The notes beneath the pieces are model-generated. The model had not been told where the DNA came from, ran no database searches, and saw only the letters and a list, made by a program, of their open reading frames with translations. Shown here piece after piece: positions 1 to 64,000 of a DNA stretch of 64,000 nt. The DNA is from an uncultured Kiritimatiellota bacterium (GTDB lineage Bacteria > Verrucomicrobiota > Kiritimatiellia > RFP12 > DVOR01). How positions within the stretch are numbered: the stretch's first letter is position 1; each line of letters starts with the position of its first letter. The translations under genes and the position numbers were made by a program. The stretch covers positions 11,372 through 75,371 of the forward strand of contig CALXMW010000007.1 in NCBI GenBank assembly GCA_944389585.1, written 5' to 3'.

Positions 1-788
1 GTGGCCTCGACGAGGATGCCGCCCTTGAAGACGAGGGCGGTGCCGTCGTCGGCGGCGATCGTGGCGTCCACGCCGTTGATGCCGTTGACGGAGAGGCCGC
101 CGGTGATGGGCAGGTAGTCGCCGACGCCGACGGCGGAGCCCTCGGTGGCGATGATTTTGGCGAAGCCGGACTGCTTGGGGAAGTCCGCGGCGAAGGTGTA
201 GACGGCGCGGGTGTCGGCGCTGTCGTTGGGGTTGCCGACGGAGGTGGGATAGCTGCAGGCGTAGGTGACGTCGGCGAAGGCGTCGTCGAGGGTGGCGGTG
301 CCGACCATGGCCACCTGGCTGGCGGCGACGGGCGCGGGGGCGAAGGCCACCCAGAGGGTGAGGGTGCTCTTGGTCGTGTCCGCCGTGGAGGGGGCGACGG
401 TGAGGTGGACGATCTCGATTTCGCCCTCGTATTCGGGCGTTCCGGAGAGGAGCCCGATGGAATTGACGTAGCCCTCCAGCGCCCAGACGCCGTCCTCGCC
501 CAGGTCGTCGAGGGCGGCCTCGAGGGCGTTGACGCGGGAGCCGAGGGTGTCGGCGATGCCGGCGAGGTCGGCGACGGAGGCCTCGACGGAGGCGACCTGG
601 TTGGTGGCGGCGTTGACGGAGGCCTTGGTGGCGACGGTGTCCAGCGGCCAGATGGTCTGGCCGTCCGTGACGAGTTGGTAGCGATAGGGCGTGGGGGGCG
701 CGGGCGGCGTCTCCGCCGCGGACGCTGCGCGGCTCCCACAAAGGACACAAAGGGCCGCAAAGAGCACAAAGTGTTTCATGGTTTTCAT
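1..788 (-). CDS. Prophage protein with signal-peptide-like N-terminus (3' end outside window)
   Basis: Manual translation from ATG 788: MKTMKHFVLFAALCVLCGSRAASAAETPPAPPTPYRYQLVTDG..., open to the window edge. Starts 5 nt after the stop of the upstream gene. Confidence 0.75.
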   Translation of the reverse strand, partial: MKTMKHFVLFAALCVLCGSRAASAAETPPAPPTPYRYQLVTDGQTIWPLDTVATKASVNAATNQVASVEASVADLAGIADTLGSRVNALEAALDDLGEDGVWALEGYVNSIGLLSGTPEYEGEIEIVHLTVAPSTADTTKSTLTLWVAFAPAPVAASQVAMVGTATLDDAFADVTYACSYPTSVGNPNDSADTRAVYTFAADFPKQSGFAKIIATEGSAVGVGDYLPITGGLSVNGINGVDATIAADDGTALVFKGGILVEA

Positions 789-793
789 CGGCT

Positions 794-2449
794 TCAGTCC
801 TCCACGGGTTTCATGGCGAAGGTTTGGAAGGTGTCGTCCCAGCCCCAGCGGTAGGTGACGCCGCCGGCGGTGGCCTGGACGGAGGAGAGGGGCGCGTAGA
901 GGCCCTCGATCTGGGCGAGGAGCTGGGTTTTGGCGGCGGCGACGGCGGCGGCGATGGCGGCGTCCACCTCGCTCTTGGTGTAGGTCTGGGCCTTGGGGTA
1001 GACGTCGGCGCTGTTGGCCTTTGGGGCGACGGCCTGGGCGATGGCCTGGTTGCGGGCGACGACCTCTGCGGCGATGGCCTGCGCGGTGGCGGTGGAGAGG
1101 GCGTTGTAGGCCTGCTGGACATTGGCCTGGATGGCGGCATTGGTCTGCTCGGCGGTGCTGTAGGCGCTCAGGTCGACGGTGGCGCCGAGGGCGTCCCAGG
1201 CCGAGCCCGTCCAGGCGACGTTCTGGCCGTCCTCGTCCTGGACGTTGTAGACGTCGCCGACGGCGGGGGCGGAGGGGAGGGCGGAGCGGGTGGCGACGCT
1301 GCCCTTGTAGTGGTAGACCCCCGCCACCTTGCCGTCCACCTCGGCCTTGGTGTACGTCTGCGCCTTGGGATAGACGTCGGCGCTGTTGGCCTTCTGGGCC
1401 AGGGCGGCGTCCAGCCCGGCGACCTGCGCGGTGGTGTGGGTGTGGGTCTTCTCTGCTTTCTGGTCGAGGGCGGCCTTGACGGCCTTGGAGGAGGGGACCC
1501 AGTCGATGGCGTCGGCGGAGTTTGCGTGGGCGATTGTCTCGCGGTCGATTTGGAGGGCGAGGGTGACCTTCTGGACGTAGCCGACGGACTCCGGGGTGAC
1601 GGTGACGGGCTTGGTGGCGGCGAGGTCGCCGATGCGCAGGATGGACTTCGGCTGGTTTCGGTTCTGCGGGCCGATGAGGTAGCGCTCCACCACCGTCTCA
1701 TCCGCGCCGAAGGCGGTGATGGACTCGCGCTGATACATGGTGACGAAGGCGTCGTCTTCGGGCTTTGCGCCCTGCTTGCCGGAGACGGCGAAGCCGCCCT
1801 GGGTGCCGTTTTGGGTGACGAGTGCGGTTTTGCCGTGGGTGTCGGGGTCGGCGTGTTCGCCGGGGGCGAGGAGGGGGACGCAGCGCTTGGCGTGGCCCTG
1901 CAGGGCGGTTTCGAGTGCGTTGTCGGCCTGTTGCCGGGCCTGGGTCTCGTCCTTGAGGGCGTCCTGGAGTTTGTCGAGCTGGGATTCGGGGAGGCGCTGT
2001 GCGGGGGTGAAGCCCGGGGAGGGGGCGAGGTCGAGGGCGCCGTAGGCGCGGAAGGAGGCGCCCTGGGGGGTGGTGAGGGCGAGGAAGAAGCGGACGCGGT
2101 CGTGGCCGGTGTCGCAGTCGGGGTCCCAGGTGGCGGAGAGGGTTCCGGCGGCGGGGTCGTATTCGCCGGGCTTTTCGTACCACTCGTCCTCGGCCATGCC
2201 GTCGGTCTGCCAGCGGAGTGCGACGGTGGCGCCGGAGAGGCCGGTGAGGGGCTGGGCGTATTGGGTGGGGGTGCAGGCGAGGGTGAAGGATTCGCCGTGG
2301 AAGGCCCGCGCCCGGAAGGGGCGCGGGGCGGAGACCTCGGTCTGCCAGGCGAAGCGCAGGGGCGCTTCGCTTCGTGAATCGAGAATCGCGAATGGCGAAT
2401 CGTTCGCCCCTTGCGGGGCGTCCAAGGCGGTTGCGTCCGTAGCGTCCAT
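794..2449 (-). CDS. Putative tail fibre / baseplate-associated protein
   Basis: 551 aa with RBS (AAGGAAAAG). Duplicated KANSADVYPKAQTYTK motif and a YKGSV..ALP..GDVYNV...WTGSAWDALG segment typical of fibre proteins. Lies downstream of the head genes. Confidence 0.55.
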   Translation of the reverse strand: MDATDATALDAPQGANDSPFAILDSRSEAPLRFAWQTEVSAPRPFRARAFHGESFTLACTPTQYAQPLTGLSGATVALRWQTDGMAEDEWYEKPGEYDPAAGTLSATWDPDCDTGHDRVRFFLALTTPQGASFRAYGALDLAPSPGFTPAQRLPESQLDKLQDALKDETQARQQADNALETALQGHAKRCVPLLAPGEHADPDTHGKTALVTQNGTQGGFAVSGKQGAKPEDDAFVTMYQRESITAFGADETVVERYLIGPQNRNQPKSILRIGDLAATKPVTVTPESVGYVQKVTLALQIDRETIAHANSADAIDWVPSSKAVKAALDQKAEKTHTHTTAQVAGLDAALAQKANSADVYPKAQTYTKAEVDGKVAGVYHYKGSVATRSALPSAPAVGDVYNVQDEDGQNVAWTGSAWDALGATVDLSAYSTAEQTNAAIQANVQQAYNALSTATAQAIAAEVVARNQAIAQAVAPKANSADVYPKAQTYTKSEVDAAIAAAVAAAKTQLLAQIEGLYAPLSSVQATAGGVTYRWGWDDTFQTFAMKPVED

Positions 2450-2518
2450 CGTTCTTTTCCTTCGCTTGGTTTGTCGCGCGCTTGCCGCGCGTCCGATTCA
2501 CGATTCGCGATTCACGGC

Positions 2519-2950
2519 CTAGTCGAGCACGTGGCCGTGCGAGACGGCGATTTCGGGGAGGGGGAGGGCGACGGCGTCGGGGGCCTCGAGGTTTTCCTCC
2601 TCGGGCGGGGCGTAGGAGACCTTGGCGAGGGCGTCGCGGACGGCCATGGCGCGGTCCCACTCGGCCACGCGGCGCTCGTCGAGGAGACTGCGCATGCCCG
2701 GCAGGCGGGTGAAGGCACGGTAGCGGAAGTCCGCGAGGATGTGGAGGAGGATCTCGGAGGGGACGGCGTCGGGGCGTTTGTCGAGGGCGGTGACGCGGCG
2801 GAGTCCGCCGCGCCAATCCTCGGCGACCTCGTGCGCGATGTCGGCGAGGGGGGAGTCTTGGCCCCAGCCGGCGGCGGCGCGGTCGAGCGCCTCGTGCTCG
2901 GGGGCGGTGAGGCGGGAGAGGAGAGAATCTGCGGTCAGAATCATCCACAT
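2519..2950 (-). CDS. Mu gp36-like head-tail connector (DUF1320-like)
   Basis: MWMILTADSLLSRL..., 143 aa, GAAGGGAG RBS, immediately after the capsid gene as in Mu. Confidence 0.65.
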   Translation of the reverse strand: MWMILTADSLLSRLTAPEHEALDRAAAGWGQDSPLADIAHEVAEDWRGGLRRVTALDKRPDAVPSEILLHILADFRYRAFTRLPGMRSLLDERRVAEWDRAMAVRDALAKVSYAPPEEENLEAPDAVALPLPEIAVSHGHVLD

Positions 2951-3311
2951 GGTGTGTGTGCTCCCTTCGGTCGCACGGTGAATCGTGAATCGTGAATCGC
3001 GAATCGTTGGTGGGTGGGGCTGCGCCCCACGCCCCTTCGGACGGCCCGCGCACCATTCGCGATTCGCGATTCGCCATTCGCGGGTTGCCCCGCCAGAGGC
3101 CCGTGGAGGGCTTCGTGGGGCTTTGGGGTGAAATCCTGCGCCGAAAATCTTTGCAACGATTCTGCGGGCTTGCAGGGGCCTTTGCAACGGCATTGCGCGG
3201 CGGGGCCGCGCGGAAGCTTGGAAGTTTGGAGACTTGGAAGGTTGGTTTTGGCTTCGCCGGTCGCCCTTCGGGCGCGCCAAGCCTCCAAGCCTCCAAACTT
3301 CCCGACGGCCG

Positions 3312-4220
3312 TCAGGCCGTCGCGGCGGAGACGAGGCGGACGCACTTTTCGGCCTGGGCGAGGGCGGCGCCGAAGACGATCTCGTGGGTGGCGTAGTTGG
3401 AGCCGGTGGCGGGGGAGCCGTGGCGGCGCGCACCGAGGACGAGGCCGGAGACTTCGTCGCGGGTGGTGCCGATTTCCTCATAGACGGAGGGGGATTTGAC
3501 GGGGACCAGGCGCGAGGCGACGACGAGGGCGTCGGTGGGGATGAGGGCGCCGTTGAGCTTTTCGTCGGCGGAGGTGGAGAGGTCGCTGTTCTCGATGACG
3601 GCCTTGAAGCCGTAGAGCCCCTCGACGACGCCGTGGCGGATGGCCTCGGGGCCGCCGTAAGCGTTGGCGTCGAGCGTCGCCAGCAGGGCGGCAAAAAGCG
3701 TGGGCGTCAGCATGAGGACGGTCTCACCGGGGTCGATGTCGGCCTTGGAGCAGGTGTCGCGGAGTTTGGCCACCGTTTCCTTGGTGACGGAGGCGAAGAC
3801 GGATTCGTTGGTGGCGGACTTGGGGATTTTGGTTTTGTTGATGAGGGCGGAGACGGAGGAGGCGATGGCCTTGGAAATGGCGACGCCGCTGGCCTCGCCG
3901 GCCTTGCTCCAGAAGTTGGAGCCGTTCACCTCCATGAAATCCTTGTCGGTGAAACCAAAGGTGTGCTTGACGTGGTGATCAAAGGTGACTTCGGGATAGA
4001 GAACGGAACCGTCGATCGTCTCGTAGTTGTTGGTTTTTTCGTTGAACTCGGAGGCGACGCCGTGCTTGAAGACCGGGACCTTCATGGTGGTGCCGGGCTG
4101 GACGGCCTCGCTGGAGAAGTCCGTTGCGAAGTAGACGACCCTGGCAAGGGCCTTGCGGGAAGCGACGATGGCCTTGTCGGTGGCGAAGGTCAACTGGGGG
4201 GAGGTGAGGGAAGTAGGCAT
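3312..4220 (-). CDS. Major capsid protein
   Basis: 302 aa, follows protease/scaffold, has coat-like GTTMKVP and C-terminal EIVFGAAL motifs, AAAGGA RBS. Confidence 0.8.
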   Translation of the reverse strand: MPTSLTSPQLTFATDKAIVASRKALARVVYFATDFSSEAVQPGTTMKVPVFKHGVASEFNEKTNNYETIDGSVLYPEVTFDHHVKHTFGFTDKDFMEVNGSNFWSKAGEASGVAISKAIASSVSALINKTKIPKSATNESVFASVTKETVAKLRDTCSKADIDPGETVLMLTPTLFAALLATLDANAYGGPEAIRHGVVEGLYGFKAVIENSDLSTSADEKLNGALIPTDALVVASRLVPVKSPSVYEEIGTTRDEVSGLVLGARRHGSPATGSNYATHEIVFGAALAQAEKCVRLVSAATA

Positions 4221-4273
4221 GGCGATGTCCTTTCTGGAAGTTTGGAAGTTTTGAGGCTTGGTTGCCTAGGGCC

Positions 4274-5245
4274 TCAGAGGAGGCCGCGCTCGATGGCGGC
4301 GCAGCGCTCCTCGGGGGTGCGGCAGGCGGCCAGGGGGTTGGCGGGCTCGGCGGGGCGGCGGGCGGCGGCGGCGTTGCAGACGGGGCGCGCGGCGGGCTTG
4401 GGCGCGGGGGCGGGGGACTTGAGGCAGGCCAGGGTGGCCTTGACGGCGTCGCGGTTGGTCACGTAGAGGCGCTTGAAGGCCTCCTTGTTGGCGATCTTGT
4501 CCTTGTTTTCCTCGGCGGCGGCCTCGGCCTCGGCGTTGAGGGCGGCCTCCTGCGCCTCGGCGGCGGCCTGGGCGAGGCCATCGACGGCCTGGAGGATGGC
4601 GGCGTCGTCGGCGTCGGGGCCGAGGCCGAGGATCTCGAGGAGGCGCGCGCGGAGGTCGGGCGCGGCGGGGGTGGGTTCGGTGGTGTCGGGTTCCATGGTG
4701 GTTCCTTTGTTGGGGGTGAAAACGTGAATCGTGAATCGCGAATCGCGAATCGTCTCGGGGTGGGGCTTCGCCCCACGCCCCTGCGGCTTGCCTGTCGCGG
4801 CACGCGGTTCCATTCGCGTGTTCAAGACCGGGCGGACGGGCAGATTGGGCTTGTTGGTGAGGCCGACGGAGACGAGGCGGCAGGGGCGGTCGTGAGAGTC
4901 GAGCTCCCAGACGGGGGAGAGGAAGCGGAGGCGGCGGTTGGAGACGGCGTCGGCCCCCGCGTCGGTGAAGCGGAAGGTGGCCAGCAACCCCTTGGCGGGG
5001 TCGACGCGCACGCGCTGGACCCAGGCCGCCGCCTCGGTGTCGCCCCCCGTCTCGGCGTGGTGCTCGAAGTCGACGAGGACCTCGGGGCGGAAGTTGGCCA
5101 CGACGGCCTCGAAGGCGGCGCGGTCGCAGCGCTGGATCACGCGCTCATCCCCGCGCAGGCCGGGGAAGGCGCCGTAGGGGGAGAGCTGCACCTCCAGCTC
5201 GTCGCCGGGTCGGATGGTCTTGGGAAGGGTCTGCGTCGCGTTCAT
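4274..5245 (-). CDS. Mu-like prophage I protein (head protease plus C-terminal scaffold)
   Basis: LVDFEH, AAAWV, RFLSPV and SVGLTNKP motifs of the Mu gpI family. In-frame internal ATG at 4696 with AAAGGA RBS. Confidence 0.88.
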   Translation of the reverse strand: MNATQTLPKTIRPGDELEVQLSPYGAFPGLRGDERVIQRCDRAAFEAVVANFRPEVLVDFEHHAETGGDTEAAAWVQRVRVDPAKGLLATFRFTDAGADAVSNRRLRFLSPVWELDSHDRPCRLVSVGLTNKPNLPVRPVLNTRMEPRAATGKPQGRGAKPHPETIRDSRFTIHVFTPNKGTTMEPDTTEPTPAAPDLRARLLEILGLGPDADDAAILQAVDGLAQAAAEAQEAALNAEAEAAAEENKDKIANKEAFKRLYVTNRDAVKATLACLKSPAPAPKPAARPVCNAAAARRPAEPANPLAACRTPEERCAAIERGLL

Positions 5246-5260
5246 GGCCCTAGTATCGCA
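5246..5260 (-). promoter_or_regulatory. Candidate late promoter, extended -10 (TGcGATACT), leaderless
   Basis: Hexamer ends 6 nt before ATG 5245, no Shine-Dalgarno, just downstream of a terminator. Confidence 0.5.
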
Positions 5261-5311
5261 CGGGGGGCGGGGGCGCTGAAGGGCAAGTCTTGCAACTTTG
5301 CCAAATCTGGC

Positions 5312-5345
5312 AAAAAACGAGCCGCCCGAAGGCGGCCCGTTTTTT
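5312..5345. terminator. Bidirectional intrinsic terminator ending the early operon
   Basis: AAAAAACGAGCCGCC-CGAA-GGCGGCCCGTTTTTT. Confidence 0.8.
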
Positions 5346-5473
5346 GGAAGCTTGGAAGCTTGGATGTTTGGAAGTTTGGAGGAGCGGAGGAGGTTGGGGC
5401 CCGGGCTGTCGCCTGCGGCGACGATGTGGCCGAAGGGGTGTGGGGCGGAGCCCCACCGCCTAGGGCCAAGCCT

Positions 5474-5791
5474 CTAAGCCTCCAAACTTCCCGCCTTCGC
5501 CTCGCCGAGGCGGACGCGGATGCCGGAGAGCTCGGCGGAGAGGCGGTAGGCGCGGTCGGTACCTTTGGCGATGAAGGCGCGGTGGGCCTTGAGGGCGTCG
5601 AGGAGCTCGGCCTCCTTGGCGAGTTGCCTGGCGCGCCAGTCGCGGTAAGCGTCGAGGCGCTGCTCGATTTCCTTGGCGCGCGCCAGGAGGCGTTGACGCT
5701 CTGCGCTGTCGCGCGGCGAATCGTGAATGGCGAATCGTGAATCGTTCGCCCCTTGCGGGGCGTCGGAGCTGTTCTGGCCGGATACTTGCAT
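5474..5791 (-). CDS. Small coiled-coil phage protein
   Basis: MQVSGQNSS..., GAGGG RBS, last gene of the early operon. Confidence 0.55.
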   Translation of the reverse strand: MQVSGQNSSDAPQGANDSRFAIHDSPRDSAERQRLLARAKEIEQRLDAYRDWRARQLAKEAELLDALKAHRAFIAKGTDRAYRLSAELSGIRVRLGEAKAGSLEA

Positions 5792-5883
5792 GGTTTTCCC
5801 TCGGTTTGCCTGTCGCGCGCTTGTCGCGCGCACGATTCGCGATTCACGATTCACCATTCACGGCGGCGTCAGCCGCCTGCCCG

Positions 5884-6435
5884 TCAGGCCTCCTCCGTCT
5901 TGGGCTCGCAGTAGAAGCGCTCGGTCTGGGCGACGCGCAGGCCGCAGGCGGCGAGGTCCTCGGCGTCGAGCGCCTTGCCGGCGACGGCGGCCAGGAGCGC
6001 GGCCTTGTCGAGCTCCTCGGTGGTGCGGACGTATTGGGGGAGGCGCTCCTTGACCATTTGGAGGGCCTGCTCGGCCTTGACGCGGGGGCGGAGGCGGACG
6101 GCGGGGTTGCCGAGGCGCCAGCCGATGGTGCCGTGGGTGAGGACGAGGCTGCGCTTCTCGCCGAAGGCGGCCTTGTGGAGCTCGGCCCAGGAGGCAATCT
6201 CCTCGGCGAGGGCCTTTTGGGCGGCGTCGAGGGCGTCGAGGTCGGCGGCGTAGCGGTCGCGGACGGCCTTGAGCTCGGCGTCCATCTTGGCGGTGAGGGC
6301 GCGGCGGCGGGCGTCCTTGAGGGCCAGCTCGCCCATCAAACGCTCGACGTCGTCGAGCGTTTGGGGCGAATCGTGAATCGCGAATCGCGAATCGTTGCGC
6401 CCCTTCGGGGCGTCAGGTGTGGGTTTCGTTTTCAT
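5884..6435 (-). CDS. gam: Host-nuclease inhibitor Gam
   Basis: Coiled coil followed by HGTIGWR, YVRTTEELDK and FYCEP, the Mu Gam pattern. Confidence 0.88.
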   Translation of the reverse strand: MKTKPTPDAPKGRNDSRFAIHDSPQTLDDVERLMGELALKDARRRALTAKMDAELKAVRDRYAADLDALDAAQKALAEEIASWAELHKAAFGEKRSLVLTHGTIGWRLGNPAVRLRPRVKAEQALQMVKERLPQYVRTTEELDKAALLAAVAGKALDAEDLAACGLRVAQTERFYCEPKTEEA

Positions 6436-6502
6436 GGTGGGATGTCCTTTCTGGAAGTTGGGGGTGTTTGTCGCGCGGCTTGCCGCGCGGGCGATTCGCG
6501 AT

Positions 6503-7162
6503 TCACGATTCGCGATTCACGAGCCTGACGCGGAAGAGGCGGGGAAGGTCCTTGCCGGGGGCGCGCCGGGGCGTCTTGAGCAGCGCGTTCACCGTCAGCA
6601 CGTAGCGGGCGTGGAGGTCGAAGGCCAGGCGCATGGGCCCGCGGGAGCCGTCGGGGAGCTCCTCCCACTTGGCGAAGGGGACGCGGCGGAGGAGGCGGCG
6701 GCGGTGGGTGTCGAGCATCTGGAAGAGGCGGTGGAGGCGGGGGAGGTCGAGGTCGAGCCACCACTCCTCGCCCTCGGCGTGGAGGGCGTCGCGCCAGCCG
6801 GCCTGCGCGAGGACGCCGCGGAGGTAGGGGATGGCGCCGGGGGTCCATTGCTCGGCGAGGTCGGGGAGGGCTTGGGCGATCTCGAAGCACTGGCGGGCGC
6901 ATGCCTCGGCCATCCTGGCCAGGCGGCGGCCCTCGGCCGTTCCCCACCGCATGGCCTCGCCGTGGCTCTCGGCCAGGCGGCTGACGTGGGCCATCAGGCG
7001 GTCGAAGTCGGCGCCGGAGCCGACGGCCTTGAGGCTGGGGACGCCGCAGGCCTCGCGGACGATCTCGTGGCGCCAGGCCTCGCGTTCGCCGGGCGGGATG
7101 CACTGCCGGTCGCACGCCTGTTGGAAGACCTTGAAAAAGGCGACTCTCTGTTTGTCCGTCAT
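6503..7162 (-). CDS. GemA/gp16-like phage regulatory protein
   Basis: N-terminal WRHEIVREACGVPSLK..DFDRLM resembles GemA-like proteins. AAAGGAG RBS. Stop codon is supplied by a heptamer array. Confidence 0.45.
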   Translation of the reverse strand: MTDKQRVAFFKVFQQACDRQCIPPGEREAWRHEIVREACGVPSLKAVGSGADFDRLMAHVSRLAESHGEAMRWGTAEGRRLARMAEACARQCFEIAQALPDLAEQWTPGAIPYLRGVLAQAGWRDALHAEGEEWWLDLDLPRLHRLFQMLDTHRRRLLRRVPFAKWEELPDGSRGPMRLAFDLHARYVLTVNALLKTPRRAPGKDLPRLFRVRLVNRES

Positions 7163-7301
7163 GGTTCACTCCTTTCAGTCGTTCGCGCGAATCGTGAATC
7201 GTGAATCGTCTCGGGGTGGGGCTGCGCCCCACGCCCCCTCGTTGCTTCAATCCTCATTGTGGTATCCTTTTGCATGGTTTGATTCAGCATTTGGAGAAGA
7301 G

Positions 7302-7652
7302 ATGAAAACGTACCGTGACTTAGAGGCTTGGCAGGTCGGGATGGACTTGGTGGAGGCTGTCTATCACCTGGCCCGGCGACTTCCCGCCGAGGAACGTTAT
7401 GCGCTGTCGGACCAGTTGCGCCGGGCGGCGGTCTCGGTGCCGGCCAACATCGCGGAGGGCTACGCCCGGAACTCCCCGGCGGAGTTTCGCCGATTCGTGC
7501 TGATTGCGGCGGGGTCGTGCACGGAGGTGCAGACGCACCTGCTGATTTGCGAGCGCGTCGGGTTGCAAACGCGTGAGCAGACGCGCCCCGCGCTGTTGCT
7601 GACCGACCGGCTTGGCAGAATGCTCCATAAGTTGGCCTCCTCGTTGGGCTGA
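7302..7652 (+). CDS. Four-helix-bundle protein (23S rRNA IVP / TIGR02436, Avd-like fold)
   Basis: MKTYRDLEAWQ...EERYALSDQLRRAAVSVPANIAEG...FRRFVLIAAGS..EVQT signature. GGAGA RBS and TGgTATCCT -10 at 7260-7268. Confidence 0.92.
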   Translation: MKTYRDLEAWQVGMDLVEAVYHLARRLPAEERYALSDQLRRAAVSVPANIAEGYARNSPAEFRRFVLIAAGSCTEVQTHLLICERVGLQTREQTRPALLLTDRLGRMLHKLASSLG

Positions 7653-7697
7653 CGATTCGCGATTCACGATTCACGATTCACGGAGTTGGTGCGCGCG

Positions 7698-8783
7698 TTA
7701 GCGCGTCACCAACTCATACGCGCGGAGGACGTGGGGCCAGGCGAGGGGCTCGCCGCGCTTGGCGGCGAGGTTGCCGCCCAGGGCGAGGAGCTTGGTGTAG
7801 CGGTTGAGGCGCATATGGCGGAAGGTGGGGAGGGCCTCGGGCGGGGGCTCGGGCAGGCCGTAGGCCGCGGCCACCTTGAGGAGATCGCCCCACGGCAGGT
7901 CGTCGGGGAGCACCAGGCGCTTGATGCACCGCTCGCTGAACTGCTCCAGCCACCCCTTGAGGGGGCCCTGGATGAGGTCGTGGTCCAGCGCGCGGGTGCC
8001 GCAGACGACGAGCCCGCAGCCGGAGAGGTCGTGGAGCTCGCGGATATACTCCATGATCTTCATGGCGGCATGGCGGCCCGAGGAGATGGCGAGCTGGTGG
8101 AGCTCGTCGACAATGAGGAGGGACTTGGAATCGAGCGCCTGTGCGACGCGGCGGCGGAGTTGCTCGGGGGTGGCGCGGGTGGTGACGCCGCAGGCCTCGG
8201 CCAGGGCGAAGAGGGCGGTGCGGAAGCCCGGCGCCGCGGGCATCCGCACGTAGCGGACGACGTACTCCGAGCGCCGCTTGTATTCCAGCAACGCCGTGGT
8301 CTTGCCGAGCTGACTGGGGCCGACGACGATGGCGGGCATCTGGTGGATCAGCGCCAGGTCGCAGGTCTGGCGGATTTTCTCCCAGACGCTCGTCTCCACG
8401 AAGGCGGCGCTCGCCAGCTTGGCGCGCTCGGCGCGGAGGTGGCGGTATTGCCGGATCTTCTCGATGACGTTCTGCCAGGAGCCCTGATAGGCGCCGTTGA
8501 GGACGCGGCTGACGGTGGAGGCGTTGTAGCCGATGCGGCGCCCGGCCTCGGCGTAGCTGAGGCCCTCGGCGCGCATCTCGCCGATGAGCCAGAGCACCTG
8601 CGCGCGGTCGTCGCCGGTGAGGGTGCCCTCCTCCACCAGCGGCGCGAGCGCCCGGCTCACGGTGTCCGCGCTCATGAGGGCGAGGCCCGTGGGCGGCTTC
8701 GCCGCCGGTGAATCGTGAATCGCGAATCGCGAATCGTCCCGCCCCTGCGGGGCGACGGATTGCGCTGTGTGTGTCGTGTCCAT
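7698..8783 (-). CDS. MuB-like transposition AAA+ ATPase
   Basis: N-terminal HTH, Walker A GPSQLGKT, Walker B LLIVDE, directly after the transposase. Confidence 0.9.
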   Translation of the reverse strand: MDTTHTAQSVAPQGRDDSRFAIHDSPAAKPPTGLALMSADTVSRALAPLVEEGTLTGDDRAQVLWLIGEMRAEGLSYAEAGRRIGYNASTVSRVLNGAYQGSWQNVIEKIRQYRHLRAERAKLASAAFVETSVWEKIRQTCDLALIHQMPAIVVGPSQLGKTTALLEYKRRSEYVVRYVRMPAAPGFRTALFALAEACGVTTRATPEQLRRRVAQALDSKSLLIVDELHQLAISSGRHAAMKIMEYIRELHDLSGCGLVVCGTRALDHDLIQGPLKGWLEQFSERCIKRLVLPDDLPWGDLLKVAAAYGLPEPPPEALPTFRHMRLNRYTKLLALGGNLAAKRGEPLAWPHVLRAYELVTR

Positions 8784-8798
8784 TGTGTACTCCTTGGG

Positions 8799-11057
8799 TT
8801 AGATCAAATCGTCCATGGTGGCGCCGGCGAGGCCGTGGCCGGAAGCTTGGAGGCTGGCCGTGGAAGGTTTGGCGCGTTGCGCCTGCACGGGAAGGTTGGA
8901 GGCTTGGCTTTCGGGGCGGGGGTCGGCCCGTCGCCCGTCAGGGCGCATCGATTCGCGATTCACGATTCGCGATTCACCCTGCGCCTCCGCGAGGAGGTGC
9001 TTGTTCCACGCCACATCGGCCTGGTGCTCCGCGGCGCGGCGCTCGGCCCAGGGGAGGATCTCGCGGCGCTCGAGGGCCTGGATCTTGGCGCGGATCTTGA
9101 GGTTGGCCGCCACGCCCTCGGGGTCGTCCTGGTGGCTGGGGGCGAGGACGGGGGCGAGGCCGAGGTAGCGCCAGGAGCCGTCCTTGGCGGGCTCGGCGAC
9201 GTAGGCGACGAGCGGTTCGAGGGGGTTGACCCAGACCAGCGCCTCCTGGCCGCGGCGGAGGAGCCGCTCCTCGCCCTCGGGGGTCCGGACGACGCCGGCG
9301 ACCGTGGCGGCGAAGTCGATGGCGGGGTCCTTGACGCGGAGCTCCACCTTGGCGGAGACGGTGGCGCGCATGGCGAGGCCCTCGCCGAGGATGAGGGGCA
9401 TGAAGGCGCGGTCGGCGCGGATGACGTCGCCCTCCCGCCGCTCCCACGCCTCGGCGGGGGAGAGGCGGCGGGCGCGGGTGAGGGCGGGGTCGGCCTCGAG
9501 GGCGGCGCGGACGGCGGCGGCGACGGCGGGGGGCAGCCCCTCGAGGTCGGCCAGCGGCCGCCAGGGCTCGCGGGGGCCCAACCGCCAGGCGGTCTCCACG
9601 AAGCCCTGTTCCGCCCACCCCTCGAGGGCGTGGTCGGTGCGGCCGTTGAGCTCCGCCACGGCCTCGGCCACCAGCGCGGCATAGTCCTGGAAGGGGAGGT
9701 AGGGCCAGCGGAGGCGGGCGGGGAGGTCGGGGTCGCGGGCGGCGAGGGCGCGGCAGGCGCGGAGGAGGGCGGCCTCGGCCTTGTCGCGGGCGTAGAGGTC
9801 CTCGGGCGCGGCGTCGCGGTCCTTGCCGACCTGCCCGGGCACGTCGGCCAGCAAATCGTGGAGGAGGCTGTGGTTGCCTTCGAGCCGCGCCTTGAAGCGG
9901 AAGTTGCCGCGGGGGCGGCCCTCCCAGAGGCCCTGCGCGAGAGGCTTGGAGAGCTTGCCGCCGGCCAGGAAGCGGACCTTCCCGCCTGTCGCCGCTTCCA
10001 CGGCGGCGGCGAGGCGCTTGTCGGCGGCGGCGGTGCCGTGCTCGCCCATCACCGTGGCCCCGCCGGGGGCGTAGCCCTGGACGATGAGCCAATAACCGAT
10101 GAGGTAGGGCATCATGCGGGCCATGACGACCTCGCGCGTGCCGTCGTCGCGGCGCCGGATGGGCTTGAGGAGGTAGCTGCGGAAGCCGGTGGCCACGTCG
10201 AGCAGCGCGAGCTCGACGCACCGCTCGGCGGGGGCGCCGTCGGCCGCGCGGACCTTGACGTCGTGCCACATGTCGTCGATCTCGACGATCTGCCCGCGCA
10301 GGAGCCCGGCGCGCGTGCGGGGGACGGAGGGGAGGAGGGCGCTCGCCGCCAGCGTCCCCTGCCGCGCGGCGGTGAGCGCCCACTTGGAGGGGAGCAGCCG
10401 CATGAGGTTGGCCTTGCTCCACCCCGCGGGGAGCAGCACGCCCGCGCGGTAGGGGCACACGGCCGGCGCCTCGCGCCCGGGGAACTCCGCCGCGTAGAGC
10501 TGCCGCCACGTGCCCACCCCGGGGATGGCCTCGCCCGCGCGGAGGTGGGCGAGGAGCTTATCCCAGGCGCGGCTGGAGACGCGCTGATTCTGGAGGACCA
10601 GGCCGCGCCAGAACTGGACGAAGGCGGCGTTGGCGGCGACCCCCGCGGGGGCGGCGTGGGCGGCCGCGGGCACCAGCGCCTCCCACCCGCGGCCGGGACG
10701 CTCGGCCTCGCGCCGACGCCACGCCGCGGCCTTGCGGTAAAGACTCTTCAGGCTCAGGCCGCGGAGCCCCGCGTGCTCGGCGGCGAGGCGTGCGGCGACG
10801 AGCGCGCGCCCCTCGGGCGGGGCGGCGAGGAAGGCGTGCATCACCCCCACCCATTCCCGCAGCTCCCCCAGCTGACGCGCCGTCAGACGCCCCGCCAGCC
10901 GCGCCCAGTCCTCGGCGGGGATGGCGCAGGGCGGCTGCGCCGCCGCGTGAATCGTGAATCGCGAATCGTGAATCGCTTCGGGGTGGGGCTCCGCCCCACA
11001 CCCCTTCGTCCCCTCGACCCCGAGGGCGACCAAGCCGTTTGCGTTCACTGGTTCCAT
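8799..11057 (-). CDS. MuA-like transposase
   Basis: Start MEPVNA with AAGGAAAGG RBS. Integrase-core motifs EIDDMWHD, LLDVATG, EHG and KARLEG. Paired with a B-like ATPase. Confidence 0.87.
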   Translation of the reverse strand: MEPVNANGLVALGVEGTKGCGAEPHPEAIHDSRFTIHAAAQPPCAIPAEDWARLAGRLTARQLGELREWVGVMHAFLAAPPEGRALVAARLAAEHAGLRGLSLKSLYRKAAAWRRREAERPGRGWEALVPAAAHAAPAGVAANAAFVQFWRGLVLQNQRVSSRAWDKLLAHLRAGEAIPGVGTWRQLYAAEFPGREAPAVCPYRAGVLLPAGWSKANLMRLLPSKWALTAARQGTLAASALLPSVPRTRAGLLRGQIVEIDDMWHDVKVRAADGAPAERCVELALLDVATGFRSYLLKPIRRRDDGTREVVMARMMPYLIGYWLIVQGYAPGGATVMGEHGTAAADKRLAAAVEAATGGKVRFLAGGKLSKPLAQGLWEGRPRGNFRFKARLEGNHSLLHDLLADVPGQVGKDRDAAPEDLYARDKAEAALLRACRALAARDPDLPARLRWPYLPFQDYAALVAEAVAELNGRTDHALEGWAEQGFVETAWRLGPREPWRPLADLEGLPPAVAAAVRAALEADPALTRARRLSPAEAWERREGDVIRADRAFMPLILGEGLAMRATVSAKVELRVKDPAIDFAATVAGVVRTPEGEERLLRRGQEALVWVNPLEPLVAYVAEPAKDGSWRYLGLAPVLAPSHQDDPEGVAANLKIRAKIQALERREILPWAERRAAEHQADVAWNKHLLAEAQGESRIVNRESMRPDGRRADPRPESQASNLPVQAQRAKPSTASLQASGHGLAGATMDDLI

Positions 11058-11136
11058 GTTGCCTTTCCTTCGCTTGCTTTGTCGCGCGGCCCGCCGCGCG
11101 CCCGATTCACGATTCACGATTCGCGATTCACGGCGT

Positions 11137-11949
11137 TCACGCATCCGCGTGGACGACCTCATGGAGGAGGTCGATGGCGTCGCGGAGGGTGTGGAGGTCG
11201 GTGGGGGTGAGGGCGGCGTGGCGGCGCTGGCGCACGATGAGGTCGGAGAGGCGGTCGAGGGGCTCGGAGAGCTCCTTCCACGCGATCTCGGGACTCGCAT
11301 CGAGGGCGGCGGCGAAGTCCTTCGCCTTCCGCCCCGCGCCCTCGCGCTTCCCGCCCAGGCGGAGGATGGACCGCTGACTGCGGCCCGCGAGAAACTCGCG
11401 GACCTTGTCAGGGTCGGGTGAATCGTGAATCGTGAATCGCGAATCGTTGGACGCCCCCTGCGGGGCGTCGGGCAAGGCTGTGGCCGCGCCGCCCTCCGCC
11501 TCGTCGGCCAAGGCCAGCGCCGCGACCGTCTTCTCCGCCACCGCGAGAAAACGGCAAGCGGTCTTGTAGTTGATTTCAGGGCAGTGGATGGCCAACCACC
11601 CTTTCAGCCCCATCCCGCGGTTCCAGCCGTGCATGTCATCGAAGCTTTTCCCCGCAGTCTCACGTGCGAGAACGCGGGAGGAGCCCTCTATTTGCAAGGG
11701 TTCGGCGGTTTGCCCGTCGCCCGTCAGGGCGTACGATTCACGATTCGCGATTCGCGATTCACCGGCGGCCGTCTCGGCCGCCTCGGCGTCTTCGAGGCGC
11801 TCTTTCACGGCGCGGAGCATCATGCCGAATTGGTAGGCCTCGTAGAGGCCGTCGAGGGCCTTTTGGTACTGCCGGGTCAGCATCGCCACGTCCTCGGCGG
11901 TGGGCTCGAGGGATTGGGGCTGCAGGGTCATTGCAAGGGTGTTGTCCAT
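11137..11949 (-). CDS. DUF3102-like phage protein with in-frame repeat insertions
   Basis: G..LRAVKERL...LKGWL...INYKTACRFL pattern, AAAGGA RBS. Confidence 0.55.
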   Translation of the reverse strand: MDNTLAMTLQPQSLEPTAEDVAMLTRQYQKALDGLYEAYQFGMMLRAVKERLEDAEAAETAAGESRIANRESYALTGDGQTAEPLQIEGSSRVLARETAGKSFDDMHGWNRGMGLKGWLAIHCPEINYKTACRFLAVAEKTVAALALADEAEGGAATALPDAPQGASNDSRFTIHDSPDPDKVREFLAGRSQRSILRLGGKREGAGRKAKDFAAALDASPEIAWKELSEPLDRLSDLIVRQRRHAALTPTDLHTLRDAIDLLHEVVHADA

Positions 11950-12107
11950 CTTTGTGTCCTTTTGGAAGTTTGGAGGCTTGGAAGTTAGCCGTGGAAGGTT
12001 TGGCGCTTTGCGCCTGCACGGGAGGCTTGGTTTCTCCGTCGCCCCGCAGGGGCGCACGATTCACGATTCGCGATTCACGATTCACGGGGCGTCTAGGCGC
12101 CTCGCGC

Positions 12108-12374
12108 CTAGACGCCCTCCGCCATATGGCGCGCCAGGGCGACGGCCGACTCGCGGGGGATTTTCCAGAAGGTCTTTTTGCCGGTGCCGGCGTTGAGGTT
12201 CACGGCCTCGAGGCGGCCTTCCTCGATCCACTCGGTGACGGTGGTGGTGGAGGCGCAGAAGGCCAACGCCACGTCCGCCACGCTCAGGAAGTCCTGCGCC
12301 GGCAGGCGCCGGAGCACCGTCCGCAGCCAGGCGGGCGGCGGGGCGAAGAGGTCGCCTTGGATGGGGCAGGCCAT
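12108..12374 (-). CDS. Excisionase/MerR-like HTH DNA-binding protein
   Basis: LSVADVA...TVTEWIEEGRLEA...WKIPRES pattern, AAGGAG RBS. Confidence 0.75.
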   Translation of the reverse strand: MACPIQGDLFAPPPAWLRTVLRRLPAQDFLSVADVALAFCASTTTVTEWIEEGRLEAVNLNAGTGKKTFWKIPRESAVALARHMAEGV

Positions 12375-12400
12375 GGGGCGTCTCCTTTGCGGCCTGGCGC

Positions 12401-12562
12401 TCAGCGCAGGACGGCGTCGGCCTCGGCCTCGTCGCCATGGAGCCAAAACCACAGCGCGTCGGCCAGCCGCTTGCGGCGACTGCCCGCAGGCAGCCCCTTC
12501 CATGCCCACAGCAGCCGCGACAGCGGCCCCGGGCGGAACGATTCCTCGTGAAATGCTCTCAT
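12401..12562 (-). CDS. Small hypothetical phage protein
   Basis: 53 aa, strong AAAGGAGG RBS, in the early operon. Confidence 0.55.
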   Translation of the reverse strand: MRAFHEESFRPGPLSRLLWAWKGLPAGSRRKRLADALWFWLHGDEAEADAVLR

Positions 12563-12594
12563 GGTGTCCTCCTTTGGTTTGGGTTCTCTGAAAA

Positions 12595-12822
12595 TCAGCG
12601 GGCCAGGTGGCGGTCGAGCGCCGCCCGCGCCTCCTGGCTGATGGAATGGCCCTCCGCACGCGCCCGGCGGTCGAGCGCCGCGTAGGTCTCCGGCGAGACC
12701 AGCAGGTTCACCCGCACGGTCCCCTCGGGAAACTGGCACCGCCGCCCGCGGGGGCGCCCGGCCATCGGCAGGGGGGCGGGGGCGGACAACGCGCGGAAAC
12801 GCGCCAGACCCACGCGGTTCAT
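12595..12822 (-). CDS. Ribbon-helix-helix (CopG/Arc-like) protein
   Basis: VRVNLLVSPETYAALDRRARAEGHSISQEARAAL, ATGA overlap with the upstream gene. Confidence 0.7.
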   Translation of the reverse strand: MNRVGLARFRALSAPAPLPMAGRPRGRRCQFPEGTVRVNLLVSPETYAALDRRARAEGHSISQEARAALDRHLAR

Positions 12823-13025
12823 CGCGCCGCCTCCGCCGCGCGCGCCTTCGCCGCCTGGCGCCCGGGCCGCCAGCCGCGCGCCAAGGCCGCCGCCTCGATG
12901 CGCAGGCTCCGCTTCTGCCCTGTCAGCACCCGGCTCACCGTCCCGGGGTTCACCCCGAGCTCCTCCGCCAGGGCGTTCACCCCGGCCCACGTCTCGCGCC
13001 GCCGCAACCGGCTCTTTGTCTGCAT
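12819..13025 (-). CDS. Ner/Cro-like HTH regulator
   Basis: VNALAEELGVNPGTVSRVLTG, divergent from the repressor and first gene of the early operon. Confidence 0.75.
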   Translation of the reverse strand: MQTKSRLRRRETWAGVNALAEELGVNPGTVSRVLTGQKRSLRIEAAALARGWRPGRQAAKARAAEAAR

Positions 13026-13083
13026 GCCTCTGTCCCTTCTTTGGTATACTGTCCGTGTAGGAGGGCAACAGTTGCCCTAGAAC

Positions 13084-13152
13084 ATGAAAGAATGTAGCAC
13101 GAAATCTTACATCAGGCAAGGAAAATCTTTCATTATGGACGAAAATCTTTCA
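13084..13152. promoter_or_regulatory. Candidate operator array in the lysis-lysogeny switch
   Basis: GAAA(A)TCTT copies at 13101, 13121 and 13141 (20-bp period) plus an imperfect inverted copy at 13084, between divergent HTH genes. Confidence 0.6.
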
Positions 13153-13515
13153 CTCCGCGAGATTAGGGAACGTCTGGGGCTTACACAACAAGAACTAGCG
13201 GACGCGCTTGGAATGGCGCGTGCCTATATTTCAGCAGTCGAAAGAGGCGCCAGCCCATTTTCTGACAAGTTTCGAAAGAAAGTTGAAAATCTTTCATTCA
13301 ATGGTAGGGCAGTTTCATTGCGTGACAATCACGGGGCGCTGGCGGTGGGGTCTCCGGGTGCGCGTGTGCACAACACGGCGACGCCAACCCCTTCGGGAGG
13401 CGAGCCGCCGGCCTGGGCGGAGGCGCTGCGGGACGAATTGCGGGGGGAGTTGGCACGGCTGCGCGGACAGCTGGCGGACATCCAAGCGCTGTTGGTGAAG
13501 CTGGCTGGGAAGTGA
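13135..13515 (+). CDS. XRE-family prophage repressor
   Basis: LREIRERLGLTQQELADALGMARAYISAVERG HTH with C-terminal coiled coil. No obvious S24 peptidase domain. Confidence 0.85.
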   Translation: MDENLSLREIRERLGLTQQELADALGMARAYISAVERGASPFSDKFRKKVENLSFNGRAVSLRDNHGALAVGSPGARVHNTATPTPSGGEPPAWAEALRDELRGELARLRGQLADIQALLVKLAGK

Positions 13516-13527
13516 GGAGATGGCGCT

Positions 13528-14256
13528 ATGAAAATGTTCGTAACACCCGAAGAGTTTCGCATTTTACGAAAGATGAAAGAGGAGAAGTTTGAGGAAGTGT
13601 ATTTGTGGTGCAGTATTTGTTCCGAATTCCTAGCTGCTACACCAACAGAACGAAAGAAGGTTGCCGCGTCTCTGATTCAGAGATATAGCGGAAAAGGTCT
13701 AAGAGGAATGTCCCTCAAATCCATTTACCGAAAGGCAAATATATATCGCCAAAAGGGATGGAAGGGATTTGTACGGAAAGAAAAAGATATCCTCTCTCTT
13801 TTATTTTCTGCGCAAGAGAATATAAGTACCAATGATGAGTTTCTTAAATACTGGAAAATGTTATGTGTAGAGCATAAGGGTGTAGCGACTCATGCATTCA
13901 AATCCCTCATTGAGAGTCTTGTCAAGGGGGACCAAATCCCTGGCTATGGAACGTGGCGTGACATCTATCTTGATGAACATCCCTCTTGCGTAATTCCTGA
14001 GACTTGCCCATATACCTCTGCGAAGCCTCCGATAGGATGGAGTTATGCAAACTTATCTCGATATAAAGTCAAAGATGGTCAAGTGCATGTGTCTCTTCAG
14101 GAAATCTTTGATACGGATTACATCAGAGAATATTTATATGCCGAGATTGACAGTTTGTATCTACAGTTGGAAGAGATACGAGCACGTATTAGAAAGATGA
14201 ATGAGCTATCGTTTTTAGAGGACAATCACTCACCGCCGCCGACTGGCGAGGCTTGA
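13528..14256 (+). CDS. Stand-alone homolog of the transposase N-terminal domain
   Basis: Shares FLAA, GLRG.SLKS.YRKA, IPG.GTWR..Y, CPY and P.GWS.ANL.R with the 8799-11057 product. No catalytic core. AT-rich. Confidence 0.85.
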   Translation: MKMFVTPEEFRILRKMKEEKFEEVYLWCSICSEFLAATPTERKKVAASLIQRYSGKGLRGMSLKSIYRKANIYRQKGWKGFVRKEKDILSLLFSAQENISTNDEFLKYWKMLCVEHKGVATHAFKSLIESLVKGDQIPGYGTWRDIYLDEHPSCVIPETCPYTSAKPPIGWSYANLSRYKVKDGQVHVSLQEIFDTDYIREYLYAEIDSLYLQLEEIRARIRKMNELSFLEDNHSPPPTGEA

Positions 14257-14310
14257 CTCTGCGTATTCGCAGGTGCTGGGCGTGCTGTGGCACAAACTGT
14301 GAGGGTTGCG

Positions 14311-14742
14311 ATGAAAAGCTTGTGCGGCGTTTTGGCGGCGCTTCTGCTCTTGGGGTGCGAGGCGCCCACTGTCCCCTCGCCCACCGCCGTCTCCCCGGCG
14401 CCTGCGGCGGCGGATGCCGCCCCGTCCTCCGCGGAGGGGGTGTTCGCCGCCGCGATCCGCGGCCGGCGGCCGGTGGCCTTTGTGTACAACGGGGTTGCGC
14501 GGGTGGCGCACCCGCACCGCCTGGGCCCCAGCGCGGCGGGGAACGGGAAGGTCCTCGTGCGTGCGTGGGAGGTGTCGCGCGGGGGCGAGGCGACGGGGAC
14601 GTGGAAGCTCTACGACGTGGCCAAGATCTCCGCCCCGCGCCTCCTGCCCGGCGCGCCCTTCGCCCCCGCCCCCGGCTACACCCCCGCCGACCGCGCGATC
14701 CCCGCGCCGTCGGCGGAGGTGCCCGCGCCGCAGGCGCGGTAA
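14311..14742 (+). CDS. Lipoprotein with WYL-like domain
   Basis: Lipobox LLLLG-C and Pro/Ala linker, then AIRGRRPVAFVYNG..RVAHPHRLG...VRAW...WKLYDVAKI...F....GY.P.D. Confidence 0.65.
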   Translation: MKSLCGVLAALLLLGCEAPTVPSPTAVSPAPAAADAAPSSAEGVFAAAIRGRRPVAFVYNGVARVAHPHRLGPSAAGNGKVLVRAWEVSRGGEATGTWKLYDVAKISAPRLLPGAPFAPAPGYTPADRAIPAPSAEVPAPQAR

Positions 14743-14907
14743 ATGGTGAGGGGTAAATGGTAAATGGTGAGTGGCGCGTGGTTTTTGAGAAAGGAAGAGA
14801 CGATGGGCAAATCGCATGCAGCGCCCGGGCCGAAGGGCGGGGGAGGATAACTGTTGCCCTGGCGGATGGGATGTGAGATAATGAAGTGAGTGAGAAAGGA
14901 CGTGCAT

Positions 14908-15096
14908 ATGAAAGGAAAGTTACAAACGGTTCCCATAAGAAAACCGCAGGCGCAGATGGAACGTATCCGCCAAATTATGCATCTCCAAGAGCGGATGCCG
15001 ACGGGGGTCTTTATGACTCGAAACGAGGCGCTGCGCTCGATTGGTATTAAAACCACTGGAGAATCTTCTTACGGATTCTGTATAATCACAAACTAA
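14908..15096 (+). CDS. Small hypothetical protein
   Basis: 62 aa, AAAGGA RBS, precedes the peptidase gene. Confidence 0.5.
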   Translation: MKGKLQTVPIRKPQAQMERIRQIMHLQERMPTGVFMTRNEALRSIGIKTTGESSYGFCIITN

Positions 15097-15120
15097 CGGC
15101 CATCCCAACAAGGTAAGACA

Positions 15121-16008
15121 ATGCCATCAACCGTAGAGATTCAGCAGGAGGCAATGCCTCGTGGAAGTGCCAAGGATGTATTGGCTCGCTACATGCAGGC
15201 TTTTGTCGATCGGACAAAACGAAATCTGATTCTTTATTATTCAGGGTTTCTATTTGCCCCAAATGAGAACGTCAGTATCCAAGAAGAGGATATGGAAGGT
15301 TTCATGGCGGCATTGTATAAAATGGATAAGTCCAGTGGGCTTGACCTTTTTCTGCACACGCCTGGAGGTTCCGTTTCGGCAACGGAAGGCATCGGAAATT
15401 ATCTGAAATCCGTGTTCAACAACAACATCAATTGTTACGTGCCGCACATGGCAATGTCCTGTGGAACGTTATTGGCGATGGCGTGCCGAACGATTTATAT
15501 GGGAAAACATTCCTGTTTAGGGCCGATTGACCCAGCCATCGGGATGTATCGGACGGATGCCGTTGTCGAGGAATTCAATACCGCCAAAACTGACATCGCG
15601 CAGGATCCCAACCTTTCGCTGTTGTGGCAACCAATTTTAAGCAAATATCCAATCACATTATTGGGGGAATGCAAAAAGGCAACAGAACTCGCAAAAATCG
15701 TGTCTGAGAAATGGCTCACGGACAATATGCTGGCGCAAGCGCCAGATGCGAGACTGCGTCTCAATCGCATCTTATCGTTGTTTGCTTCTCATCAAAACAC
15801 CAAGGCACATGACCGCCATATCTCCGCATCTGAATGCTTAAAGATTGGCCTTGAGGTCAAAATGATAGAAGAAGACCCGGACCTTCAGGACGCTGTGTTA
15901 AGCGTTCATCATGCCGCCACACTCTTCATGAAGCAAAATAATCTTGTAAGTATGGTGACCAATCCTCGGTGTACAGGACTTTTTCGCAATGCAAACCCGT
16001 CAAAATGA
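15121..16008 (+). CDS. SDH/ClpP-class serine peptidase (S49-like)
   Basis: LHTPGGS, AMSCGTLLA, LGPIDP and HDRHI motifs. AT-rich moron-like gene. Confidence 0.85.
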   Translation: MPSTVEIQQEAMPRGSAKDVLARYMQAFVDRTKRNLILYYSGFLFAPNENVSIQEEDMEGFMAALYKMDKSSGLDLFLHTPGGSVSATEGIGNYLKSVFNNNINCYVPHMAMSCGTLLAMACRTIYMGKHSCLGPIDPAIGMYRTDAVVEEFNTAKTDIAQDPNLSLLWQPILSKYPITLLGECKKATELAKIVSEKWLTDNMLAQAPDARLRLNRILSLFASHQNTKAHDRHISASECLKIGLEVKMIEEDPDLQDAVLSVHHAATLFMKQNNLVSMVTNPRCTGLFRNANPSK

Positions 16009-16032
16009 ATGTGTAAAACAACCATTCAGTAT

Positions 16033-16062
16033 GCCCGCCTGTTCGGCGGGCTCTTTTATTTT
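16033..16062 (+). terminator. Intrinsic terminator
   Basis: GCCCGCC-TGTTC-GGCGGGC followed by TCTTTTATTTT. Confidence 0.65.
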
Positions 16063-16147
16063 CGGAGAGTTTGAGGCGGATGTCGGCAAATTGGATGGGA
16101 GGGCTCGCCTCGGGGAGCTCGAACGGAAACTCGCGGATGAGCAGCCC

Positions 16148-16336
16148 TCAGCGAAGGTGAGGCGGGCCAGGAAGTGGCTCGGCCTGAAGCTGAGAGATTT
16201 GATTTTTGCCGCCCTCGGAGCCATTGTCACAAAGTTGATCGAGTTTCTTTTTTAGTTCGGCGTATTGCATGGCGAGCGTCAGCACCGCTCCCAAAAGCGC
16301 CATAAGCAGGTAATGATCGACGGTTTGGCGGTCCAT
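16148..16336 (-). CDS. Small single-TM phage protein
   Basis: AAGGAG RBS, hydrophobic YLLMALLGAVLTLAM. Confidence 0.5.
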   Translation of the reverse strand: MDRQTVDHYLLMALLGAVLTLAMQYAELKKKLDQLCDNGSEGGKNQISQLQAEPLPGPPHLR

Positions 16337-16459
16337 GGCTTGCGTTCTCCTTGGGTTTGTGGTTTACTGTGGGTGTTGGCGGTAACTGCCGGGGACTAGT
16401 TCATGAACGCCTCGGCCAGTAGAGCCACGAGACTAACAGTGGTATCACCTGCCTCCTAG

Positions 16460-16490
16460 AAAGCCCGCCTTTATGGTGGGCTTTCACTTT
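16460..16490. terminator. Hairpin/terminator after the portal gene
   Basis: AAAGCCCGCC-TTTAT-GGTGGGCTTT next to the portal stop codon. Confidence 0.5.
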
Positions 16491-18746
16491 TCAGTTCTCG
16501 CCTTTCGTATGATACCTTCCGCCGACCTTCCGGCGCTCAACCTCTTTGTCGCTCAATTCCCCATAGTCCGTGATCAGCAGGCGGCCGGTGCGGTGTTTGG
16601 TGAGCACGGCGACGGAATTGCCGTGGATGAGGTAGAGCTTGGAGCGGGAGCGGTCGTGCTTGTAGGCCTCGCCTTCTTGGAGGGTGTCGACGAGGGTGTC
16701 CTTGGCCTTGGGGTGTTTGGCGAGGATGTGGGCGAGGCCATGGCCGCCGGCGAAGGCGTTGTCTTTGTTGCCGGGCTCGCCGTAGTCGATACCAATCCAG
16801 CCGGTGTCTTGGCGGTAAAGGGCTTTGGGCACGGAGCCTCCGCGCTTGGCCATGAGGTGGGTGACGACGCTGCGGGCACGCGCGGCGTTGGCCTTGGGGT
16901 CGGCGGCAAGCTTGGTCTCATCGAAGGTGCCGTGGGCGTCGCGCTTGGAGGGTGTCTCACCTTCGCGTTGGTGGGTGCCGGGGTGATTGGTCTCGGAGAA
17001 CTTGCCGTTTTCGTCGCGCTTGTATTCCCGGGGGGCGCGGTTGGAGGCGGCTGTCGCCGCCGGTGAATCGTAAATCGTGAATCGCGAATCGTCTCGGGGT
17101 GGGGCTTCGCCCCACGCCCCTTCGGTTTGCCTGTCGCGGGACGCGGCACGATTCGCGATTCGCGATTCACCATTCGCGCTTTCCGCGGCGAAGGTGTCGT
17201 CGAGGAGGGTGCGGATCTGGGCGGCGAGGGCGGGGTCTTCGGGGAGAAGCTCGGGGAGGCGCGCGGCGAGGGCGCGGGCGGCCTCGGGGGAGGGGTCGGA
17301 GAGGAGGCTTTGCAGGGCCTCGGCAAGGGGAGCGCAGTCGCTTTGCAATGCCTCTGCGAGGGCGGCGACCTGCGTCGCCGGAGAATCGTGAATCGTGAAT
17401 CGCGAATCGTCTCGGGGTGGGGCTTTGCCCCACGCCCCTTCGGTCTGACCGTCGCGGGACGCGGCACGATTCGCGATTAGCGATTCACGATTCGCGAAGG
17501 GGAGCGCGCCGAAGGCGGGCACCCCGCCCGCTCCCGCGGGCTCCAGCGCATACCCGGTGCGTTCCTGGAGCTCGGCCTGGGTGACGCGGTAGCCGGCCTG
17601 GACGGCTTTGGCGGCGAGGTCGAAGACCTCGGCGGGGCCGGGGGCGGGCTCGGTCTCGAAGTCGAAGGCGGCGAGGTGGGGGCGGCCGGGGAAGGCGCGG
17701 TCGAGGAGGGTGTCGGTGACGGTGCGGTTGAGGGCGGTGGCGACGGCGGCGGCGTCGCGGCGGACGATGGTGCGCCAGGTCTCCTCGTGGGCGTCGGTGG
17801 CGCCCTGGCCGATGCCGGTGGCGCCGGTGAGGGAGGTGAGCATGCCGCCGGTGGCCATGAGGACGATGAGGCGCTGCTGGTGATCGAGGAAGGCGGTGAA
17901 GGGGTCGGTGCCGCGGGCCTCGTGGGCGTAGGAGACGAGGGAGCCGGCGGGGAGGGCGCCGGAGCCGCCATCGGCGACCTGGGTGGCGGCGGCACAGTAG
18001 TCGGAGACGCGGGCGGGGTCCATGTCGGGCGGCATGGTGATGATGACGGGGGGGATGCCGTAGCGCTCGAGGAAGCGGCCCCAGGCCTTTTCGCCTAGTG
18101 CGTTGCGCAGGAAGATGGGCATGGCGGGATAGTCGATGTGGCGGGTGCGCAACAGGGTGACGATCTCGCCTTCGGGGACGGGGTCGAGGCTGCCGAAGTC
18201 GAGGGTCTCGTCGGCGGAGGGGTTCCAGTGCCAGAGGCCGGTGACGAGGTCGCGGCAGAGGTTCCAGGCGTTGAGGAGCTCGAAGCCGGCGAGGCCCAGG
18301 CCGTCGTCGCTCCAGAGGGGACGGACGTGGGCGTGGCCGCGGAAGAAGGCGGAGGCGAGGCGCTCGATGGCGGGGAAGAGGTTGCGCTCCTCGGCCTGGC
18401 CGTAGACCTGCTCAAGGAAGGCGGCCTGCTCGTCGGCCAAGGCTTGGTCGAAGCCTTTGGCGCGGGCGGCGGCCTTGGGGCGGATGGTCCAATCGAGGTC
18501 GACCAGCGCGGAGGCGCGGCGCTCGGCGCAGATCATGAGCGTGGGGTCGCTCTGCTCGAGGTTCTCGTAGATCCACTGGAGGCGGACGTCGTTGCCGCGG
18601 CGGGCGGCGTCGAAGATCATCTGGGCGCGGCGGATGGTGAGCCCGCGCAGGGGGTTGTAGCTCTCGAGGAAGGCGTTGGCCTCGCGGTCGTGGCGGGTAC
18701 GCACCGCGGTGGGCAGGACGACGGGTCTGGCGGGTTTGGTTTTCAT
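16491..18746 (-). CDS. Mu gp29-like portal (DUF935) with C-terminal extension and PBECR-like domain
   Basis: WGRFLERYGIP portal motif in the first ~410 aa. Tail carries RDENGKF and GGHGLAHILAKH. Follows the terminase. Confidence 0.85.
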   Translation of the reverse strand: MKTKPARPVVLPTAVRTRHDREANAFLESYNPLRGLTIRRAQMIFDAARRGNDVRLQWIYENLEQSDPTLMICAERRASALVDLDWTIRPKAAARAKGFDQALADEQAAFLEQVYGQAEERNLFPAIERLASAFFRGHAHVRPLWSDDGLGLAGFELLNAWNLCRDLVTGLWHWNPSADETLDFGSLDPVPEGEIVTLLRTRHIDYPAMPIFLRNALGEKAWGRFLERYGIPPVIITMPPDMDPARVSDYCAAATQVADGGSGALPAGSLVSYAHEARGTDPFTAFLDHQQRLIVLMATGGMLTSLTGATGIGQGATDAHEETWRTIVRRDAAAVATALNRTVTDTLLDRAFPGRPHLAAFDFETEPAPGPAEVFDLAAKAVQAGYRVTQAELQERTGYALEPAGAGGVPAFGALPFANRESLIANRAASRDGQTEGAWGKAPPRDDSRFTIHDSPATQVAALAEALQSDCAPLAEALQSLLSDPSPEAARALAARLPELLPEDPALAAQIRTLLDDTFAAESANGESRIANRAASRDRQTEGAWGEAPPRDDSRFTIYDSPAATAASNRAPREYKRDENGKFSETNHPGTHQREGETPSKRDAHGTFDETKLAADPKANAARARSVVTHLMAKRGGSVPKALYRQDTGWIGIDYGEPGNKDNAFAGGHGLAHILAKHPKAKDTLVDTLQEGEAYKHDRSRSKLYLIHGNSVAVLTKHRTGRLLITDYGELSDKEVERRKVGGRYHTKGEN

Positions 18747-20023
18747 AGGTCTTCAAGGCTCCCACGGAAACGGAAGGGACGGGGCAGGAAGTCGCAGCCG
18801 CGGCGCTCGGCGGCGTGGATGAGGAGGGCGAGGGCGGAGGTGCGGTCGCTGTGGCCGTCCTCGGAGCGGGGGGCGGCGTAGGTGACGGTGCCGCCGGCGC
18901 TGACGTTGCGCTGGACGGCGTGGAGGTCCTCGCGCAGGTCGCGGTCGGCGGGGATGCGCAGCGCCTTGTCCTCGAAGCGGCGGCGGAGGGCGGCATAGAG
19001 CTCGCCCTTGCTCTTGGCGGTGAAGGTGACGGGCTCGACGCGCCCGCCGAGGCGGCGACGGGCCTCCTCGGCCAGCATGGCGCCGATGCCGGTGGCGTCC
19101 ACCGCGATGCGCCGCACGCGCGGGTCCGCGCCGATGGCGCAAAGGCATTGCAACTGCTCGGCAAAGGGTTTGCGGCGGAGCGTCTCGACCCGCACCAGGT
19201 GCAGGACGCCGGCCACCAGCGCGCCGACCATGATGACGGAGAGGTCTTTGCTCCGGCCCACGTCCATGCCCACATAGAGCGGCGCGTCGCCGGGCGCGGG
19301 CCGGATGGCGGGTACCTCGCAGGCGGAGATGAGGTCGTAGGGCAGGAGGACGGAGGAGGAATCGATGAACTCGCAGAGATACTCCTGCGCCCAGATGTCG
19401 GGGTCGTCGACGCCGGCGCGGAGCTCGTCGAGGTCGACGGGCAGCCCCTGTGCCTTGGCGTCGATGATGGTGACCTTGTGCTTGGAATAGGCGGGGTTCT
19501 TGAACCAAAGGTCGGCGAACTTGTTGCCCATGCCCTTGGGGGTGGAGACGACGCGGAGGAGTTTGCGGCCGTTGAGGGGGTTGGTGATGGAGGGGTAGAT
19601 GGCGGCCCAGATGTCCCAGGGCTTCTCGTGGATGGCGAACTCGTCAAGCACGAGGTTGGCGGAGTAGCCGCGGGCGGTGTCGGGGTTGGCCGGGATGGCG
19701 AGGATGCGGCTTTTGTTGGCGAAGGCGATCTCGGCGCGGGTCATGAGGGCCTGGCCTTGGCGGAGCTCGTCGTAGGCCTCGATGGCGAGCTTGACGGCCT
19801 CGGCCCATTGGCGGGCTTTGCGCATCCATTCGATGGCCTGGCGCTCGCCGGCGGAGAGCACCACCCACAGCGCGCCGGGGTGCAGCAGGCAGTGCAGGAC
19901 GGCCTCGCACGCGGTGGAGAAGCTCTTGCCCGTCTGGCGGCTCCAAAGCCCGATCTTGAAGCGGGCGGGGTCCTCGACCCAGGCGCGTTGATAGGGCAGG
20001 AGGATTTCGTCAAGCAACTTCAT
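18743..20023 (-). CDS. Terminase large subunit (Mu gp28-like)
   Basis: LLPYQ, SRQTGKS, LVLDEFA, VSTPKG, QEYLCEF, GMDVGR, DATGIG and HSD motifs. Confidence 0.93.
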   Translation of the reverse strand: MKLLDEILLPYQRAWVEDPARFKIGLWSRQTGKSFSTACEAVLHCLLHPGALWVVLSAGERQAIEWMRKARQWAEAVKLAIEAYDELRQGQALMTRAEIAFANKSRILAIPANPDTARGYSANLVLDEFAIHEKPWDIWAAIYPSITNPLNGRKLLRVVSTPKGMGNKFADLWFKNPAYSKHKVTIIDAKAQGLPVDLDELRAGVDDPDIWAQEYLCEFIDSSSVLLPYDLISACEVPAIRPAPGDAPLYVGMDVGRSKDLSVIMVGALVAGVLHLVRVETLRRKPFAEQLQCLCAIGADPRVRRIAVDATGIGAMLAEEARRRLGGRVEPVTFTAKSKGELYAALRRRFEDKALRIPADRDLREDLHAVQRNVSAGGTVTYAAPRSEDGHSDRTSALALLIHAAERRGCDFLPRPFRFRGSLEDL

Positions 20024-20577
20024 GGCAGGCCGAAGATGGTTTTGATGCGCGCGAGGCGCTCGGTCTCGGAAAGGGTCTCGTCGGCGGCGACGCCGGTGGC
20101 GTCGGCCAGGCGTTTCTCGGCGGCCTCGAAGCGTTCGCGCCTGAGGGCGAGTTCTTGCCGCTGGAGGTCGAGGCGCTCGGCCTGTTGGCGCTGTTCGGCC
20201 AGGCGCAGGCTGGCGGCGTTGATCTTCACCGCGGCCTCGACGATCTTGGCGGCGCGGTCGGGGTCGCCGGAGAGGATGGCGTCGTTGGCCAGGGCGAGGT
20301 AGGCGTCGGCCGTGCGGGCGTCGAGCGCGGCGTAGTCGGAGAGGCCTTTGAGCTCCTGACGGGCGGCGATGGCGCGTTCCAGGCGGTGGGTGCCCTCCTG
20401 CCGGCGCATCCACGCCTGCCACTCGTAGATGGCCGTCTTGCCGACGGTCAGGCCGTATTCCTCGGCGAGCCAGGCGGCGAAGGTGGGCCACGGGACGCCC
20501 TTGGAGCGCTCGTAGGCCTCCCAGCGCTGGGCCTCGGTCAGCGGCGTGTCCCAGGCGTCGTTGCGGCGTTTCTTCAT
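20020..20577 (-). CDS. Putative terminase small subunit (Mu gp27/DUF3486-like)
   Basis: N-terminal HTH and coiled coil, translationally coupled upstream of the large subunit. Confidence 0.65.
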   Translation of the reverse strand: MKKRRNDAWDTPLTEAQRWEAYERSKGVPWPTFAAWLAEEYGLTVGKTAIYEWQAWMRRQEGTHRLERAIAARQELKGLSDYAALDARTADAYLALANDAILSGDPDRAAKIVEAAVKINAASLRLAEQRQQAERLDLQRQELALRRERFEAAEKRLADATGVAADETLSETERLARIKTIFGLP

Positions 20578-20912
20578 GGCACGAGCCTCCCGATTGCGGT
20601 GTCGAGCTTGCCCTCGATGCGGGTGAGGGACTGGTTGATGTGCGGCATTTGGCCCTTGAGCTCGGCGACGTCCTTCTCGGTGGTGGTCAGGCGCATGGAG
20701 ATGTTGGCGACGGCCTTGGCGTTCTCGGCCACCTGTTCCTCGAGGTTCTTGCGGAGCAGGGTGCAACTGTCGGGGGCCACCTCCACGCGGTTGGGTTCCA
20801 GTTTCACCTCGCGTTTGCGGCCCATGAAGTAACCGCCGCCGCCCGTGACCAAGAGGCCGATGACCCACAGCAACGCCTGGGTGCCCTCGCTCATGCCGCC
20901 CGTGTCAATCAT
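20574..20912 (-). CDS. TM plus coiled-coil protein (Mu gp25-like or holin-like)
   Basis: LLWVIGLLVTGGGGYF TM segment and LTRIEGKLD coil, coupled to neighbours. Confidence 0.55.
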   Translation of the reverse strand: MIDTGGMSEGTQALLWVIGLLVTGGGGYFMGRKREVKLEPNRVEVAPDSCTLLRKNLEEQVAENAKAVANISMRLTTTEKDVAELKGQMPHINQSLTRIEGKLDTAIGRLVP

Positions 20913-21166
20913 AACGCCCCCAAGGCCAGGCGGCCGCGTTCCGTGATCGTAAAGCGCGGGACGTCCGTCAGCGGGTCCTCAAAACGCTCCGCCAAATCTT
21001 TCGCCAGCAACGTGTGCAACAACGCGCGCCGCTCAAGCGACGACAGCAACATCTCGGAAAACGTCCCCGCCTGCTCGGCCAAGGCACCCTCCGACAAACC
21101 CGCCCCGCCGGCGCCAACAAGCGCCCGCAAAGCACCCTTCACAATTGTGGTCTCTCTCGGCGTCAT
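20909..21166 (-). CDS. Small winged-helix-like protein (Mu gp26-like)
   Basis: AAAGGAG RBS, C-terminal FTITERGR, first gene of the packaging operon. Confidence 0.55.
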   Translation of the reverse strand: MTPRETTIVKGALRALVGAGGAGLSEGALAEQAGTFSEMLLSSLERRALLHTLLAKDLAERFEDPLTDVPRFTITERGRLALGAL

Positions 21167-21380
21167 CCGACACTCCTTTCCTGAATGACGCCAGTATCCC
21201 ACCTTCCCCCGCCCCCGCCAAGGCCAACTCCCGCAACTCCCGCAACTTTCTCAAATCTTTGATAAACGCCCCATTTCCCGCCTTCCCATTCTCATTTCCC
21301 CCTCCGCCCCAAAATCCCCACAAGTCCTTCCAATTCCGCCCTCTTCCGCCCTCTTCCCCATTCTCGCCGCCCTTGAACTA

Positions 21381-21716
21381 GGCCAGGGTAATCATGTGGT
21401 CACCATCACGGGTTCTTGGAACTCGGGCGCTAGGCGTTGGGATGTCGAAATGACGATTGACGGGAATCCCGTTGCGTGGAGCCAAAACGAGGGCCAACAG
21501 CAGATTCGCCCTGAAAGCAACGCGCTTACGCTGACCTTCCATTCCCAGGAGAATGCTTGGTCGCTCAAGGAAGTCGCTGTTTATGACGGCTTGCTTTCTC
21601 AGGAGCAGATTGATTATCTCAGCGAAAAAGAGGTTGCCGTCCTCCCCGAGCCGACGGCGTTGGCGCTGCTCGCCCTGGGCGTGGCCGGCGTGGCCCTCCG
21701 CCGCCGCGCGGCCTAA
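21381..21716 (+). pseudogene. 5'-truncated PEP-CTERM protein gene
   Basis: Ends PEPTALALLALGVAGVALRRRAA but has no RBS or signal peptide. Matches only the C-terminal half of paralog 49980-50651. Confidence 0.75.
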
Positions 21717-21730
21717 GCGCCTTGCCCAAA

Positions 21731-21769
21731 GACAAAGAAGCCCCCGGAGCCCCGGGGGCTTCTTTGTCT
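21731..21769. terminator. Bidirectional intrinsic terminator
   Basis: GACAAAGAAGCCCCCGG...CCGGGGGCTTCTTTGTC between convergent genes. Confidence 0.8.
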
Positions 21770-21779
21770 TTGGCGCGGG

Positions 21780-22475
21780 TCAGAGCCAGTCGGCGGGGCG
21801 CGAGTCGTCGCGGACTTGGTAGCCTTGGGCGGGGCGGAGGCGGTGCCCGCGGAGGCGCTTGATGAGGGTGAAGAAGGCCGGGTCGGCGTCTTTGGCCTGG
21901 GCGAGCAGGCGGAAGGCCTGGCGGTCGCTGATGCGGTGGCGTTTGGCGAGGGCGGCGACGGGGATGGGGCGATTGGGGCGCTTGGGGTCGGGGAGGTGGG
22001 CCCAGTCTTGGACGAGGCGGCGGTCGCGCTCGGGGAGGGCGCCTAGGCGTTGGTCGAAGGCGGCGGTGAGGGTGTCCTGGCGGGTGGCGAGGGAGTCTAG
22101 GCGGCGCTGGGCGTCGTGTGCGGCGGCGTTGGGGTGGGCGCGGCAGGCGGGCTCCTGTCCGCAGGGGCAGGGGGCGCCCGGGGCGAGGGGGCGGACGGGG
22201 CGGCCCCAGGCTTCCTCGGCCCGGCGGGCCCAGGCGCGGAGGTCGCGGGGCTCGGGGGCGAGCCAGGGGCCCGGCGCGCCGGGGGCGAGGAGGAGGCAGC
22301 GCGCGGGGGCGTCGGGGCCGAGGGCGGCGACGGCGCGGAGGACGTCCGCGAGCCCCCGGGGGCGGAGGGCGGCGGGGTCTTCGCCTTCGGGGGCGTAGGG
22401 GCAGGGGTGGGGGACGAGGCGCGGGGGCGGGCCGGGGTCGTCGGGGCGGTCGATGAGGTAGGGTTCGTCTTCCAT
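21780..22475 (-). CDS. Hypothetical protein with C-terminal HTH
   Basis: 231 aa, IPVAALAKRHRISDRQAFRLL HTH-like segment. Confidence 0.55.
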   Translation of the reverse strand: MEDEPYLIDRPDDPGPPPRLVPHPCPYAPEGEDPAALRPRGLADVLRAVAALGPDAPARCLLLAPGAPGPWLAPEPRDLRAWARRAEEAWGRPVRPLAPGAPCPCGQEPACRAHPNAAAHDAQRRLDSLATRQDTLTAAFDQRLGALPERDRRLVQDWAHLPDPKRPNRPIPVAALAKRHRISDRQAFRLLAQAKDADPAFFTLIKRLRGHRLRPAQGYQVRDDSRPADWL

Positions 22476-22481
22476 GGCGCT

Positions 22482-23240
22482 TCAGCAGGCGTGGTCGATG
22501 AGGGCGGCGAGGGCGGAGAGGGTGTGGGGGCTGAGGGCGGCGAGGAGGTCGCCGCCGCGGTGGAGCTCGGCGACGAAGGCGGCGCCGGGTTTGGCGCCCG
22601 GGGGGCGGATGAGGAGGGTGAGGCGCTGGAGGCGCTCGGGCCAGGGCTCGGCGGCGTCGAAGCCGTCGCCGTCCCAGCGGAGCTCGCCGCGGGCGCCGCC
22701 GAGGCCGGGCTCGCGCCAGGCGAGGGCTTTGAGGCGGAGCTCGGCCCAGGGGGCGTTGGGTGCGCCGGGGCGGCGGTCTTGGGGGGAGAGGAGGCGGAGG
22801 CGGTCGGGGTCGAGGGGGAGGGTTTGGAAGGGGGCGGCGGGGCGGCGCCCGGGGAAGAGGGTGCCGTTGAGGGCGGCGAGGAAGGCGGGGAGGGCGTCTT
22901 GGCGGGGGGTGGCGGCGTAGAGGAGGCCGTGGCGCCAGTCCGCGAGGAGGAGGGCGGCGGCGCGCGGGGTGAAGCGGATGGTGCCGGGGCGGCCGTGCTC
23001 GTAGGTGGCGGCGCGTTTGGGGCGGGGGGCGGCGTGGAGGAAGGCGCAGAGCCAGGCGCCGGGGGCGGTGGGGCGGATGATGGGGTGGAGGTCCGGGGTG
23101 AGGGCGTCGCGGATGGCGGCGGTGAGGCGGGCCTGCCCGGCGGGGGCCTCGGGGGGTTGGAAGGCATCGGGGAGGGCGAGGCAGCGGTAACGGCGGCGGG
23201 GGCGCATGAGGATGCGGGGAAGGGCGGGGTCTTCGGGCAT
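22482..23240 (-). CDS. Hypothetical protein
   Basis: MPEDPALP..., AGGAG RBS and upstream TGcTACAAT. This is the real 3' part of the 1103-aa shadow ORF. Confidence 0.6.
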   Translation of the reverse strand: MPEDPALPRILMRPRRRYRCLALPDAFQPPEAPAGQARLTAAIRDALTPDLHPIIRPTAPGAWLCAFLHAAPRPKRAATYEHGRPGTIRFTPRAAALLLADWRHGLLYAATPRQDALPAFLAALNGTLFPGRRPAAPFQTLPLDPDRLRLLSPQDRRPGAPNAPWAELRLKALAWREPGLGGARGELRWDGDGFDAAEPWPERLQRLTLLIRPPGAKPGAAFVAELHRGGDLLAALSPHTLSALAALIDHAC

Positions 23241-23380
23241 GGCGGTGTCTCCTGGGTAAGCTTCCGTGCGGGTGGTTCGGGGGCATTGTAGCACATCCTG
23301 GGTCGGGGCGCTTTTGCGGCGTATGTTGTGCCAATGGCGCATGGGGGGCACAATATTTTGTGTCCCGTGGTGGGGCGGGC

Positions 23381-23410
23381 TTGACAGGCGCAAATTGTAT
23401 TTGGTACAGT
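23381..23410 (+). promoter_or_regulatory. Sigma70-type promoter of pflB
   Basis: TTGACA-18 nt-TACAGT with a TG extension. Confidence 0.55.
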
Positions 23411-23489
23411 TTGGGCACTTTCTCGGCTGATTGCGGCGGGGTTCCGCCGGGGCCGGGAGCAGATTGGAAACACGGCAAAGGAGGGCATC

Positions 23490-25727
23490 ATGGCCCAGTA
23501 TCCTGAGTTCAAGCCCGGCAAGTGGCAGGACGCGATCGACGTCCGCGATTTCATTCAGACGAACTACACGCCCTATGAGGGGGATGCGTCGTTCCTCGTG
23601 GGGCCGACGGCGCGCACCGTGAAGGTGAACGCCGAATACGAGCGCCTCCACAAGGAGGAGTTCGAGAAGGGCGGCGTGCTGGACGTGGACGTGGAGAACG
23701 CCTCGAGCCTGCTGAACCACGCGCCCGGCTACCTGGACAAGGAGAACGAGATCGTCGTCGGCCTGCAGACCGACGCGCCGCTGAAGCGCTCCGTGAACCC
23801 CTTCGGCGGGATGCGCATGGCCGTCCAGGCCGCCGAGGCCTACGGCTACCACATCAGCGAGAAGCTGAAGACCGAGTTCACCTACCGCACCACGCACAAC
23901 GACGGCGTCTTCCGCGCCTACACCAAAGACATGCGCGCCCTCCGCTCCGCGCACGTGCTCACCGGCCTGCCCGACGCCTACGGCCGCGGCCGCATCATCG
24001 GCGACTACCGCCGCGTGGCGCTCTACGGCGTCGACCGCCTCATCGCGGAGAAGCAGAAAGACCTCGACCAAATCGGCACCGCCCCCGACGCGGTGATGGA
24101 CGACGAGACCATCCGCCTGCGCGAGGACGTCTGGCGCCAGATCGACTACCTCGGCCGCCTCAAGCAGATGGCCGCGATGTACGGCCACGACATCTCCAAG
24201 CCCGCCCAGAGCGCCCGCGAGGCCGTCCAGGCCACCTACTTCGGCTACCTGGCCGCCATCAAGGAGCAGAACGGCGCGGCCATGAGCCTGGGCCGCACCG
24301 CCACCTTCCTGGACATCTACATCGAGCGCGACCTCCAGGCCGGCGTCCTCACCGAGGAGACCGCCCAGGAGCTCATCGACGACTACGTGCTGCACCTGCG
24401 CATGAACCGCCAGCTGCGCACCCCCGAGTACAACGAGCTCTTCGCCGGCGACCCCACCTGGACCACCGAATCCCTCGGCGGCATGGGCCTCGACGGCCGC
24501 ACCCTCGTCACCAAGACCACCTTCCGCGTCCTCCACACCCTCGAAAACCTCGGCCCCGCCCCCGAGCCCAACATGACCGTCCTCTGGGCCCAAGCCCTGC
24601 CCCAAGGCTGGAAAGACTACTGCGCCCACGTCTCCATCGTCACCGACTCCGTGCAGTACGAGAACGACGACCTCATGCGCGAGCGCTTCGGCGACGACTA
24701 CGCCATCGCCTGCTGCGTCTCGGCCATGACCATCGGCAAAGACATGCAGTTCTTCGGCGCCCGCGCCAACCTCCCCAAGGCCCTTCTCCTGGCCCTCAAC
24801 GGCGGCCGCGAGGAAATCAACGGCAAACAGGTCGCCCCCAAGACCGACCTCCCGCCCGAGGGCCCGCTGGATTACGAGGACACCCTCGCCCGCTTCAAGG
24901 CCGTCCTCTCCTGGCTCGCGCACCAGTACGTGAACACCATGAACGTGATCCACTACATGCACGACAAATACGCCTACGAGAAGATCCAGATGGCCCTGCA
25001 CGACACCCACCTCGCGCACCGCTGGATGGCCTTCGGCGCGGCCGGCCTCTCCGTCGCCGCCGACTCCCTCTCCGCCATCAAGTACGCCAAGGTCACCCCC
25101 GTCCGCAACGAAGACGGCCTGACCGTCGACTTCAAGGTCGAGGGCGACTTCCCCAAGTTCGGCAACGACGACGACCGCGTCGACGCCATCGCCAAGGAAC
25201 TCGCCGAGTTCTTCTACGCCGAACTCCGCAAGACCCCCTGCTACCGCGGCGCCGAGCACACCCTCAGCCTCCTCACCATCACCTCCAACGTCATGTACGG
25301 CAAAAACACCGGCGCGACGCCCGACGGCCGCAAGGCCGGCGAACCCTTCGCCCCCGGCGCCAACCCCATGCACGGCCGCGACGCCTCCGGCGCCACCTTC
25401 TCCCTCAACTCCGTCGCCAAGCTCAACTACGACGCCTGCCGCGACGGCATCTCCAACACCTTCACCATCAACCCCTCGGCCCTCGGCAAGGACGAGCCCG
25501 AGCAGGTCGCGCACCTCACCCGCCTCATGGACGGCTACTTCGTCCAAGGCGCCCACCACCTCAACGTCAACGTCTTCAACACCGACCTCCTCCGCGACGC
25601 CCAGGCCCACCCCGACAAGTACCCCAACCTCACCATCCGCGTCTCCGGCTACGCCGTCCGCTTCGTCACCCTCTCCAAAAAACACCAAGACGAAGTCATC
25701 GCCCGCACCTGCCACAGCTGCCTGTGA
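23490..25727 (+). CDS. pflB: Formate C-acetyltransferase (pyruvate formate-lyase)
   Basis: IACCVS active-site cysteines and IRVSGY glycyl-radical motif, 745 aa. Confidence 0.97.
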
Positions 25728-25744
25728 GCCCCTGCGGCAACCCC

Positions 25745-25777
25745 AAAAAAGCCCCGCCCCCGCGGGGCCTTTTTTTG
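25745..25777 (+). terminator. Intrinsic terminator after pflB
   Basis: AAAAAAGCCCCGC...GCGGGGCCTTTTTTT. Confidence 0.75.
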
Positions 25778-25787
25778 CCCCGCCCCG

Positions 25788-26113
25788 ACACAATCACCCA
25801 CGCAAAGAAAACCGGCAGGCGGGCCGTCGACGAGGAAAAGGCCCCCGGCACAATCACCCACGCAAAGGAAACGGTCAGGGCCAACCCAAGAAAGCCCCCC
25901 GCCCCACAGCCGAAACACCCCTCCACCCAGAACCCTATATAGGGCTCTTCTGGAACCCTACATAGGGCTCCACCGGAACCCTAGCTACGGCTCCCGCCCC
26001 CGCCCCCCAAGGCACGCGCTTTTCACTTGCCCCCGGGCACGGGGGAGAAGTCGCTGCTCGCAAGCAGGACGCAGAGGTGGGGCTCACTTGCCGCCGGGCG
26101 CGGGGGAGAAGTG
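25788..26113. repeat. Cluster of short intergenic repeats
   Basis: CACAATCACCCACGCAAAG x2, GAACCCTAnnTAnGGCTC x3 at 23-bp period, CACTTGCCnCCGGGCnCGGGGGAGAAGT x2. Confidence 0.75.
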
Positions 26114-26248
26114 AGCGGGGCGTGGGCCCAGGCGGGCGGGGTTTCGCGCCCCGCCTCTTTTTTCGCCGGGCGGGGTTTCGCGCCGCGCCTCTTTGTTTCC
26201 CGGGCGGGATCTGCGGCGGGGCCGCGGGTGTGGTATAATGAAGGCTGA

Positions 26249-27160
26249 ATGAAGCGCGTTTGCTTTTATCTTCAATATTTGGTTTTGGCCGGGCTTTGGT
26301 GGCTTTATCGCCTGATGCCGGTGCGGTGGGCCTATCCCTTCGGGTGGGGGCTCGGCGCGGGGGCGTTCTCGCTTTGCCGGGGCACCAAACGCGCGCGCAC
26401 GGCGGTGGACAACGTGCTCATCGCGGGGTTCGCGCGGACGCGGGCGGAGGCGTATCGCATCGCGCGCCATTCGATGGGGCATTTCGTGGGGCACGTCTGC
26501 GAGGCCCTGCGCGTCTCCGAGACCGTCACGCGCGAGAATTGGCGCGACCACGTCGTTCTGGAGATGGACGCGGAGAGCGAGCGGCTGCTTTTCCGGCCCA
26601 CGTGCCCCATCATCCTGGCCACCGGGCACCTGGGCTCGTGGGAGGCCGGCATCACCGCCATCACCAGCGCCCGCCCCTTCTTCGCCGTCGCGCGCCTGAT
26701 GGACAATCCCTTCCTCCAGCGCTTCCTCAACCGGCACAACTTCCGCGGCGGCGCCACCGTCATCCCCAAGCAGCACGGCTTCCGCGGCGACGCCATGCGC
26801 CGTTGGCGCACCCAGAACGCCGCCCTGGCCGTCCTCTTCGACCAGTATGCCTCGCACGGCGTCTGGGTGCCCTTCTTCGGCCACAAGGTCCCCGTCTACA
26901 CCTCCCCCGCGCGCCTGCACCTCTCCACCGGCGCGCCGATCCTCGTGGGCGGCTTCCTGCGCACCGGCCCCCTGCGCTACAAGATGGTCGCCGTCGGCGC
27001 GCCCATCGTGGCCGACCCCGCCCTCCCGCACGACGAGGCCGTCCGCGCCCTCACCGCCGAGCTTGTCTCCCGCCTCGAGCGCGTCATCCGCATGGCCCCC
27101 GAGCAATACCTGTGGCTTCACCGCCGTTTCCGCGGCATCCCCGCGCCGGAGGTCTCCTGA
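26249..27160 (+). CDS. Lipid A lauroyl/lysophospholipid acyltransferase (LpxL/HtrB family)
   Basis: GHLGSWE, LFDQ, VPFFG and PEQYLWLHRRF motifs. Confidence 0.88.
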   Translation: MKRVCFYLQYLVLAGLWWLYRLMPVRWAYPFGWGLGAGAFSLCRGTKRARTAVDNVLIAGFARTRAEAYRIARHSMGHFVGHVCEALRVSETVTRENWRDHVVLEMDAESERLLFRPTCPIILATGHLGSWEAGITAITSARPFFAVARLMDNPFLQRFLNRHNFRGGATVIPKQHGFRGDAMRRWRTQNAALAVLFDQYASHGVWVPFFGHKVPVYTSPARLHLSTGAPILVGGFLRTGPLRYKMVAVGAPIVADPALPHDEAVRALTAELVSRLERVIRMAPEQYLWLHRRFRGIPAPEVS

Positions 27161-27162
27161 CC

Positions 27163-27456
27163 ATGGCCTGGTACCAACCCGTCGACGAGGCCCACATCCG
27201 GCGCGAACGCGAGCGCGCCCGCGCCCTCCGCGCCAGCGCCTGGTGGAAGGCCCAGCTCGCCAAAGGCGAATGCCACCACTGCCATGGCCGCTTCCCCCCC
27301 GGCAAGCTCACCATGGATCACCTCATCCCCGTCGCCCGCGGCGGCAAATCCGTCAAAGGCAACGTCGTCCCCGCCTGCTTCGCCTGCAACCAGGTCAAGG
27401 CCGCCGCCACGCCCGCCGAGCGCATCCTCGAGGAACTCTTCCCCGACGAGCCATGA
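27163..27456 (+). CDS. Small HNH endonuclease
   Basis: CHHC...TMDHLIPVARGG...NVVPACFACN. Confidence 0.88.
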   Translation: MAWYQPVDEAHIRRERERARALRASAWWKAQLAKGECHHCHGRFPPGKLTMDHLIPVARGGKSVKGNVVPACFACNQVKAAATPAERILEELFPDEP

Positions 27457-27555
27457 AAAGACTTGCGGCCGCCGGGGGGAATGTGGTATTATGCAAGGAC
27501 TTTTTCTTTCTGCGGGGTTCAGACCCGCGACGCAACGTTCAAGGAGGTTCGCGAA

Positions 27556-27711
27556 ATGAGCCAGCACAGAAGTCTCAAAGGGTCGGGCAAAATCACCGCC
27601 AAGCGCAACGTGCTCAAGCGTTTTGAGCGCATCAACCTGTTGATCAAGCGCGGCCAGTGGAAGGAAGGCGACCGCGGCCAGGGCCTGCGCAAGACCATGC
27701 CCGAGGCCTGA
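27556..27711 (+). CDS. Small basic protein (TIGR04137-like PVC signature protein)
   Basis: MSQHRSLK...RNVLKRFERI..L...G.W..G...GLRK, AAGGAGG RBS. Confidence 0.85.
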   Translation: MSQHRSLKGSGKITAKRNVLKRFERINLLIKRGQWKEGDRGQGLRKTMPEA

Positions 27712-27777
27712 CCCACCTGCCCCCGGCAGCCAAAGGCGCCGTGCGCGAGCGCGGCGCTTTTGCTATCCTAAGGAGAC

Positions 27778-30036
27778 ATGAAAGCGCTCCTCCTCGCACT
27801 CCTCGCGGCCTGCGCCGCCCCCGCCTGGGCGGACGGCGCGCGCCTGGCCTTCGCCGACGGGCTGGCCCGCCGCGGCCTGCACGCCCAGGCCGTCCGCGAA
27901 TACGAGGCCATCCTCCAGGAAGACCCCGCTGCCGACGACGCGCGCTATGCCCTCGCCGCCAGCCTCGAGGCACTCGGGCGCGACGCCGAGGCCCTGACGC
28001 TCTACCGCGACCTCGCCGGGCGCCTCGCCGGTGAACGCCAGGCCGCCGCACGCCTCCGCCTGGCCCTCGCCCTCCGCCGTGCCGACCCCCGCTCCGACGA
28101 GGCCCGCCGCCTCCTCGAGGCCGTCGCCACCGGCCCGGCCACCGACGCCGTGCGCCAGGCCTCGCTCCTGAACCTAGGCCTCTGCTACGCCGACCTCGGC
28201 CGCGCGAAAGACGCCGAATCCGTCCTCCGCCGCGTGGCCGCCGACGGCTCCTGCGCCCCCCAGGCCAAGGCCGCCCTCGCCGCCCTTGCCCTTGCCCAAG
28301 GCGACGCCGACCAAGCCTGGGCCCTCCACCGCGAGGCCATCGCCCAGGCCTCCGAGGCCGGGCGCCCCGCCGCCGCCGCCGCGGCCTTCGCCGCCGCCTT
28401 CGCCGCGCAGGCTTGGCCCCAGGCCGCCGCCTTCGCCCAGGCCGCCGGGCAGGCCGGCCTGCCGGACGCCGCCGGGCGCGACGCCGCGGCCTACGCCGCG
28501 CTCCGCGCCCAACGGCCCGAGGAGGCCCGCGCGTGGCTCGAGGCCGCCAAACGCGCCGCCCCCGCGCCCACGCCCGGGCGCCTCGCCCTCGAGGGCGCCG
28601 TCGCCGAGGCGTTGGGGGACGCCCCGGGCGCGCTCACCGCCTATGAGCGCATCCTCTCCGAGTTTCCCCAAGCCCCCGGCGCGCCTGCCGCCGCCCACGC
28701 CATGCTGGCCCTCCGCGCCAAGGCCGGTGACCCCGCCGACTTCCTCCGCGCCTGGGCCCGCGCCGCCGGGCGCCTGACGCCGGAGGCCCGCGCCGCGCTC
28801 GAGCCCTTCCGCCTCGACGCGGCCATCCGCGCCAAGGACGCGCCGCAGGCCCGCGCCGCGGCCGCCTGGCTGATGGAGAACGCCCCCGCCGAGCAGGCCG
28901 CCGACGCGGGCTACCGCCTGGGCTGGTTCGAGCGGCAGTCCGGCGCCGACGCCCAGGCGGGCGAGACGTGGCTGCGCACCGCCGAGCGTTGGCCCGGCGC
29001 GCCCGCGGCCGGCCGCGCGGCCTACGCCGCGGCCTATGCCTTCACCCAGGCCAGGGACGCCGACCGCGCGGAGCGCGCGTTGGCCTTGGCTTTGGCCTCC
29101 GGGGACGCGGGGGTGGCGGCGGACGCGCTGTTGCTCCGGGCGCGCAACGCCTTGGCGGAGAACGACGCGGCGGGCGCGGCGGCCGCGCTGGACGAGTATC
29201 TCGCGCGCTTCCCGCGGGGGCAGGGCGCGGCGGAGGCGGCGTATCTGCGTGGCCTTCTTTTTTTCAACGCGCGTGACTTCCAGGCCGCGGAGGGCCTCCT
29301 GGCCCAGGCTTTGGCCGCGGACGGCGCGGACGGCGTGGCGCCGCTTGACCATGCGCGCCGGACGGACGCGGCGATGCGGCGCGCCCAGAGCCTCCATGCC
29401 TTGGGGCGGGGCGACGAGGCCGCCGCGCTGCTCCAGCCCATCGTGGCGCTGAAGGACGCCCAGGGGCTGGCCCCCGAGTATCTGGCCTGGCTGGCCGAGT
29501 TCCGCGCCGGGCGCGGGGAGTGGGCCCAGAGCGAGGCGGCGGCGCGGGCGTTGGCCGGGCGCGGGGGCGAGGCGCGGGCGTGGGGGAACGTGCTTTTGGG
29601 GCGTGCGGCGGAGGCGCAGGGACGGCGGGCCACGGCGTTGGCGGCGTATGAGGCGGCGTTGGCGGCGGGCGGGGGGGCGCATGGCGCGTCGGCGGCGTTG
29701 GGGGTGGGGCGGCTCCGGGCGGCGGGGGGCGAGCAGGAGGCGGCGCGCGAGGCCTTCGCCTTGGCGGCGGAGCGGGCGGACACGGCCACGGCGGAGGGGC
29801 AGGCGGCGCGGGCCCAGGCGTATGCGGGGCTGGCGGCGGCGTGCGCGGCGTTGGGGGACGCGGACGGCGCGCTCCGCGCGAACATGGCGCTGATCATCTT
29901 TTTCGACGACGAGGCGTTGGTGCCGGGGGCCTTCCGCGCGGCCATCGCCACGCTTGAGGCCCAGGGGTTGGCGGGCGAGGCGAAGGCCCTCCGCGAGGAG
30001 TTCGCCCAGCGTTACCCCGAGGCCGCCAAGGAGTGA
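27778..30036 (+). CDS. Exported TPR-repeat protein
   Basis: Signal peptide and repeated TPR-like helices (YERILSEFP, YLARFP). Confidence 0.8.
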   Translation: MKALLLALLAACAAPAWADGARLAFADGLARRGLHAQAVREYEAILQEDPAADDARYALAASLEALGRDAEALTLYRDLAGRLAGERQAAARLRLALALRRADPRSDEARRLLEAVATGPATDAVRQASLLNLGLCYADLGRAKDAESVLRRVAADGSCAPQAKAALAALALAQGDADQAWALHREAIAQASEAGRPAAAAAAFAAAFAAQAWPQAAAFAQAAGQAGLPDAAGRDAAAYAALRAQRPEEARAWLEAAKRAAPAPTPGRLALEGAVAEALGDAPGALTAYERILSEFPQAPGAPAAAHAMLALRAKAGDPADFLRAWARAAGRLTPEARAALEPFRLDAAIRAKDAPQARAAAAWLMENAPAEQAADAGYRLGWFERQSGADAQAGETWLRTAERWPGAPAAGRAAYAAAYAFTQARDADRAERALALALASGDAGVAADALLLRARNALAENDAAGAAAALDEYLARFPRGQGAAEAAYLRGLLFFNARDFQAAEGLLAQALAADGADGVAPLDHARRTDAAMRRAQSLHALGRGDEAAALLQPIVALKDAQGLAPEYLAWLAEFRAGRGEWAQSEAAARALAGRGGEARAWGNVLLGRAAEAQGRRATALAAYEAALAAGGGAHGASAALGVGRLRAAGGEQEAAREAFALAAERADTATAEGQAARAQAYAGLAAACAALGDADGALRANMALIIFFDDEALVPGAFRAAIATLEAQGLAGEAKALREEFAQRYPEAAKE

Positions 30037-30049
30037 AGGAGGCGCCGTC

Positions 30050-30289
30050 ATGGCCGAGAGGAAGAGAGCCGAGCCCAAGACCTTTGAGGAGGCATCCGCG
30101 CGTTTGGAGGCGCTGGTGGCGCAGATGGAGGCGGGGCAGCTGCCGTTGGACGAGATGATCGCGGCGTTCGAGGAGGGGCGGCGCCTGGTGGCGTTCTGCA
30201 ACGCGAAGCTGTCGGAGGTGCAGAGGCGGGTGGAGGTGATCAAGGCCCAGGAGGCCGACGGCTCCATCGCCCGCGAGCCGTTCCAGTGA
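30050..30289 (+). CDS. xseB: Exodeoxyribonuclease VII small subunit
   Basis: TFEEASARLEALVAQMEAGQLPLDE....FEEG. Confidence 0.92.
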   Translation: MAERKRAEPKTFEEASARLEALVAQMEAGQLPLDEMIAAFEEGRRLVAFCNAKLSEVQRRVEVIKAQEADGSIAREPFQ

Positions 30290-30431
30290 GGCTTGGCGCC
30301 TTTGTGCGCCCGGCGCCGGCGGGGACGGCCCGCCGGGGCGGTGGGATTGCGCGTTGGGGTGGGGGATGGTAAAATAAGGGGTTGTTTTTTGATTGCATTG
30401 AAATCGGTAAGCAGAGCGGAGAGCACGCGGC

Positions 30432-31832
30432 ATGGTGACACGGAACAAGAAGGACGCCCCCGAGACGCGCACGGACACGCTTTTGACGGAGGAGCGGCTG
30501 GCGCGGTATGAGGGTTTGGCGCGTGCGTGCGCGCAGATCGACCCGCAGCTGTACCGGCGGTACAACGTGAAGCGGGGGCTGCGCAACGAGGATGGCTCGG
30601 GCGTGTTGGTGGGGCTGACGCGGGTGGGCTCGGTGCATGGGTACGTGGTGGACGAGAACGAGATCGTCCCGGTGCCGGGCAAGCAGTATTACCGCGGGGT
30701 GGACGTGCAGGATTTGGTGCACGGCTTCCAGAGCGAGGGGCGGCCGGGGTTCGAGGAGACGGCGTATCTGCTGCTGTTCGGGCAGATGCCGTCGCAGGCG
30801 GAGCTGGAGGAGTGGAACGCGGTGCTGGATTCGAAGCGCGCGTTGCCGTACCAGCTGCTGGAGAAGATCATCCGCGAGCCGAGCCGGGACATCATGAACT
30901 CGCTGGCGCGCTCGGTGTTGGCGGCGTACAGCGACGACGAGACGCCCGACGCGGTGAGCATCCCGGCGGTGTTGCGCCAGAGCATCGACCTGGTGGCGCG
31001 CTTCCCGGCGATGGCGGCGTATGCGTACCAGGCGAAGATGCATTATTACCACGGGGAGTCGCTCTTCGTGCGCAACCCGGTGCCGGGGCGCTCGACGGCG
31101 GAGAACTTCCTGATGATGCTGCGCGAGGACGCGGCGTACACGCCGTTGGAGGCGGAGCTGCTGGATCTGTGCCTGGTGCTGCACGCGGAGCACGGCGGCG
31201 GCAACAACTCGGCCTTCACGACGCACGTGGTGACGTCGGCGGCGACGGACACGTATTCGGCGATCGCCGCGGCCATCCTCTCGCTCAAGGGCCCGCGCCA
31301 CGGCGGCGCGAACCTGCGCGTGATGCACCAGATGGACGAGATCAAGGACGCGCTGCCGGATTGGGGCGACGAGGGGGCCATCGCCGATTACCTGCGCAAG
31401 ATCCTGCGCAAGGAGGCGGGGGACGGCTCGGGGCTCATCTACGGCCTGGGACACGCGGTCTACACGCTCTCCGACCCGCGCGCGACGCTCCTCAAGGAGA
31501 AGGCCCGCGAGCTGGCCGAGACGAAGGAGCGGATGGAGGAGTTCCGGCTGTACGAGGCCATCGAGCGCCTGGGGCCGCAGATCTTCAACGAGGGGCGCGA
31601 GAAGACCAAGGAGCTGTGCGCGAACGTGGACTTCTACTCGGGCTTCGTCTACGACATGCTCAACATCCCGGTGGATCTGTACACGCCGCTCTTCGCCATC
31701 TCGCGCGTGGTGGGGTGGAGCGCGCACCGCCTGGAGGAGCTGGTGAACGGCGGGCCCATCGTGCGCCCGGCGTTCAAGGCGATCACCGGCAAGGGGCCGC
31801 GGACTTACGTGCCGTTGGCCGGGCGCGCCTGA
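30432..31832 (+). CDS. gltA: Citrate synthase
   Basis: HAEHGGGNNS, GPRHGGAN, GLGHAVY and ANVDFYSG motifs. Confidence 0.93.
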   Translation: MVTRNKKDAPETRTDTLLTEERLARYEGLARACAQIDPQLYRRYNVKRGLRNEDGSGVLVGLTRVGSVHGYVVDENEIVPVPGKQYYRGVDVQDLVHGFQSEGRPGFEETAYLLLFGQMPSQAELEEWNAVLDSKRALPYQLLEKIIREPSRDIMNSLARSVLAAYSDDETPDAVSIPAVLRQSIDLVARFPAMAAYAYQAKMHYYHGESLFVRNPVPGRSTAENFLMMLREDAAYTPLEAELLDLCLVLHAEHGGGNNSAFTTHVVTSAATDTYSAIAAAILSLKGPRHGGANLRVMHQMDEIKDALPDWGDEGAIADYLRKILRKEAGDGSGLIYGLGHAVYTLSDPRATLLKEKARELAETKERMEEFRLYEAIERLGPQIFNEGREKTKELCANVDFYSGFVYDMLNIPVDLYTPLFAISRVVGWSAHRLEELVNGGPIVRPAFKAITGKGPRTYVPLAGRA

Positions 31833-31833
31833 G

Positions 31834-32910
31834 ATGGCCGGCGCCGGGGAGGCCGCGTTGCCCGCGCCCGTGCTTGTCACGGGCGGGAGCGGCTTTTTGG
31901 GCGTCAACCTCATCCGCTGGCTGCTCGCGCACGGGGTGGGGGAGGTGCGCTCGCTGGATCTGGCGGCCTTCGATTACCCGGAGAAGGGCGACCCGCGCGT
32001 GCGGGCGGAGGTCGGCGACGTGCGCGACCGCGCGGCGGTGCGGGCGCTGACGGCCGGGTGCGGCGCGGTCGTCCACTGCGCGGCGGCGTTGCCGCTGTGC
32101 GACGAGGCGGAGATCCGCTCGACCGACGTGGGGGGCGCGCGGGTGGTGCTCGAGGAGGCCAAGGCCGCGGGCGTGCGGCGCTTCGTCTACATCTCCTCGA
32201 CGGCGGTCTACGGGATTCCCGACCATCACCCCGTCTTCGAGGGCGACCGGCTGTGCGGCGTGGGGCCCTACGGGGAGAGCAAGATCGAGGCCGAGGGCAT
32301 CGCGCGGGGGTTGGACGCGCCGGGCTTCGCGGTCTCCATCCTGCGGCCCAAGAGTTTCGTGGGGCCGGAGCGGCTGGGCGTCTTCGCGCTGCTGTACGAC
32401 TGGGCCTACACGGGCCACGGCTTCCCCATGATCGGCTCGGGGCGCAACCGCTACCAATTGCTGGACGTGGAGGATCTGTGCGACGCGATCGGCCTTTGCC
32501 TCTCCCACCCCGACGAGGCGGCGGTGCGCGACACCTACAACGTCGGCGCCGACCGCTTCGCCACGATGCGCGAGGATTGGCAGGCCGTGCTCGACGCCGC
32601 GGGCCACGGCAAGCGTGTGCGCGGCACGCCGGCGTGGCTCGTCATCCCCGCCCTGCGCGCGTTGGAGGCGCTCCGCCTCTCGCCGCTCTACCGGTGGGTG
32701 TACGAGACCGCGCCGCGGGACAGCTTCGTGGACGTGGGCAAGATCCGCGCGCGCCTGGGGTGGGCGCCGCGCTTCTCCAACCAGGAGGCGCTCCTGCGCA
32801 ACTATGCGTGGTATGTGGAGAACCTGCCGCGCTTCCGGGGGCAGAGCGGGAAGACCCACCGCGTGCCGTGGAAGCAGGGCATCCTGGCCCTTGCAAAGAG
32901 GTGTTTCTGA
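31834..32910 (+). CDS. NAD-dependent epimerase/dehydratase (extended SDR)
   Basis: TGGSGFLG, SSTAVYG and YGESK motifs. Confidence 0.88.
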   Translation: MAGAGEAALPAPVLVTGGSGFLGVNLIRWLLAHGVGEVRSLDLAAFDYPEKGDPRVRAEVGDVRDRAAVRALTAGCGAVVHCAAALPLCDEAEIRSTDVGGARVVLEEAKAAGVRRFVYISSTAVYGIPDHHPVFEGDRLCGVGPYGESKIEAEGIARGLDAPGFAVSILRPKSFVGPERLGVFALLYDWAYTGHGFPMIGSGRNRYQLLDVEDLCDAIGLCLSHPDEAAVRDTYNVGADRFATMREDWQAVLDAAGHGKRVRGTPAWLVIPALRALEALRLSPLYRWVYETAPRDSFVDVGKIRARLGWAPRFSNQEALLRNYAWYVENLPRFRGQSGKTHRVPWKQGILALAKRCF

Positions 32911-33488
32911 TGACGGACGCGCTGATTTTGGATCGCTCCACGGCCCGCACGCTCGCGGCCTTCGCGGGCGAGACGCTTGAGCTGGAAGGGCGCGACCCCG
33001 CGTGGTGCGGGCGCCTGCGCGGGCTGCTCGCCGGGCGGCGGCCGGGGCTGCTGGCCGTGGGGTTGGGGCCCGGGTCGTTCGCCGGGGTGCGCTCGGCCAT
33101 CGCGTGCCTGCAGGGGATGGGGCTGGCGTGGGGGCTGCGGCCCAAGGGCTTCCCCTCGGCCGCGCTCTGCGCCCTGGCCTCCGGGCTGCCGGAGGTGACG
33201 GTGGTGGGCGACGCGCGGCGCGGCACGCTCTGGGCCGTGCGCTTCGCCGTCGGGCCGGACACGATCGCGCAACGCGGGCCTTTCCGCATCCTGGCGCGCG
33301 GGCGTTTCGAGCCGTCTGGGGACATGGTGAGCCCGGACGCGGCGCGCCTGGCCGAGTTCGGCCTGCGCCCCGTGGCGCTTTCCGCGGCGCTGTTGCCCGA
33401 GGCCGTGCGGCGCCTGGGCGGCGCGCTCACCGAGGATCCCGCGCCGTATTACCTTCATCCCGCCGTGGGGGCCGCCCCTGCCGAGTGA
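32910..33488 (+). CDS. tsaB: tRNA t6A modification protein TsaB-like
   Basis: AVGLGPGSFAGVR, DARRG and P.YL motifs. Confidence 0.8.
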   Translation: MTDALILDRSTARTLAAFAGETLELEGRDPAWCGRLRGLLAGRRPGLLAVGLGPGSFAGVRSAIACLQGMGLAWGLRPKGFPSAALCALASGLPEVTVVGDARRGTLWAVRFAVGPDTIAQRGPFRILARGRFEPSGDMVSPDAARLAEFGLRPVALSAALLPEAVRRLGGALTEDPAPYYLHPAVGAAPAE

Positions 33489-33493
33489 GCGCC

Positions 33494-34846
33494 ATGGCCA
33501 CCGACATGACCAACGGTTCGCCGCTCCGGCTGTTGGTGGCCTTTTCGTGGCCCCTGCTGGTGGGCAACGTCATCCAGATGGCGTATGCGCTGGCGGACAT
33601 GGTCATCGTGGGGCGCCTGCTGGGGCGGGAGGCGTTGGCGGCGGTGGGGAGCGTGGGCTCGACGATTTTCGTGGTGCTGGGGTTTGTCTTCGGCGTCACG
33701 GCGGGCGTGGCGGTGGTGACGGCGCAGCGTTTCGGGGCGGGGGACCCGCGCGGCGTGCGCCAATCCGTCGGCACGGGGGCGTGGGTGTGCGCGGCCATCG
33801 CGGGGGCGGTGACGGCGGCGTGCTGGCTGGGCACGGAGGCCATCCTGCGCCTGCTGAACACGCCGCCGGACATCTTCGAGCAGACGCGCGCGTACCTTTC
33901 GGTCAGCTTCCTGGGCACGCCGTTCATGGTCTTCTTCAACTTCCAGAGCGCCACGTTGCGCGCGCTTGGCGACAGCCGCACGCCGCTCTTTTTCCTGGCC
34001 GGCGCGTCGTTGCTGAACGTCGTGCTGGACATCCTTTTCATCACGGTCTTCGGGATGGGCGTGGCCGGCGCGGCGTGGGCCACCAACACGGCCATCCTGG
34101 CCTCGGCGCTCACCTGCCTGGCCTGCGTCACGGGGCGTTTGCCGGAGCTTCGGCTGCGCCTGTCGGATTGGCGGCCGCGGCCGCGGATGGCGCTGCGGCA
34201 GCTGTGGATCGCCGTGCCGATGGGGCTGCAGTTCTCGGTGACGGGGCTGGGCGCGATGGTGCTGCAGGCGGCCATCAACACCTTCGGCGTGGCGCTCGTG
34301 GCGGGGATGACGGCGGCGCGGAACGTGGAGAACGTGGCGTGCCAGCTGCCGGTGGCGCTCGGCCAGGCCATGGCCACCTACGCGGCGCAGAATTACGGCG
34401 CGGGCAAGCTGGGGCGCATCCGCGCGGGGGTGCGGGCCTCGGTGTTGGTCTCGGTCGTCTCCGGGCTGGCGATGACGGCGCTGGCGCTGTGCTTTGGAGA
34501 CCTGTTCGTCTCGGCGTTCCTCAGGGAGCGGAGCGAGGAGGTGCTGGCCGTGGGGCGGCGGATGCTGTGGGTGTGCGCGCCCTTCTTCGTGCCGTTGGGG
34601 CTCATCTTCATCTTCCGCAACACGCTCCAGGGCATCGGCCGCTCCTGCCTGCCCATGCTGGCGGGGTTCGTGGAGATGGCGATGCGCGCGGGCGTGGCGC
34701 TGGGGCTGCTCCGGCTGCTGGGCGTGAACGCCGTCTATTGGGGCGACCCCGCGGCGTGGGTGGGCGCGGCGGCGTTGCTGGTCGTGGCCTATTGGGCCTA
34801 CACGCGCCGCTGGCCGCATGAACGGGGGGCCGAGCCATGCCCCTGA
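33494..34846 (+). CDS. MATE-family efflux transporter
   Basis: DMTNG, AQRFGAG, LRALGDSRTP and AQNYGAG motifs, multiple TM segments. Confidence 0.92.
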   Translation: MATDMTNGSPLRLLVAFSWPLLVGNVIQMAYALADMVIVGRLLGREALAAVGSVGSTIFVVLGFVFGVTAGVAVVTAQRFGAGDPRGVRQSVGTGAWVCAAIAGAVTAACWLGTEAILRLLNTPPDIFEQTRAYLSVSFLGTPFMVFFNFQSATLRALGDSRTPLFFLAGASLLNVVLDILFITVFGMGVAGAAWATNTAILASALTCLACVTGRLPELRLRLSDWRPRPRMALRQLWIAVPMGLQFSVTGLGAMVLQAAINTFGVALVAGMTAARNVENVACQLPVALGQAMATYAAQNYGAGKLGRIRAGVRASVLVSVVSGLAMTALALCFGDLFVSAFLRERSEEVLAVGRRMLWVCAPFFVPLGLIFIFRNTLQGIGRSCLPMLAGFVEMAMRAGVALGLLRLLGVNAVYWGDPAAWVGAAALLVVAYWAYTRRWPHERGAEPCP

Positions 34847-35955
34847 GCCTGGCCGCCGCGCTCCGTTTCCTGCGGGCCAACGCCGTCACGGCCGTCTCGC
34901 TGTTGGCCGCGGCGCTCTCTTTCCTGCTGGTGGAGGCCCCTGGCGCGTGGTGGCGGGCCATCGACCTGCGCACGCTGAACCTGCTTTTCTGCCTGATGGT
35001 GGTGGTGGCCGGGCTGCGCGGGTGCGCGCTTTTCCGCGTGCTGGCGCAGTCGCTGCTGGCCGGGCGCACGCGCTTCCGATCGCTGGCGCACACGCTGGTG
35101 CAGCTTCCGTTTTGGATCTCGATGGTGGCGACGAACGACGTCGCGCTCATCGCCCTGGTCCCCTTCGCCATCTACGCGCTCGACCGCCTGGGCCTGCGCC
35201 GCCGCCTGCCCGGCCTCGTCGCCCTGCAGACCGTCGCGGCGAACCTCGGCTCCATCGCCACGCCCGTCGGCAACCCGCAGAACCTCTTTCTTTACACCGC
35301 GTACGCCATCCCGGCGGCGGACTTTTTCGCGGCCACGCTCCCCGTCGCCTTCGGCGGCGCGCTCCTGCTCTTCGCCCTCACGCACGCCCTGCGGGATGAG
35401 CCCATCGACTTCCACTTCGAGCACCGCCGCACCCTGGCCCACCCGCGCAAGGCCGTGCTCTGCGGCGCGCTCTTCCTGCTCTGCCTGCTGACGGTCTTCC
35501 GTCTCTTGCCACACGGGTGGCTCTTCGGGATCGTCCTCGGCGCGACGCTTCTCTTTTACCGCGCCGCCCTGCGCGGCGTCGACTACGGCCTGTTGCTCAC
35601 CTTCGTGGGCTTCTTCGTCTTCTCGGGCAACCTCGGGCGCATCCCCGCCGTCGACGCGCTTCTTGGGCGGCTCCTCGAGGACCACGCGCAGGCCACCGCC
35701 GCGCTCGCCTCGCAAGTCCTCTCCAACGTCCCCGCCGCCATCCTCCTCTCTCCCTTCACCGACGACTGGGCCGGCCTGCTCTGGGGCGCCGACATCGGCG
35801 CCTTCGGCACCCCCGTCGCCTCCCTGGCCAGCCTCATCTCCCTGGGGCTTTACCTCCGCGAGCCGGACGCGCGCCCGTGGCGCTACCTGCTGCTCTTCAC
35901 GCTCCTGAACCTTGCCTTCCTTTGCGTCCTCTCCGCCCTCACCCTCATCCTGTGA
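34837..35955 (+). CDS. SLC13/CitMHS-like anion permease
   Basis: TNDVAL, AANLGSIATPVGNPQNL and SNVPAA motifs. Confidence 0.85.
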   Translation: MPLSLAAALRFLRANAVTAVSLLAAALSFLLVEAPGAWWRAIDLRTLNLLFCLMVVVAGLRGCALFRVLAQSLLAGRTRFRSLAHTLVQLPFWISMVATNDVALIALVPFAIYALDRLGLRRRLPGLVALQTVAANLGSIATPVGNPQNLFLYTAYAIPAADFFAATLPVAFGGALLLFALTHALRDEPIDFHFEHRRTLAHPRKAVLCGALFLLCLLTVFRLLPHGWLFGIVLGATLLFYRAALRGVDYGLLLTFVGFFVFSGNLGRIPAVDALLGRLLEDHAQATAALASQVLSNVPAAILLSPFTDDWAGLLWGADIGAFGTPVASLASLISLGLYLREPDARPWRYLLLFTLLNLAFLCVLSALTLIL

Positions 35956-36940
35956 CCTGGCGGAGGCCGAGGGTCGCGAGGTCGGCGCGGAGGGCGTCGA
36001 TGGCGTCGGCCTGGGGGGCGACGACGCAGATTTTCCCCGGGTAGATCTGGTAATCCGCGCGGTAGGCCGCCGGCGTCAGGTTCGGCATGAAGACGTTGGC
36101 GCCGCTGGAGAGCCCGCGCAGGCGCCCGTTCGCCGGGTCGAGCGTCGAGAGCGCGGTGGTCGAGGGGATGTTCGCGTGGGGCAGGAGGAGGCGCGCCAGC
36201 GCGTAGCACCGGCACGTGAAGTCCACGTCCACGGGCACCCCGCTCGGCGTCTTGTCCCGCCCCAACGGCGTGCCGGGGTGGGCCAGGTAAGGCCCCAGCC
36301 CCACCATGTCCGCGTTCAGCTCCCGGAGCGTGAGCAGGTCGTCCGCCACCGATTCAAGCGTCTGCCCCGGCAGGCCCAGCATCATCCCGCCGCCGATCGC
36401 GTAGCCCTGCGCCTTCATCCGGCGCAGCTGGGCCAGGCGCGGGTGCTCGCCGCCCACGGGCGCGCCGGGGTGGATGCGCGCGAAGAGGGCGCGGTCGGTG
36501 GTCTCGAAACGCAGGAGGTAACGCGCCGCCCCCGCCTCGCGCCACGCCGCCGTGTCGGCCTCCGTGCGCTCGCCCAACGAGAGGGTGACGTGCTGGCCCG
36601 TCTCGCCCCGCACGCGCCGCACCAGCTCGGCCACGCGCCGGCGCGTCCACAGCGCCGGGCATTCGCCGGCCTGCAGCACCACGGTGCCGAAGCCCAGCTC
36701 CCGCGCCAGGCGCGCGCAGGCGACGACCTCGTCGTCGCGCATGGCGTAGCGGTGCGCCGCCGCGTTGGAGCGGCGCATCCCGCAATAGAGGCAGTCGCGG
36801 TCGCAGACGCTGGAAAGCTCGATCAGGCCGCGGAAGAAGACGCCGTCGCCCTTCGTCTCGGCGCGGACCGCCCGGGCTTGGGCGAAGAGCGCCTCGCCCT
36901 CCGGCGCGCGGAGCGCCGCCAAGATTTCCGCCTTGTCCAT
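35945..36940 (-). CDS. hydE: [FeFe]-hydrogenase maturase HydE-like radical SAM protein
   Basis: RGLIE..CDRDCLYCG, YLLRFET, GANVFMPN and YQIYPGK motifs. Confidence 0.85.
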   Translation of the reverse strand: MDKAEILAALRAPEGEALFAQARAVRAETKGDGVFFRGLIELSSVCDRDCLYCGMRRSNAAAHRYAMRDDEVVACARLARELGFGTVVLQAGECPALWTRRRVAELVRRVRGETGQHVTLSLGERTEADTAAWREAGAARYLLRFETTDRALFARIHPGAPVGGEHPRLAQLRRMKAQGYAIGGGMMLGLPGQTLESVADDLLTLRELNADMVGLGPYLAHPGTPLGRDKTPSGVPVDVDFTCRCYALARLLLPHANIPSTTALSTLDPANGRLRGLSSGANVFMPNLTPAAYRADYQIYPGKICVVAPQADAIDALRADLATLGLRQVTG

Positions 36941-36951
36941 GGCCGGCACGC

Positions 36952-38550
36952 TCACGCCCGCTCCAGGAGGCGGCCGCGGCGCGGGGCGGAGGGGTTGAGC
37001 TGGCCGCCCATGAGGACGGGCGAGCCGTTCACGAGCACCGTGTCCACGCCCGTGGCGAAGCGGTGCGGGTGGGCGTAGTCGGCCGCGTCGCGCCACGCCG
37101 CGGGGTCGATGAGCGCCAGGTCGGCGAAGAACCCTTCCCTCACCAGCCCGCGCCTGGGGATGGCGAAGGCGTGCGCCGGCAGGCCCGTCATGCGGCGGAA
37201 GGCCTCCTCCGGCGGCAACCCGAGGCGCTCGGTGAGCGTGCGGAAGAAGCGCGGGTGCGTGCCGTAGGCGCGCGGGTGCGGCCAATCGCGCCCCAGCGGC
37301 CCCCACGGCGCGCGCAACGAGGCGTCCGAGCCGGGCATCACCCACGGCCGGGCCAGGATCTTGAGCAGGTTGTCCTCGCACATCCCGAAGAAGAAGGCCC
37401 CCGTGCGGCTGCGGTCGGCCCGCAGGATGCGCACCGCCGCCTCGCCGAAGGAACACCCCCACGCCGCCATGACCTCGGCGAGCGTCCGCCCCGAGAGGGG
37501 GCGCGTCTCGGGCGCCCACGTGCCGCCGACCATCACCTCGCGCGGGTCGCGCCCCGAGGCGTCGAGCGCGGCGGCGATGCGCCGTGCGTCGGCCGGGTCA
37601 TCCAGATGGGCGAGGATGGCCGCGTTGCCGCCCGCCGCCGCCCAGTCGGGCAAGACGATGTCCAGATCCGTCCCCGCCGAAAGGTAGGGGTAGCGGTCGG
37701 AATGGAGCCACAGACCCTCGGCGCGCGCGGCCTCGATCTTGCCGATGGCCGCCTCGGCCTTGCGCCAGTTGGCGCGGCCCGAGGTCTTGAGGTGGGAGAT
37801 TTGGGCGTGGATGCCCGTGGCGCGGACGAGCGCGAGCACCTCGTCGATGGCCTCCAGGAGGCGGTCGCCCTCGCTGCGCATATGCGTGGCGTACATCCCC
37901 CCGCGCCTGGCGCACGCCCCGGCCAGGGCCAGCACCTCCCCCGGCGCGCTGTGGACGCCCGGGTGGTAGACCAGCCCCGTCGTCAGCCCCCAGGCTCCCT
38001 CGTCGAGCGCCTGCTCCAGCACGCGGGCCATCTGGGCGACCTCGTCGGCCGTCGCCGGGCGCGGCGCGTCGCCCATCACGCCCTTTCGGATGGTGTTGTG
38101 GCCCGCGAAGAGGATCAGGTTCGTCGCCGGCCGGGCCGCCTCGAGGCAGACGCGGTAATCGGCCACCGTGCCCCAATTCGGCCCCGGCCCCGCGTGGCCC
38201 GGGCGCGGCGGATAGGTCTGCGCCTCCCAATCCGAGGGCAGGCGCGCCCCGTTCAGGCGCGGCGCTGCGCTGCCGCCGCACTGCCCGCCGATTTCCGTGG
38301 TCACGCCCTGGGCCAACTTGCTGGGGCACATCGGCTCCAAGAGCAGGAAGGCGTCCGAGTGGGTGTGCGCGTCGATGAGCCCCGGCGTCAGCCACAGGCC
38401 CCGCGCGTCGCGGCGCTCCCGCGCCTCCGCCTGTGCCAGGTCGCCGACGGCCGCGATTGTCTCCCCCCGCACGCCCACGTCCGCCGTGAAGGGTTTGGCG
38501 CCCGTGCCGTCGAAGACCGTCGCCCCGCAAAACAGAAAGTCAAAGTCCAT
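36952..38550 (-). CDS. N-acyl-D-amino-acid deacylase
   Basis: PGLIDAHTHSD, GQCG, HMRSEG, SHLK and HPRAYG motifs. Confidence 0.9.
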   Translation of the reverse strand: MDFDFLFCGATVFDGTGAKPFTADVGVRGETIAAVGDLAQAEARERRDARGLWLTPGLIDAHTHSDAFLLLEPMCPSKLAQGVTTEIGGQCGGSAAPRLNGARLPSDWEAQTYPPRPGHAGPGPNWGTVADYRVCLEAARPATNLILFAGHNTIRKGVMGDAPRPATADEVAQMARVLEQALDEGAWGLTTGLVYHPGVHSAPGEVLALAGACARRGGMYATHMRSEGDRLLEAIDEVLALVRATGIHAQISHLKTSGRANWRKAEAAIGKIEAARAEGLWLHSDRYPYLSAGTDLDIVLPDWAAAGGNAAILAHLDDPADARRIAAALDASGRDPREVMVGGTWAPETRPLSGRTLAEVMAAWGCSFGEAAVRILRADRSRTGAFFFGMCEDNLLKILARPWVMPGSDASLRAPWGPLGRDWPHPRAYGTHPRFFRTLTERLGLPPEEAFRRMTGLPAHAFAIPRRGLVREGFFADLALIDPAAWRDAADYAHPHRFATGVDTVLVNGSPVLMGGQLNPSAPRRGRLLERA

Positions 38551-38589
38551 GCCCTTATTGTACCACTTCCGGTCGTTTCGCCCCGGCGC

Positions 38590-38628
38590 GAAAAAGGCCC
38601 CCGGCGTTCTCCGCCGGGGGCCTTTTTT
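38590..38628. terminator. Intrinsic terminator
   Basis: AAAAAGGCCCCCGGCG...CGCCGGGGGCCTTTTTT. Confidence 0.8.
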
Positions 38629-38644
38629 GTGGGTTGCCGAGGGC

Positions 38645-39304
38645 TTAGGCCACGCGGCGGCGGAGGGCCACGCCGGCCACGCCGAGGGCGAGCAGCGCCA
38701 GGGCGGTGGGCTCGGGCACCACGGCCACGCCGGTCTTCACCGTCAGGTCGCTGAAGACGACGTCGCCGGTGTCCGTGTTGGAGCCGTTCGCGAGCGGCGC
38801 GTTGCCGGAGCTGTCCCGCTGGCCCCAGTTGATCACGGGGTTGCCGTCCGGGATGGTGGTGGTCGTGGCGATCAGCGTGTCGTTGACGTAGAGCGCCAGC
38901 ATCTCCCCGTTGCAGGAGAGCGTGAGCTCATAGGTCTTGCCGGCCTGGAGCTTGGCGGCGCCGATGGCCGTCACGGTCCCGGCGAGCTTGCCGGGAACGA
39001 TGTTGCCGTTGGCGTCCGCGGAGCTGTTGTACATGTCCGCCATCAGGTAGCTGGAGTCATCGATGCCGAAGATGCCGGGATAGCGCTGGTTGGAGCCTGC
39101 CGGGTATTGGTCGAGCGAGAAGTTCTCGCCGAGCGTGAGGGTGACCTTGGCGGACCATGCCGTCGCGCCGTTCAGGGCCAGCGTGTGCGAGCCCTTGGAG
39201 GCGTTGGTCTCCACGCTCGTGGCGCCCGACCAGTCGATGTTCAAGGCCTGGGCGGCGCCGAGGGCCAGGGCGGCGCAGGCCGCGGTGAGGAGTGTGCGTT
39301 TCAT
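38645..39304 (-). CDS. PEP-CTERM surface protein
   Basis: Signal peptide MKRTLLTAACAALALGAAQA and VPEPTALALLALGVAGVALRRRVA tail. Confidence 0.9.
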   Translation of the reverse strand: MKRTLLTAACAALALGAAQALNIDWSGATSVETNASKGSHTLALNGATAWSAKVTLTLGENFSLDQYPAGSNQRYPGIFGIDDSSYLMADMYNSSADANGNIVPGKLAGTVTAIGAAKLQAGKTYELTLSCNGEMLALYVNDTLIATTTTIPDGNPVINWGQRDSSGNAPLANGSNTDTGDVVFSDLTVKTGVAVVPEPTALALLALGVAGVALRRRVA

Positions 39305-39380
39305 GTGGGTGTGGGGCTCCTTTCGCCCCGTTGCGGAATCGGAAGCGGCCTGGGACGAGAAGGCCCCTTTCGATGTCACT

Positions 39381-39481
39381 TACGAGGCCTTAGGAATGCC
39401 CTACCAAGAACAACGAAAGGGGCAAATGCAGGTGCATTTGCTCACTTCGCGGACGCTTGGTGAAAGTTCCTAAGTGTCGTA
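39381..39481 (-). ncRNA. Candidate structured leader / rod-shaped RNA
   Basis: Five nested complementary blocks, with a TGcTATTCC -10-like box at ~39544-39552. Confidence 0.4.
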
Positions 39482-39740
39482 GGTCGTCCGCGTTGTGTCG
39501 CCACAACGCTTGGGTGTGCCGGCTCATCCCGGGACGTATCAATGGAATAGCACAACGCGGCGGGGGGCGGCCACCTTTTTTTGCCCGTCGGTTTGGCGGG
39601 GGCTTCCGGGAAAGGCCGCGCCCGGGGTCGTTGTTGGTCTCTGGCGAGGGGCGCCCGCGCAAATCGCGCGTTGCTTCGTGGGTCATGCAGACCCAGTTTG
39701 GCGGCTGTTTATTGATTGGCCGGGGCGGGGGTGGGCGGGG

Positions 39741-42077
39741 TTATTCGGCGCGGGCGTCTTCGATGCGTTTGTCGATGAGGCGGCGGACGAGGCCGCGCGC
39801 GGCGGGTTTGCCGATGGCGTAGAGGTCGGCGGCGTGGCGGCGGCAGGCGCGGGCGAAGGGGGTGTCTTTGCGGGCGTCGGCGTAGTCCCACCAGCGGTCG
39901 GCGAGGTCGAGGGCGGCTTCGGCGCTGGGGGGGCTGTCCATGGCTTCGTCGGCGGCGAGCGCGGCGAGGGTTTTGTCGTCGCAGACGGCGAGGGCGCCGA
40001 GGGTTTCGTCGTCCCATTGCCCCAGTTGGGCGAGGGTCTCGCCGTAGAGGCGGGTGGCCTTGGGGTCGCCGTCGGCGGCGGCTTCGCGGAGGGAGGCGAG
40101 CTTGGCCTGGGCGGCGCGGGCCTTGTCGACGTCGGCGAGGGTGCGTTTCCATTCGGCGTGGGTCTTGCCTTTGGCGAGCCACCGGTCGATCTGCGCGGTG
40201 AGGTTCTTGACGGATCGGACGAGCGCGGGGCGGTCGCCCCTGAGGGCGAAGTCGAGGACGAAGCGGGCGTGGGCGATGGCGGCGTCGGGGTCCTTGGCGG
40301 CGGTGTCGCGGAGGGCTTCCTTGAGGATGGCCGCGGCCTCGGCGTCCTTGACGGCGCCGGGGAAGGCGCGCTCGCGCAGGGCCAGGACCCGGAGGGCGGC
40401 GTCTGGGCGGCCTTCCTTGACGAGGGCGTTTTCGGCGCGGGAGAGGAGGGCGAGGCGCGTGGCGTCTCCCTCGGCCTCGGAGACCATCTGGAGGAGGCCC
40501 TTGGCGTCGACTTCCTCGCCGCCGAGGAGCTCGTCGAGGAGGTCGCGGGCTTCGGCCAGGTCGGCGGCGGAGGGGAGTGGCGCGCCGTCGGGGAGGGTGG
40601 GGAGGTCGATGGGCGTGCCGGCGGGGGCGGCCTTTGGGGCGTCTGGGAGGCGGAGGCCGGGGCGGGCGGCGCGGAAGGTGGGCTTGGCGGCGGCGCGGGG
40701 CGCGGCGAGGGGCTGCCTGCCGTCGGTCTTGAGGAGGCCGGCGACGTAGCCGATTTCCTCGGGGGTGAGGGCGCGGCCGAAGATTTTGAGGTCGTCGACG
40801 ACGAAGCCCTGGAGGTCGGCGCCGGGGGTCATGAGTTCCTCTGATCCGCCGTAGAGGGTGCCGAACTGGAGGCCCATGACGTCGAGGCGGCCGTTCGGGA
40901 GGGGCGGGGTGGCGGAGCCTTGGCGTTTGCCGTCGACCCAGAGGGAGAGCTCGCTGCGCTCGTGGCGGATGGCGTAGCAGTGGAAGGCCGAGGAGGCGTC
41001 CGGCAGGCGGACGGCGATGGGGTCGAAGGGGAACTTTTTGGAGTCGGTGCGGAGCACGACGGTGTCGCCCTCGCCGCGTTCCAGGCGGAGGTGGTCGTGC
41101 CAGGGGGAGCCGGTGGCGTTGCCGAGGGCGAGGCAGAGGAGGATGCTGCCGGGGGTGGCGCCGAACTTGCCGACGACGACGAAGGTGGCGGTGTCACCGG
41201 TGGCGAGGGGCTGGGATTCGAGGGCGTCCTTGTGGGTGTAGTAGCGGACGGAGGTGCCTTCGCCGCTCGGGGTGCGGAGGTGCTCGCGGCCGCCTTCCGC
41301 TACGAGACGGTGGCCGTAGAGCCAGTTGGTTCGGCCCGGGCCACCGTCGCCGCAAATCCAGTGGTAGGGCGGCTGGGGGCGCTCCTCGGGCGGGGTGGCG
41401 CGGGTGATGAGGGCGCGGGCGGCGTCCTGGGGGGTGAAGTCCTCGGAGAGGGGCTCGTCGTAGAGGGCGACGCGGCTGATGGCGGCGCCTTCGCCCTCGA
41501 GGACGAGGGAGGCCAGGCAGTTTTGGAGGATGTTGGTCAGCTGGCAGTGGTAGGCCTGCCCGTCGACCACGATGACGCAGGGGGTTGTCCTAGGGGTGCC
41601 GCCGGTCGGGAACTTGGGGAAGGAGAGGGCCACGTGGACCCACTTGCCCACGAGGTCGGCGGGGAAGGGGACGATGGCGGTGGTGCCGGCGCCGTGGCGG
41701 TTGAGGATGAGCCTGTAGCCGCCGCCTTTGTCGGGATCCAGCCACAGGGAGATGGTGTTGTGCTCGTGGTGGCCCGTGCCGGGCATGGCGTTGAAACGGA
41801 CGATGCCCTTGGCTTTGTGGGGACTTTTGGGGACGTAGACCCAGGCCGAGAAGGTCATCCCGGAGAGGCCGTACCAACCGACCCCGCGGGCGCCGCGTCT
41901 GATGGTAGGGGCGACTTCGCGGATTTGGGGATAGTCGTCTGCCGCGAAGTGGACCCGGGAGGTCAGCGGCTCGCGGTCGCCGGGCCAAGTGAAGATGGGC
42001 GTGGGTGCGGCGGCGCGGGCAATCGCGGCGGTGAGGATGCCGAGGCAGAGCAAGGCGAGGGTGCGGGTGGTGCGCAT
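39741..42077 (-). CDS. Exported protein with LamG/ConA-like domains and helical C-terminus
   Basis: Signal peptide, TFSAWV, KWVHVAL and VDDLKIFGRALTPEEI LamG-like motifs. Confidence 0.7.
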   Translation of the reverse strand: MRTTRTLALLCLGILTAAIARAAAPTPIFTWPGDREPLTSRVHFAADDYPQIREVAPTIRRGARGVGWYGLSGMTFSAWVYVPKSPHKAKGIVRFNAMPGTGHHEHNTISLWLDPDKGGGYRLILNRHGAGTTAIVPFPADLVGKWVHVALSFPKFPTGGTPRTTPCVIVVDGQAYHCQLTNILQNCLASLVLEGEGAAISRVALYDEPLSEDFTPQDAARALITRATPPEERPQPPYHWICGDGGPGRTNWLYGHRLVAEGGREHLRTPSGEGTSVRYYTHKDALESQPLATGDTATFVVVGKFGATPGSILLCLALGNATGSPWHDHLRLERGEGDTVVLRTDSKKFPFDPIAVRLPDASSAFHCYAIRHERSELSLWVDGKRQGSATPPLPNGRLDVMGLQFGTLYGGSEELMTPGADLQGFVVDDLKIFGRALTPEEIGYVAGLLKTDGRQPLAAPRAAAKPTFRAARPGLRLPDAPKAAPAGTPIDLPTLPDGAPLPSAADLAEARDLLDELLGGEEVDAKGLLQMVSEAEGDATRLALLSRAENALVKEGRPDAALRVLALRERAFPGAVKDAEAAAILKEALRDTAAKDPDAAIAHARFVLDFALRGDRPALVRSVKNLTAQIDRWLAKGKTHAEWKRTLADVDKARAAQAKLASLREAAADGDPKATRLYGETLAQLGQWDDETLGALAVCDDKTLAALAADEAMDSPPSAEAALDLADRWWDYADARKDTPFARACRRHAADLYAIGKPAARGLVRRLIDKRIEDARAE

Positions 42078-42131
42078 GAGGGAGGCTCCTGCCGGGATCG
42101 GCGCTGGCGGGGTGTGGGGGGCCGGTCGCCC

Positions 42132-44804
42132 TCAGAGGGCGGCGCGGCGGGCGTGGAGGGTGGCGAGCTGGGCTTCGAGCTCGGCTTTGCGGTCGCGTTG
42201 GTTTTGGATGATGGGGGCGGGGGCTTTGGAGACGAAGGCCTGGTTGTTGAGCTTGGCGTTGACGCCGTCGAGGAAGCCTTGGAGTTTGGCGATTTCCTTG
42301 TCGAGCTTGTCGGCTTCGGCCTTGGCGTCGACGAGGCCGTCGAGGGGGAGGTAGGCGGCGCCGGCGCGGAGGAGTTTGGTGGGCATGGGGGCGGCGGGGG
42401 GCGCGTCGACGAGGTCGATGGCTTGCGCGCGGAGAGCGGTTTTGAGGGTGTCGGCGTCGCGGGCGAGACGTTCGCGGAGGGCGTCGGTGGCGGGGTGGAG
42501 GAGGACGCGGACGTTGAGGGCGGGGGGGAGGCCGGCCTCGGCGCGGAGGGCGCGGATGCCGGTGATGAGGTCGCGCTTGGTTTCGACGTAGGCGAGGACG
42601 TCTTCGGTGAGGCCCCAGGCGGCGAGGTGGGCGTCGTCGCAGCCGGTGGGGTAGGGGGCGCGCATGATGGTGGCGTCTTCGGCGCAGTAGCCGAGCTGGT
42701 GCCAGATTTCCTCGGTGACGAAGGGCATGTAGGGGTGGAGGAGGCGGAGGATTTGGCCGTAGACGTGGGCGAGGATGGCGAGGGTTTGGCGGCGGCGGGG
42801 GGCGTCTGGGGCGTTGAGGTCGGCCTTGGCGTATTCGAGGTACCAGTCGCAGAAGTCGGTCCAGGCGAAGTCGTAGATGGCCAGGGCGCCGTCTTGGATG
42901 CGGTATTTGGCGAGCGCGGCGTTGAGCGCGGCGCAGGTGCGGTGGGCCTTGAGGAGGAGGTGGCGGTCGTCGTCGCGCAGGAGGGCGGGGTCGAGGGCGA
43001 GGCCGCCGCCGGCGTGGTCGGCGAAGGAGAAGCCGGGGAGCTTCTCGGCGTTCATCTGCAGGAAGCGGGCGGCGTTCCAGAGTTTGGTGCCGAAGTTGCG
43101 GCCGATCTCGAACTTGCCCATGTCCACCTTGGTGTCGGTTTCCATGGAGGTGATGAGGGCGAGAGAGAAGCGGAGCGCGTCGGCAGAGTACTTCTCGATG
43201 ATTTCGAGCGGGTCGAGGGAGTTGCCGAGGGATTTGGACATTTTGCGGCCTTGGGCGTCTCGGACGATGCCGTGGAGGATGACGTTCTTGAAGGGGGGCT
43301 TGCCCATGAAATGGTAGCCGGCCATCATCATGCGCGCCACCCAGAAGAAGAGGATGTCGGCGGCGGTGATGAGGTCGGCGGTGGGGTAGTAGAAGGCGAG
43401 GTCGGCGGTCTGTTTGGGCCAGCCGAAGACGGTGAAGGGCCAGAGCCAGGAGGAGAACCAGGTGTCGAGGACGTCGGGGTCTTGGTCGATGGCCGCGGCG
43501 CCGCATGTGGGGCAGGCGGCGGGCTTTTCGGGGGCGGCCCATTCGTGGCCGCAGGCGCGGCAGGTGTAGACGGGGATGCGGTGGCCCCACCAGATTTGGC
43601 GGCTGATGCACCAGTCGCGGATGTTCTCCATCCAGTTGAAGAAGACGCTCTCCCAGCGCTTGGGCTGGATGGCGATCTCGCCTTTGCGCACGGCCTCGAT
43701 GGCGGGTTGGGCCAGGGGCTTCATGCGCACGAACCATTGCTTGGAGAGGCGGCTGTCGACGACGGTGTGGCAGCGGTAGCAGTGGCCGACCTGGTTTTGG
43801 TAGGGCTCGACCTTGACGAGGTAGCCGCCTTTCTCGAGGTCTTTGACGATGGCCTCGCGGCAGGCGAAGCGATCCATCCCCTCGTAGCCCGAGAGGGCGT
43901 TCATGGTGCCGTCGCCGTTCATGACGTCGACCTGCGGCAGGCTGTGGCGCTGGCCGACGGCGAAGTCGTTGGCGTCGTGGGCGGGGGTGATCTTCACCAC
44001 GCCGGTGCCGAAGTCCTTCTCCACGTAGTCGTCGAAGACGACGGGGATTTCCTTGCCCACCAACGGGAGGATGACCTTCTTGCCCTTGAGGTGGGCGTAG
44101 CGCGCGTCCGAGGGGTTGACGGCCACGGCGGTGTCGCCGGGGAGGGTCTCGGGGCGGGTGGTGGCCACGGTGACGAACTCGCCCTCGCTCCCCGCCACGG
44201 GATAGCGCACGTACCACAAGTAGCCCTCGTTGGGCTCGTGCTCCACCTCGTCGTCGGCCAGGGCCGTGCCGCAGCGGGGGCACCAGTTGACGATGTAGTT
44301 GCCACGGTAGATGAGCCCCTCGTCGTAGAGGTCGCAGAAGACTTTGGCGACGGCGGCGGAGAGCCCCTCGTCCATGGTGAAGCGCTCGCGCTGCCAGTCG
44401 GTGGAGTTGCCGAGCTTCCGCTGTTGGTGGACGATGGTGCCGCCGTACTGCCGCTTCCACTCCCACACGCGCTCGACGAAGGCCTCGCGGCCGAGGTCTT
44501 GGCGGCGCTTGCCCTCCTTGCGCAGGGCCTTCTCCACCACGTTCTGCGTGGCGATGCCCGCGTGGTCGGTGCCGGGCACCCAGCAGGTGTTGTCGCCGCG
44601 CATACGGTGCCAGCGCACAAGCACGTCCTGGATGGTCTGGTTCAGCGCGTGGCCCATGTGCAGGATGCCCGTGACGTTCGGCGGGGGGATGACCACCGCG
44701 TAGGGCGCGCCCCCGCGGCCGGGCTCGTCATGGAAGCAGCCGTGCTGCTCCCACCAAGGGTACCACTTCGCCTCGACGGCCTTCGGGTCGTAGTTCTTGT
44801 CCAT
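42132..44804 (-). CDS. valS: Valine--tRNA ligase
   Basis: PPPNVTGILHMGH, DWCISRQ, KMSKS and C-terminal coiled coil. Confidence 0.97.
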   Translation of the reverse strand: MDKNYDPKAVEAKWYPWWEQHGCFHDEPGRGGAPYAVVIPPPNVTGILHMGHALNQTIQDVLVRWHRMRGDNTCWVPGTDHAGIATQNVVEKALRKEGKRRQDLGREAFVERVWEWKRQYGGTIVHQQRKLGNSTDWQRERFTMDEGLSAAVAKVFCDLYDEGLIYRGNYIVNWCPRCGTALADDEVEHEPNEGYLWYVRYPVAGSEGEFVTVATTRPETLPGDTAVAVNPSDARYAHLKGKKVILPLVGKEIPVVFDDYVEKDFGTGVVKITPAHDANDFAVGQRHSLPQVDVMNGDGTMNALSGYEGMDRFACREAIVKDLEKGGYLVKVEPYQNQVGHCYRCHTVVDSRLSKQWFVRMKPLAQPAIEAVRKGEIAIQPKRWESVFFNWMENIRDWCISRQIWWGHRIPVYTCRACGHEWAAPEKPAACPTCGAAAIDQDPDVLDTWFSSWLWPFTVFGWPKQTADLAFYYPTADLITAADILFFWVARMMMAGYHFMGKPPFKNVILHGIVRDAQGRKMSKSLGNSLDPLEIIEKYSADALRFSLALITSMETDTKVDMGKFEIGRNFGTKLWNAARFLQMNAEKLPGFSFADHAGGGLALDPALLRDDDRHLLLKAHRTCAALNAALAKYRIQDGALAIYDFAWTDFCDWYLEYAKADLNAPDAPRRRQTLAILAHVYGQILRLLHPYMPFVTEEIWHQLGYCAEDATIMRAPYPTGCDDAHLAAWGLTEDVLAYVETKRDLITGIRALRAEAGLPPALNVRVLLHPATDALRERLARDADTLKTALRAQAIDLVDAPPAAPMPTKLLRAGAAYLPLDGLVDAKAEADKLDKEIAKLQGFLDGVNAKLNNQAFVSKAPAPIIQNQRDRKAELEAQLATLHARRAAL

Positions 44805-44854
44805 CGTCAATCCTCTGAAAATCCGGGGAAGTATACCAAAACGGGCACGGGCGG

Positions 44855-45688
44855 TCAGCGCATGAGCCCCTCGAGCGCGGCGTCGTCGTCTTCCTCGATG
44901 GCCTTTCGGAAGGCGGCCAGGTGCTCGGCGAAGGCGTCGACGGCCTCGAGGAGCGGCCCCCTGTTCTGGCGGAAGATGGGCTGCCACATGGAGATGGGGC
45001 TGTGGGCGATGCGCGTCATCGAGGCCAGGCCGCCCCCGGCGAAGCGGGCGTTCAGGGCCTGGTTGCGCTCGGCCTCCTTGATGGTGCGCGCGAGGGCGTA
45101 GGCCAGCACGTGGGGCATGTGCGAGAGCAGGGCCGCGGTGCGGTCGTGCTCGGGCGCGCTCATCTCCGCCAGCACGGCCCCGACGCGCTCCCACAGCGTG
45201 CGCACCCGGGCCAGGGCCGCCGGGTCGCTCCGCTCGGGGTCGATGATCAGGGTGAAGCGGTTGCGGAAGAGGTTGTCGACGGCCGCGTCGGGGCCGGAGC
45301 GCTCGGTGCCGGCCATGGGGTGGCAGGCCACGTAGCGCGGGCGGTTGGGGTGCGCGGCGACGGCCTCGGCCAGGGCGCGCTTGGTGGAGCCCACGTCGAT
45401 GAAGGTCTGGCCCGGGCGCGCGGCGTCGAGGAGCGCGGGGAGCGTGCGCACGAGCACGTCCACCGGCATGGCCAGTACCATCAGGTCGCACCGCGCCGCG
45501 AGCGCTTCGAGCGTGGGCGCGGCCTCGTCCACCAGCCCCAGCTCGAGGGCGCGCTCGGCGTGCGCGCGCGTGCGGTTCCAGCCCAGGATGCGCCCCGCCA
45601 GGCCGAAGGTGCGCAGGTCTTTGGCGAGCGAGCCGCCGATGAGGCCGATGCCCGCGATGCCGATGGAGTCGAAGAGGGTGTCTGTCAT
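44855..45688 (-). CDS. tyrA: Prephenate dehydrogenase
   Basis: GIGLIGGS, DVGSTK, HPMAGTE and SHMPH motifs. Confidence 0.9.
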   Translation of the reverse strand: MTDTLFDSIGIAGIGLIGGSLAKDLRTFGLAGRILGWNRTRAHAERALELGLVDEAAPTLEALAARCDLMVLAMPVDVLVRTLPALLDAARPGQTFIDVGSTKRALAEAVAAHPNRPRYVACHPMAGTERSGPDAAVDNLFRNRFTLIIDPERSDPAALARVRTLWERVGAVLAEMSAPEHDRTAALLSHMPHVLAYALARTIKEAERNQALNARFAGGGLASMTRIAHSPISMWQPIFRQNRGPLLEAVDAFAEHLAAFRKAIEEDDDAALEGLMR

Positions 45689-46464
45689 GGGGTGGGGTGG
45701 GGGGTGGCGTTGGGGTGGGCGGCGGCCTCGCGGCGGCAGCCGAGGTTCGCCAGGCCGTAGAGCGCGGCGGTCTCGACGCGGAGGATGAGGGGGCCGAGGG
45801 AGACGGGGACGGCGCCGCAGGCGAGGATGGCCCGCAGCTCCTCGGGCGTGAAGTCGCCCTCCGGGCCGCACCACCAGCCCCACTCCTGCCCCGGGCGCGC
45901 GGGGTCGAGCGCCTCGAGCACGGGCGCCAGGGGCCGGGCCTCCGGGGTGAGCGCCGCCACGATGAGGGCGGTGCAGGCGCGCATCAGCGGCGCGGTCTCG
46001 GCGAAGGGGGTGGGGGCGAGCACCTCGGGCACGCGGGCGGCGCCGCATTGGCGCGCGGCGGCCTCGGCGACGCGCAGCCAGCGCTCGCGCTTGGCCGCGG
46101 CCTGGCGCCCTTCGAGGCGGACGACGGTGCGGGCGCTGAGCACGGGCACGATGCGGTCGGCGCCCAGCTCGACGGCCTTCTCGAGCATCCAGTCCATGCG
46201 CTCGCCCTTGGGCACGCAGGCGAAGAGCGTCAGGCGCACGGGGCGCTCGCCTTGGCGGAAGAGGGGTTGCTTGGCCACGAGGGTGAGCGCCTCGGGCGTG
46301 CGCGCGGCGACGTGGTAGAGGCGCGTGGCGCCGGCGCCGTCGAAGGCGCCCACCTCGTCGCCCTCGCGCAGGCGCAGGACGTGGAGGAGGTGGTGGGCGG
46401 CGGGCCCGGTGAGGGTGAGTGTCTCGCGCGCGATGTCCTCGGTCGTGACGTGCTGGCGGTGCAT
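45685..46464 (-). CDS. rsmE: 16S rRNA m3U1498 methyltransferase
   Basis: HLLHVLRL, KAVELG, GPEGDF and LRVETA motifs. Confidence 0.92.
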   Translation of the reverse strand: MHRQHVTTEDIARETLTLTGPAAHHLLHVLRLREGDEVGAFDGAGATRLYHVAARTPEALTLVAKQPLFRQGERPVRLTLFACVPKGERMDWMLEKAVELGADRIVPVLSARTVVRLEGRQAAAKRERWLRVAEAAARQCGAARVPEVLAPTPFAETAPLMRACTALIVAALTPEARPLAPVLEALDPARPGQEWGWWCGPEGDFTPEELRAILACGAVPVSLGPLILRVETAALYGLANLGCRREAAAHPNATPHPTP

Positions 46465-46467
46465 CGG

Positions 46468-46902
46468 TTACTCCGAGAGCTGGACGGCGGAGACGCGGCC
46501 CTGGGTGAACTCCACGCGGAGCGCCTCCTTCCATTCGTACTCGGGCGTGTCGTCGATGTAGTAGGTGCCGGTGCGGCGGCCGAAGCGGTCGACGAAGACG
46601 GGGCGGAGGGTGGGGTAGACGCTGTCGGAGAAGCCGAGGATCTTGTAGATCCACACCTCGGTGACGCCGTCCCGGTCGGTGCGCCGGAGCGTCTCGGAGG
46701 GGTTGCCGTAGACCATCCAGACGGCGTCCTTGTCGTCGCCCAGGCGGATCTGCCCGCGGGCGATGCGCGCCTGGACGTCGGCCGGGTAGGCGTCGAAGGC
46801 CTCCTGGCGCTGGGCGATGCGGTCGGCCACGCCGCCGGCGCACCCGGCCAGCAGGAGGGCCGCGAGGGCGGCGCACAGGCCAAGTCCGGCACGCCGGGTC
46901 AT
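46468..46902 (-). CDS. Lipoprotein (BamE/SmpA-like)
   Basis: Lipobox LLAGC and I.LG....V...YG.P......EVW.Y pattern. Confidence 0.65.
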   Translation of the reverse strand: MTRRAGLGLCAALAALLLAGCAGGVADRIAQRQEAFDAYPADVQARIARGQIRLGDDKDAVWMVYGNPSETLRRTDRDGVTEVWIYKILGFSDSVYPTLRPVFVDRFGRRTGTYYIDDTPEYEWKEALRVEFTQGRVSAVQLSE

Positions 46903-47969
46903 TGCTTGTACCCCCAGTCGAGGAGCGCCTTGCAGAAGGCGTCGCGGTCGCGGTGGGATTTGAAGCCGGTGACGCAGCCGATGAGGCGGCGGCCGCCGCG
47001 CTCGCAGGTGACGGTGACGCAGAATCCGGCCTTGTTGGTGAAGCCGGTCTTCAGGCCGTCGACGCCGGGCACCTGGTTGAAGACCAGGTTGTTGTGGTTC
47101 TTCAGGTCCAGCTTGCCGTTCCGGAAGGTGTCGGTGCGGGTGGCGGCCAGGCGCATGACCTCGGGGTACTTGAGCAGCTGCTCGGCCAGGATCACCATGT
47201 CGTGGGCGGAGGAGAGGTTGTCGTGGCCCTGGTCGTCGCCCAGGCCGTGCGCGTCGTAGAAGCGCGTGTGGGTCATGCCCAGCTGCTTGGCGCGGGCGTT
47301 CATCGCCGCCACGAAGGCCGCCATGCTCCCGCCGCCGAGGTACTCGCCCACCAGGTAGGCCGAGTCGTTGGCGGATTTGATGGCGATGGTCTTCTCCAGC
47401 TCGCTCAGGGGGAAGGACTCGCGCGGGTCCAGCCACACCTGCGCCCCGCCGATCTTGTACGCCTCGACGGTGACCTGGATGACGGTGTCGCGCCCCACCT
47501 TCCCCGCGGCGATGGCTTCCTCCGTCAGCAGCAGGGTCATCATCTTGGTCATCGAGGCGACGGGGACGGCCTTGTCGGCGTGCTTGGCCCAGAGCACCTT
47601 GCGCGTCGTCGGGTCCACCAGGATGCCCGTGCCGCAGAGCGCCTCCTTGGGCAGTCCCAGCGCCGAGGCCGCCCCCTGGAAATCGTAGGGCGCGGTAGAG
47701 CCGGGCGCGGGCGCGGGTTTTTCGGGCTGGGCCGGCGTTTCGGGCTGTGCGGGCGTTTCGGGCCGCGCCGGCTGTGCGGGCTGTGCGGGTTGCTCGGCGG
47801 GGGCGGGCGTTTCGGGTGCCTCGGCCGTCTCGCCGCCGTTCCCGGCGAAGACGAGCCAGCCGACGATGAGCGCCAGCCAGGCGGCCAGCGGCAGGCCCCA
47901 GACCAGGAGGGTGCGGCCCCAGGCGCGGGGGGCGCCCACGCCGCCGGGAAGATCGTAGCGTTCGGACAT
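46899..47969 (-). CDS. dacA: D-alanyl-D-alanine carboxypeptidase
   Basis: SMTK, SAN and KTG motifs, N-terminal TM and a Pro-rich repeat linker. Confidence 0.88.
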   Translation of the reverse strand: MSERYDLPGGVGAPRAWGRTLLVWGLPLAAWLALIVGWLVFAGNGGETAEAPETPAPAEQPAQPAQPARPETPAQPETPAQPEKPAPAPGSTAPYDFQGAASALGLPKEALCGTGILVDPTTRKVLWAKHADKAVPVASMTKMMTLLLTEEAIAAGKVGRDTVIQVTVEAYKIGGAQVWLDPRESFPLSELEKTIAIKSANDSAYLVGEYLGGGSMAAFVAAMNARAKQLGMTHTRFYDAHGLGDDQGHDNLSSAHDMVILAEQLLKYPEVMRLAATRTDTFRNGKLDLKNHNNLVFNQVPGVDGLKTGFTNKAGFCVTVTCERGGRRLIGCVTGFKSHRDRDAFCKALLDWGYKQ

Positions 47970-47978
47970 GGCGGAACC

Positions 47979-49078
<1,100 letters not shown>

Positions 49079-49082
<4 letters not shown>

Positions 49083-49867
49083 CTCCAGCCTCCGTATGTC
49101 TCCTCGTAGCGCACGTATTCCAGCTCGCGCTTCCCGGAGACCCAAATCATGTAAGCGATCAGAAGCAGCAGGATCCCGCCGCGCCCGAACACGATGTCGA
49201 AAATCAGCTGCAGCGCCCATGGCCACCCCGCCGGCGCATGGAAGCGCACCCCGGTGAAGTCCAGCACGCAAATCACCGCCCACAGCACCGCGAAGCCCTG
49301 CCCCACCCGCACCGCGACCTCCGTGGCCGCCACCTTGGCGCGTCCCAGGCACTGCAGGCCCGCGCGCAGGATCCGCCCCCCGTCCATCGGGAAGGCCGGC
49401 ACCAGGTTGAAGAGCGCCAGGCCCAGGTTCAACCCCGCCGCCAGCCCCAGCCACGGGTTCGGCGCGCTCTCTGTCACCTCATACGGCCCCAGCGTCCCCA
49501 CCACCACCCGCGTCGGGAAGGCCCCCGCCAGCGTCCAGCACAGCGCCGCCAGCGCCAACGAGCACACCGGCCCCGCCGCCGCCATCAACACCTCATGCGA
49601 CGGCCTGGGCGGCATCCGCGTGATCATCGCGCACCCACCCAGCAACTGCAGCGTGATATCCCGCACCTGTCCGCCGAAGGCCACCGCCACCGCGCTGTGC
49701 GCCAGCTCGTGCAGCAAAATCGAAACCAGGAGCGCCGCGGTCAGGAAAAGCCCCACGCCCACGTGCGGCAACGTCGAGAACACCACGTAAACCGCCAGCA
49801 CCAGCACGGACAAATCCGCCCGCACCGGGATACCCATGGCCGTGAAAAGCGTCCACCTGCTTCGCAT
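49079..49867 (-). CDS. Site-2 protease (M50)
   Basis: HELAH and NLVPAFPMDGGR motifs. Confidence 0.9.
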
Positions 49868-49979
49868 AGTCCCCTTATTATACCAGATTTGCCCCTCCCA
49901 CAAACACGCCCGCCCCGGCCGCCGGGCACAAAAAAGCCCCGGCGCGGGCCGGGGCTTCGTGTCGCGGGGGCCGCCGACC

Positions 49980-50651
49980 TTAGGCCGCGCGGCGGCGGAG
50001 AGCCACACCGGCCACGCCCAGGGCCAACAGCGCCAGGGCGGTCGGCTCGGGGAGAACCGCGGTCTTTTTGTTGGCCATCCAAGTGATTTCCTCTTGGGTG
50101 AGGATGCCTTCATAGGCCGCCGTCTCATTGATGGTCCAATAATCATCATTCCTAAAGGTCGAGACATTGACGTTTGCGATGGTATTTTCCTCCTCGATGG
50201 AGAAGATTTGCTTGCCGTTCACATAACCGGCAATAGTGGCCTGGTTGTCATCGTTACGTGAAATCGTGATGGTGAGCAGGTATTTCGTACCGACCGAAAG
50301 GGTTGGGGTATTGCTTGTGGTTCCCCAGCCAGACTCAGAACCACCCTTCTTTTCCACGCCGATATGACCATTGAGGCGATTCCCAGAGCCATACATATAG
50401 GCATAGGCGTGTCCGGCATCCCAGAGGCCGAGATCTGCGATGGCGGCTTGTTCTGTGCTGGCAGCCGTCGCATTCGCGGTCACCACCATGGCAAAGGAGA
50501 GTGTCTTGGTGGAGGTGGAGCCACTCGTGGCGAAGTATTTACTGGTGTAGATGCTGTTCTCGGCTCCGGTTTGCCACTGCATGGTGACAGCCTGGGCGGA
50601 GAGGGCGAGGCCTGCGGCGGCGCAGGCAAGGAACAAACGGGAGAGTTTCAT
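49980..50651 (-). CDS. PEP-CTERM surface protein
   Basis: Signal peptide MKLSRLFLACAAAGLALSAQA and LPEPTALALLALGVAGVALRRRAA tail. Confidence 0.9.
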   Translation of the reverse strand: MKLSRLFLACAAAGLALSAQAVTMQWQTGAENSIYTSKYFATSGSTSTKTLSFAMVVTANATAASTEQAAIADLGLWDAGHAYAYMYGSGNRLNGHIGVEKKGGSESGWGTTSNTPTLSVGTKYLLTITISRNDDNQATIAGYVNGKQIFSIEEENTIANVNVSTFRNDDYWTINETAAYEGILTQEEITWMANKKTAVLPEPTALALLALGVAGVALRRRAA

Positions 50652-50797
50652 GGTTGGTGTGCCTCTTTTCGCTGTCGCTTTGGGCGGAATGCCCAAGGAC
50701 GCTGAATAAGATAGCACAAGTGGCGGGGGGGGCAAGACTTATTTTTTTGTGGTTCGGCGGCGTGGTCGCTGGGGCGGTTCCCCCGCCCTTCGGGCGC

Positions 50798-51739
50798 TCA
50801 CGGCAGGGGCAGGGGCGGCAGGCGGCCGAAGCGGCGGGTGGCGAGGGCCAGGTAGTGCCGCCACGTGGGGCGGAGGGTGACGCGGGGGAGAAAGTCGCGC
50901 TCGGCGCGTCGGCGCACGAAGGGCAACGGGTCGCGCCGGGGCCGGGGGAGGACGCCGTGGCGGAGCCCGCCAAGGAACACGGCGGCCAGGAAAAAAGGCC
51001 CGGCGGTGAACCAGAAGCGGCGCCCGCGAAGGTCGAAGGCGGAGGTCAGGAGGTTGGAAAGGTAACGCCGCCAGACGCGGCGGCGGGGAAGGGCGCGGGC
51101 GGTGGCGCCTTCGTCGTGGAGGACGGGCGGGGTGGGGACGAACCAGCATTCCCAGCCGGCCAGCCAGAGGCGGTGGCAGAGGTCGACGTCCTCGTAGTAG
51201 CAGAAGAAGGTGGGGCGGAAGAGCCCGCCGGCGTCGGCGAGGGCCTCGCGGCGGAGGAGGAGGCAGGCGGCCTTGCAGGCGAAGGCGGGGTGGGGGCGCG
51301 CGGCGTGGGGGCCGGGGGGCCGGCGGTAGCCGTGGTGCCAGAGGAGGCCGAGGGGGGTGAGGTACTCGCCGCAGGCGTCGAGCGTGCCGTCGGGGAGGGC
51401 GAGGGTGGCTTGGGCGGCGGCGACGCGGGGGTGGGCCTCGAGGAAGGCTTCGAGGCGGCGGACGGGTTCGGCGGAGGGGAGGAGGGCGTCGGTGTTGAGG
51501 AGGAGGAGGCGCTCGCCTGCGGCGTGGGGGAGGGCGAGGTTGTTGCCGCCGGCGAAGCCGAGGTTGCGCGGGGCGCGCAGGAGGGTAACGCCGGGAGGGA
51601 CGGCGAGGGGAGGCTCGGAGGCGTTGTCCACCACAAGCACTTGCGCCTCGGGGAGACACCGACGGACGGCCCCCAGGCTGCGGTCAAGGAGGTCTTGGCG
51701 GTTCCAGGCAACAAGGATGACGGTCAGCCGCGCACGCAT
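50798..51739 (-). CDS. GT2 glycosyltransferase
   Basis: VVDNAS, NLGFAGGNN, LLNTD and YYEDVDLC motifs. Confidence 0.9.
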   Translation of the reverse strand: MRARLTVILVAWNRQDLLDRSLGAVRRCLPEAQVLVVDNASEPPLAVPPGVTLLRAPRNLGFAGGNNLALPHAAGERLLLLNTDALLPSAEPVRRLEAFLEAHPRVAAAQATLALPDGTLDACGEYLTPLGLLWHHGYRRPPGPHAARPHPAFACKAACLLLRREALADAGGLFRPTFFCYYEDVDLCHRLWLAGWECWFVPTPPVLHDEGATARALPRRRVWRRYLSNLLTSAFDLRGRRFWFTAGPFFLAAVFLGGLRHGVLPRPRRDPLPFVRRRAERDFLPRVTLRPTWRHYLALATRRFGRLPPLPLP

Positions 51740-51778
51740 GGCGCAATTATAGCACAGCGGCTGATGGGCGGGTTGGCG

Positions 51779-51977
51779 CGACGCAGGAGGAGATCACAGC
51801 GGGCACAGAGGACGCATGGAGGGACACAGAGAAAGGAAATCACAACGGACACAACGGACACAAAGGCTTGCACGACGCAGGGGGAGATCACAGAGGACAC
51901 AGAGGACACACGGGGGAACACAGAGAAAGTAAATCACAACGGGCACAGAGGACACAAAGGCTTGCACGACGCAGGGG
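51779..51977. repeat. Two imperfect ~94-bp tandem units rich in CACAGAGGA/CACAAAG
   Basis: CGACGCAGGG recurs at 51779, 51873 and 51967. Confidence 0.8.
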
Positions 51978-52071
51978 AAAGGGGAAAGGGGAAAGGAAAT
52001 GGGGAGGGGAGGGGCAAGGGGCGCTGCCCCTTGAACCCCGGCAGGGCGAAGTTCGCCCTGCACCCCCGGCA

Positions 52072-52374
52072 CGTCTGCGACGTGCCTGACAGGCACCCCA
52101 AAAGACTTTGTGTCCTTTGTGGTTCTTTGGGTCTTTGTGATAGCCCGCGCAGCGAAAACCCGCGGCGCGTCTGCGACGTGCCTGACAGGCACCCCAAAAG
52201 ACTTTGTGTCCTTTGTGGTTCTTTGGGTCTTTGTGATAGCCCGCGCAGCGAAAACCCGCGGCGCGTCTGCGACGTGCCTGACAGGCACCCCAAAAGACTT
52301 TGTGTCCTTTGTGGTTCTTTGGGTCTTTGTGATAGCCCGCGCAGCGAAAACCCGCGGCGCGTCTGCGACGTGCC
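52072..52374. repeat. Three identical 96-bp tandem units plus 15 bp
   Basis: CGTCTGCGACGTGCC starts at 52072, 52168, 52264 and 52360 with identical intervening sequence. Confidence 0.92.
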
Positions 52375-52532
52375 AATGACGACGCGGGTTTCACCTCTGG
52401 GGCTCCTCCAAGCCTCCAAGCTTCCAAGCCTCCAAACTTCCAAACTTCTGGTGTGGCGGGAGCCGTCCCCGAGGCTAGGGCAAAAAAGAAGGGCCCCGTG
52501 GGGGGCCCTTGCTTGTGCGTCTGGCGGAGGGT

Positions 52533-54830
<2,298 letters not shown>

Positions 54831-54903
54831 TCACAACAGTCTTTAGTTTAGCGGAATGTCGGGGCGGTTGCAAGCGGGAAATGCGGTTGGGCGGAAAAAT
54901 CTT

Positions 54904-55743
54904 TCAGAGGAGGGTGTTGTCGATGAGGCGGAGGCCGTCTTTTCGGGCGGCGAGGAGGAGGGCGGAGGCGCCGGGGAGGAGGGTTTGCAGGGGCATGAGC
55001 GTCTCGGCGTCGACGACGGCGGCGTAGTCGGGGGCCCAGCCGGCGGCTTGGAGGGTCTCGCGGGCGGCGGCCTCGATGGCGGCGGCGTCGCGCTGGCCTT
55101 GGGCGACGGCGTCCTGGGCTTGGCGGAGGGCGCGGCTGAGGCAGCGGGCGGAGGCGCGGTTCTGGGGGGTGAGGTAGGCGTTGCGGGAGGAGAGGGCCAG
55201 GCCGTCGGCGTCGCGGACGATGGGGGCGCGGAGAATCTCGACGGGGAAGTCGAGGTCGCGGACCATGCGGCGGATGACGGCGACTTGCTGGAAGTCTTTT
55301 TGTCCGAAGACGGCGAGGTCGGGCTGGACGATGTTGAAGAGTTTGGCGACGACGGTGCAGACGCCGGCGAAGTGGGTGGGGCGTTGGGCGCCTTCGAGGG
55401 TTTTGGCCAGGAGGGTTTCCTCGACGCGGCAGGAGGCGTCCTGGGCGTACATGGCGGCGGGGGCGGGGAGGAAGACGGCGTCGGCGCCGGTGCGTTCGCA
55501 GAGGTCGAGGTCGGCCTGTTCGCGGCGGGGGTAGGCGTCGTAGTCTTCGTTGGGGGCGAATTGGGTGGGGTTGACGAAGACGCTGACGACGACGCGGTCG
55601 CAGCGTTCTTTGGCCAGGCGGATGAGGGAGAGGTGGCCTTCGTGGAGGCAGCCCATGGTGGGGACGAGGCCGATGGCGCGGCCGAGGCGTTTCTCGGCGG
55701 CGCACCAGGCGTGGAGTTCGGCGGGGTTGCGGAAGCTTTCCAT
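54904..55743 (-). CDS. panC: Pantoate--beta-alanine ligase
   Basis: PTMGCLHEGH, FGQKDFQQ, LALSSRN and RLIDN motifs. Confidence 0.96.
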   Translation of the reverse strand: MESFRNPAELHAWCAAEKRLGRAIGLVPTMGCLHEGHLSLIRLAKERCDRVVVSVFVNPTQFAPNEDYDAYPRREQADLDLCERTGADAVFLPAPAAMYAQDASCRVEETLLAKTLEGAQRPTHFAGVCTVVAKLFNIVQPDLAVFGQKDFQQVAVIRRMVRDLDFPVEILRAPIVRDADGLALSSRNAYLTPQNRASARCLSRALRQAQDAVAQGQRDAAAIEAAARETLQAAGWAPDYAAVVDAETLMPLQTLLPGASALLLAARKDGLRLIDNTLL

Positions 55744-55764
55744 GGCGGGTTGGCGGGTTGGGGG

Positions 55765-57831
55765 TCAGTGGAGTTTGGCGCCGGGGGCGGTGGGGGCGGC
55801 GGGGCGGATGACGCGGGGCGAGCCGTCGGCGTCGGTGGCGGCCAGGATCATGCCTTCGGAGAGGCCGAAGCGCATTTTGCGGGGGGCGAGGTTGGCGACG
55901 AGGATGAGCTGGGTGCCGGCGAGGGTCTCGGGGGCGTAGGCTTTGCGGATGCCGGCGAAGACGGTGCGGGGTTTGGCCTCGCCCGCGTCGAGGGTCAGGC
56001 GCAGGAGTTTGTCGGAGCCTTCGACGGGCTCTGCGGCGAGGACGGTGGCGACGCGGAGGTCCACCTTGGCGAGGTCGTCGATGGCGATGGTGTCGGCGGG
56101 GGGCTCGGGGAAGGTGGCGGGGGCGGGGGCGTGGGCCAGCTGGCGGATGCCTTTTTTGATGTCTTGCCCGGAGAGCTTGGGGGCGGCTTTTTGGGCGGCC
56201 TGGGCTTTGGTTTCGGCGACCATGGCCTCGACGGCTTTGGGGTCGATGCGCGCGGCGAGGTGCTCGTAGGGGGCGATGGGGCGGTTTTCGAGGTCTTTGG
56301 CGGCGTCGGCGAAGGTGTAGGGCGCTTCGCCGAAGAGGGCCTCGACCTTGGCGGCGTAGGCCGGGAGGATGGGTTTGAGGGCGATGGCCATGAGGCGGAA
56401 GAGGTTGAGGGTGCCGGTGAGGAGGGCGCGGGTGGCCTCGGGGTCTTCCTTGACGAGTTTCCAGGGGGCTTTGGCGTCGAAGAGCTGGTTGGCTTTGTCG
56501 GCCCAGTCGCGGACGATGACCATGGCGCGGCAGAAGTCGCGCCGCTCGTAGGCGGCGAGGGCCTCGGGGAGTTGGGCGCGGCAGGCTTCGAGGAGCTCGC
56601 GGCTCTCGGGGTCCATGGCGCCGAGGCGGCCGCCGCAGTTTTTGTTGAGCATCTGGGCGCCGCGGGAGGCGAGGTTGGTGATCTTGCCGACGAGGTCGGA
56701 GTTGACGCGGCCGACGAAGTCCTTGAGGTCCAGGTTCATGTCGTCGACGGTGCCGTTGAGCTTGCAGGCGTAGTAGAAGCGGAGGGCCTGGGCGGGGAGG
56801 TGTTTGAGGTAGGTGGCCGCGGAGATGAAGGTGCCTTCGCTCTTGGACATCTTGGCGCCGTTGACCATGAGGAAGCCGTGGACGAAGACTTGGGTGGGGG
56901 TGCGGAAGCCGGCGTTCTCGAGCTCGCTGGGCCAGAAGAGGCAGTGGAAGCGGACGATGTCCTTGCCGATGAAGTGGTAGATCTCGGCCTTGGGGTCTTG
57001 CCACCAGTCCTCGAGCGTTTGGCCGCGTTCCTTGGCCCAGGCCCAGAGGGTGGCCATGTAGCCGATGGGGGCGTCGAGCCAGACGTAGAAGTATTTGTCG
57101 TCGTAGCCGGGGATCTTGAAGCCGAAGTAGGGCGCGTCGCGGGAGATGTTCCAGCCGCGGAGGGGCTCGTTGAACCATTCCAGGAGCTTGTCGGCGGTGC
57201 CTTTGTCGGTGTGGCCGGGGAGCCAGGCCTTGAGGAAGTCGCGGCAGGGCTCGAGCTCGACGAAGAGCTGCTCGCTTTGGCGCAGGGCGGGCTTGCCGCC
57301 GCAGATGGCGCAGTGGGGGTCTTTGAGCTCGGCGGTGTTGTACGTCGCGCCGCAGACCGAGCAGTTGTCGCCGTCGCGGTCGGGCGCGCCGCAGCGCGGG
57401 CAGGTGCCTTTGACGAAGCGGTCGGGCAGGAACATCGCGCAACGCTCGCAGTAGAGCTGCTCGACGGGGCGCGAGGAGATGAGGCCGCGCGCCTTCAGGC
57501 GCAGGTAGATTTGCTCGGAGAGGACGCGGTTTTCCTCGCAGTTCGTCGAGCCGTAGCGGTCGAAGCTCATCTCGAAGGCGCCGAACTCCTTGACGCGCAC
57601 CTCGTAGGAGCGGGCGATGACGGCCTCGGGCGTGGTGCCTTCCTGGCGCGCGCGGATCATGATGGGCGTGCCGTGCGTGTCGTCCGCGCAGACGTAGACG
57701 CAGTCGTGCCCCATCATCCGCTGGTAGCGCGCCCAGAAATCGGTCTGCAGGTATTCCACCAAATGGCCCAGGTGCAGCGCGCCGTTCGCGTAAGGCAGGG
57801 CGCTCGTGACGATGATTTTCCGCTTGTCCAT
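55765..57831 (-). CDS. metG: Methionine--tRNA ligase
   Basis: [13 protein letters not shown], zinc knuckles, KMSKS and C-terminal tRNA-binding domain. Confidence 0.96.
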
Positions 57832-57969
57832 GGTCGCTCTTCGCTTTCTTTTGGGGCAGGGCGGGCGCGTCTCAGGCGCGCCGGGCGCGCGGGGAGGGCC
57901 TCTCCCCGCCGGGGCGTGGGGCGGCGCCCCGCGGCGTTTCCCGCCTGTCCTTTCCCATTTTCCGTTCCT

Positions 57970-59217
57970 TCAATCCGCCAACATCAGCGCGCCGCCGCGC
58001 AGGCGGCTGGCCTCCGCCGCGAAGGCGATGCGGTGGCTCTCCAGCGAGGCCTCGAAAAGGGCCGGGTAGCCCGCCGGGTCGCCCTCGGAGAGCTGGCGCA
58101 CCAGCTCGTCCATCAGGCCGTAGTCGCCGCCGCCGTGGCCCGAGCCCTGCGCCAGGCCGGCCTCGAGCGCGCTGTCCCACAGCTCCGTGGCGCGCGTGTC
58201 GAAATGGTGGATGGTCAGCGTGCGCCCGTCGCCCACGATCTCGCCGCGCGTGCCGAAGATCTTGGTCTTGCGCCCGCCGGCGTAGGTGAAGCTCTCCATC
58301 TGATGGGCCACGGTCACCCCGCCCTCGAAGCGCAGGTTCACCACCTGGTGGTCCACCGCGTCGTTGTCGCAGGCATAGACGCACCGGCCGTAAGGCCCCT
58401 CGCGCAACATCTTCTCCATCGCCGCGTCGCTCTTCTCCACGAAGGGATAGCGCCAATCCTGGCGCTCCAGGTAAATCTTCCGCGCCGAGAACGCGCACCT
58501 GCGCTCCACCGCCGCCGGGCAATCCAGGCACCGCGCCGCCGCGCCCTCGGGCCGGTGCGCCGCGTTGAAGAGCGACGTCTCCCCGAAGCTCGAGACGCCC
58601 GTGCACCTGCGCCCCCCCAGCCACCACACGAACTGGTCGAAGTCGTGGCAGCACTTCTGCAGGATCATCGGCGTGGCGCGCTCGGTGTTCCCCCAGTTCC
58701 CCCGGCAGAAACTGTGCGCCGCGTGCATGTACCCCACCTGCTCCAAATGCTGGATGCTCACCACCTCGCCGATCGCCCCTTCCGCGATGAGGTCGTGGAT
58801 CTTCCTGAAATAGACCGTGTAACGCAGCACGTGCCCCACCATCACCAGGCGATCCCCCTTCTCGCGCACCTTCCTGGCCAACGCCTCGCACGCGGCCCAC
58901 CGCCGCGCCATCGGTTTCTCCAAAAGCAGGTGATGGCCCGCGTCCAGGCACGCCACGGCCGGCTCCAGATGCGTCGCGTCGGGCATCGCGATCACCATCA
59001 CGTCGCAATCCGGCCGCGCCGCCACAGCCTCCGACCAATCCCCCCACACCGCCCCGGGCCCCAGGCCATGCGCCGCCGCCACCGCCTGCGCCGCCGCCGG
59101 GTCGACGTCCGCCACCCCCACCACGCGCGCCTTGTCCGGGTACGCCGCCGCGTAAGAGGCATACGTCCTGCCGCGGTCGCCCGCGCCCAAAATCACCAAA
59201 CGAATCGGCGTCTTCAT
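57970..59217 (-). CDS. Gfo/Idh/MocA oxidoreductase
   Basis: GAGDRG, LLEKP, KCCHDFD and GHGGGD motifs. Confidence 0.9.
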   Translation of the reverse strand: MKTPIRLVILGAGDRGRTYASYAAAYPDKARVVGVADVDPAAAQAVAAAHGLGPGAVWGDWSEAVAARPDCDVMVIAMPDATHLEPAVACLDAGHHLLLEKPMARRWAACEALARKVREKGDRLVMVGHVLRYTVYFRKIHDLIAEGAIGEVVSIQHLEQVGYMHAAHSFCRGNWGNTERATPMILQKCCHDFDQFVWWLGGRRCTGVSSFGETSLFNAAHRPEGAAARCLDCPAAVERRCAFSARKIYLERQDWRYPFVEKSDAAMEKMLREGPYGRCVYACDNDAVDHQVVNLRFEGGVTVAHQMESFTYAGGRKTKIFGTRGEIVGDGRTLTIHHFDTRATELWDSALEAGLAQGSGHGGGDYGLMDELVRQLSEGDPAGYPALFEASLESHRIAFAAEASRLRGGALMLAD

Positions 59218-59333
59218 CGCATTGCTCCAAACTTCCCGCCCATTATAGCACACCCGCGCCCCCCTGCCCACGGAAAGGCCGAGCGGCATGGTGCGCAGTT
59301 CGCGCCGATAGACCCCGCGCCCCTGCGGCGGCC

Positions 59334-59525
59334 CGCGAAAAGGCGCGCCGCCTTTTCGCGTACTTTCTTGAGGCCCTGGGAAGCCCTCCATGAATACGTG
59401 CAAAGACGGCGCGCCGGAACCGGCGCGCCCTGCCAAACACGTCGCTCATGGATGAAGTCTCTCAGGTTTCAAGGAAGCGACCTGTCCGCGCAAAGCGCAA
59501 ACATTGCCAAGGCTCACCCTTGGCG
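59334..59525 (-). ncRNA. Candidate ~190-nt ncRNA with long interrupted hairpin
   Basis: -10-like TGcTATTGT at 59533-59541, nested pairing across 59362-59478, terminal hairpin at 59334-59360. Confidence 0.45.
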
Positions 59526-59660
59526 TGCCCATACAATAGCACACTTCCCCGCCCGGGAGGCAAGCGCCCCCTGCCTAGCCCCGCGCGGCGGCGATTTGAC
59601 GCGGCGGGGCGGTTTGCGCTATAGTAACGCGGTTTACGACGCATAGAGAAGGACAGAGCC

Positions 59661-60224
59661 ATGTATACCGCTTCCGACCTCAAAAAAGGCCTCAAGATCA
59701 TGTTCGAGGGCCAGCCCTGGATCATCACCGACTTCGATTTCTCCAAGCCCGGCAAGGGCCAGGCCATCTACAACTGCAAGCTCCGCAACATGCTCAACGG
59801 CTCGGGCAAATCCTGCTCGTTCCGCTCCAACGACCGCTTCGAGAAGCCCGACCTCGCCCAAAAGCCCCTCGTCTACTCCTACGAGGACGCCGGCGAATAC
59901 GTCTTCAACGACGAGGACTACAACGAAATCCGCGTCGGCAAGGACGTCCTCGGCGACAAGACCTACTTCCTCACCGACGGCCTCGAGGTCGACGCCCTCC
60001 TCTACGAGGACAAGGTCATCGACGTCGAGCTCCCCTCCTTCATCGAGCGCAAGGTCATCAAATGCGACCCCGGCGTCCGCGGCAACACCGCCGCCGGCAA
60101 GGTCACCAAGCCCGGCACCGTCGAAGGCGGCTACGAGCTCCCCGTCCCCCTCTTCATCAACGAGGGCGACCTCATCCGCATCGACACCCGCACCGGCGAA
60201 TACGCCGACCGCGTCAAGGCCTAA
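59661..60224 (+). CDS. efp: Elongation factor P
   Basis: KPGKGQA, PGVRGNTA and VPLFINEGD.IRIDTRTGEY motifs. Confidence 0.96.
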   Translation: MYTASDLKKGLKIMFEGQPWIITDFDFSKPGKGQAIYNCKLRNMLNGSGKSCSFRSNDRFEKPDLAQKPLVYSYEDAGEYVFNDEDYNEIRVGKDVLGDKTYFLTDGLEVDALLYEDKVIDVELPSFIERKVIKCDPGVRGNTAAGKVTKPGTVEGGYELPVPLFINEGDLIRIDTRTGEYADRVKA

Positions 60225-60237
60225 CAAGGAGCCGCCC

Positions 60238-60912
60238 ATGGCCACGAAGGAGCTCCCCACCCTCAAAGACGTCTCGCGCATCCCCGAGGAACTGCGCCCC
60301 CTCGTCCTCTGGTGGCAAGACCACGGTACCAAGACCCTCACCTGGGCCGCCCTCGCCGTGGCCGTCTGCGTCGCCGCCGCCCTCTGGCAAAACAAATCCC
60401 GCGCCGCCGACGCCGCCGCGGCCGTCGCCCTCGCCTCCTCCACCCAAGGCCTCGACGCCCAAGGCCTTCTCGACCAAGCCCCCGCCTCCGCCCCCCTCGT
60501 CCGCCTCGTCCAAGCCCGCGCCCTCTACGACGCCGGCGACTACGAGAACGCCCTCGTCGCCTACGACGACGCCGCCGCGGAGCTCGACGGCGACCCCGCC
60601 CTCGCGGACATCGCCGCCCTCGGCCGCGCCTGCGCCCTCGAGGCCCTCGGCCGCGTGGACGAGGCCCTCACCGCCGTCGGCGCCCTCGAGGCCGCCTTCG
60701 CCCAAAGCCCCGCCCCCCACTACCTCGCCTCCGAGCTCATCCTCGCCAAGGCCCGCCTCCTCTGCCAGAAAGGCGACAAAGCCGCCGCCAAGGCCGCCCT
60801 CACCCCCATCCTCCAGGCCAAAGACACCGACCCCCTGGCCAAATACGCCAACCGCGCCGAACGCCTCGTCCAGGTCATCGACGCCTACGCCCCCGCCGCC
60901 CCCGAGGCCTGA
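60238..60912 (+). CDS. YfgM-like membrane-anchored TPR protein
   Basis: WWQDHG plus TM followed by TPR-like helices, terminator at 60927-60961. Confidence 0.7.
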   Translation: MATKELPTLKDVSRIPEELRPLVLWWQDHGTKTLTWAALAVAVCVAAALWQNKSRAADAAAAVALASSTQGLDAQGLLDQAPASAPLVRLVQARALYDAGDYENALVAYDDAAAELDGDPALADIAALGRACALEALGRVDEALTAVGALEAAFAQSPAPHYLASELILAKARLLCQKGDKAAAKAALTPILQAKDTDPLAKYANRAERLVQVIDAYAPAAPEA

Positions 60913-61145
60913 CCCCGCGCGGCGCGAAAAGGCCCCCGGCAGCCGCCGGGGGTCTTTTTTTCGCGTGGCAGGGCGCGCGGGCAAACCGAGGGTGCGCGGG
61001 GTGGGGGTAGGCGGGCAGCCCTTCCCCCTCGGCTCTGGGGGGCGGCGGGCTTGGTGCGCCTCGGGATTTGACAGGAGGGGGGGTATGCCAGTGTTTCTTA
61101 CGTCTTTTCTCAAAGTGAGGAAGGGTCGCTGTTAGGAGACACTTG

Positions 61146-64000
61146 ATGAGACGCTCTTTGGTGTTGTGTCTTGGCGTGTTGGCTGCGCTGACGGCCTCGG
61201 CCGGGTTTCACGTTGACGATGACGTCTGGGTGGATTATCAGGACGGGAACTATGGGTTTACCGTCAGCGGCAACGAGGCGACGATTGTCTGGGCGCCCAT
61301 GGGGCTGTCCGGGAAGGTGACGGTGCCGGGCACGCTTGAAGGGGGAGGGCAGGCCTACACGGTCACGTCCATCGAGGGCGCGTTCTACGATTGCACGCGC
61401 ATCACCGAGATGATCCTCCCCGAGAGCGTGCGCACCATCGGCGAGGAGGCCTTCGTGAATTGCGCGGCCATGACCGCCATCACGCTTCCTTCGGGGCTGG
61501 CCGCCATCGGGGACTATGCCTTCGAGGCGTGCGCGAAGCTGAAGGCCATCGAACTGCCGGCCGGCGTGGGGGATATCGCGGAGTCGGCCTTCTGCGGGTG
61601 CCGCGACCTGACCTTCTCGGTGGCGGAAGGGAATGGGGCTTACAAATCCGTCAATGGCGGGCTGTTCGACAAGTCCGTGGAGCGCCTGATCCGCGGGGCG
61701 GGCGGCGTCGCGGCGTTCACGGTGCCGGAGACGGTCACGTCGCTCGGCGCCTTTGCCTTCGATGGGCTTGAGACGCTGACGCTGCTCCATTTCCAGGGCG
61801 GCGTGCCGGACTATCAAGGCTATCCCGACTACACGTTCAATGCCGCCATCACGCAGGGTACCTATCCGGCGGCCCATGCCGAGGAGTGGAAAAACGTCCT
61901 TCAGGACGGCAAGTGGAGGGTTGAGCTGACGGAAGACAACGACGACGAGGAGGATTGGGAGGCGTGGCCGGTGCCGCACGACATCGCGATGATGCCGCAT
62001 GGGATGTGGCTGCTTCAATCGACCAACGCGAAGTGGCTGACGATCGGCGGCACCGAGACGTGCGTCTGCCAAGAGGCCGCGGGATCCGGAGGCTTTGTCA
62101 GCGAAGGGTATATCATCTCGAAATGCTCGACCTCCATCAGCGGGGAGCTGGAAATCCCCGCGGAAATCGACGGCATCCCCGTGGTTCACATCTGCTTCGA
62201 TGCGTTCAAAGGGTGCGCCGGCCTGACGAAGGTAACCATCCCGGGAACGATCCGGACAATCCCGAACGGGCTCTTCTCCGGGTGCGCCGGCCTGACCGCC
62301 GTGACCTTCGCCGAGGGCGTCCAAACGCTTGCCGCCCCCGTTCCCGGGCAGGCCTCGCCCAGGACCTTTGCGAGTTGCGCGAAGCTGAAGACGGTCAAGG
62401 TGCCCTCCACGATGGACGCTTTTGGCGACCATTGCTTCGGAGACAGCCCCTTGGTGGGCTTCAGCGTCGCCCCTGGCAACCCAATCGTGTCCGCCGTCGA
62501 CGGCGCGTTGCTGAGCGCGGACGGAAGTCGCCTTTTGGTGGCGCCGGGCGGGGTCGCGTCCTATGCGACGCCGGGCGGGGTGACGTGTGTCGGCGGCCAT
62601 GCGTTCGACGGCCGCACCGCGCTCAAGTCGGTCTCGCTGCCGGCCTCGGTGTCCAATGTCGAAACGCCGCTCTTGGGCGCGACGGCCGCGGTGAGCGTCG
62701 ACGCGGCCAACCCCGTCTACGCCGCCCAGGCCGGCTCGCTCTTCGACAAGGATTTGTCCACGCTCCTCTACTATGGCGGCGGCAGTCAGAGCGTCTATAC
62801 GCTCCCGGACACCGTTTCGGGGGTCGACCGCTTCGCCTTCAACGGCGCGGTCTCCGTGCAGCAGGTAAAGGTTCATGCCGGCGTCACGCGGATTGACGAC
62901 GCCGCTTTCTCCGGCAACGTCGGCGCCGTGGATGTCGACGCCGCCAACCCCAACTACGTCTCCACGGCCGAGGGCGCGGTGATGGCCCTGCCCAAGGAGG
63001 GCCAGGCCGGGAAACGCCTCATTCACCTGCCCTACAAACTCGCCTCCTATACGATCCCTGACGACGTGACGGCAATCGGCGATTATTCCCTGTGGGGCTG
63101 CCAGGTCGCGAACCTGACCCTGCCTTCGGTGGTCTCCTTTGGCGAGGCGGCCTTCGCCGGGTGCGCCAATCTGGCGACGCTTACCTTCAAGGGGCGCCCA
63201 GCCGACGTTCTCGGCCTCGCGCCCGCCGAGGGCTGGCCCGAACGCGCGGTCGGCCGCTATCCCTCGCTCTGGACCGGCGCCTGGGCCGCCGTGATGGAGG
63301 ACGGCCGTTGGCAGGGCCTGAGGATGGAACCCTACACGATTTCCGGCGTGGCCGGCCTGCTGGCCTATTCCGACGATAGCGTCGAACCCGTCGTGACGGG
63401 CTTCACCTCCACGCCGAACGGCGCGCTTGAGATCCCGCAGGGCGTCGCCGGCATCGCGCCCGGCGCCTTGCAGAACCAAGCCACCCTCACCGCCGTCTCC
63501 GTGCCGGGCTCCGTCACGACGATCGGCGCCGACACCTTCGGCAACAATCCTCGCCTGGCCACTGTCTCCTTCGGCGAAGGGGTCTCCGCCATCGCCGAAG
63601 GCGCCTTCCGTGACTGCACGGCGCTGACGAAGGTGGCCATCCCCGCCAGCTGCGTCTCCATCGCGTCGGGGGCCTTCGGCGCCTGCGGCAACGTGCTCTT
63701 CGAGGTCGCCGCCGGCAATACGGCCTTCAAGGCCGTGGATGGCGCGCTGTTGAGCGCGGACGGCACGCGCCTGCTTGCCGCGCCCGGGAACGTCGCCGAC
63801 TACGCCGTCCCCGAGGGCGTGCAGACCATCGACGACAACGCCTTTGCCGGGCGCCCGCGCCTGACTTCCGTCTCCCTGCCGGCCTCGCTGCGCGCCGTGC
63901 AGCCCGGCGCCTTCCTCGCCAGCGCGGCGAAGGTCTCCGTCGACGGGGCGAACCCGACCTTCTGGGCCTCGGATGGCGGGTTGCTCCAGCGGGACGTCTC
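61146..64000 (+). CDS. BspA-type leucine-rich-repeat surface protein (3' end outside window)
   Basis: Manual translation MRRSLVLCLGVLAALTASA...LPESVRTIGEEAFVNC..LPSGLAAIGDYAFEAC, AGGAG RBS. Confidence 0.88.
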   Translation, partial: MRRSLVLCLGVLAALTASAGFHVDDDVWVDYQDGNYGFTVSGNEATIVWAPMGLSGKVTVPGTLEGGGQAYTVTSIEGAFYDCTRITEMILPESVRTIGEEAFVNCAAMTAITLPSGLAAIGDYAFEACAKLKAIELPAGVGDIAESAFCGCRDLTFSVAEGNGAYKSVNGGLFDKSVERLIRGAGGVAAFTVPETVTSLGAFAFDGLETLTLLHFQGGVPDYQGYPDYTFNAAITQGTYPAAHAEEWKNVLQDGKWRVELTEDNDDEEDWEAWPVPHDIAMMPHGMWLLQSTNAKWLTIGGTETCVCQEAAGSGGFVSEGYIISKCSTSISGELEIPAEIDGIPVVHICFDAFKGCAGLTKVTIPGTIRTIPNGLFSGCAGLTAVTFAEGVQTLAAPVPGQASPRTFASCAKLKTVKVPSTMDAFGDHCFGDSPLVGFSVAPGNPIVSAVDGALLSADGSRLLVAPGGVASYATPGGVTCVGGHAFDGRTALKSVSLPASVSNVETPLLGATAAVSVDAANPVYAAQAGSLFDKDLSTLLYYGGGSQSVYTLPDTVSGVDRFAFNGAVSVQQVKVHAGVTRIDDAAFSGNVGAVDVDAANPNYVSTAEGAVMALPKEGQAGKRLIHLPYKLASYTIPDDVTAIGDYSLWGCQVANLTLPSVVSFGEAAFAGCANLATLTFKGRPADVLGLAPAEGWPERAVGRYPSLWTGAWAAVMEDGRWQGLRMEPYTISGVAGLLAYSDDSVEPVVTGFTSTPNGALEIPQGVAGIAPGALQNQATLTAVSVPGSVTTIGADTFGNNPRLATVSFGEGVSAIAEGAFRDCTALTKVAIPASCVSIASGAFGACGNVLFEVAAGNTAFKAVDGALLSADGTRLLAAPGNVADYAVPEGVQTIDDNAFAGRPRLTSVSLPASLRAVQPGAFLASAAKVSVDGANPTFWASDGGLLQRDV

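What the first reader, a model, noticed from the sequence alone, without database searches (positions are those of the whole stretch)
13528..14256. Stand-alone copy of the transposase N-terminal domain encoded next to the repressor
Seen: collinear motifs shared with the A protein: FLAA, GLRG(M/L)SLKS(I/L)YRKA, GW, N..F...W..L, G..IPG.GTWR..Y..E.P, CPY and P.GWS.ANL.R. Similarity stops before the catalytic core and is replaced by a coiled coil. The gene is AT-rich, intact, and starts 12 nt after the repressor stop. Established: MuA N-terminal domains bind the enhancer and ends, and Mu repressor is homologous to the first of them. Inference: a lysogen-expressed dominant-negative end-binding protein that blocks transposition or superinfection by related phages.
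Basis: partly seen in the sequence, partly recalled or inferred. Interest (0 to 1): 0.82.

Follow-up and report, generated by a model that had tools for sequence, protein, structure and literature searches.

The report
Catalysis-free transposase DNA-binding copy beside repressor
A Mu-like prophage of an uncultured gut bacterium carries, directly behind its repressor gene, a second, shortened copy of its transposase that keeps only the DNA-end-binding part plus a long pairing helix, most likely a brake on transposition or a shield against related phages, though no binding or effect has been shown.

Summary
ORF 13528-14256 (+, 242 aa) matches the N-terminal part of the prophage's MuA-like transposase (8799-11300, -) at 35% identity over 176 aa, E 9e-25, with every listed motif in order.

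[quoted passage not shown] An AlphaFold model (pLDDT 88) has MuA as its top structural match, but at middling Z.

Homology stops before the DDE core. A long helix (aa 197-232) with a 3-4 hydrophobic repeat follows.

The gene starts 12 nt after the Xre-type repressor's stop, behind a GGAG. It lies inside a 1.5-kb immunity block (12800-14290) that is 98-100% identical in three other species, while the flanks are 77-94%.

Diverged full-length relatives (71-78%) keep both the domain and the tail. It is therefore a maintained gene, not debris.

Its function is inferred: a lysogen-expressed competitor for transposase-binding sites, in logic like IS1 InsA or the transposase-related part of Mu repressor. 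Neither DNA targets nor oligomerisation were tested.

I rate it a new variant of a known kind, with moderate-to-high interest.

The parts
13528..14256 (+). ORF242: stand-alone transposase-derived DNA-binding protein (242 aa plus stop)
   Evidence: Open frame. 35% identity and E 9e-25 to the resident transposase. 99.6-99.7% nt identity in three other species. Relatives at 71-78% identity with the same length and tail.
13528..14070 (+). [quoted passage not shown]
   Evidence: hhalign of profile A1 against MuA: probability 97.8%, E 1.2e-12, ORF242 aa 13-~197 on MuA 96-~250. Profile against PDB 4fcy: E 1.9e-13. In the VIA-align wide search the top match of 48,161 chains is 4fcy_B, Z 6.4, model 6-180 on MuA 89-228; MuA I-beta (2ezl) scores Z 5.1, rmsd 3.5 over 75 residues. 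22 of 24 columns conserved at 80% or more among transposases are kept.
14116..14223 (+). aa 197-232: single long helix with heptad-like hydrophobic spacing (putative coiled coil for oligomerisation)
   Evidence: DSSP on the AlphaFold model gives helix H197-232. The tail matches only generic coiled coils, Z about 4.8. aa 182-229 are 75-77% identical among the three stand-alone lineages, as conserved as the DNA-binding part. The 3-4 spacing was read by eye.
13084..13515 (+). Repressor candidate c (Xre/HTH_3 N-terminus, helical C-terminus); probable true start ATG 13135
   Evidence: Pfam HTH_3, E 3.3e-11, at aa 24-58. Divergent from the early operon. HTH_3 proteins sit at the same position in the sister prophages L030 and L031.
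13516..13527 (+). 12-nt spacer between c and ORF242, with GGAG 8 nt before the ATG
   Evidence: Sequence read. No terminator-like site lies between c and ORF242 or just after ORF242.
12800..14290 (.). Immunity block: ner-like gene, operator region, c and ORF242, near-identical across species
   Evidence: Identity in 100-nt bins is 98-100% in G047, G076 and G091 across this span. It falls to 77-82% from 14300 on and is 88-96% or lower to the left.
12819..13025 (-). Ner/Cro-like small HTH gene, first gene of the divergent early operon
   Evidence: PHROG HTH DNA-binding and repressor families, E 1e-4 to 9e-3. Position read.
13121..13298 (+). Three exact direct copies of a 14-nt motif (at 13121, 13141, 13285) in the 5' part of c; candidate protein-binding sites of unknown partner
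   Evidence: 3 matches against 0.13 expected in the window. Copies 1 and 2 are 20 nt apart, so they lie in different reading frames. Clustered copies are found only in this module among 28 genomes of the genus.
8799..11300 (-). Resident MuA-like transposase A (probable start ATG 11057-11055, about 752 aa)
   Evidence: phrog_310 transposase, E 2.2e-9. The family profile matches MuA including the DDE core. The MuB-like gene follows at 7698-8783 (phrog_296, E 9.4e-39).
14287..14742 (+). Next gene of the same strand block: small lipoprotein-like ORF (probable start ATG 14311, lipobox LLGC)
   Evidence: Translation. GC-rich. Only 69% aa identity between G000 and G047. No family hit.
21281..21374 (+). 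One prophage end (homology with the G047 prophage stops at about 21374), with two direct 13-nt repeats at 21281 and 21353: candidate transposase-binding sites
   Evidence: Alignment with the G047 contig. Host DNA from about 21637 lies on an unlinked contig in G091. The repeat is found only there within the prophage.

Best explanation
ORF242 is a transposase-derived DNA-binding protein without catalytic activity.

Origin (shown): an ancestor of the MuA-like transposases of this prophage group lost everything after the end-binding module (the equivalent of MuA I-beta and I-gamma). It gained a roughly 50-aa helical tail. The product became part of the phage's immunity cassette, directly downstream of the Xre-type repressor.

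Proposed action (inferred): in the lysogen it is made together with the repressor, oligomerises through the long C-terminal helix, and occupies transposase-binding sites. These would be the ends of the resident prophage and/or of incoming related transposable phages. Full-length transposase then cannot assemble a transpososome there.

That would give a second lock on lysogeny, beside transcriptional repression. It would also give exclusion of superinfecting relatives at the integration/replication step.

In logic it resembles IS1 InsA, which shares the transposase's DNA-binding domain and competes with it at the terminal repeats. It also resembles the transposase-related, end-binding side of Mu repressor.

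Shown: homology, domain limits, intactness, conservation, operon-like placement and cassette behaviour.
Inferred: DNA binding, its targets, oligomerisation, and any effect on transposition.
For: (1) Homology to the end-binding module only.
- BLASTP E 9e-25 against the resident A.
- hhalign against MuA: probability 97.8%, E 1.2e-12, aa 13-~197 on MuA 96-~250.
- PDB profile hit to 4fcy, E 1.9e-13.
- MuA subdomain limits and end-binding role come from PMC3362531 (passages read).

(2) Structure.
- AlphaFold model: mean pLDDT 88.1, all-helical.
- Best of 48,161 PDB chains is MuA in the transpososome, Z 6.4. Next come TnsB (Z 5.6), MuA I-beta (Z 5.1, rmsd 3.5 over 75) and Tn7 TnsB (Z 5.0).
- In the second look, the ShCAST TnsB N-terminal domains rank on top, Z 5.6-6.3.

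(3) Constraint.
- 22 of 24 transposase-conserved columns within aa 1-181 are retained.
- Three lineages at 71-79% identity keep the length (239-246 aa) and the new tail, which is 75-77% identical.
- The closest cluster has 20 sequence variants on about 100 contigs; all but 2 fragments are 242 aa.

(4) Expression context.
- 12-nt gap and GGAG after the repressor stop, with no terminator-like site between.
- Contigs from RNA libraries bridge the c/ORF242 junction in X17, X19 and X20, from two studies (records 5, 20, 26).

(5) Immunity cassette.
- The ner-like gene, operators, c and ORF242 form a 98-100% identical block in three other species, while the flanks are 77-94%.
- ORF242 itself differs by only 2-3 nt of 729.

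(6) Accessory, defence-like neighbourhood.
- The slot downstream carries different cargo in sister prophages. This includes the PADLOC candidate system PDC-M19A/B in G047.
- In G076 the c-ORF242 cassette persists without any A-type transposase, beside a type I restriction system.

(7) Recognition helix.
- The putative I-beta recognition-helix motif matches the resident A in 12 of 14 positions, against 9 of 13 for the otherwise closer G025 transposase (read by eye).

(8) Precedents.
- InsA outcompetes InsAB' at both IS1 ends (PMC12428005, passages).
- Mu repressor shares homology with the transposase, binds Mu ends and is proposed to pair them in the prophage (PMC3820752, passages).
- Repressor-operon genes of a transposable Pseudomonas phage exclude superinfecting phages (PMC9936078, abstract).
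Against: No experiment or computation here shows DNA binding, a target, oligomerisation or an effect on transposition.

Identity to the resident transposase's module is only 35%. It is lower than to the transposases of other prophages of the genus: 40.6% against 35.5% over 177 columns, and E 5e-37 against 9e-28. Shared site specificity with the resident enzyme is therefore not assured.

A residue that is Arg in 95% of the transposases, and that aligns with MuA R195, is Gly in all three stand-alone lineages. The family's NQR motif is changed with it.

The stand-alone branch is about twice as long as the transposase branches. That could mean a changed function.

The only repeated motif physically linked to the gene (three copies at 13121-13298) does not resemble the two repeats at the identified prophage end. 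No cluster of that motif was found elsewhere in 28 genomes of the genus.

Only one prophage end could be located.

Structural Z-scores are all below 8, a range the tool warns can reflect a common helical arrangement. Foldseek found nothing significant.

RNA-library contigs do not prove transcription or a single transcript.
Confidence: 0.5

Rival explanations
1. A domesticated transcription factor of the immunity switch. ORF242 uses the transposase-derived HTH module to bind the three direct repeats at the start of the repressor gene (and perhaps other operators). It regulates the c-ORF242 operon or the divergent early promoter, with no role at phage ends.
For: Three exact, same-orientation 14-nt repeats at 13121, 13141 and 13285 sit inside the cassette, against 0.13 expected. 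The first two are 20 nt apart and in different reading frames, so they are DNA-level sites. Asymmetric, tandem sites suit monomeric two-subdomain binders of the MuA kind better than a palindrome-binding Xre dimer (inference). The repeats travel with the gene in all four genomes and cluster nowhere else. The gene is part of the block that defines immunity specificity. The long branch and the change of a near-invariant Arg are compatible with retargeting.
Against: The repeats could equally be operators of c itself, or of the ner-like protein. A separate palindrome lies between the divergent genes at 13062-13076. Sister prophages manage the same switch without any ORF242-like gene.
Confidence: 0.25
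2. An architectural or helper protein rather than an inhibitor. A dimeric end-binder would hold the two prophage ends together in lysogeny (as proposed for Mu repressor), or would recruit or position the transposase at induction.
For: A long pairing helix is fused to an end-binding module. Mu repressor is reported to bind Mu ends and to be the likely end-pairing protein of the prophage domain (PMC3820752, passages). This transposase family lacks an I-alpha subdomain, so an accessory DNA-binding factor is conceivable.
Against: The gene is accessory. Related prophages with 65%-identical transposases have other genes in this position. One genome keeps the cassette without any transposase. Among all loci fetched, two copies of the module occur only in those with this cassette.
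Confidence: 0.12
3. A decaying 5' fragment of a transposase gene, left by recombination in a variable region, with no function of its own.
For: It lies in an AT-rich mosaic region next to a hot spot of variable cargo. Several short database hits to the same domain are evident fragments that run into the linker of the catalytic core and end in unrelated residues.
Against: The frame is intact and of constant length in 18 of 20 variants of its cluster. Two lineages at 71-78% identity share the same novel tail. 22 of 24 family-conserved positions are retained. There is a good ribosome-binding site. The gene is present in RNA-library contigs. The similarity ends at about aa 181 of the model, in the loop (aa 180-182) after helix H173-179, and ordered helices follow.
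Confidence: 0.05

Closest known systems
[quoted passage not shown]
   Same: Homologous by profile comparison. These are also the best structural matches. Two consecutive helical HTH-type subdomains occur in the same order.
   Different: ORF242 stands alone, with no DDE core, no domain III and no I-alpha. It carries a family-specific insert (IPGYGTWR...CPY) that is absent from MuA and a new C-terminal long helix. Pfam's MuA models do not detect it.
Mu / D108 repressor c (Rep)
   Same: A lysogeny protein that shares a DNA-binding domain with the phage's own transposase. Rep is reported to bind Mu ends and to inhibit transposition directly (PMC3820752, passages and its reference list).
   Different: Rep shares the enhancer/operator-binding I-alpha subdomain and is itself the transcriptional repressor. 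Here the repressor is an unrelated Xre protein, and the shared part is the end-binding I-beta/I-gamma module, carried by a separate gene.
IS1 InsA (and, recalled from memory rather than from any call, the Tn5 inhibitor protein, IS3-family OrfA and P-element KP repressors)
   Same: A product that has the transposase's DNA-binding region but no catalytic domain. InsA competes with the transposase at the element's ends and represses transcription (PMC12428005, passages).
   Different: Those inhibitors are made from the transposase gene itself, by frameshifting, an alternative start, or splicing or deletion, so they are identical to it in the shared part. ORF242 is a separate paralogue, only 35% identical, on the opposite strand in the immunity operon, with an added oligomerisation helix.
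Superinfection-exclusion genes co-transcribed with the repressor in transposable Pseudomonas phages (Fc02 olg1 / gene 10)
   Same: Small accessory genes in the repressor region of a Mu-like phage that are expressed in lysogens and exclude other phages (PMC9936078, abstract).
   Different: No sequence relation was examined or is claimed. Those proteins are not transposase-derived, and their mechanism is unknown.

Membership tests
MuA-family end-binding module (I-beta + I-gamma) | Sequence homology to MuA residues about 77-247 | tested here: met
   hhalign of A1 (ORF242 plus 63 relatives) against MuA from record AF083977: probability 97.8%, E 1.2e-12, ORF242 aa 13-~197 on MuA 96-~250. hmmsearch of A1 against PDB: 4fcy at E 1.9e-13, first stretch profile 18-126 on MuA 100-207. 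The small profile of the 4 stand-alone sequences alone found nothing in PDB.
MuA-family end-binding module (I-beta + I-gamma) | Two helical HTH subdomains with the MuA/TnsB fold | tested here: inconclusive
   Model pLDDT 88.1. MuA 4fcy_B ranks 1 of 48,161 at Z 6.4; 2ezl scores Z 5.1 with rmsd 3.5 over 75; TnsB scores Z 5.0-6.3. All Z are below 8, and RGS-like bundles score 4-5 on aa 4-96. Foldseek found no hit at E <= 0.001.
MuA-family end-binding module (I-beta + I-gamma) | Match to Pfam/NCBIfam/PHROG models of Mu transposase DNA-binding domains | tested here: inconclusive
   ORF242 hits no family in Pfam, PHROGs or NCBIfam. PF09039 finds nothing in the whole genome, but it also rang in none of the control genomes. 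The resident transposase itself hits only phrog_310.
MuA-family end-binding module (I-beta + I-gamma) | Sequence-specific binding to transposon/phage end repeats | not testable with these tools
   Only one prophage end was located, at about 21374. No DNA-protein modelling or assay was available.
DDE (MuA-type) transposase | Catalytic DDE core (domain II) and domain III | tested here: not met
   The protein ends at aa 242. Alignment with seven transposases and with MuA shows no counterpart of the core after about aa 181-197.
Truncated-transposase inhibitors (IS1 InsA type) | Shares the DNA-binding region of the element's own transposase and lacks the catalytic domain | tested here: met
   but at only 35% identity.
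Truncated-transposase inhibitors (IS1 InsA type) | Produced from the transposase gene itself (frameshift or alternative start) | tested here: not met
   It is a separate gene, 2.2 kb away on the opposite strand. It forms a separate clade with support 1.0.
Truncated-transposase inhibitors (IS1 InsA type) | Inhibits transposition by competing at the ends | not testable with these tools
   Needs a biochemical or genetic assay.
Mu repressor c family | Homology to transposase subdomain I-alpha (winged helix) and operator/enhancer binding | tested here: not met
   ORF242 aligns with I-beta/I-gamma, starting at MuA residue 96. Relatives of about 700 aa begin with this module at aa ~5, so the family has no I-alpha.

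The most novel reading that the evidence does not exclude
A portable 'anti-transposase' immunity factor. The phage carries a diverged, oligomeric decoy of the end-binding module that coats the ends of incoming transposable phages, including heteroimmune ones that the repressor cannot silence. It blocks their integration and replicative transposition. Because it travels with the repressor as one cassette, and survives even where the phage has been lost (G076, beside a restriction system), it would be a new class of superinfection exclusion or defence, acting at the transpososome-assembly step.
Probability: 0.3. Interest if true: 0.8.

Novelty: new variant of a known kind. Interest (0 to 1): 0.62.

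Why it matters
Transposable phages are known to couple immunity and transposition through one trick: in Mu, repressor and transposase share the enhancer-binding domain. This locus points to a second route to the same coupling. A separate gene in the immunity operon carries the transposase's end-binding domains.

If it acts as proposed, several things follow:
- It extends the principle that a DNA-binding-only transposase product works as an inhibitor. That principle is well known for insertion sequences and eukaryotic transposons, and this would carry it to phages.
- It gives a concrete, easily tested candidate for exclusion between competing Mu-like phages.
- It shows how a defence-like function can arise by truncating a mobile element's own enzyme.

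The gene belongs to a poorly known phage group of uncultured gut Kiritimatiellota. Neither the transposase nor this gene is recognised by standard domain libraries.

Tried and rejected
Library and collection searches that found nothing:
- Family libraries: ORF242 hits nothing in Pfam, PHROGs, NCBIfam or PADLOC.
- Foldseek against PDB and BFVD: no match at E <= 0.001.
- A profile of the four stand-alone sequences against PDB: no hit.
- IMG/VR with the protein, JGI metagenome contigs with alignment A2 and the INPHARED phages by tblastn: no relative.
- IMG/VR with alignment A4: one distant transposase locus, with a single copy of the module.
- Alignment A1 was unsuitable for the locus search.

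Other stand-alone forms:
- Short database hits (P0013, P0018, P0022, P0028, P0060, P0072, P0112, P0124) run on into the core linker and end in unrelated residues, so I read them as fragments.
- Short open frames in G118, G183, G184, G013 and G092 lie at contig ends.
- The short frame in G339 pairs with the rest of the gene on another contig.

Targets:
- The 14-nt repeat of the cassette forms no cluster elsewhere in 28 genomes.
- The terminal 200 nt of the identified end have no convincing inverted partner on the contig, so the second end was not found.

RNA depth: in runs X18 and X20 the c/ORF242 bins had more contig depth than most other prophage bins. These runs were selected because they hold this stretch, and contig depth cannot rank genes, so I draw nothing from it.

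Rfam and tRNA scans of the region were empty.

The repressor and the ORF242 tail are not significantly similar (E 0.22).

Steps that could not be run:
- The complex prediction (two copies of ORF242) was never accepted because of a full queue.
- ESM Atlas and the earlier-findings store were closed.
- A scripted heptad count was not run; the spacing was read by eye.
- dN/dS could not be computed. The four available DNA copies differ by 2-3 nt, and the diverged relatives are known as protein only.
- Supplementary files of the papers were not consulted.
Full report
WHAT IS THERE

The window's first 21.4 kb belong to a Mu-like (transposable) prophage in a genome of about 70% GC. The assembly is 1.95 Mb in 26 contigs. 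Record titles of near-identical loci call the organisms uncultured Kiritimatiellaeota/Lentisphaeraceae MAGs. Sequencing runs that hold the stretch are labelled bird and chicken gut.

On the minus strand lie these genes:
- a ner-like HTH gene (12819-13025), then small RHH and HTH genes and an unknown 306-aa gene;
- the transposase A (8799-11300; phrog_310, E 2.2e-9);
- a MuB-like ATPase (7698-8783; phrog_296, E 9.4e-39);
- Gam (5884-6435), head protease and major head protein.

Divergent from this operon, on the plus strand, lie:
- an Xre-type HTH_3 protein (13084-13515; PF01381, E 3.3e-11), which is the repressor candidate;
- the finding, ORF 13528-14256 (called ORF242 here);
- a lipoprotein-like ORF (14287-14742);
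- an SDH-type ClpP-like protease (15121-16008).

BLASTP of ORF242 against A gives 35% identity over 176 aa, E 9e-25.

The gene is AT-rich. GC at the three codon positions is 0.47/0.37/0.41, while neighbouring phage genes reach about 0.9 at position 3.

The ATG lies 12 nt after the repressor's TGA, with GGAG 8 nt upstream. No terminator-like site separates the two genes or follows ORF242. The first strong ones are at 16033 and 16459.

WHICH PART OF THE TRANSPOSASE IT IS

An exhaustive HMMER search of 1.84 billion cluster representatives found 130 relatives. Apart from ORF242's own cluster these are about 700-aa proteins, or fragments of them. In the full-length ones the matching region lies at their own residues ~5-182.

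A profile of ORF242 plus 63 of these relatives matches MuA:
- in the Mu transpososome structure 4FCY, E 1.9e-13;
- by hhalign against MuA taken from the Mu genome record, probability 97.8%, E 1.2e-12.

ORF242 aa 13-84 fall on MuA 96-167 and aa 85-~197 on MuA 168-~250. According to PMC3362531 (passages read) these are subdomains I-beta (aa 77-168) and I-gamma (aa 178-242). Together they recognise the Mu end sites. I-alpha (aa 1-76) binds the enhancer.

This transposase family therefore starts directly with the end-binding module and has no I-alpha. ORF242 is collinear with the first ~180 residues of such a transposase.

An AlphaFold2 model built on the same alignment is confident (mean pLDDT 88.1) and all-helical. 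It ends in one long helix, aa 197-232.

Structure searches gave the following:
- Foldseek found nothing significant in PDB or BFVD.
- An all-against-all VIA-align search of 48,161 PDB chains put MuA (4fcy_B) first: Z 6.4, 120 residues, rmsd 12.1, model 6-180 on MuA 89-228.
- Next came a type V-K TnsB (Z 5.6), the NMR structure of MuA I-beta (Z 5.1, rmsd 3.5 over 75 residues) and Tn7 TnsB (Z 5.0).
- The second look at Foldseek's list put the ShCAST TnsB N-terminal domains on top, Z 5.6-6.3.

These Z-scores are in a range that the tool warns is common for helical proteins. I count the fold as supportive and the profile homology as the proof.

The tail matches only generic coiled coils. Read by eye, its hydrophobic residues follow a 3-4-3-4 spacing over about four and a half heptads.

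IT IS A MAINTAINED GENE

Two diverged relatives of the same architecture exist: P0002 (246 aa, 78%) and P0003 (239 aa, 71%). Between the three lineages the DNA-binding part is 70-79% identical and the new tail (aa 182-229) 75-77%.

Of 24 columns within aa 1-181 that are at least 80% conserved among the transposases, 22 are kept. The exceptions are:
- a 95%-conserved Arg, aligned with MuA R195, which is Gly in all three stand-alone proteins;
- a Pro at the domain's end.

The closest cluster holds 20 sequence variants on about 100 contigs. Eighteen of them are 242 aa and two are fragments.

In a FastTree of the module (48 sequences, 177 columns) the three stand-alone proteins form a clade with support 1.0. 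This clade groups with the six transposases of this prophage subfamily (support 0.974). Its branch is about twice as long: 1.2-1.4 against 0.7-0.9 substitutions per site. The order inside that group is unresolved (0.046).

Over the module ORF242 is 40.6% identical to the transposases of the G025 and G060 prophages and 35.5% to its own.

DISTRIBUTION AND CONTEXT

Distribution:
- The own genome has one A and one ORF242.
- Among 201 genomes of the order, 44 have a match. Only four, all in the same genus (G000, G047, G076, G091), have the stand-alone form.
- A 401-genome sample of the phylum added none.
- GTDB species representatives gave the same three other genomes.

The four ORF242 copies differ by 2-3 of 729 nt, whereas the prophages are otherwise 86-93% identical.

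In 100-nt bins, a block from about 12800 to 14290 is 98-100% identical in all three other genomes. It covers the ner-like gene, the intergenic region, c and ORF242. Identity drops to 77-82% directly after ORF242. ORF242 is thus part of the exchangeable immunity cassette.

Sister prophages with 65%-identical transposases (G025, G060) carry other AT-rich genes behind a different HTH_3 gene: DUF6680, zinc-ribbon and Lar-like proteins. In G047 the slot after the lipoprotein holds the PADLOC candidate defence pair PDC-M19A/B, where this window has the SDH protease.

In G076 the cassette stands without any A-type transposase in the assembly (93% complete). It is joined to non-phage DNA next to type I restriction genes.

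Among all loci fetched, two copies of the module occur only where this cassette is present.

EXPRESSION

Four metatranscriptome libraries from two studies hold the stretch. Contigs bridge the c/ORF242 junction in three of them: X17 record 5, X19 record 20 and X20 record 26. This is compatible with co-transcription. It does not prove it, because such libraries can contain DNA and a contig is not a transcript.

MECHANISM

What is shown: ORF242 has the end-binding module of the transposase, lacks catalysis, has a conserved helix suited to pairing, sits in the repressor's operon-like block, and behaves as part of the immunity cassette.

The simplest reading is a trans-acting competitor for transposase-binding sites.

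Precedents:
- Mu repressor shares homology with MuA, binds the Mu ends with lower affinity, and is proposed to pair them in the prophage. Papers on direct inhibition of transposition by the repressor are listed in that article's references (PMC3820752, passages).
- In phage Fc02, genes co-transcribed with the repressor exclude superinfecting phages (PMC9936078, abstract).

Here the repressor is unrelated to the transposase. ORF242 may therefore supply the transposase-like DNA binding that Mu's repressor has built in.

Whether the target is the resident prophage, related invaders, or both is open. For the resident speaks the putative I-beta recognition-helix motif, which matches the resident A in 12 of 14 positions (by eye). 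For invaders speak the overall divergence, the accessory and defence-like neighbourhood, and the survival of the cassette without a transposase.

UNCERTAINTIES AND THE MAIN RIVAL

Three exact direct copies of a 14-nt motif lie at 13121, 13141 and 13285, in the 5' part of c. That is 3 found against 0.13 expected, and the motif clusters nowhere else in the genus. The first two copies are in different reading frames, so they are DNA-level sites.

These copies could be operators of c. They could instead be the true targets of ORF242, which would make it a domesticated regulator rather than an end-blocker.

They do not resemble the two 13-nt repeats next to the one prophage end that I could locate. 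Homology with the G047 prophage stops at about 21374. Host sequence from about 21637 lies on an unlinked contig in G091. The other end was not found.

No tool could test DNA binding. The homodimer prediction could not be queued.

NOVELTY

Three full-text searches listed no paper describing a stand-alone I-beta/I-gamma homologue in the immunity region of a transposable phage. I read only listings and abstracts of those hits, no supplements were seen, and subscription literature is not covered.

The principle, a DNA-binding-only derivative of a transposase acting as regulator, is well known. What is new is its embodiment: a separate, diverged paralogue with an added pairing helix inside a phage immunity cassette. 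Hence 'new variant of a known kind'.

Noticed in passing
window 2376-17493 (e.g. 10945-11130, 8710-8975, 17065-17175, 17383-17493): An inverted-repeat element whose 27-29-nt arms are tandem heptamers (GAATCGY, 3-4 times), with spacers of about 80-450 nt. All 44 matches in the window lie inside the prophage and none in the 42 kb of host DNA. 46 of 50 matches in the whole genome are in the prophage. Exact matches occur in 8 of 28 genomes of the genus, mostly on contigs of related prophages. Arms sit at gene junctions and inside ORF ends, where they read as ESRIVNRES / DSRFTIHDS. The copy upstream of A folds into a long hairpin (z -7.9) with A's probable start codon in the loop. Its nature is open: it may be MITE-like or an RNA-processing hairpin.
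   Followed up: partly
window 1-21374 and contig upstream (L025): Unusual gene order for a Mu-like phage. Read on the minus strand it runs: phage end, small and large terminase, portal, then the plus-strand immunity and cargo block, then ner/A/B/gam, then head protease, major head and tail genes. The immunity and transposition modules thus sit between portal and protease. The same order is seen in G047.
   Followed up: partly
window 14750-16260; L022 5623-7400; L029 8108-10116; L030 8609-10407: A variable AT-rich cargo slot between the immunity block and the portal gene. This window has an SDH-type ClpP-like protease (PF01972, E 4.4e-19; phrog_11747, E 1.8e-70) and an 88-aa ORF. G047 has the PADLOC candidates PDC-M19A/B (DUF488). 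G025 has DUF6680. G060 has zinc-ribbon and Lar-like proteins.
   Followed up: partly
window 13084-13515: The repressor gene is a composition mosaic. The HTH half (to about 13310) has 43-47% GC and the C-terminal half 65-72%. The last ~10 residues of the ORF242 relative P0002 resemble the repressor's C-terminal end (VKLAGK). This hints at recombination at shared junction sequences.
   Followed up: no
window 13062-13076: A perfect 7-1-7 palindrome lies in the 58-nt gap between the divergent ner-like and c genes. It is a likely operator.
   Followed up: no
L023 (G076:C17:1-12000): An orphan immunity cassette (part of the early region, c, ORF242 and part of the lipoprotein gene), 99.7% identical to the window. 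It is joined to non-phage DNA beside type I restriction genes hsdR/hsdM. No A-type transposase is found in that assembly.
   Followed up: partly
window 14287-14742: A lipoprotein-like ORF (signal peptide with lipobox LLGC, probable start 14311) directly follows ORF242 on the same strand. It is much less conserved than ORF242 (69% aa identity between G000 and G047). It is a possible surface exclusion factor.
   Followed up: no
window 21396-21716: A PEP-CTERM-type ORF abuts the prophage end. Its last ~80 nt, the sorting signal, are repeated many times in all five related genomes searched. The phage may have inserted into or beside such a gene.
   Followed up: no
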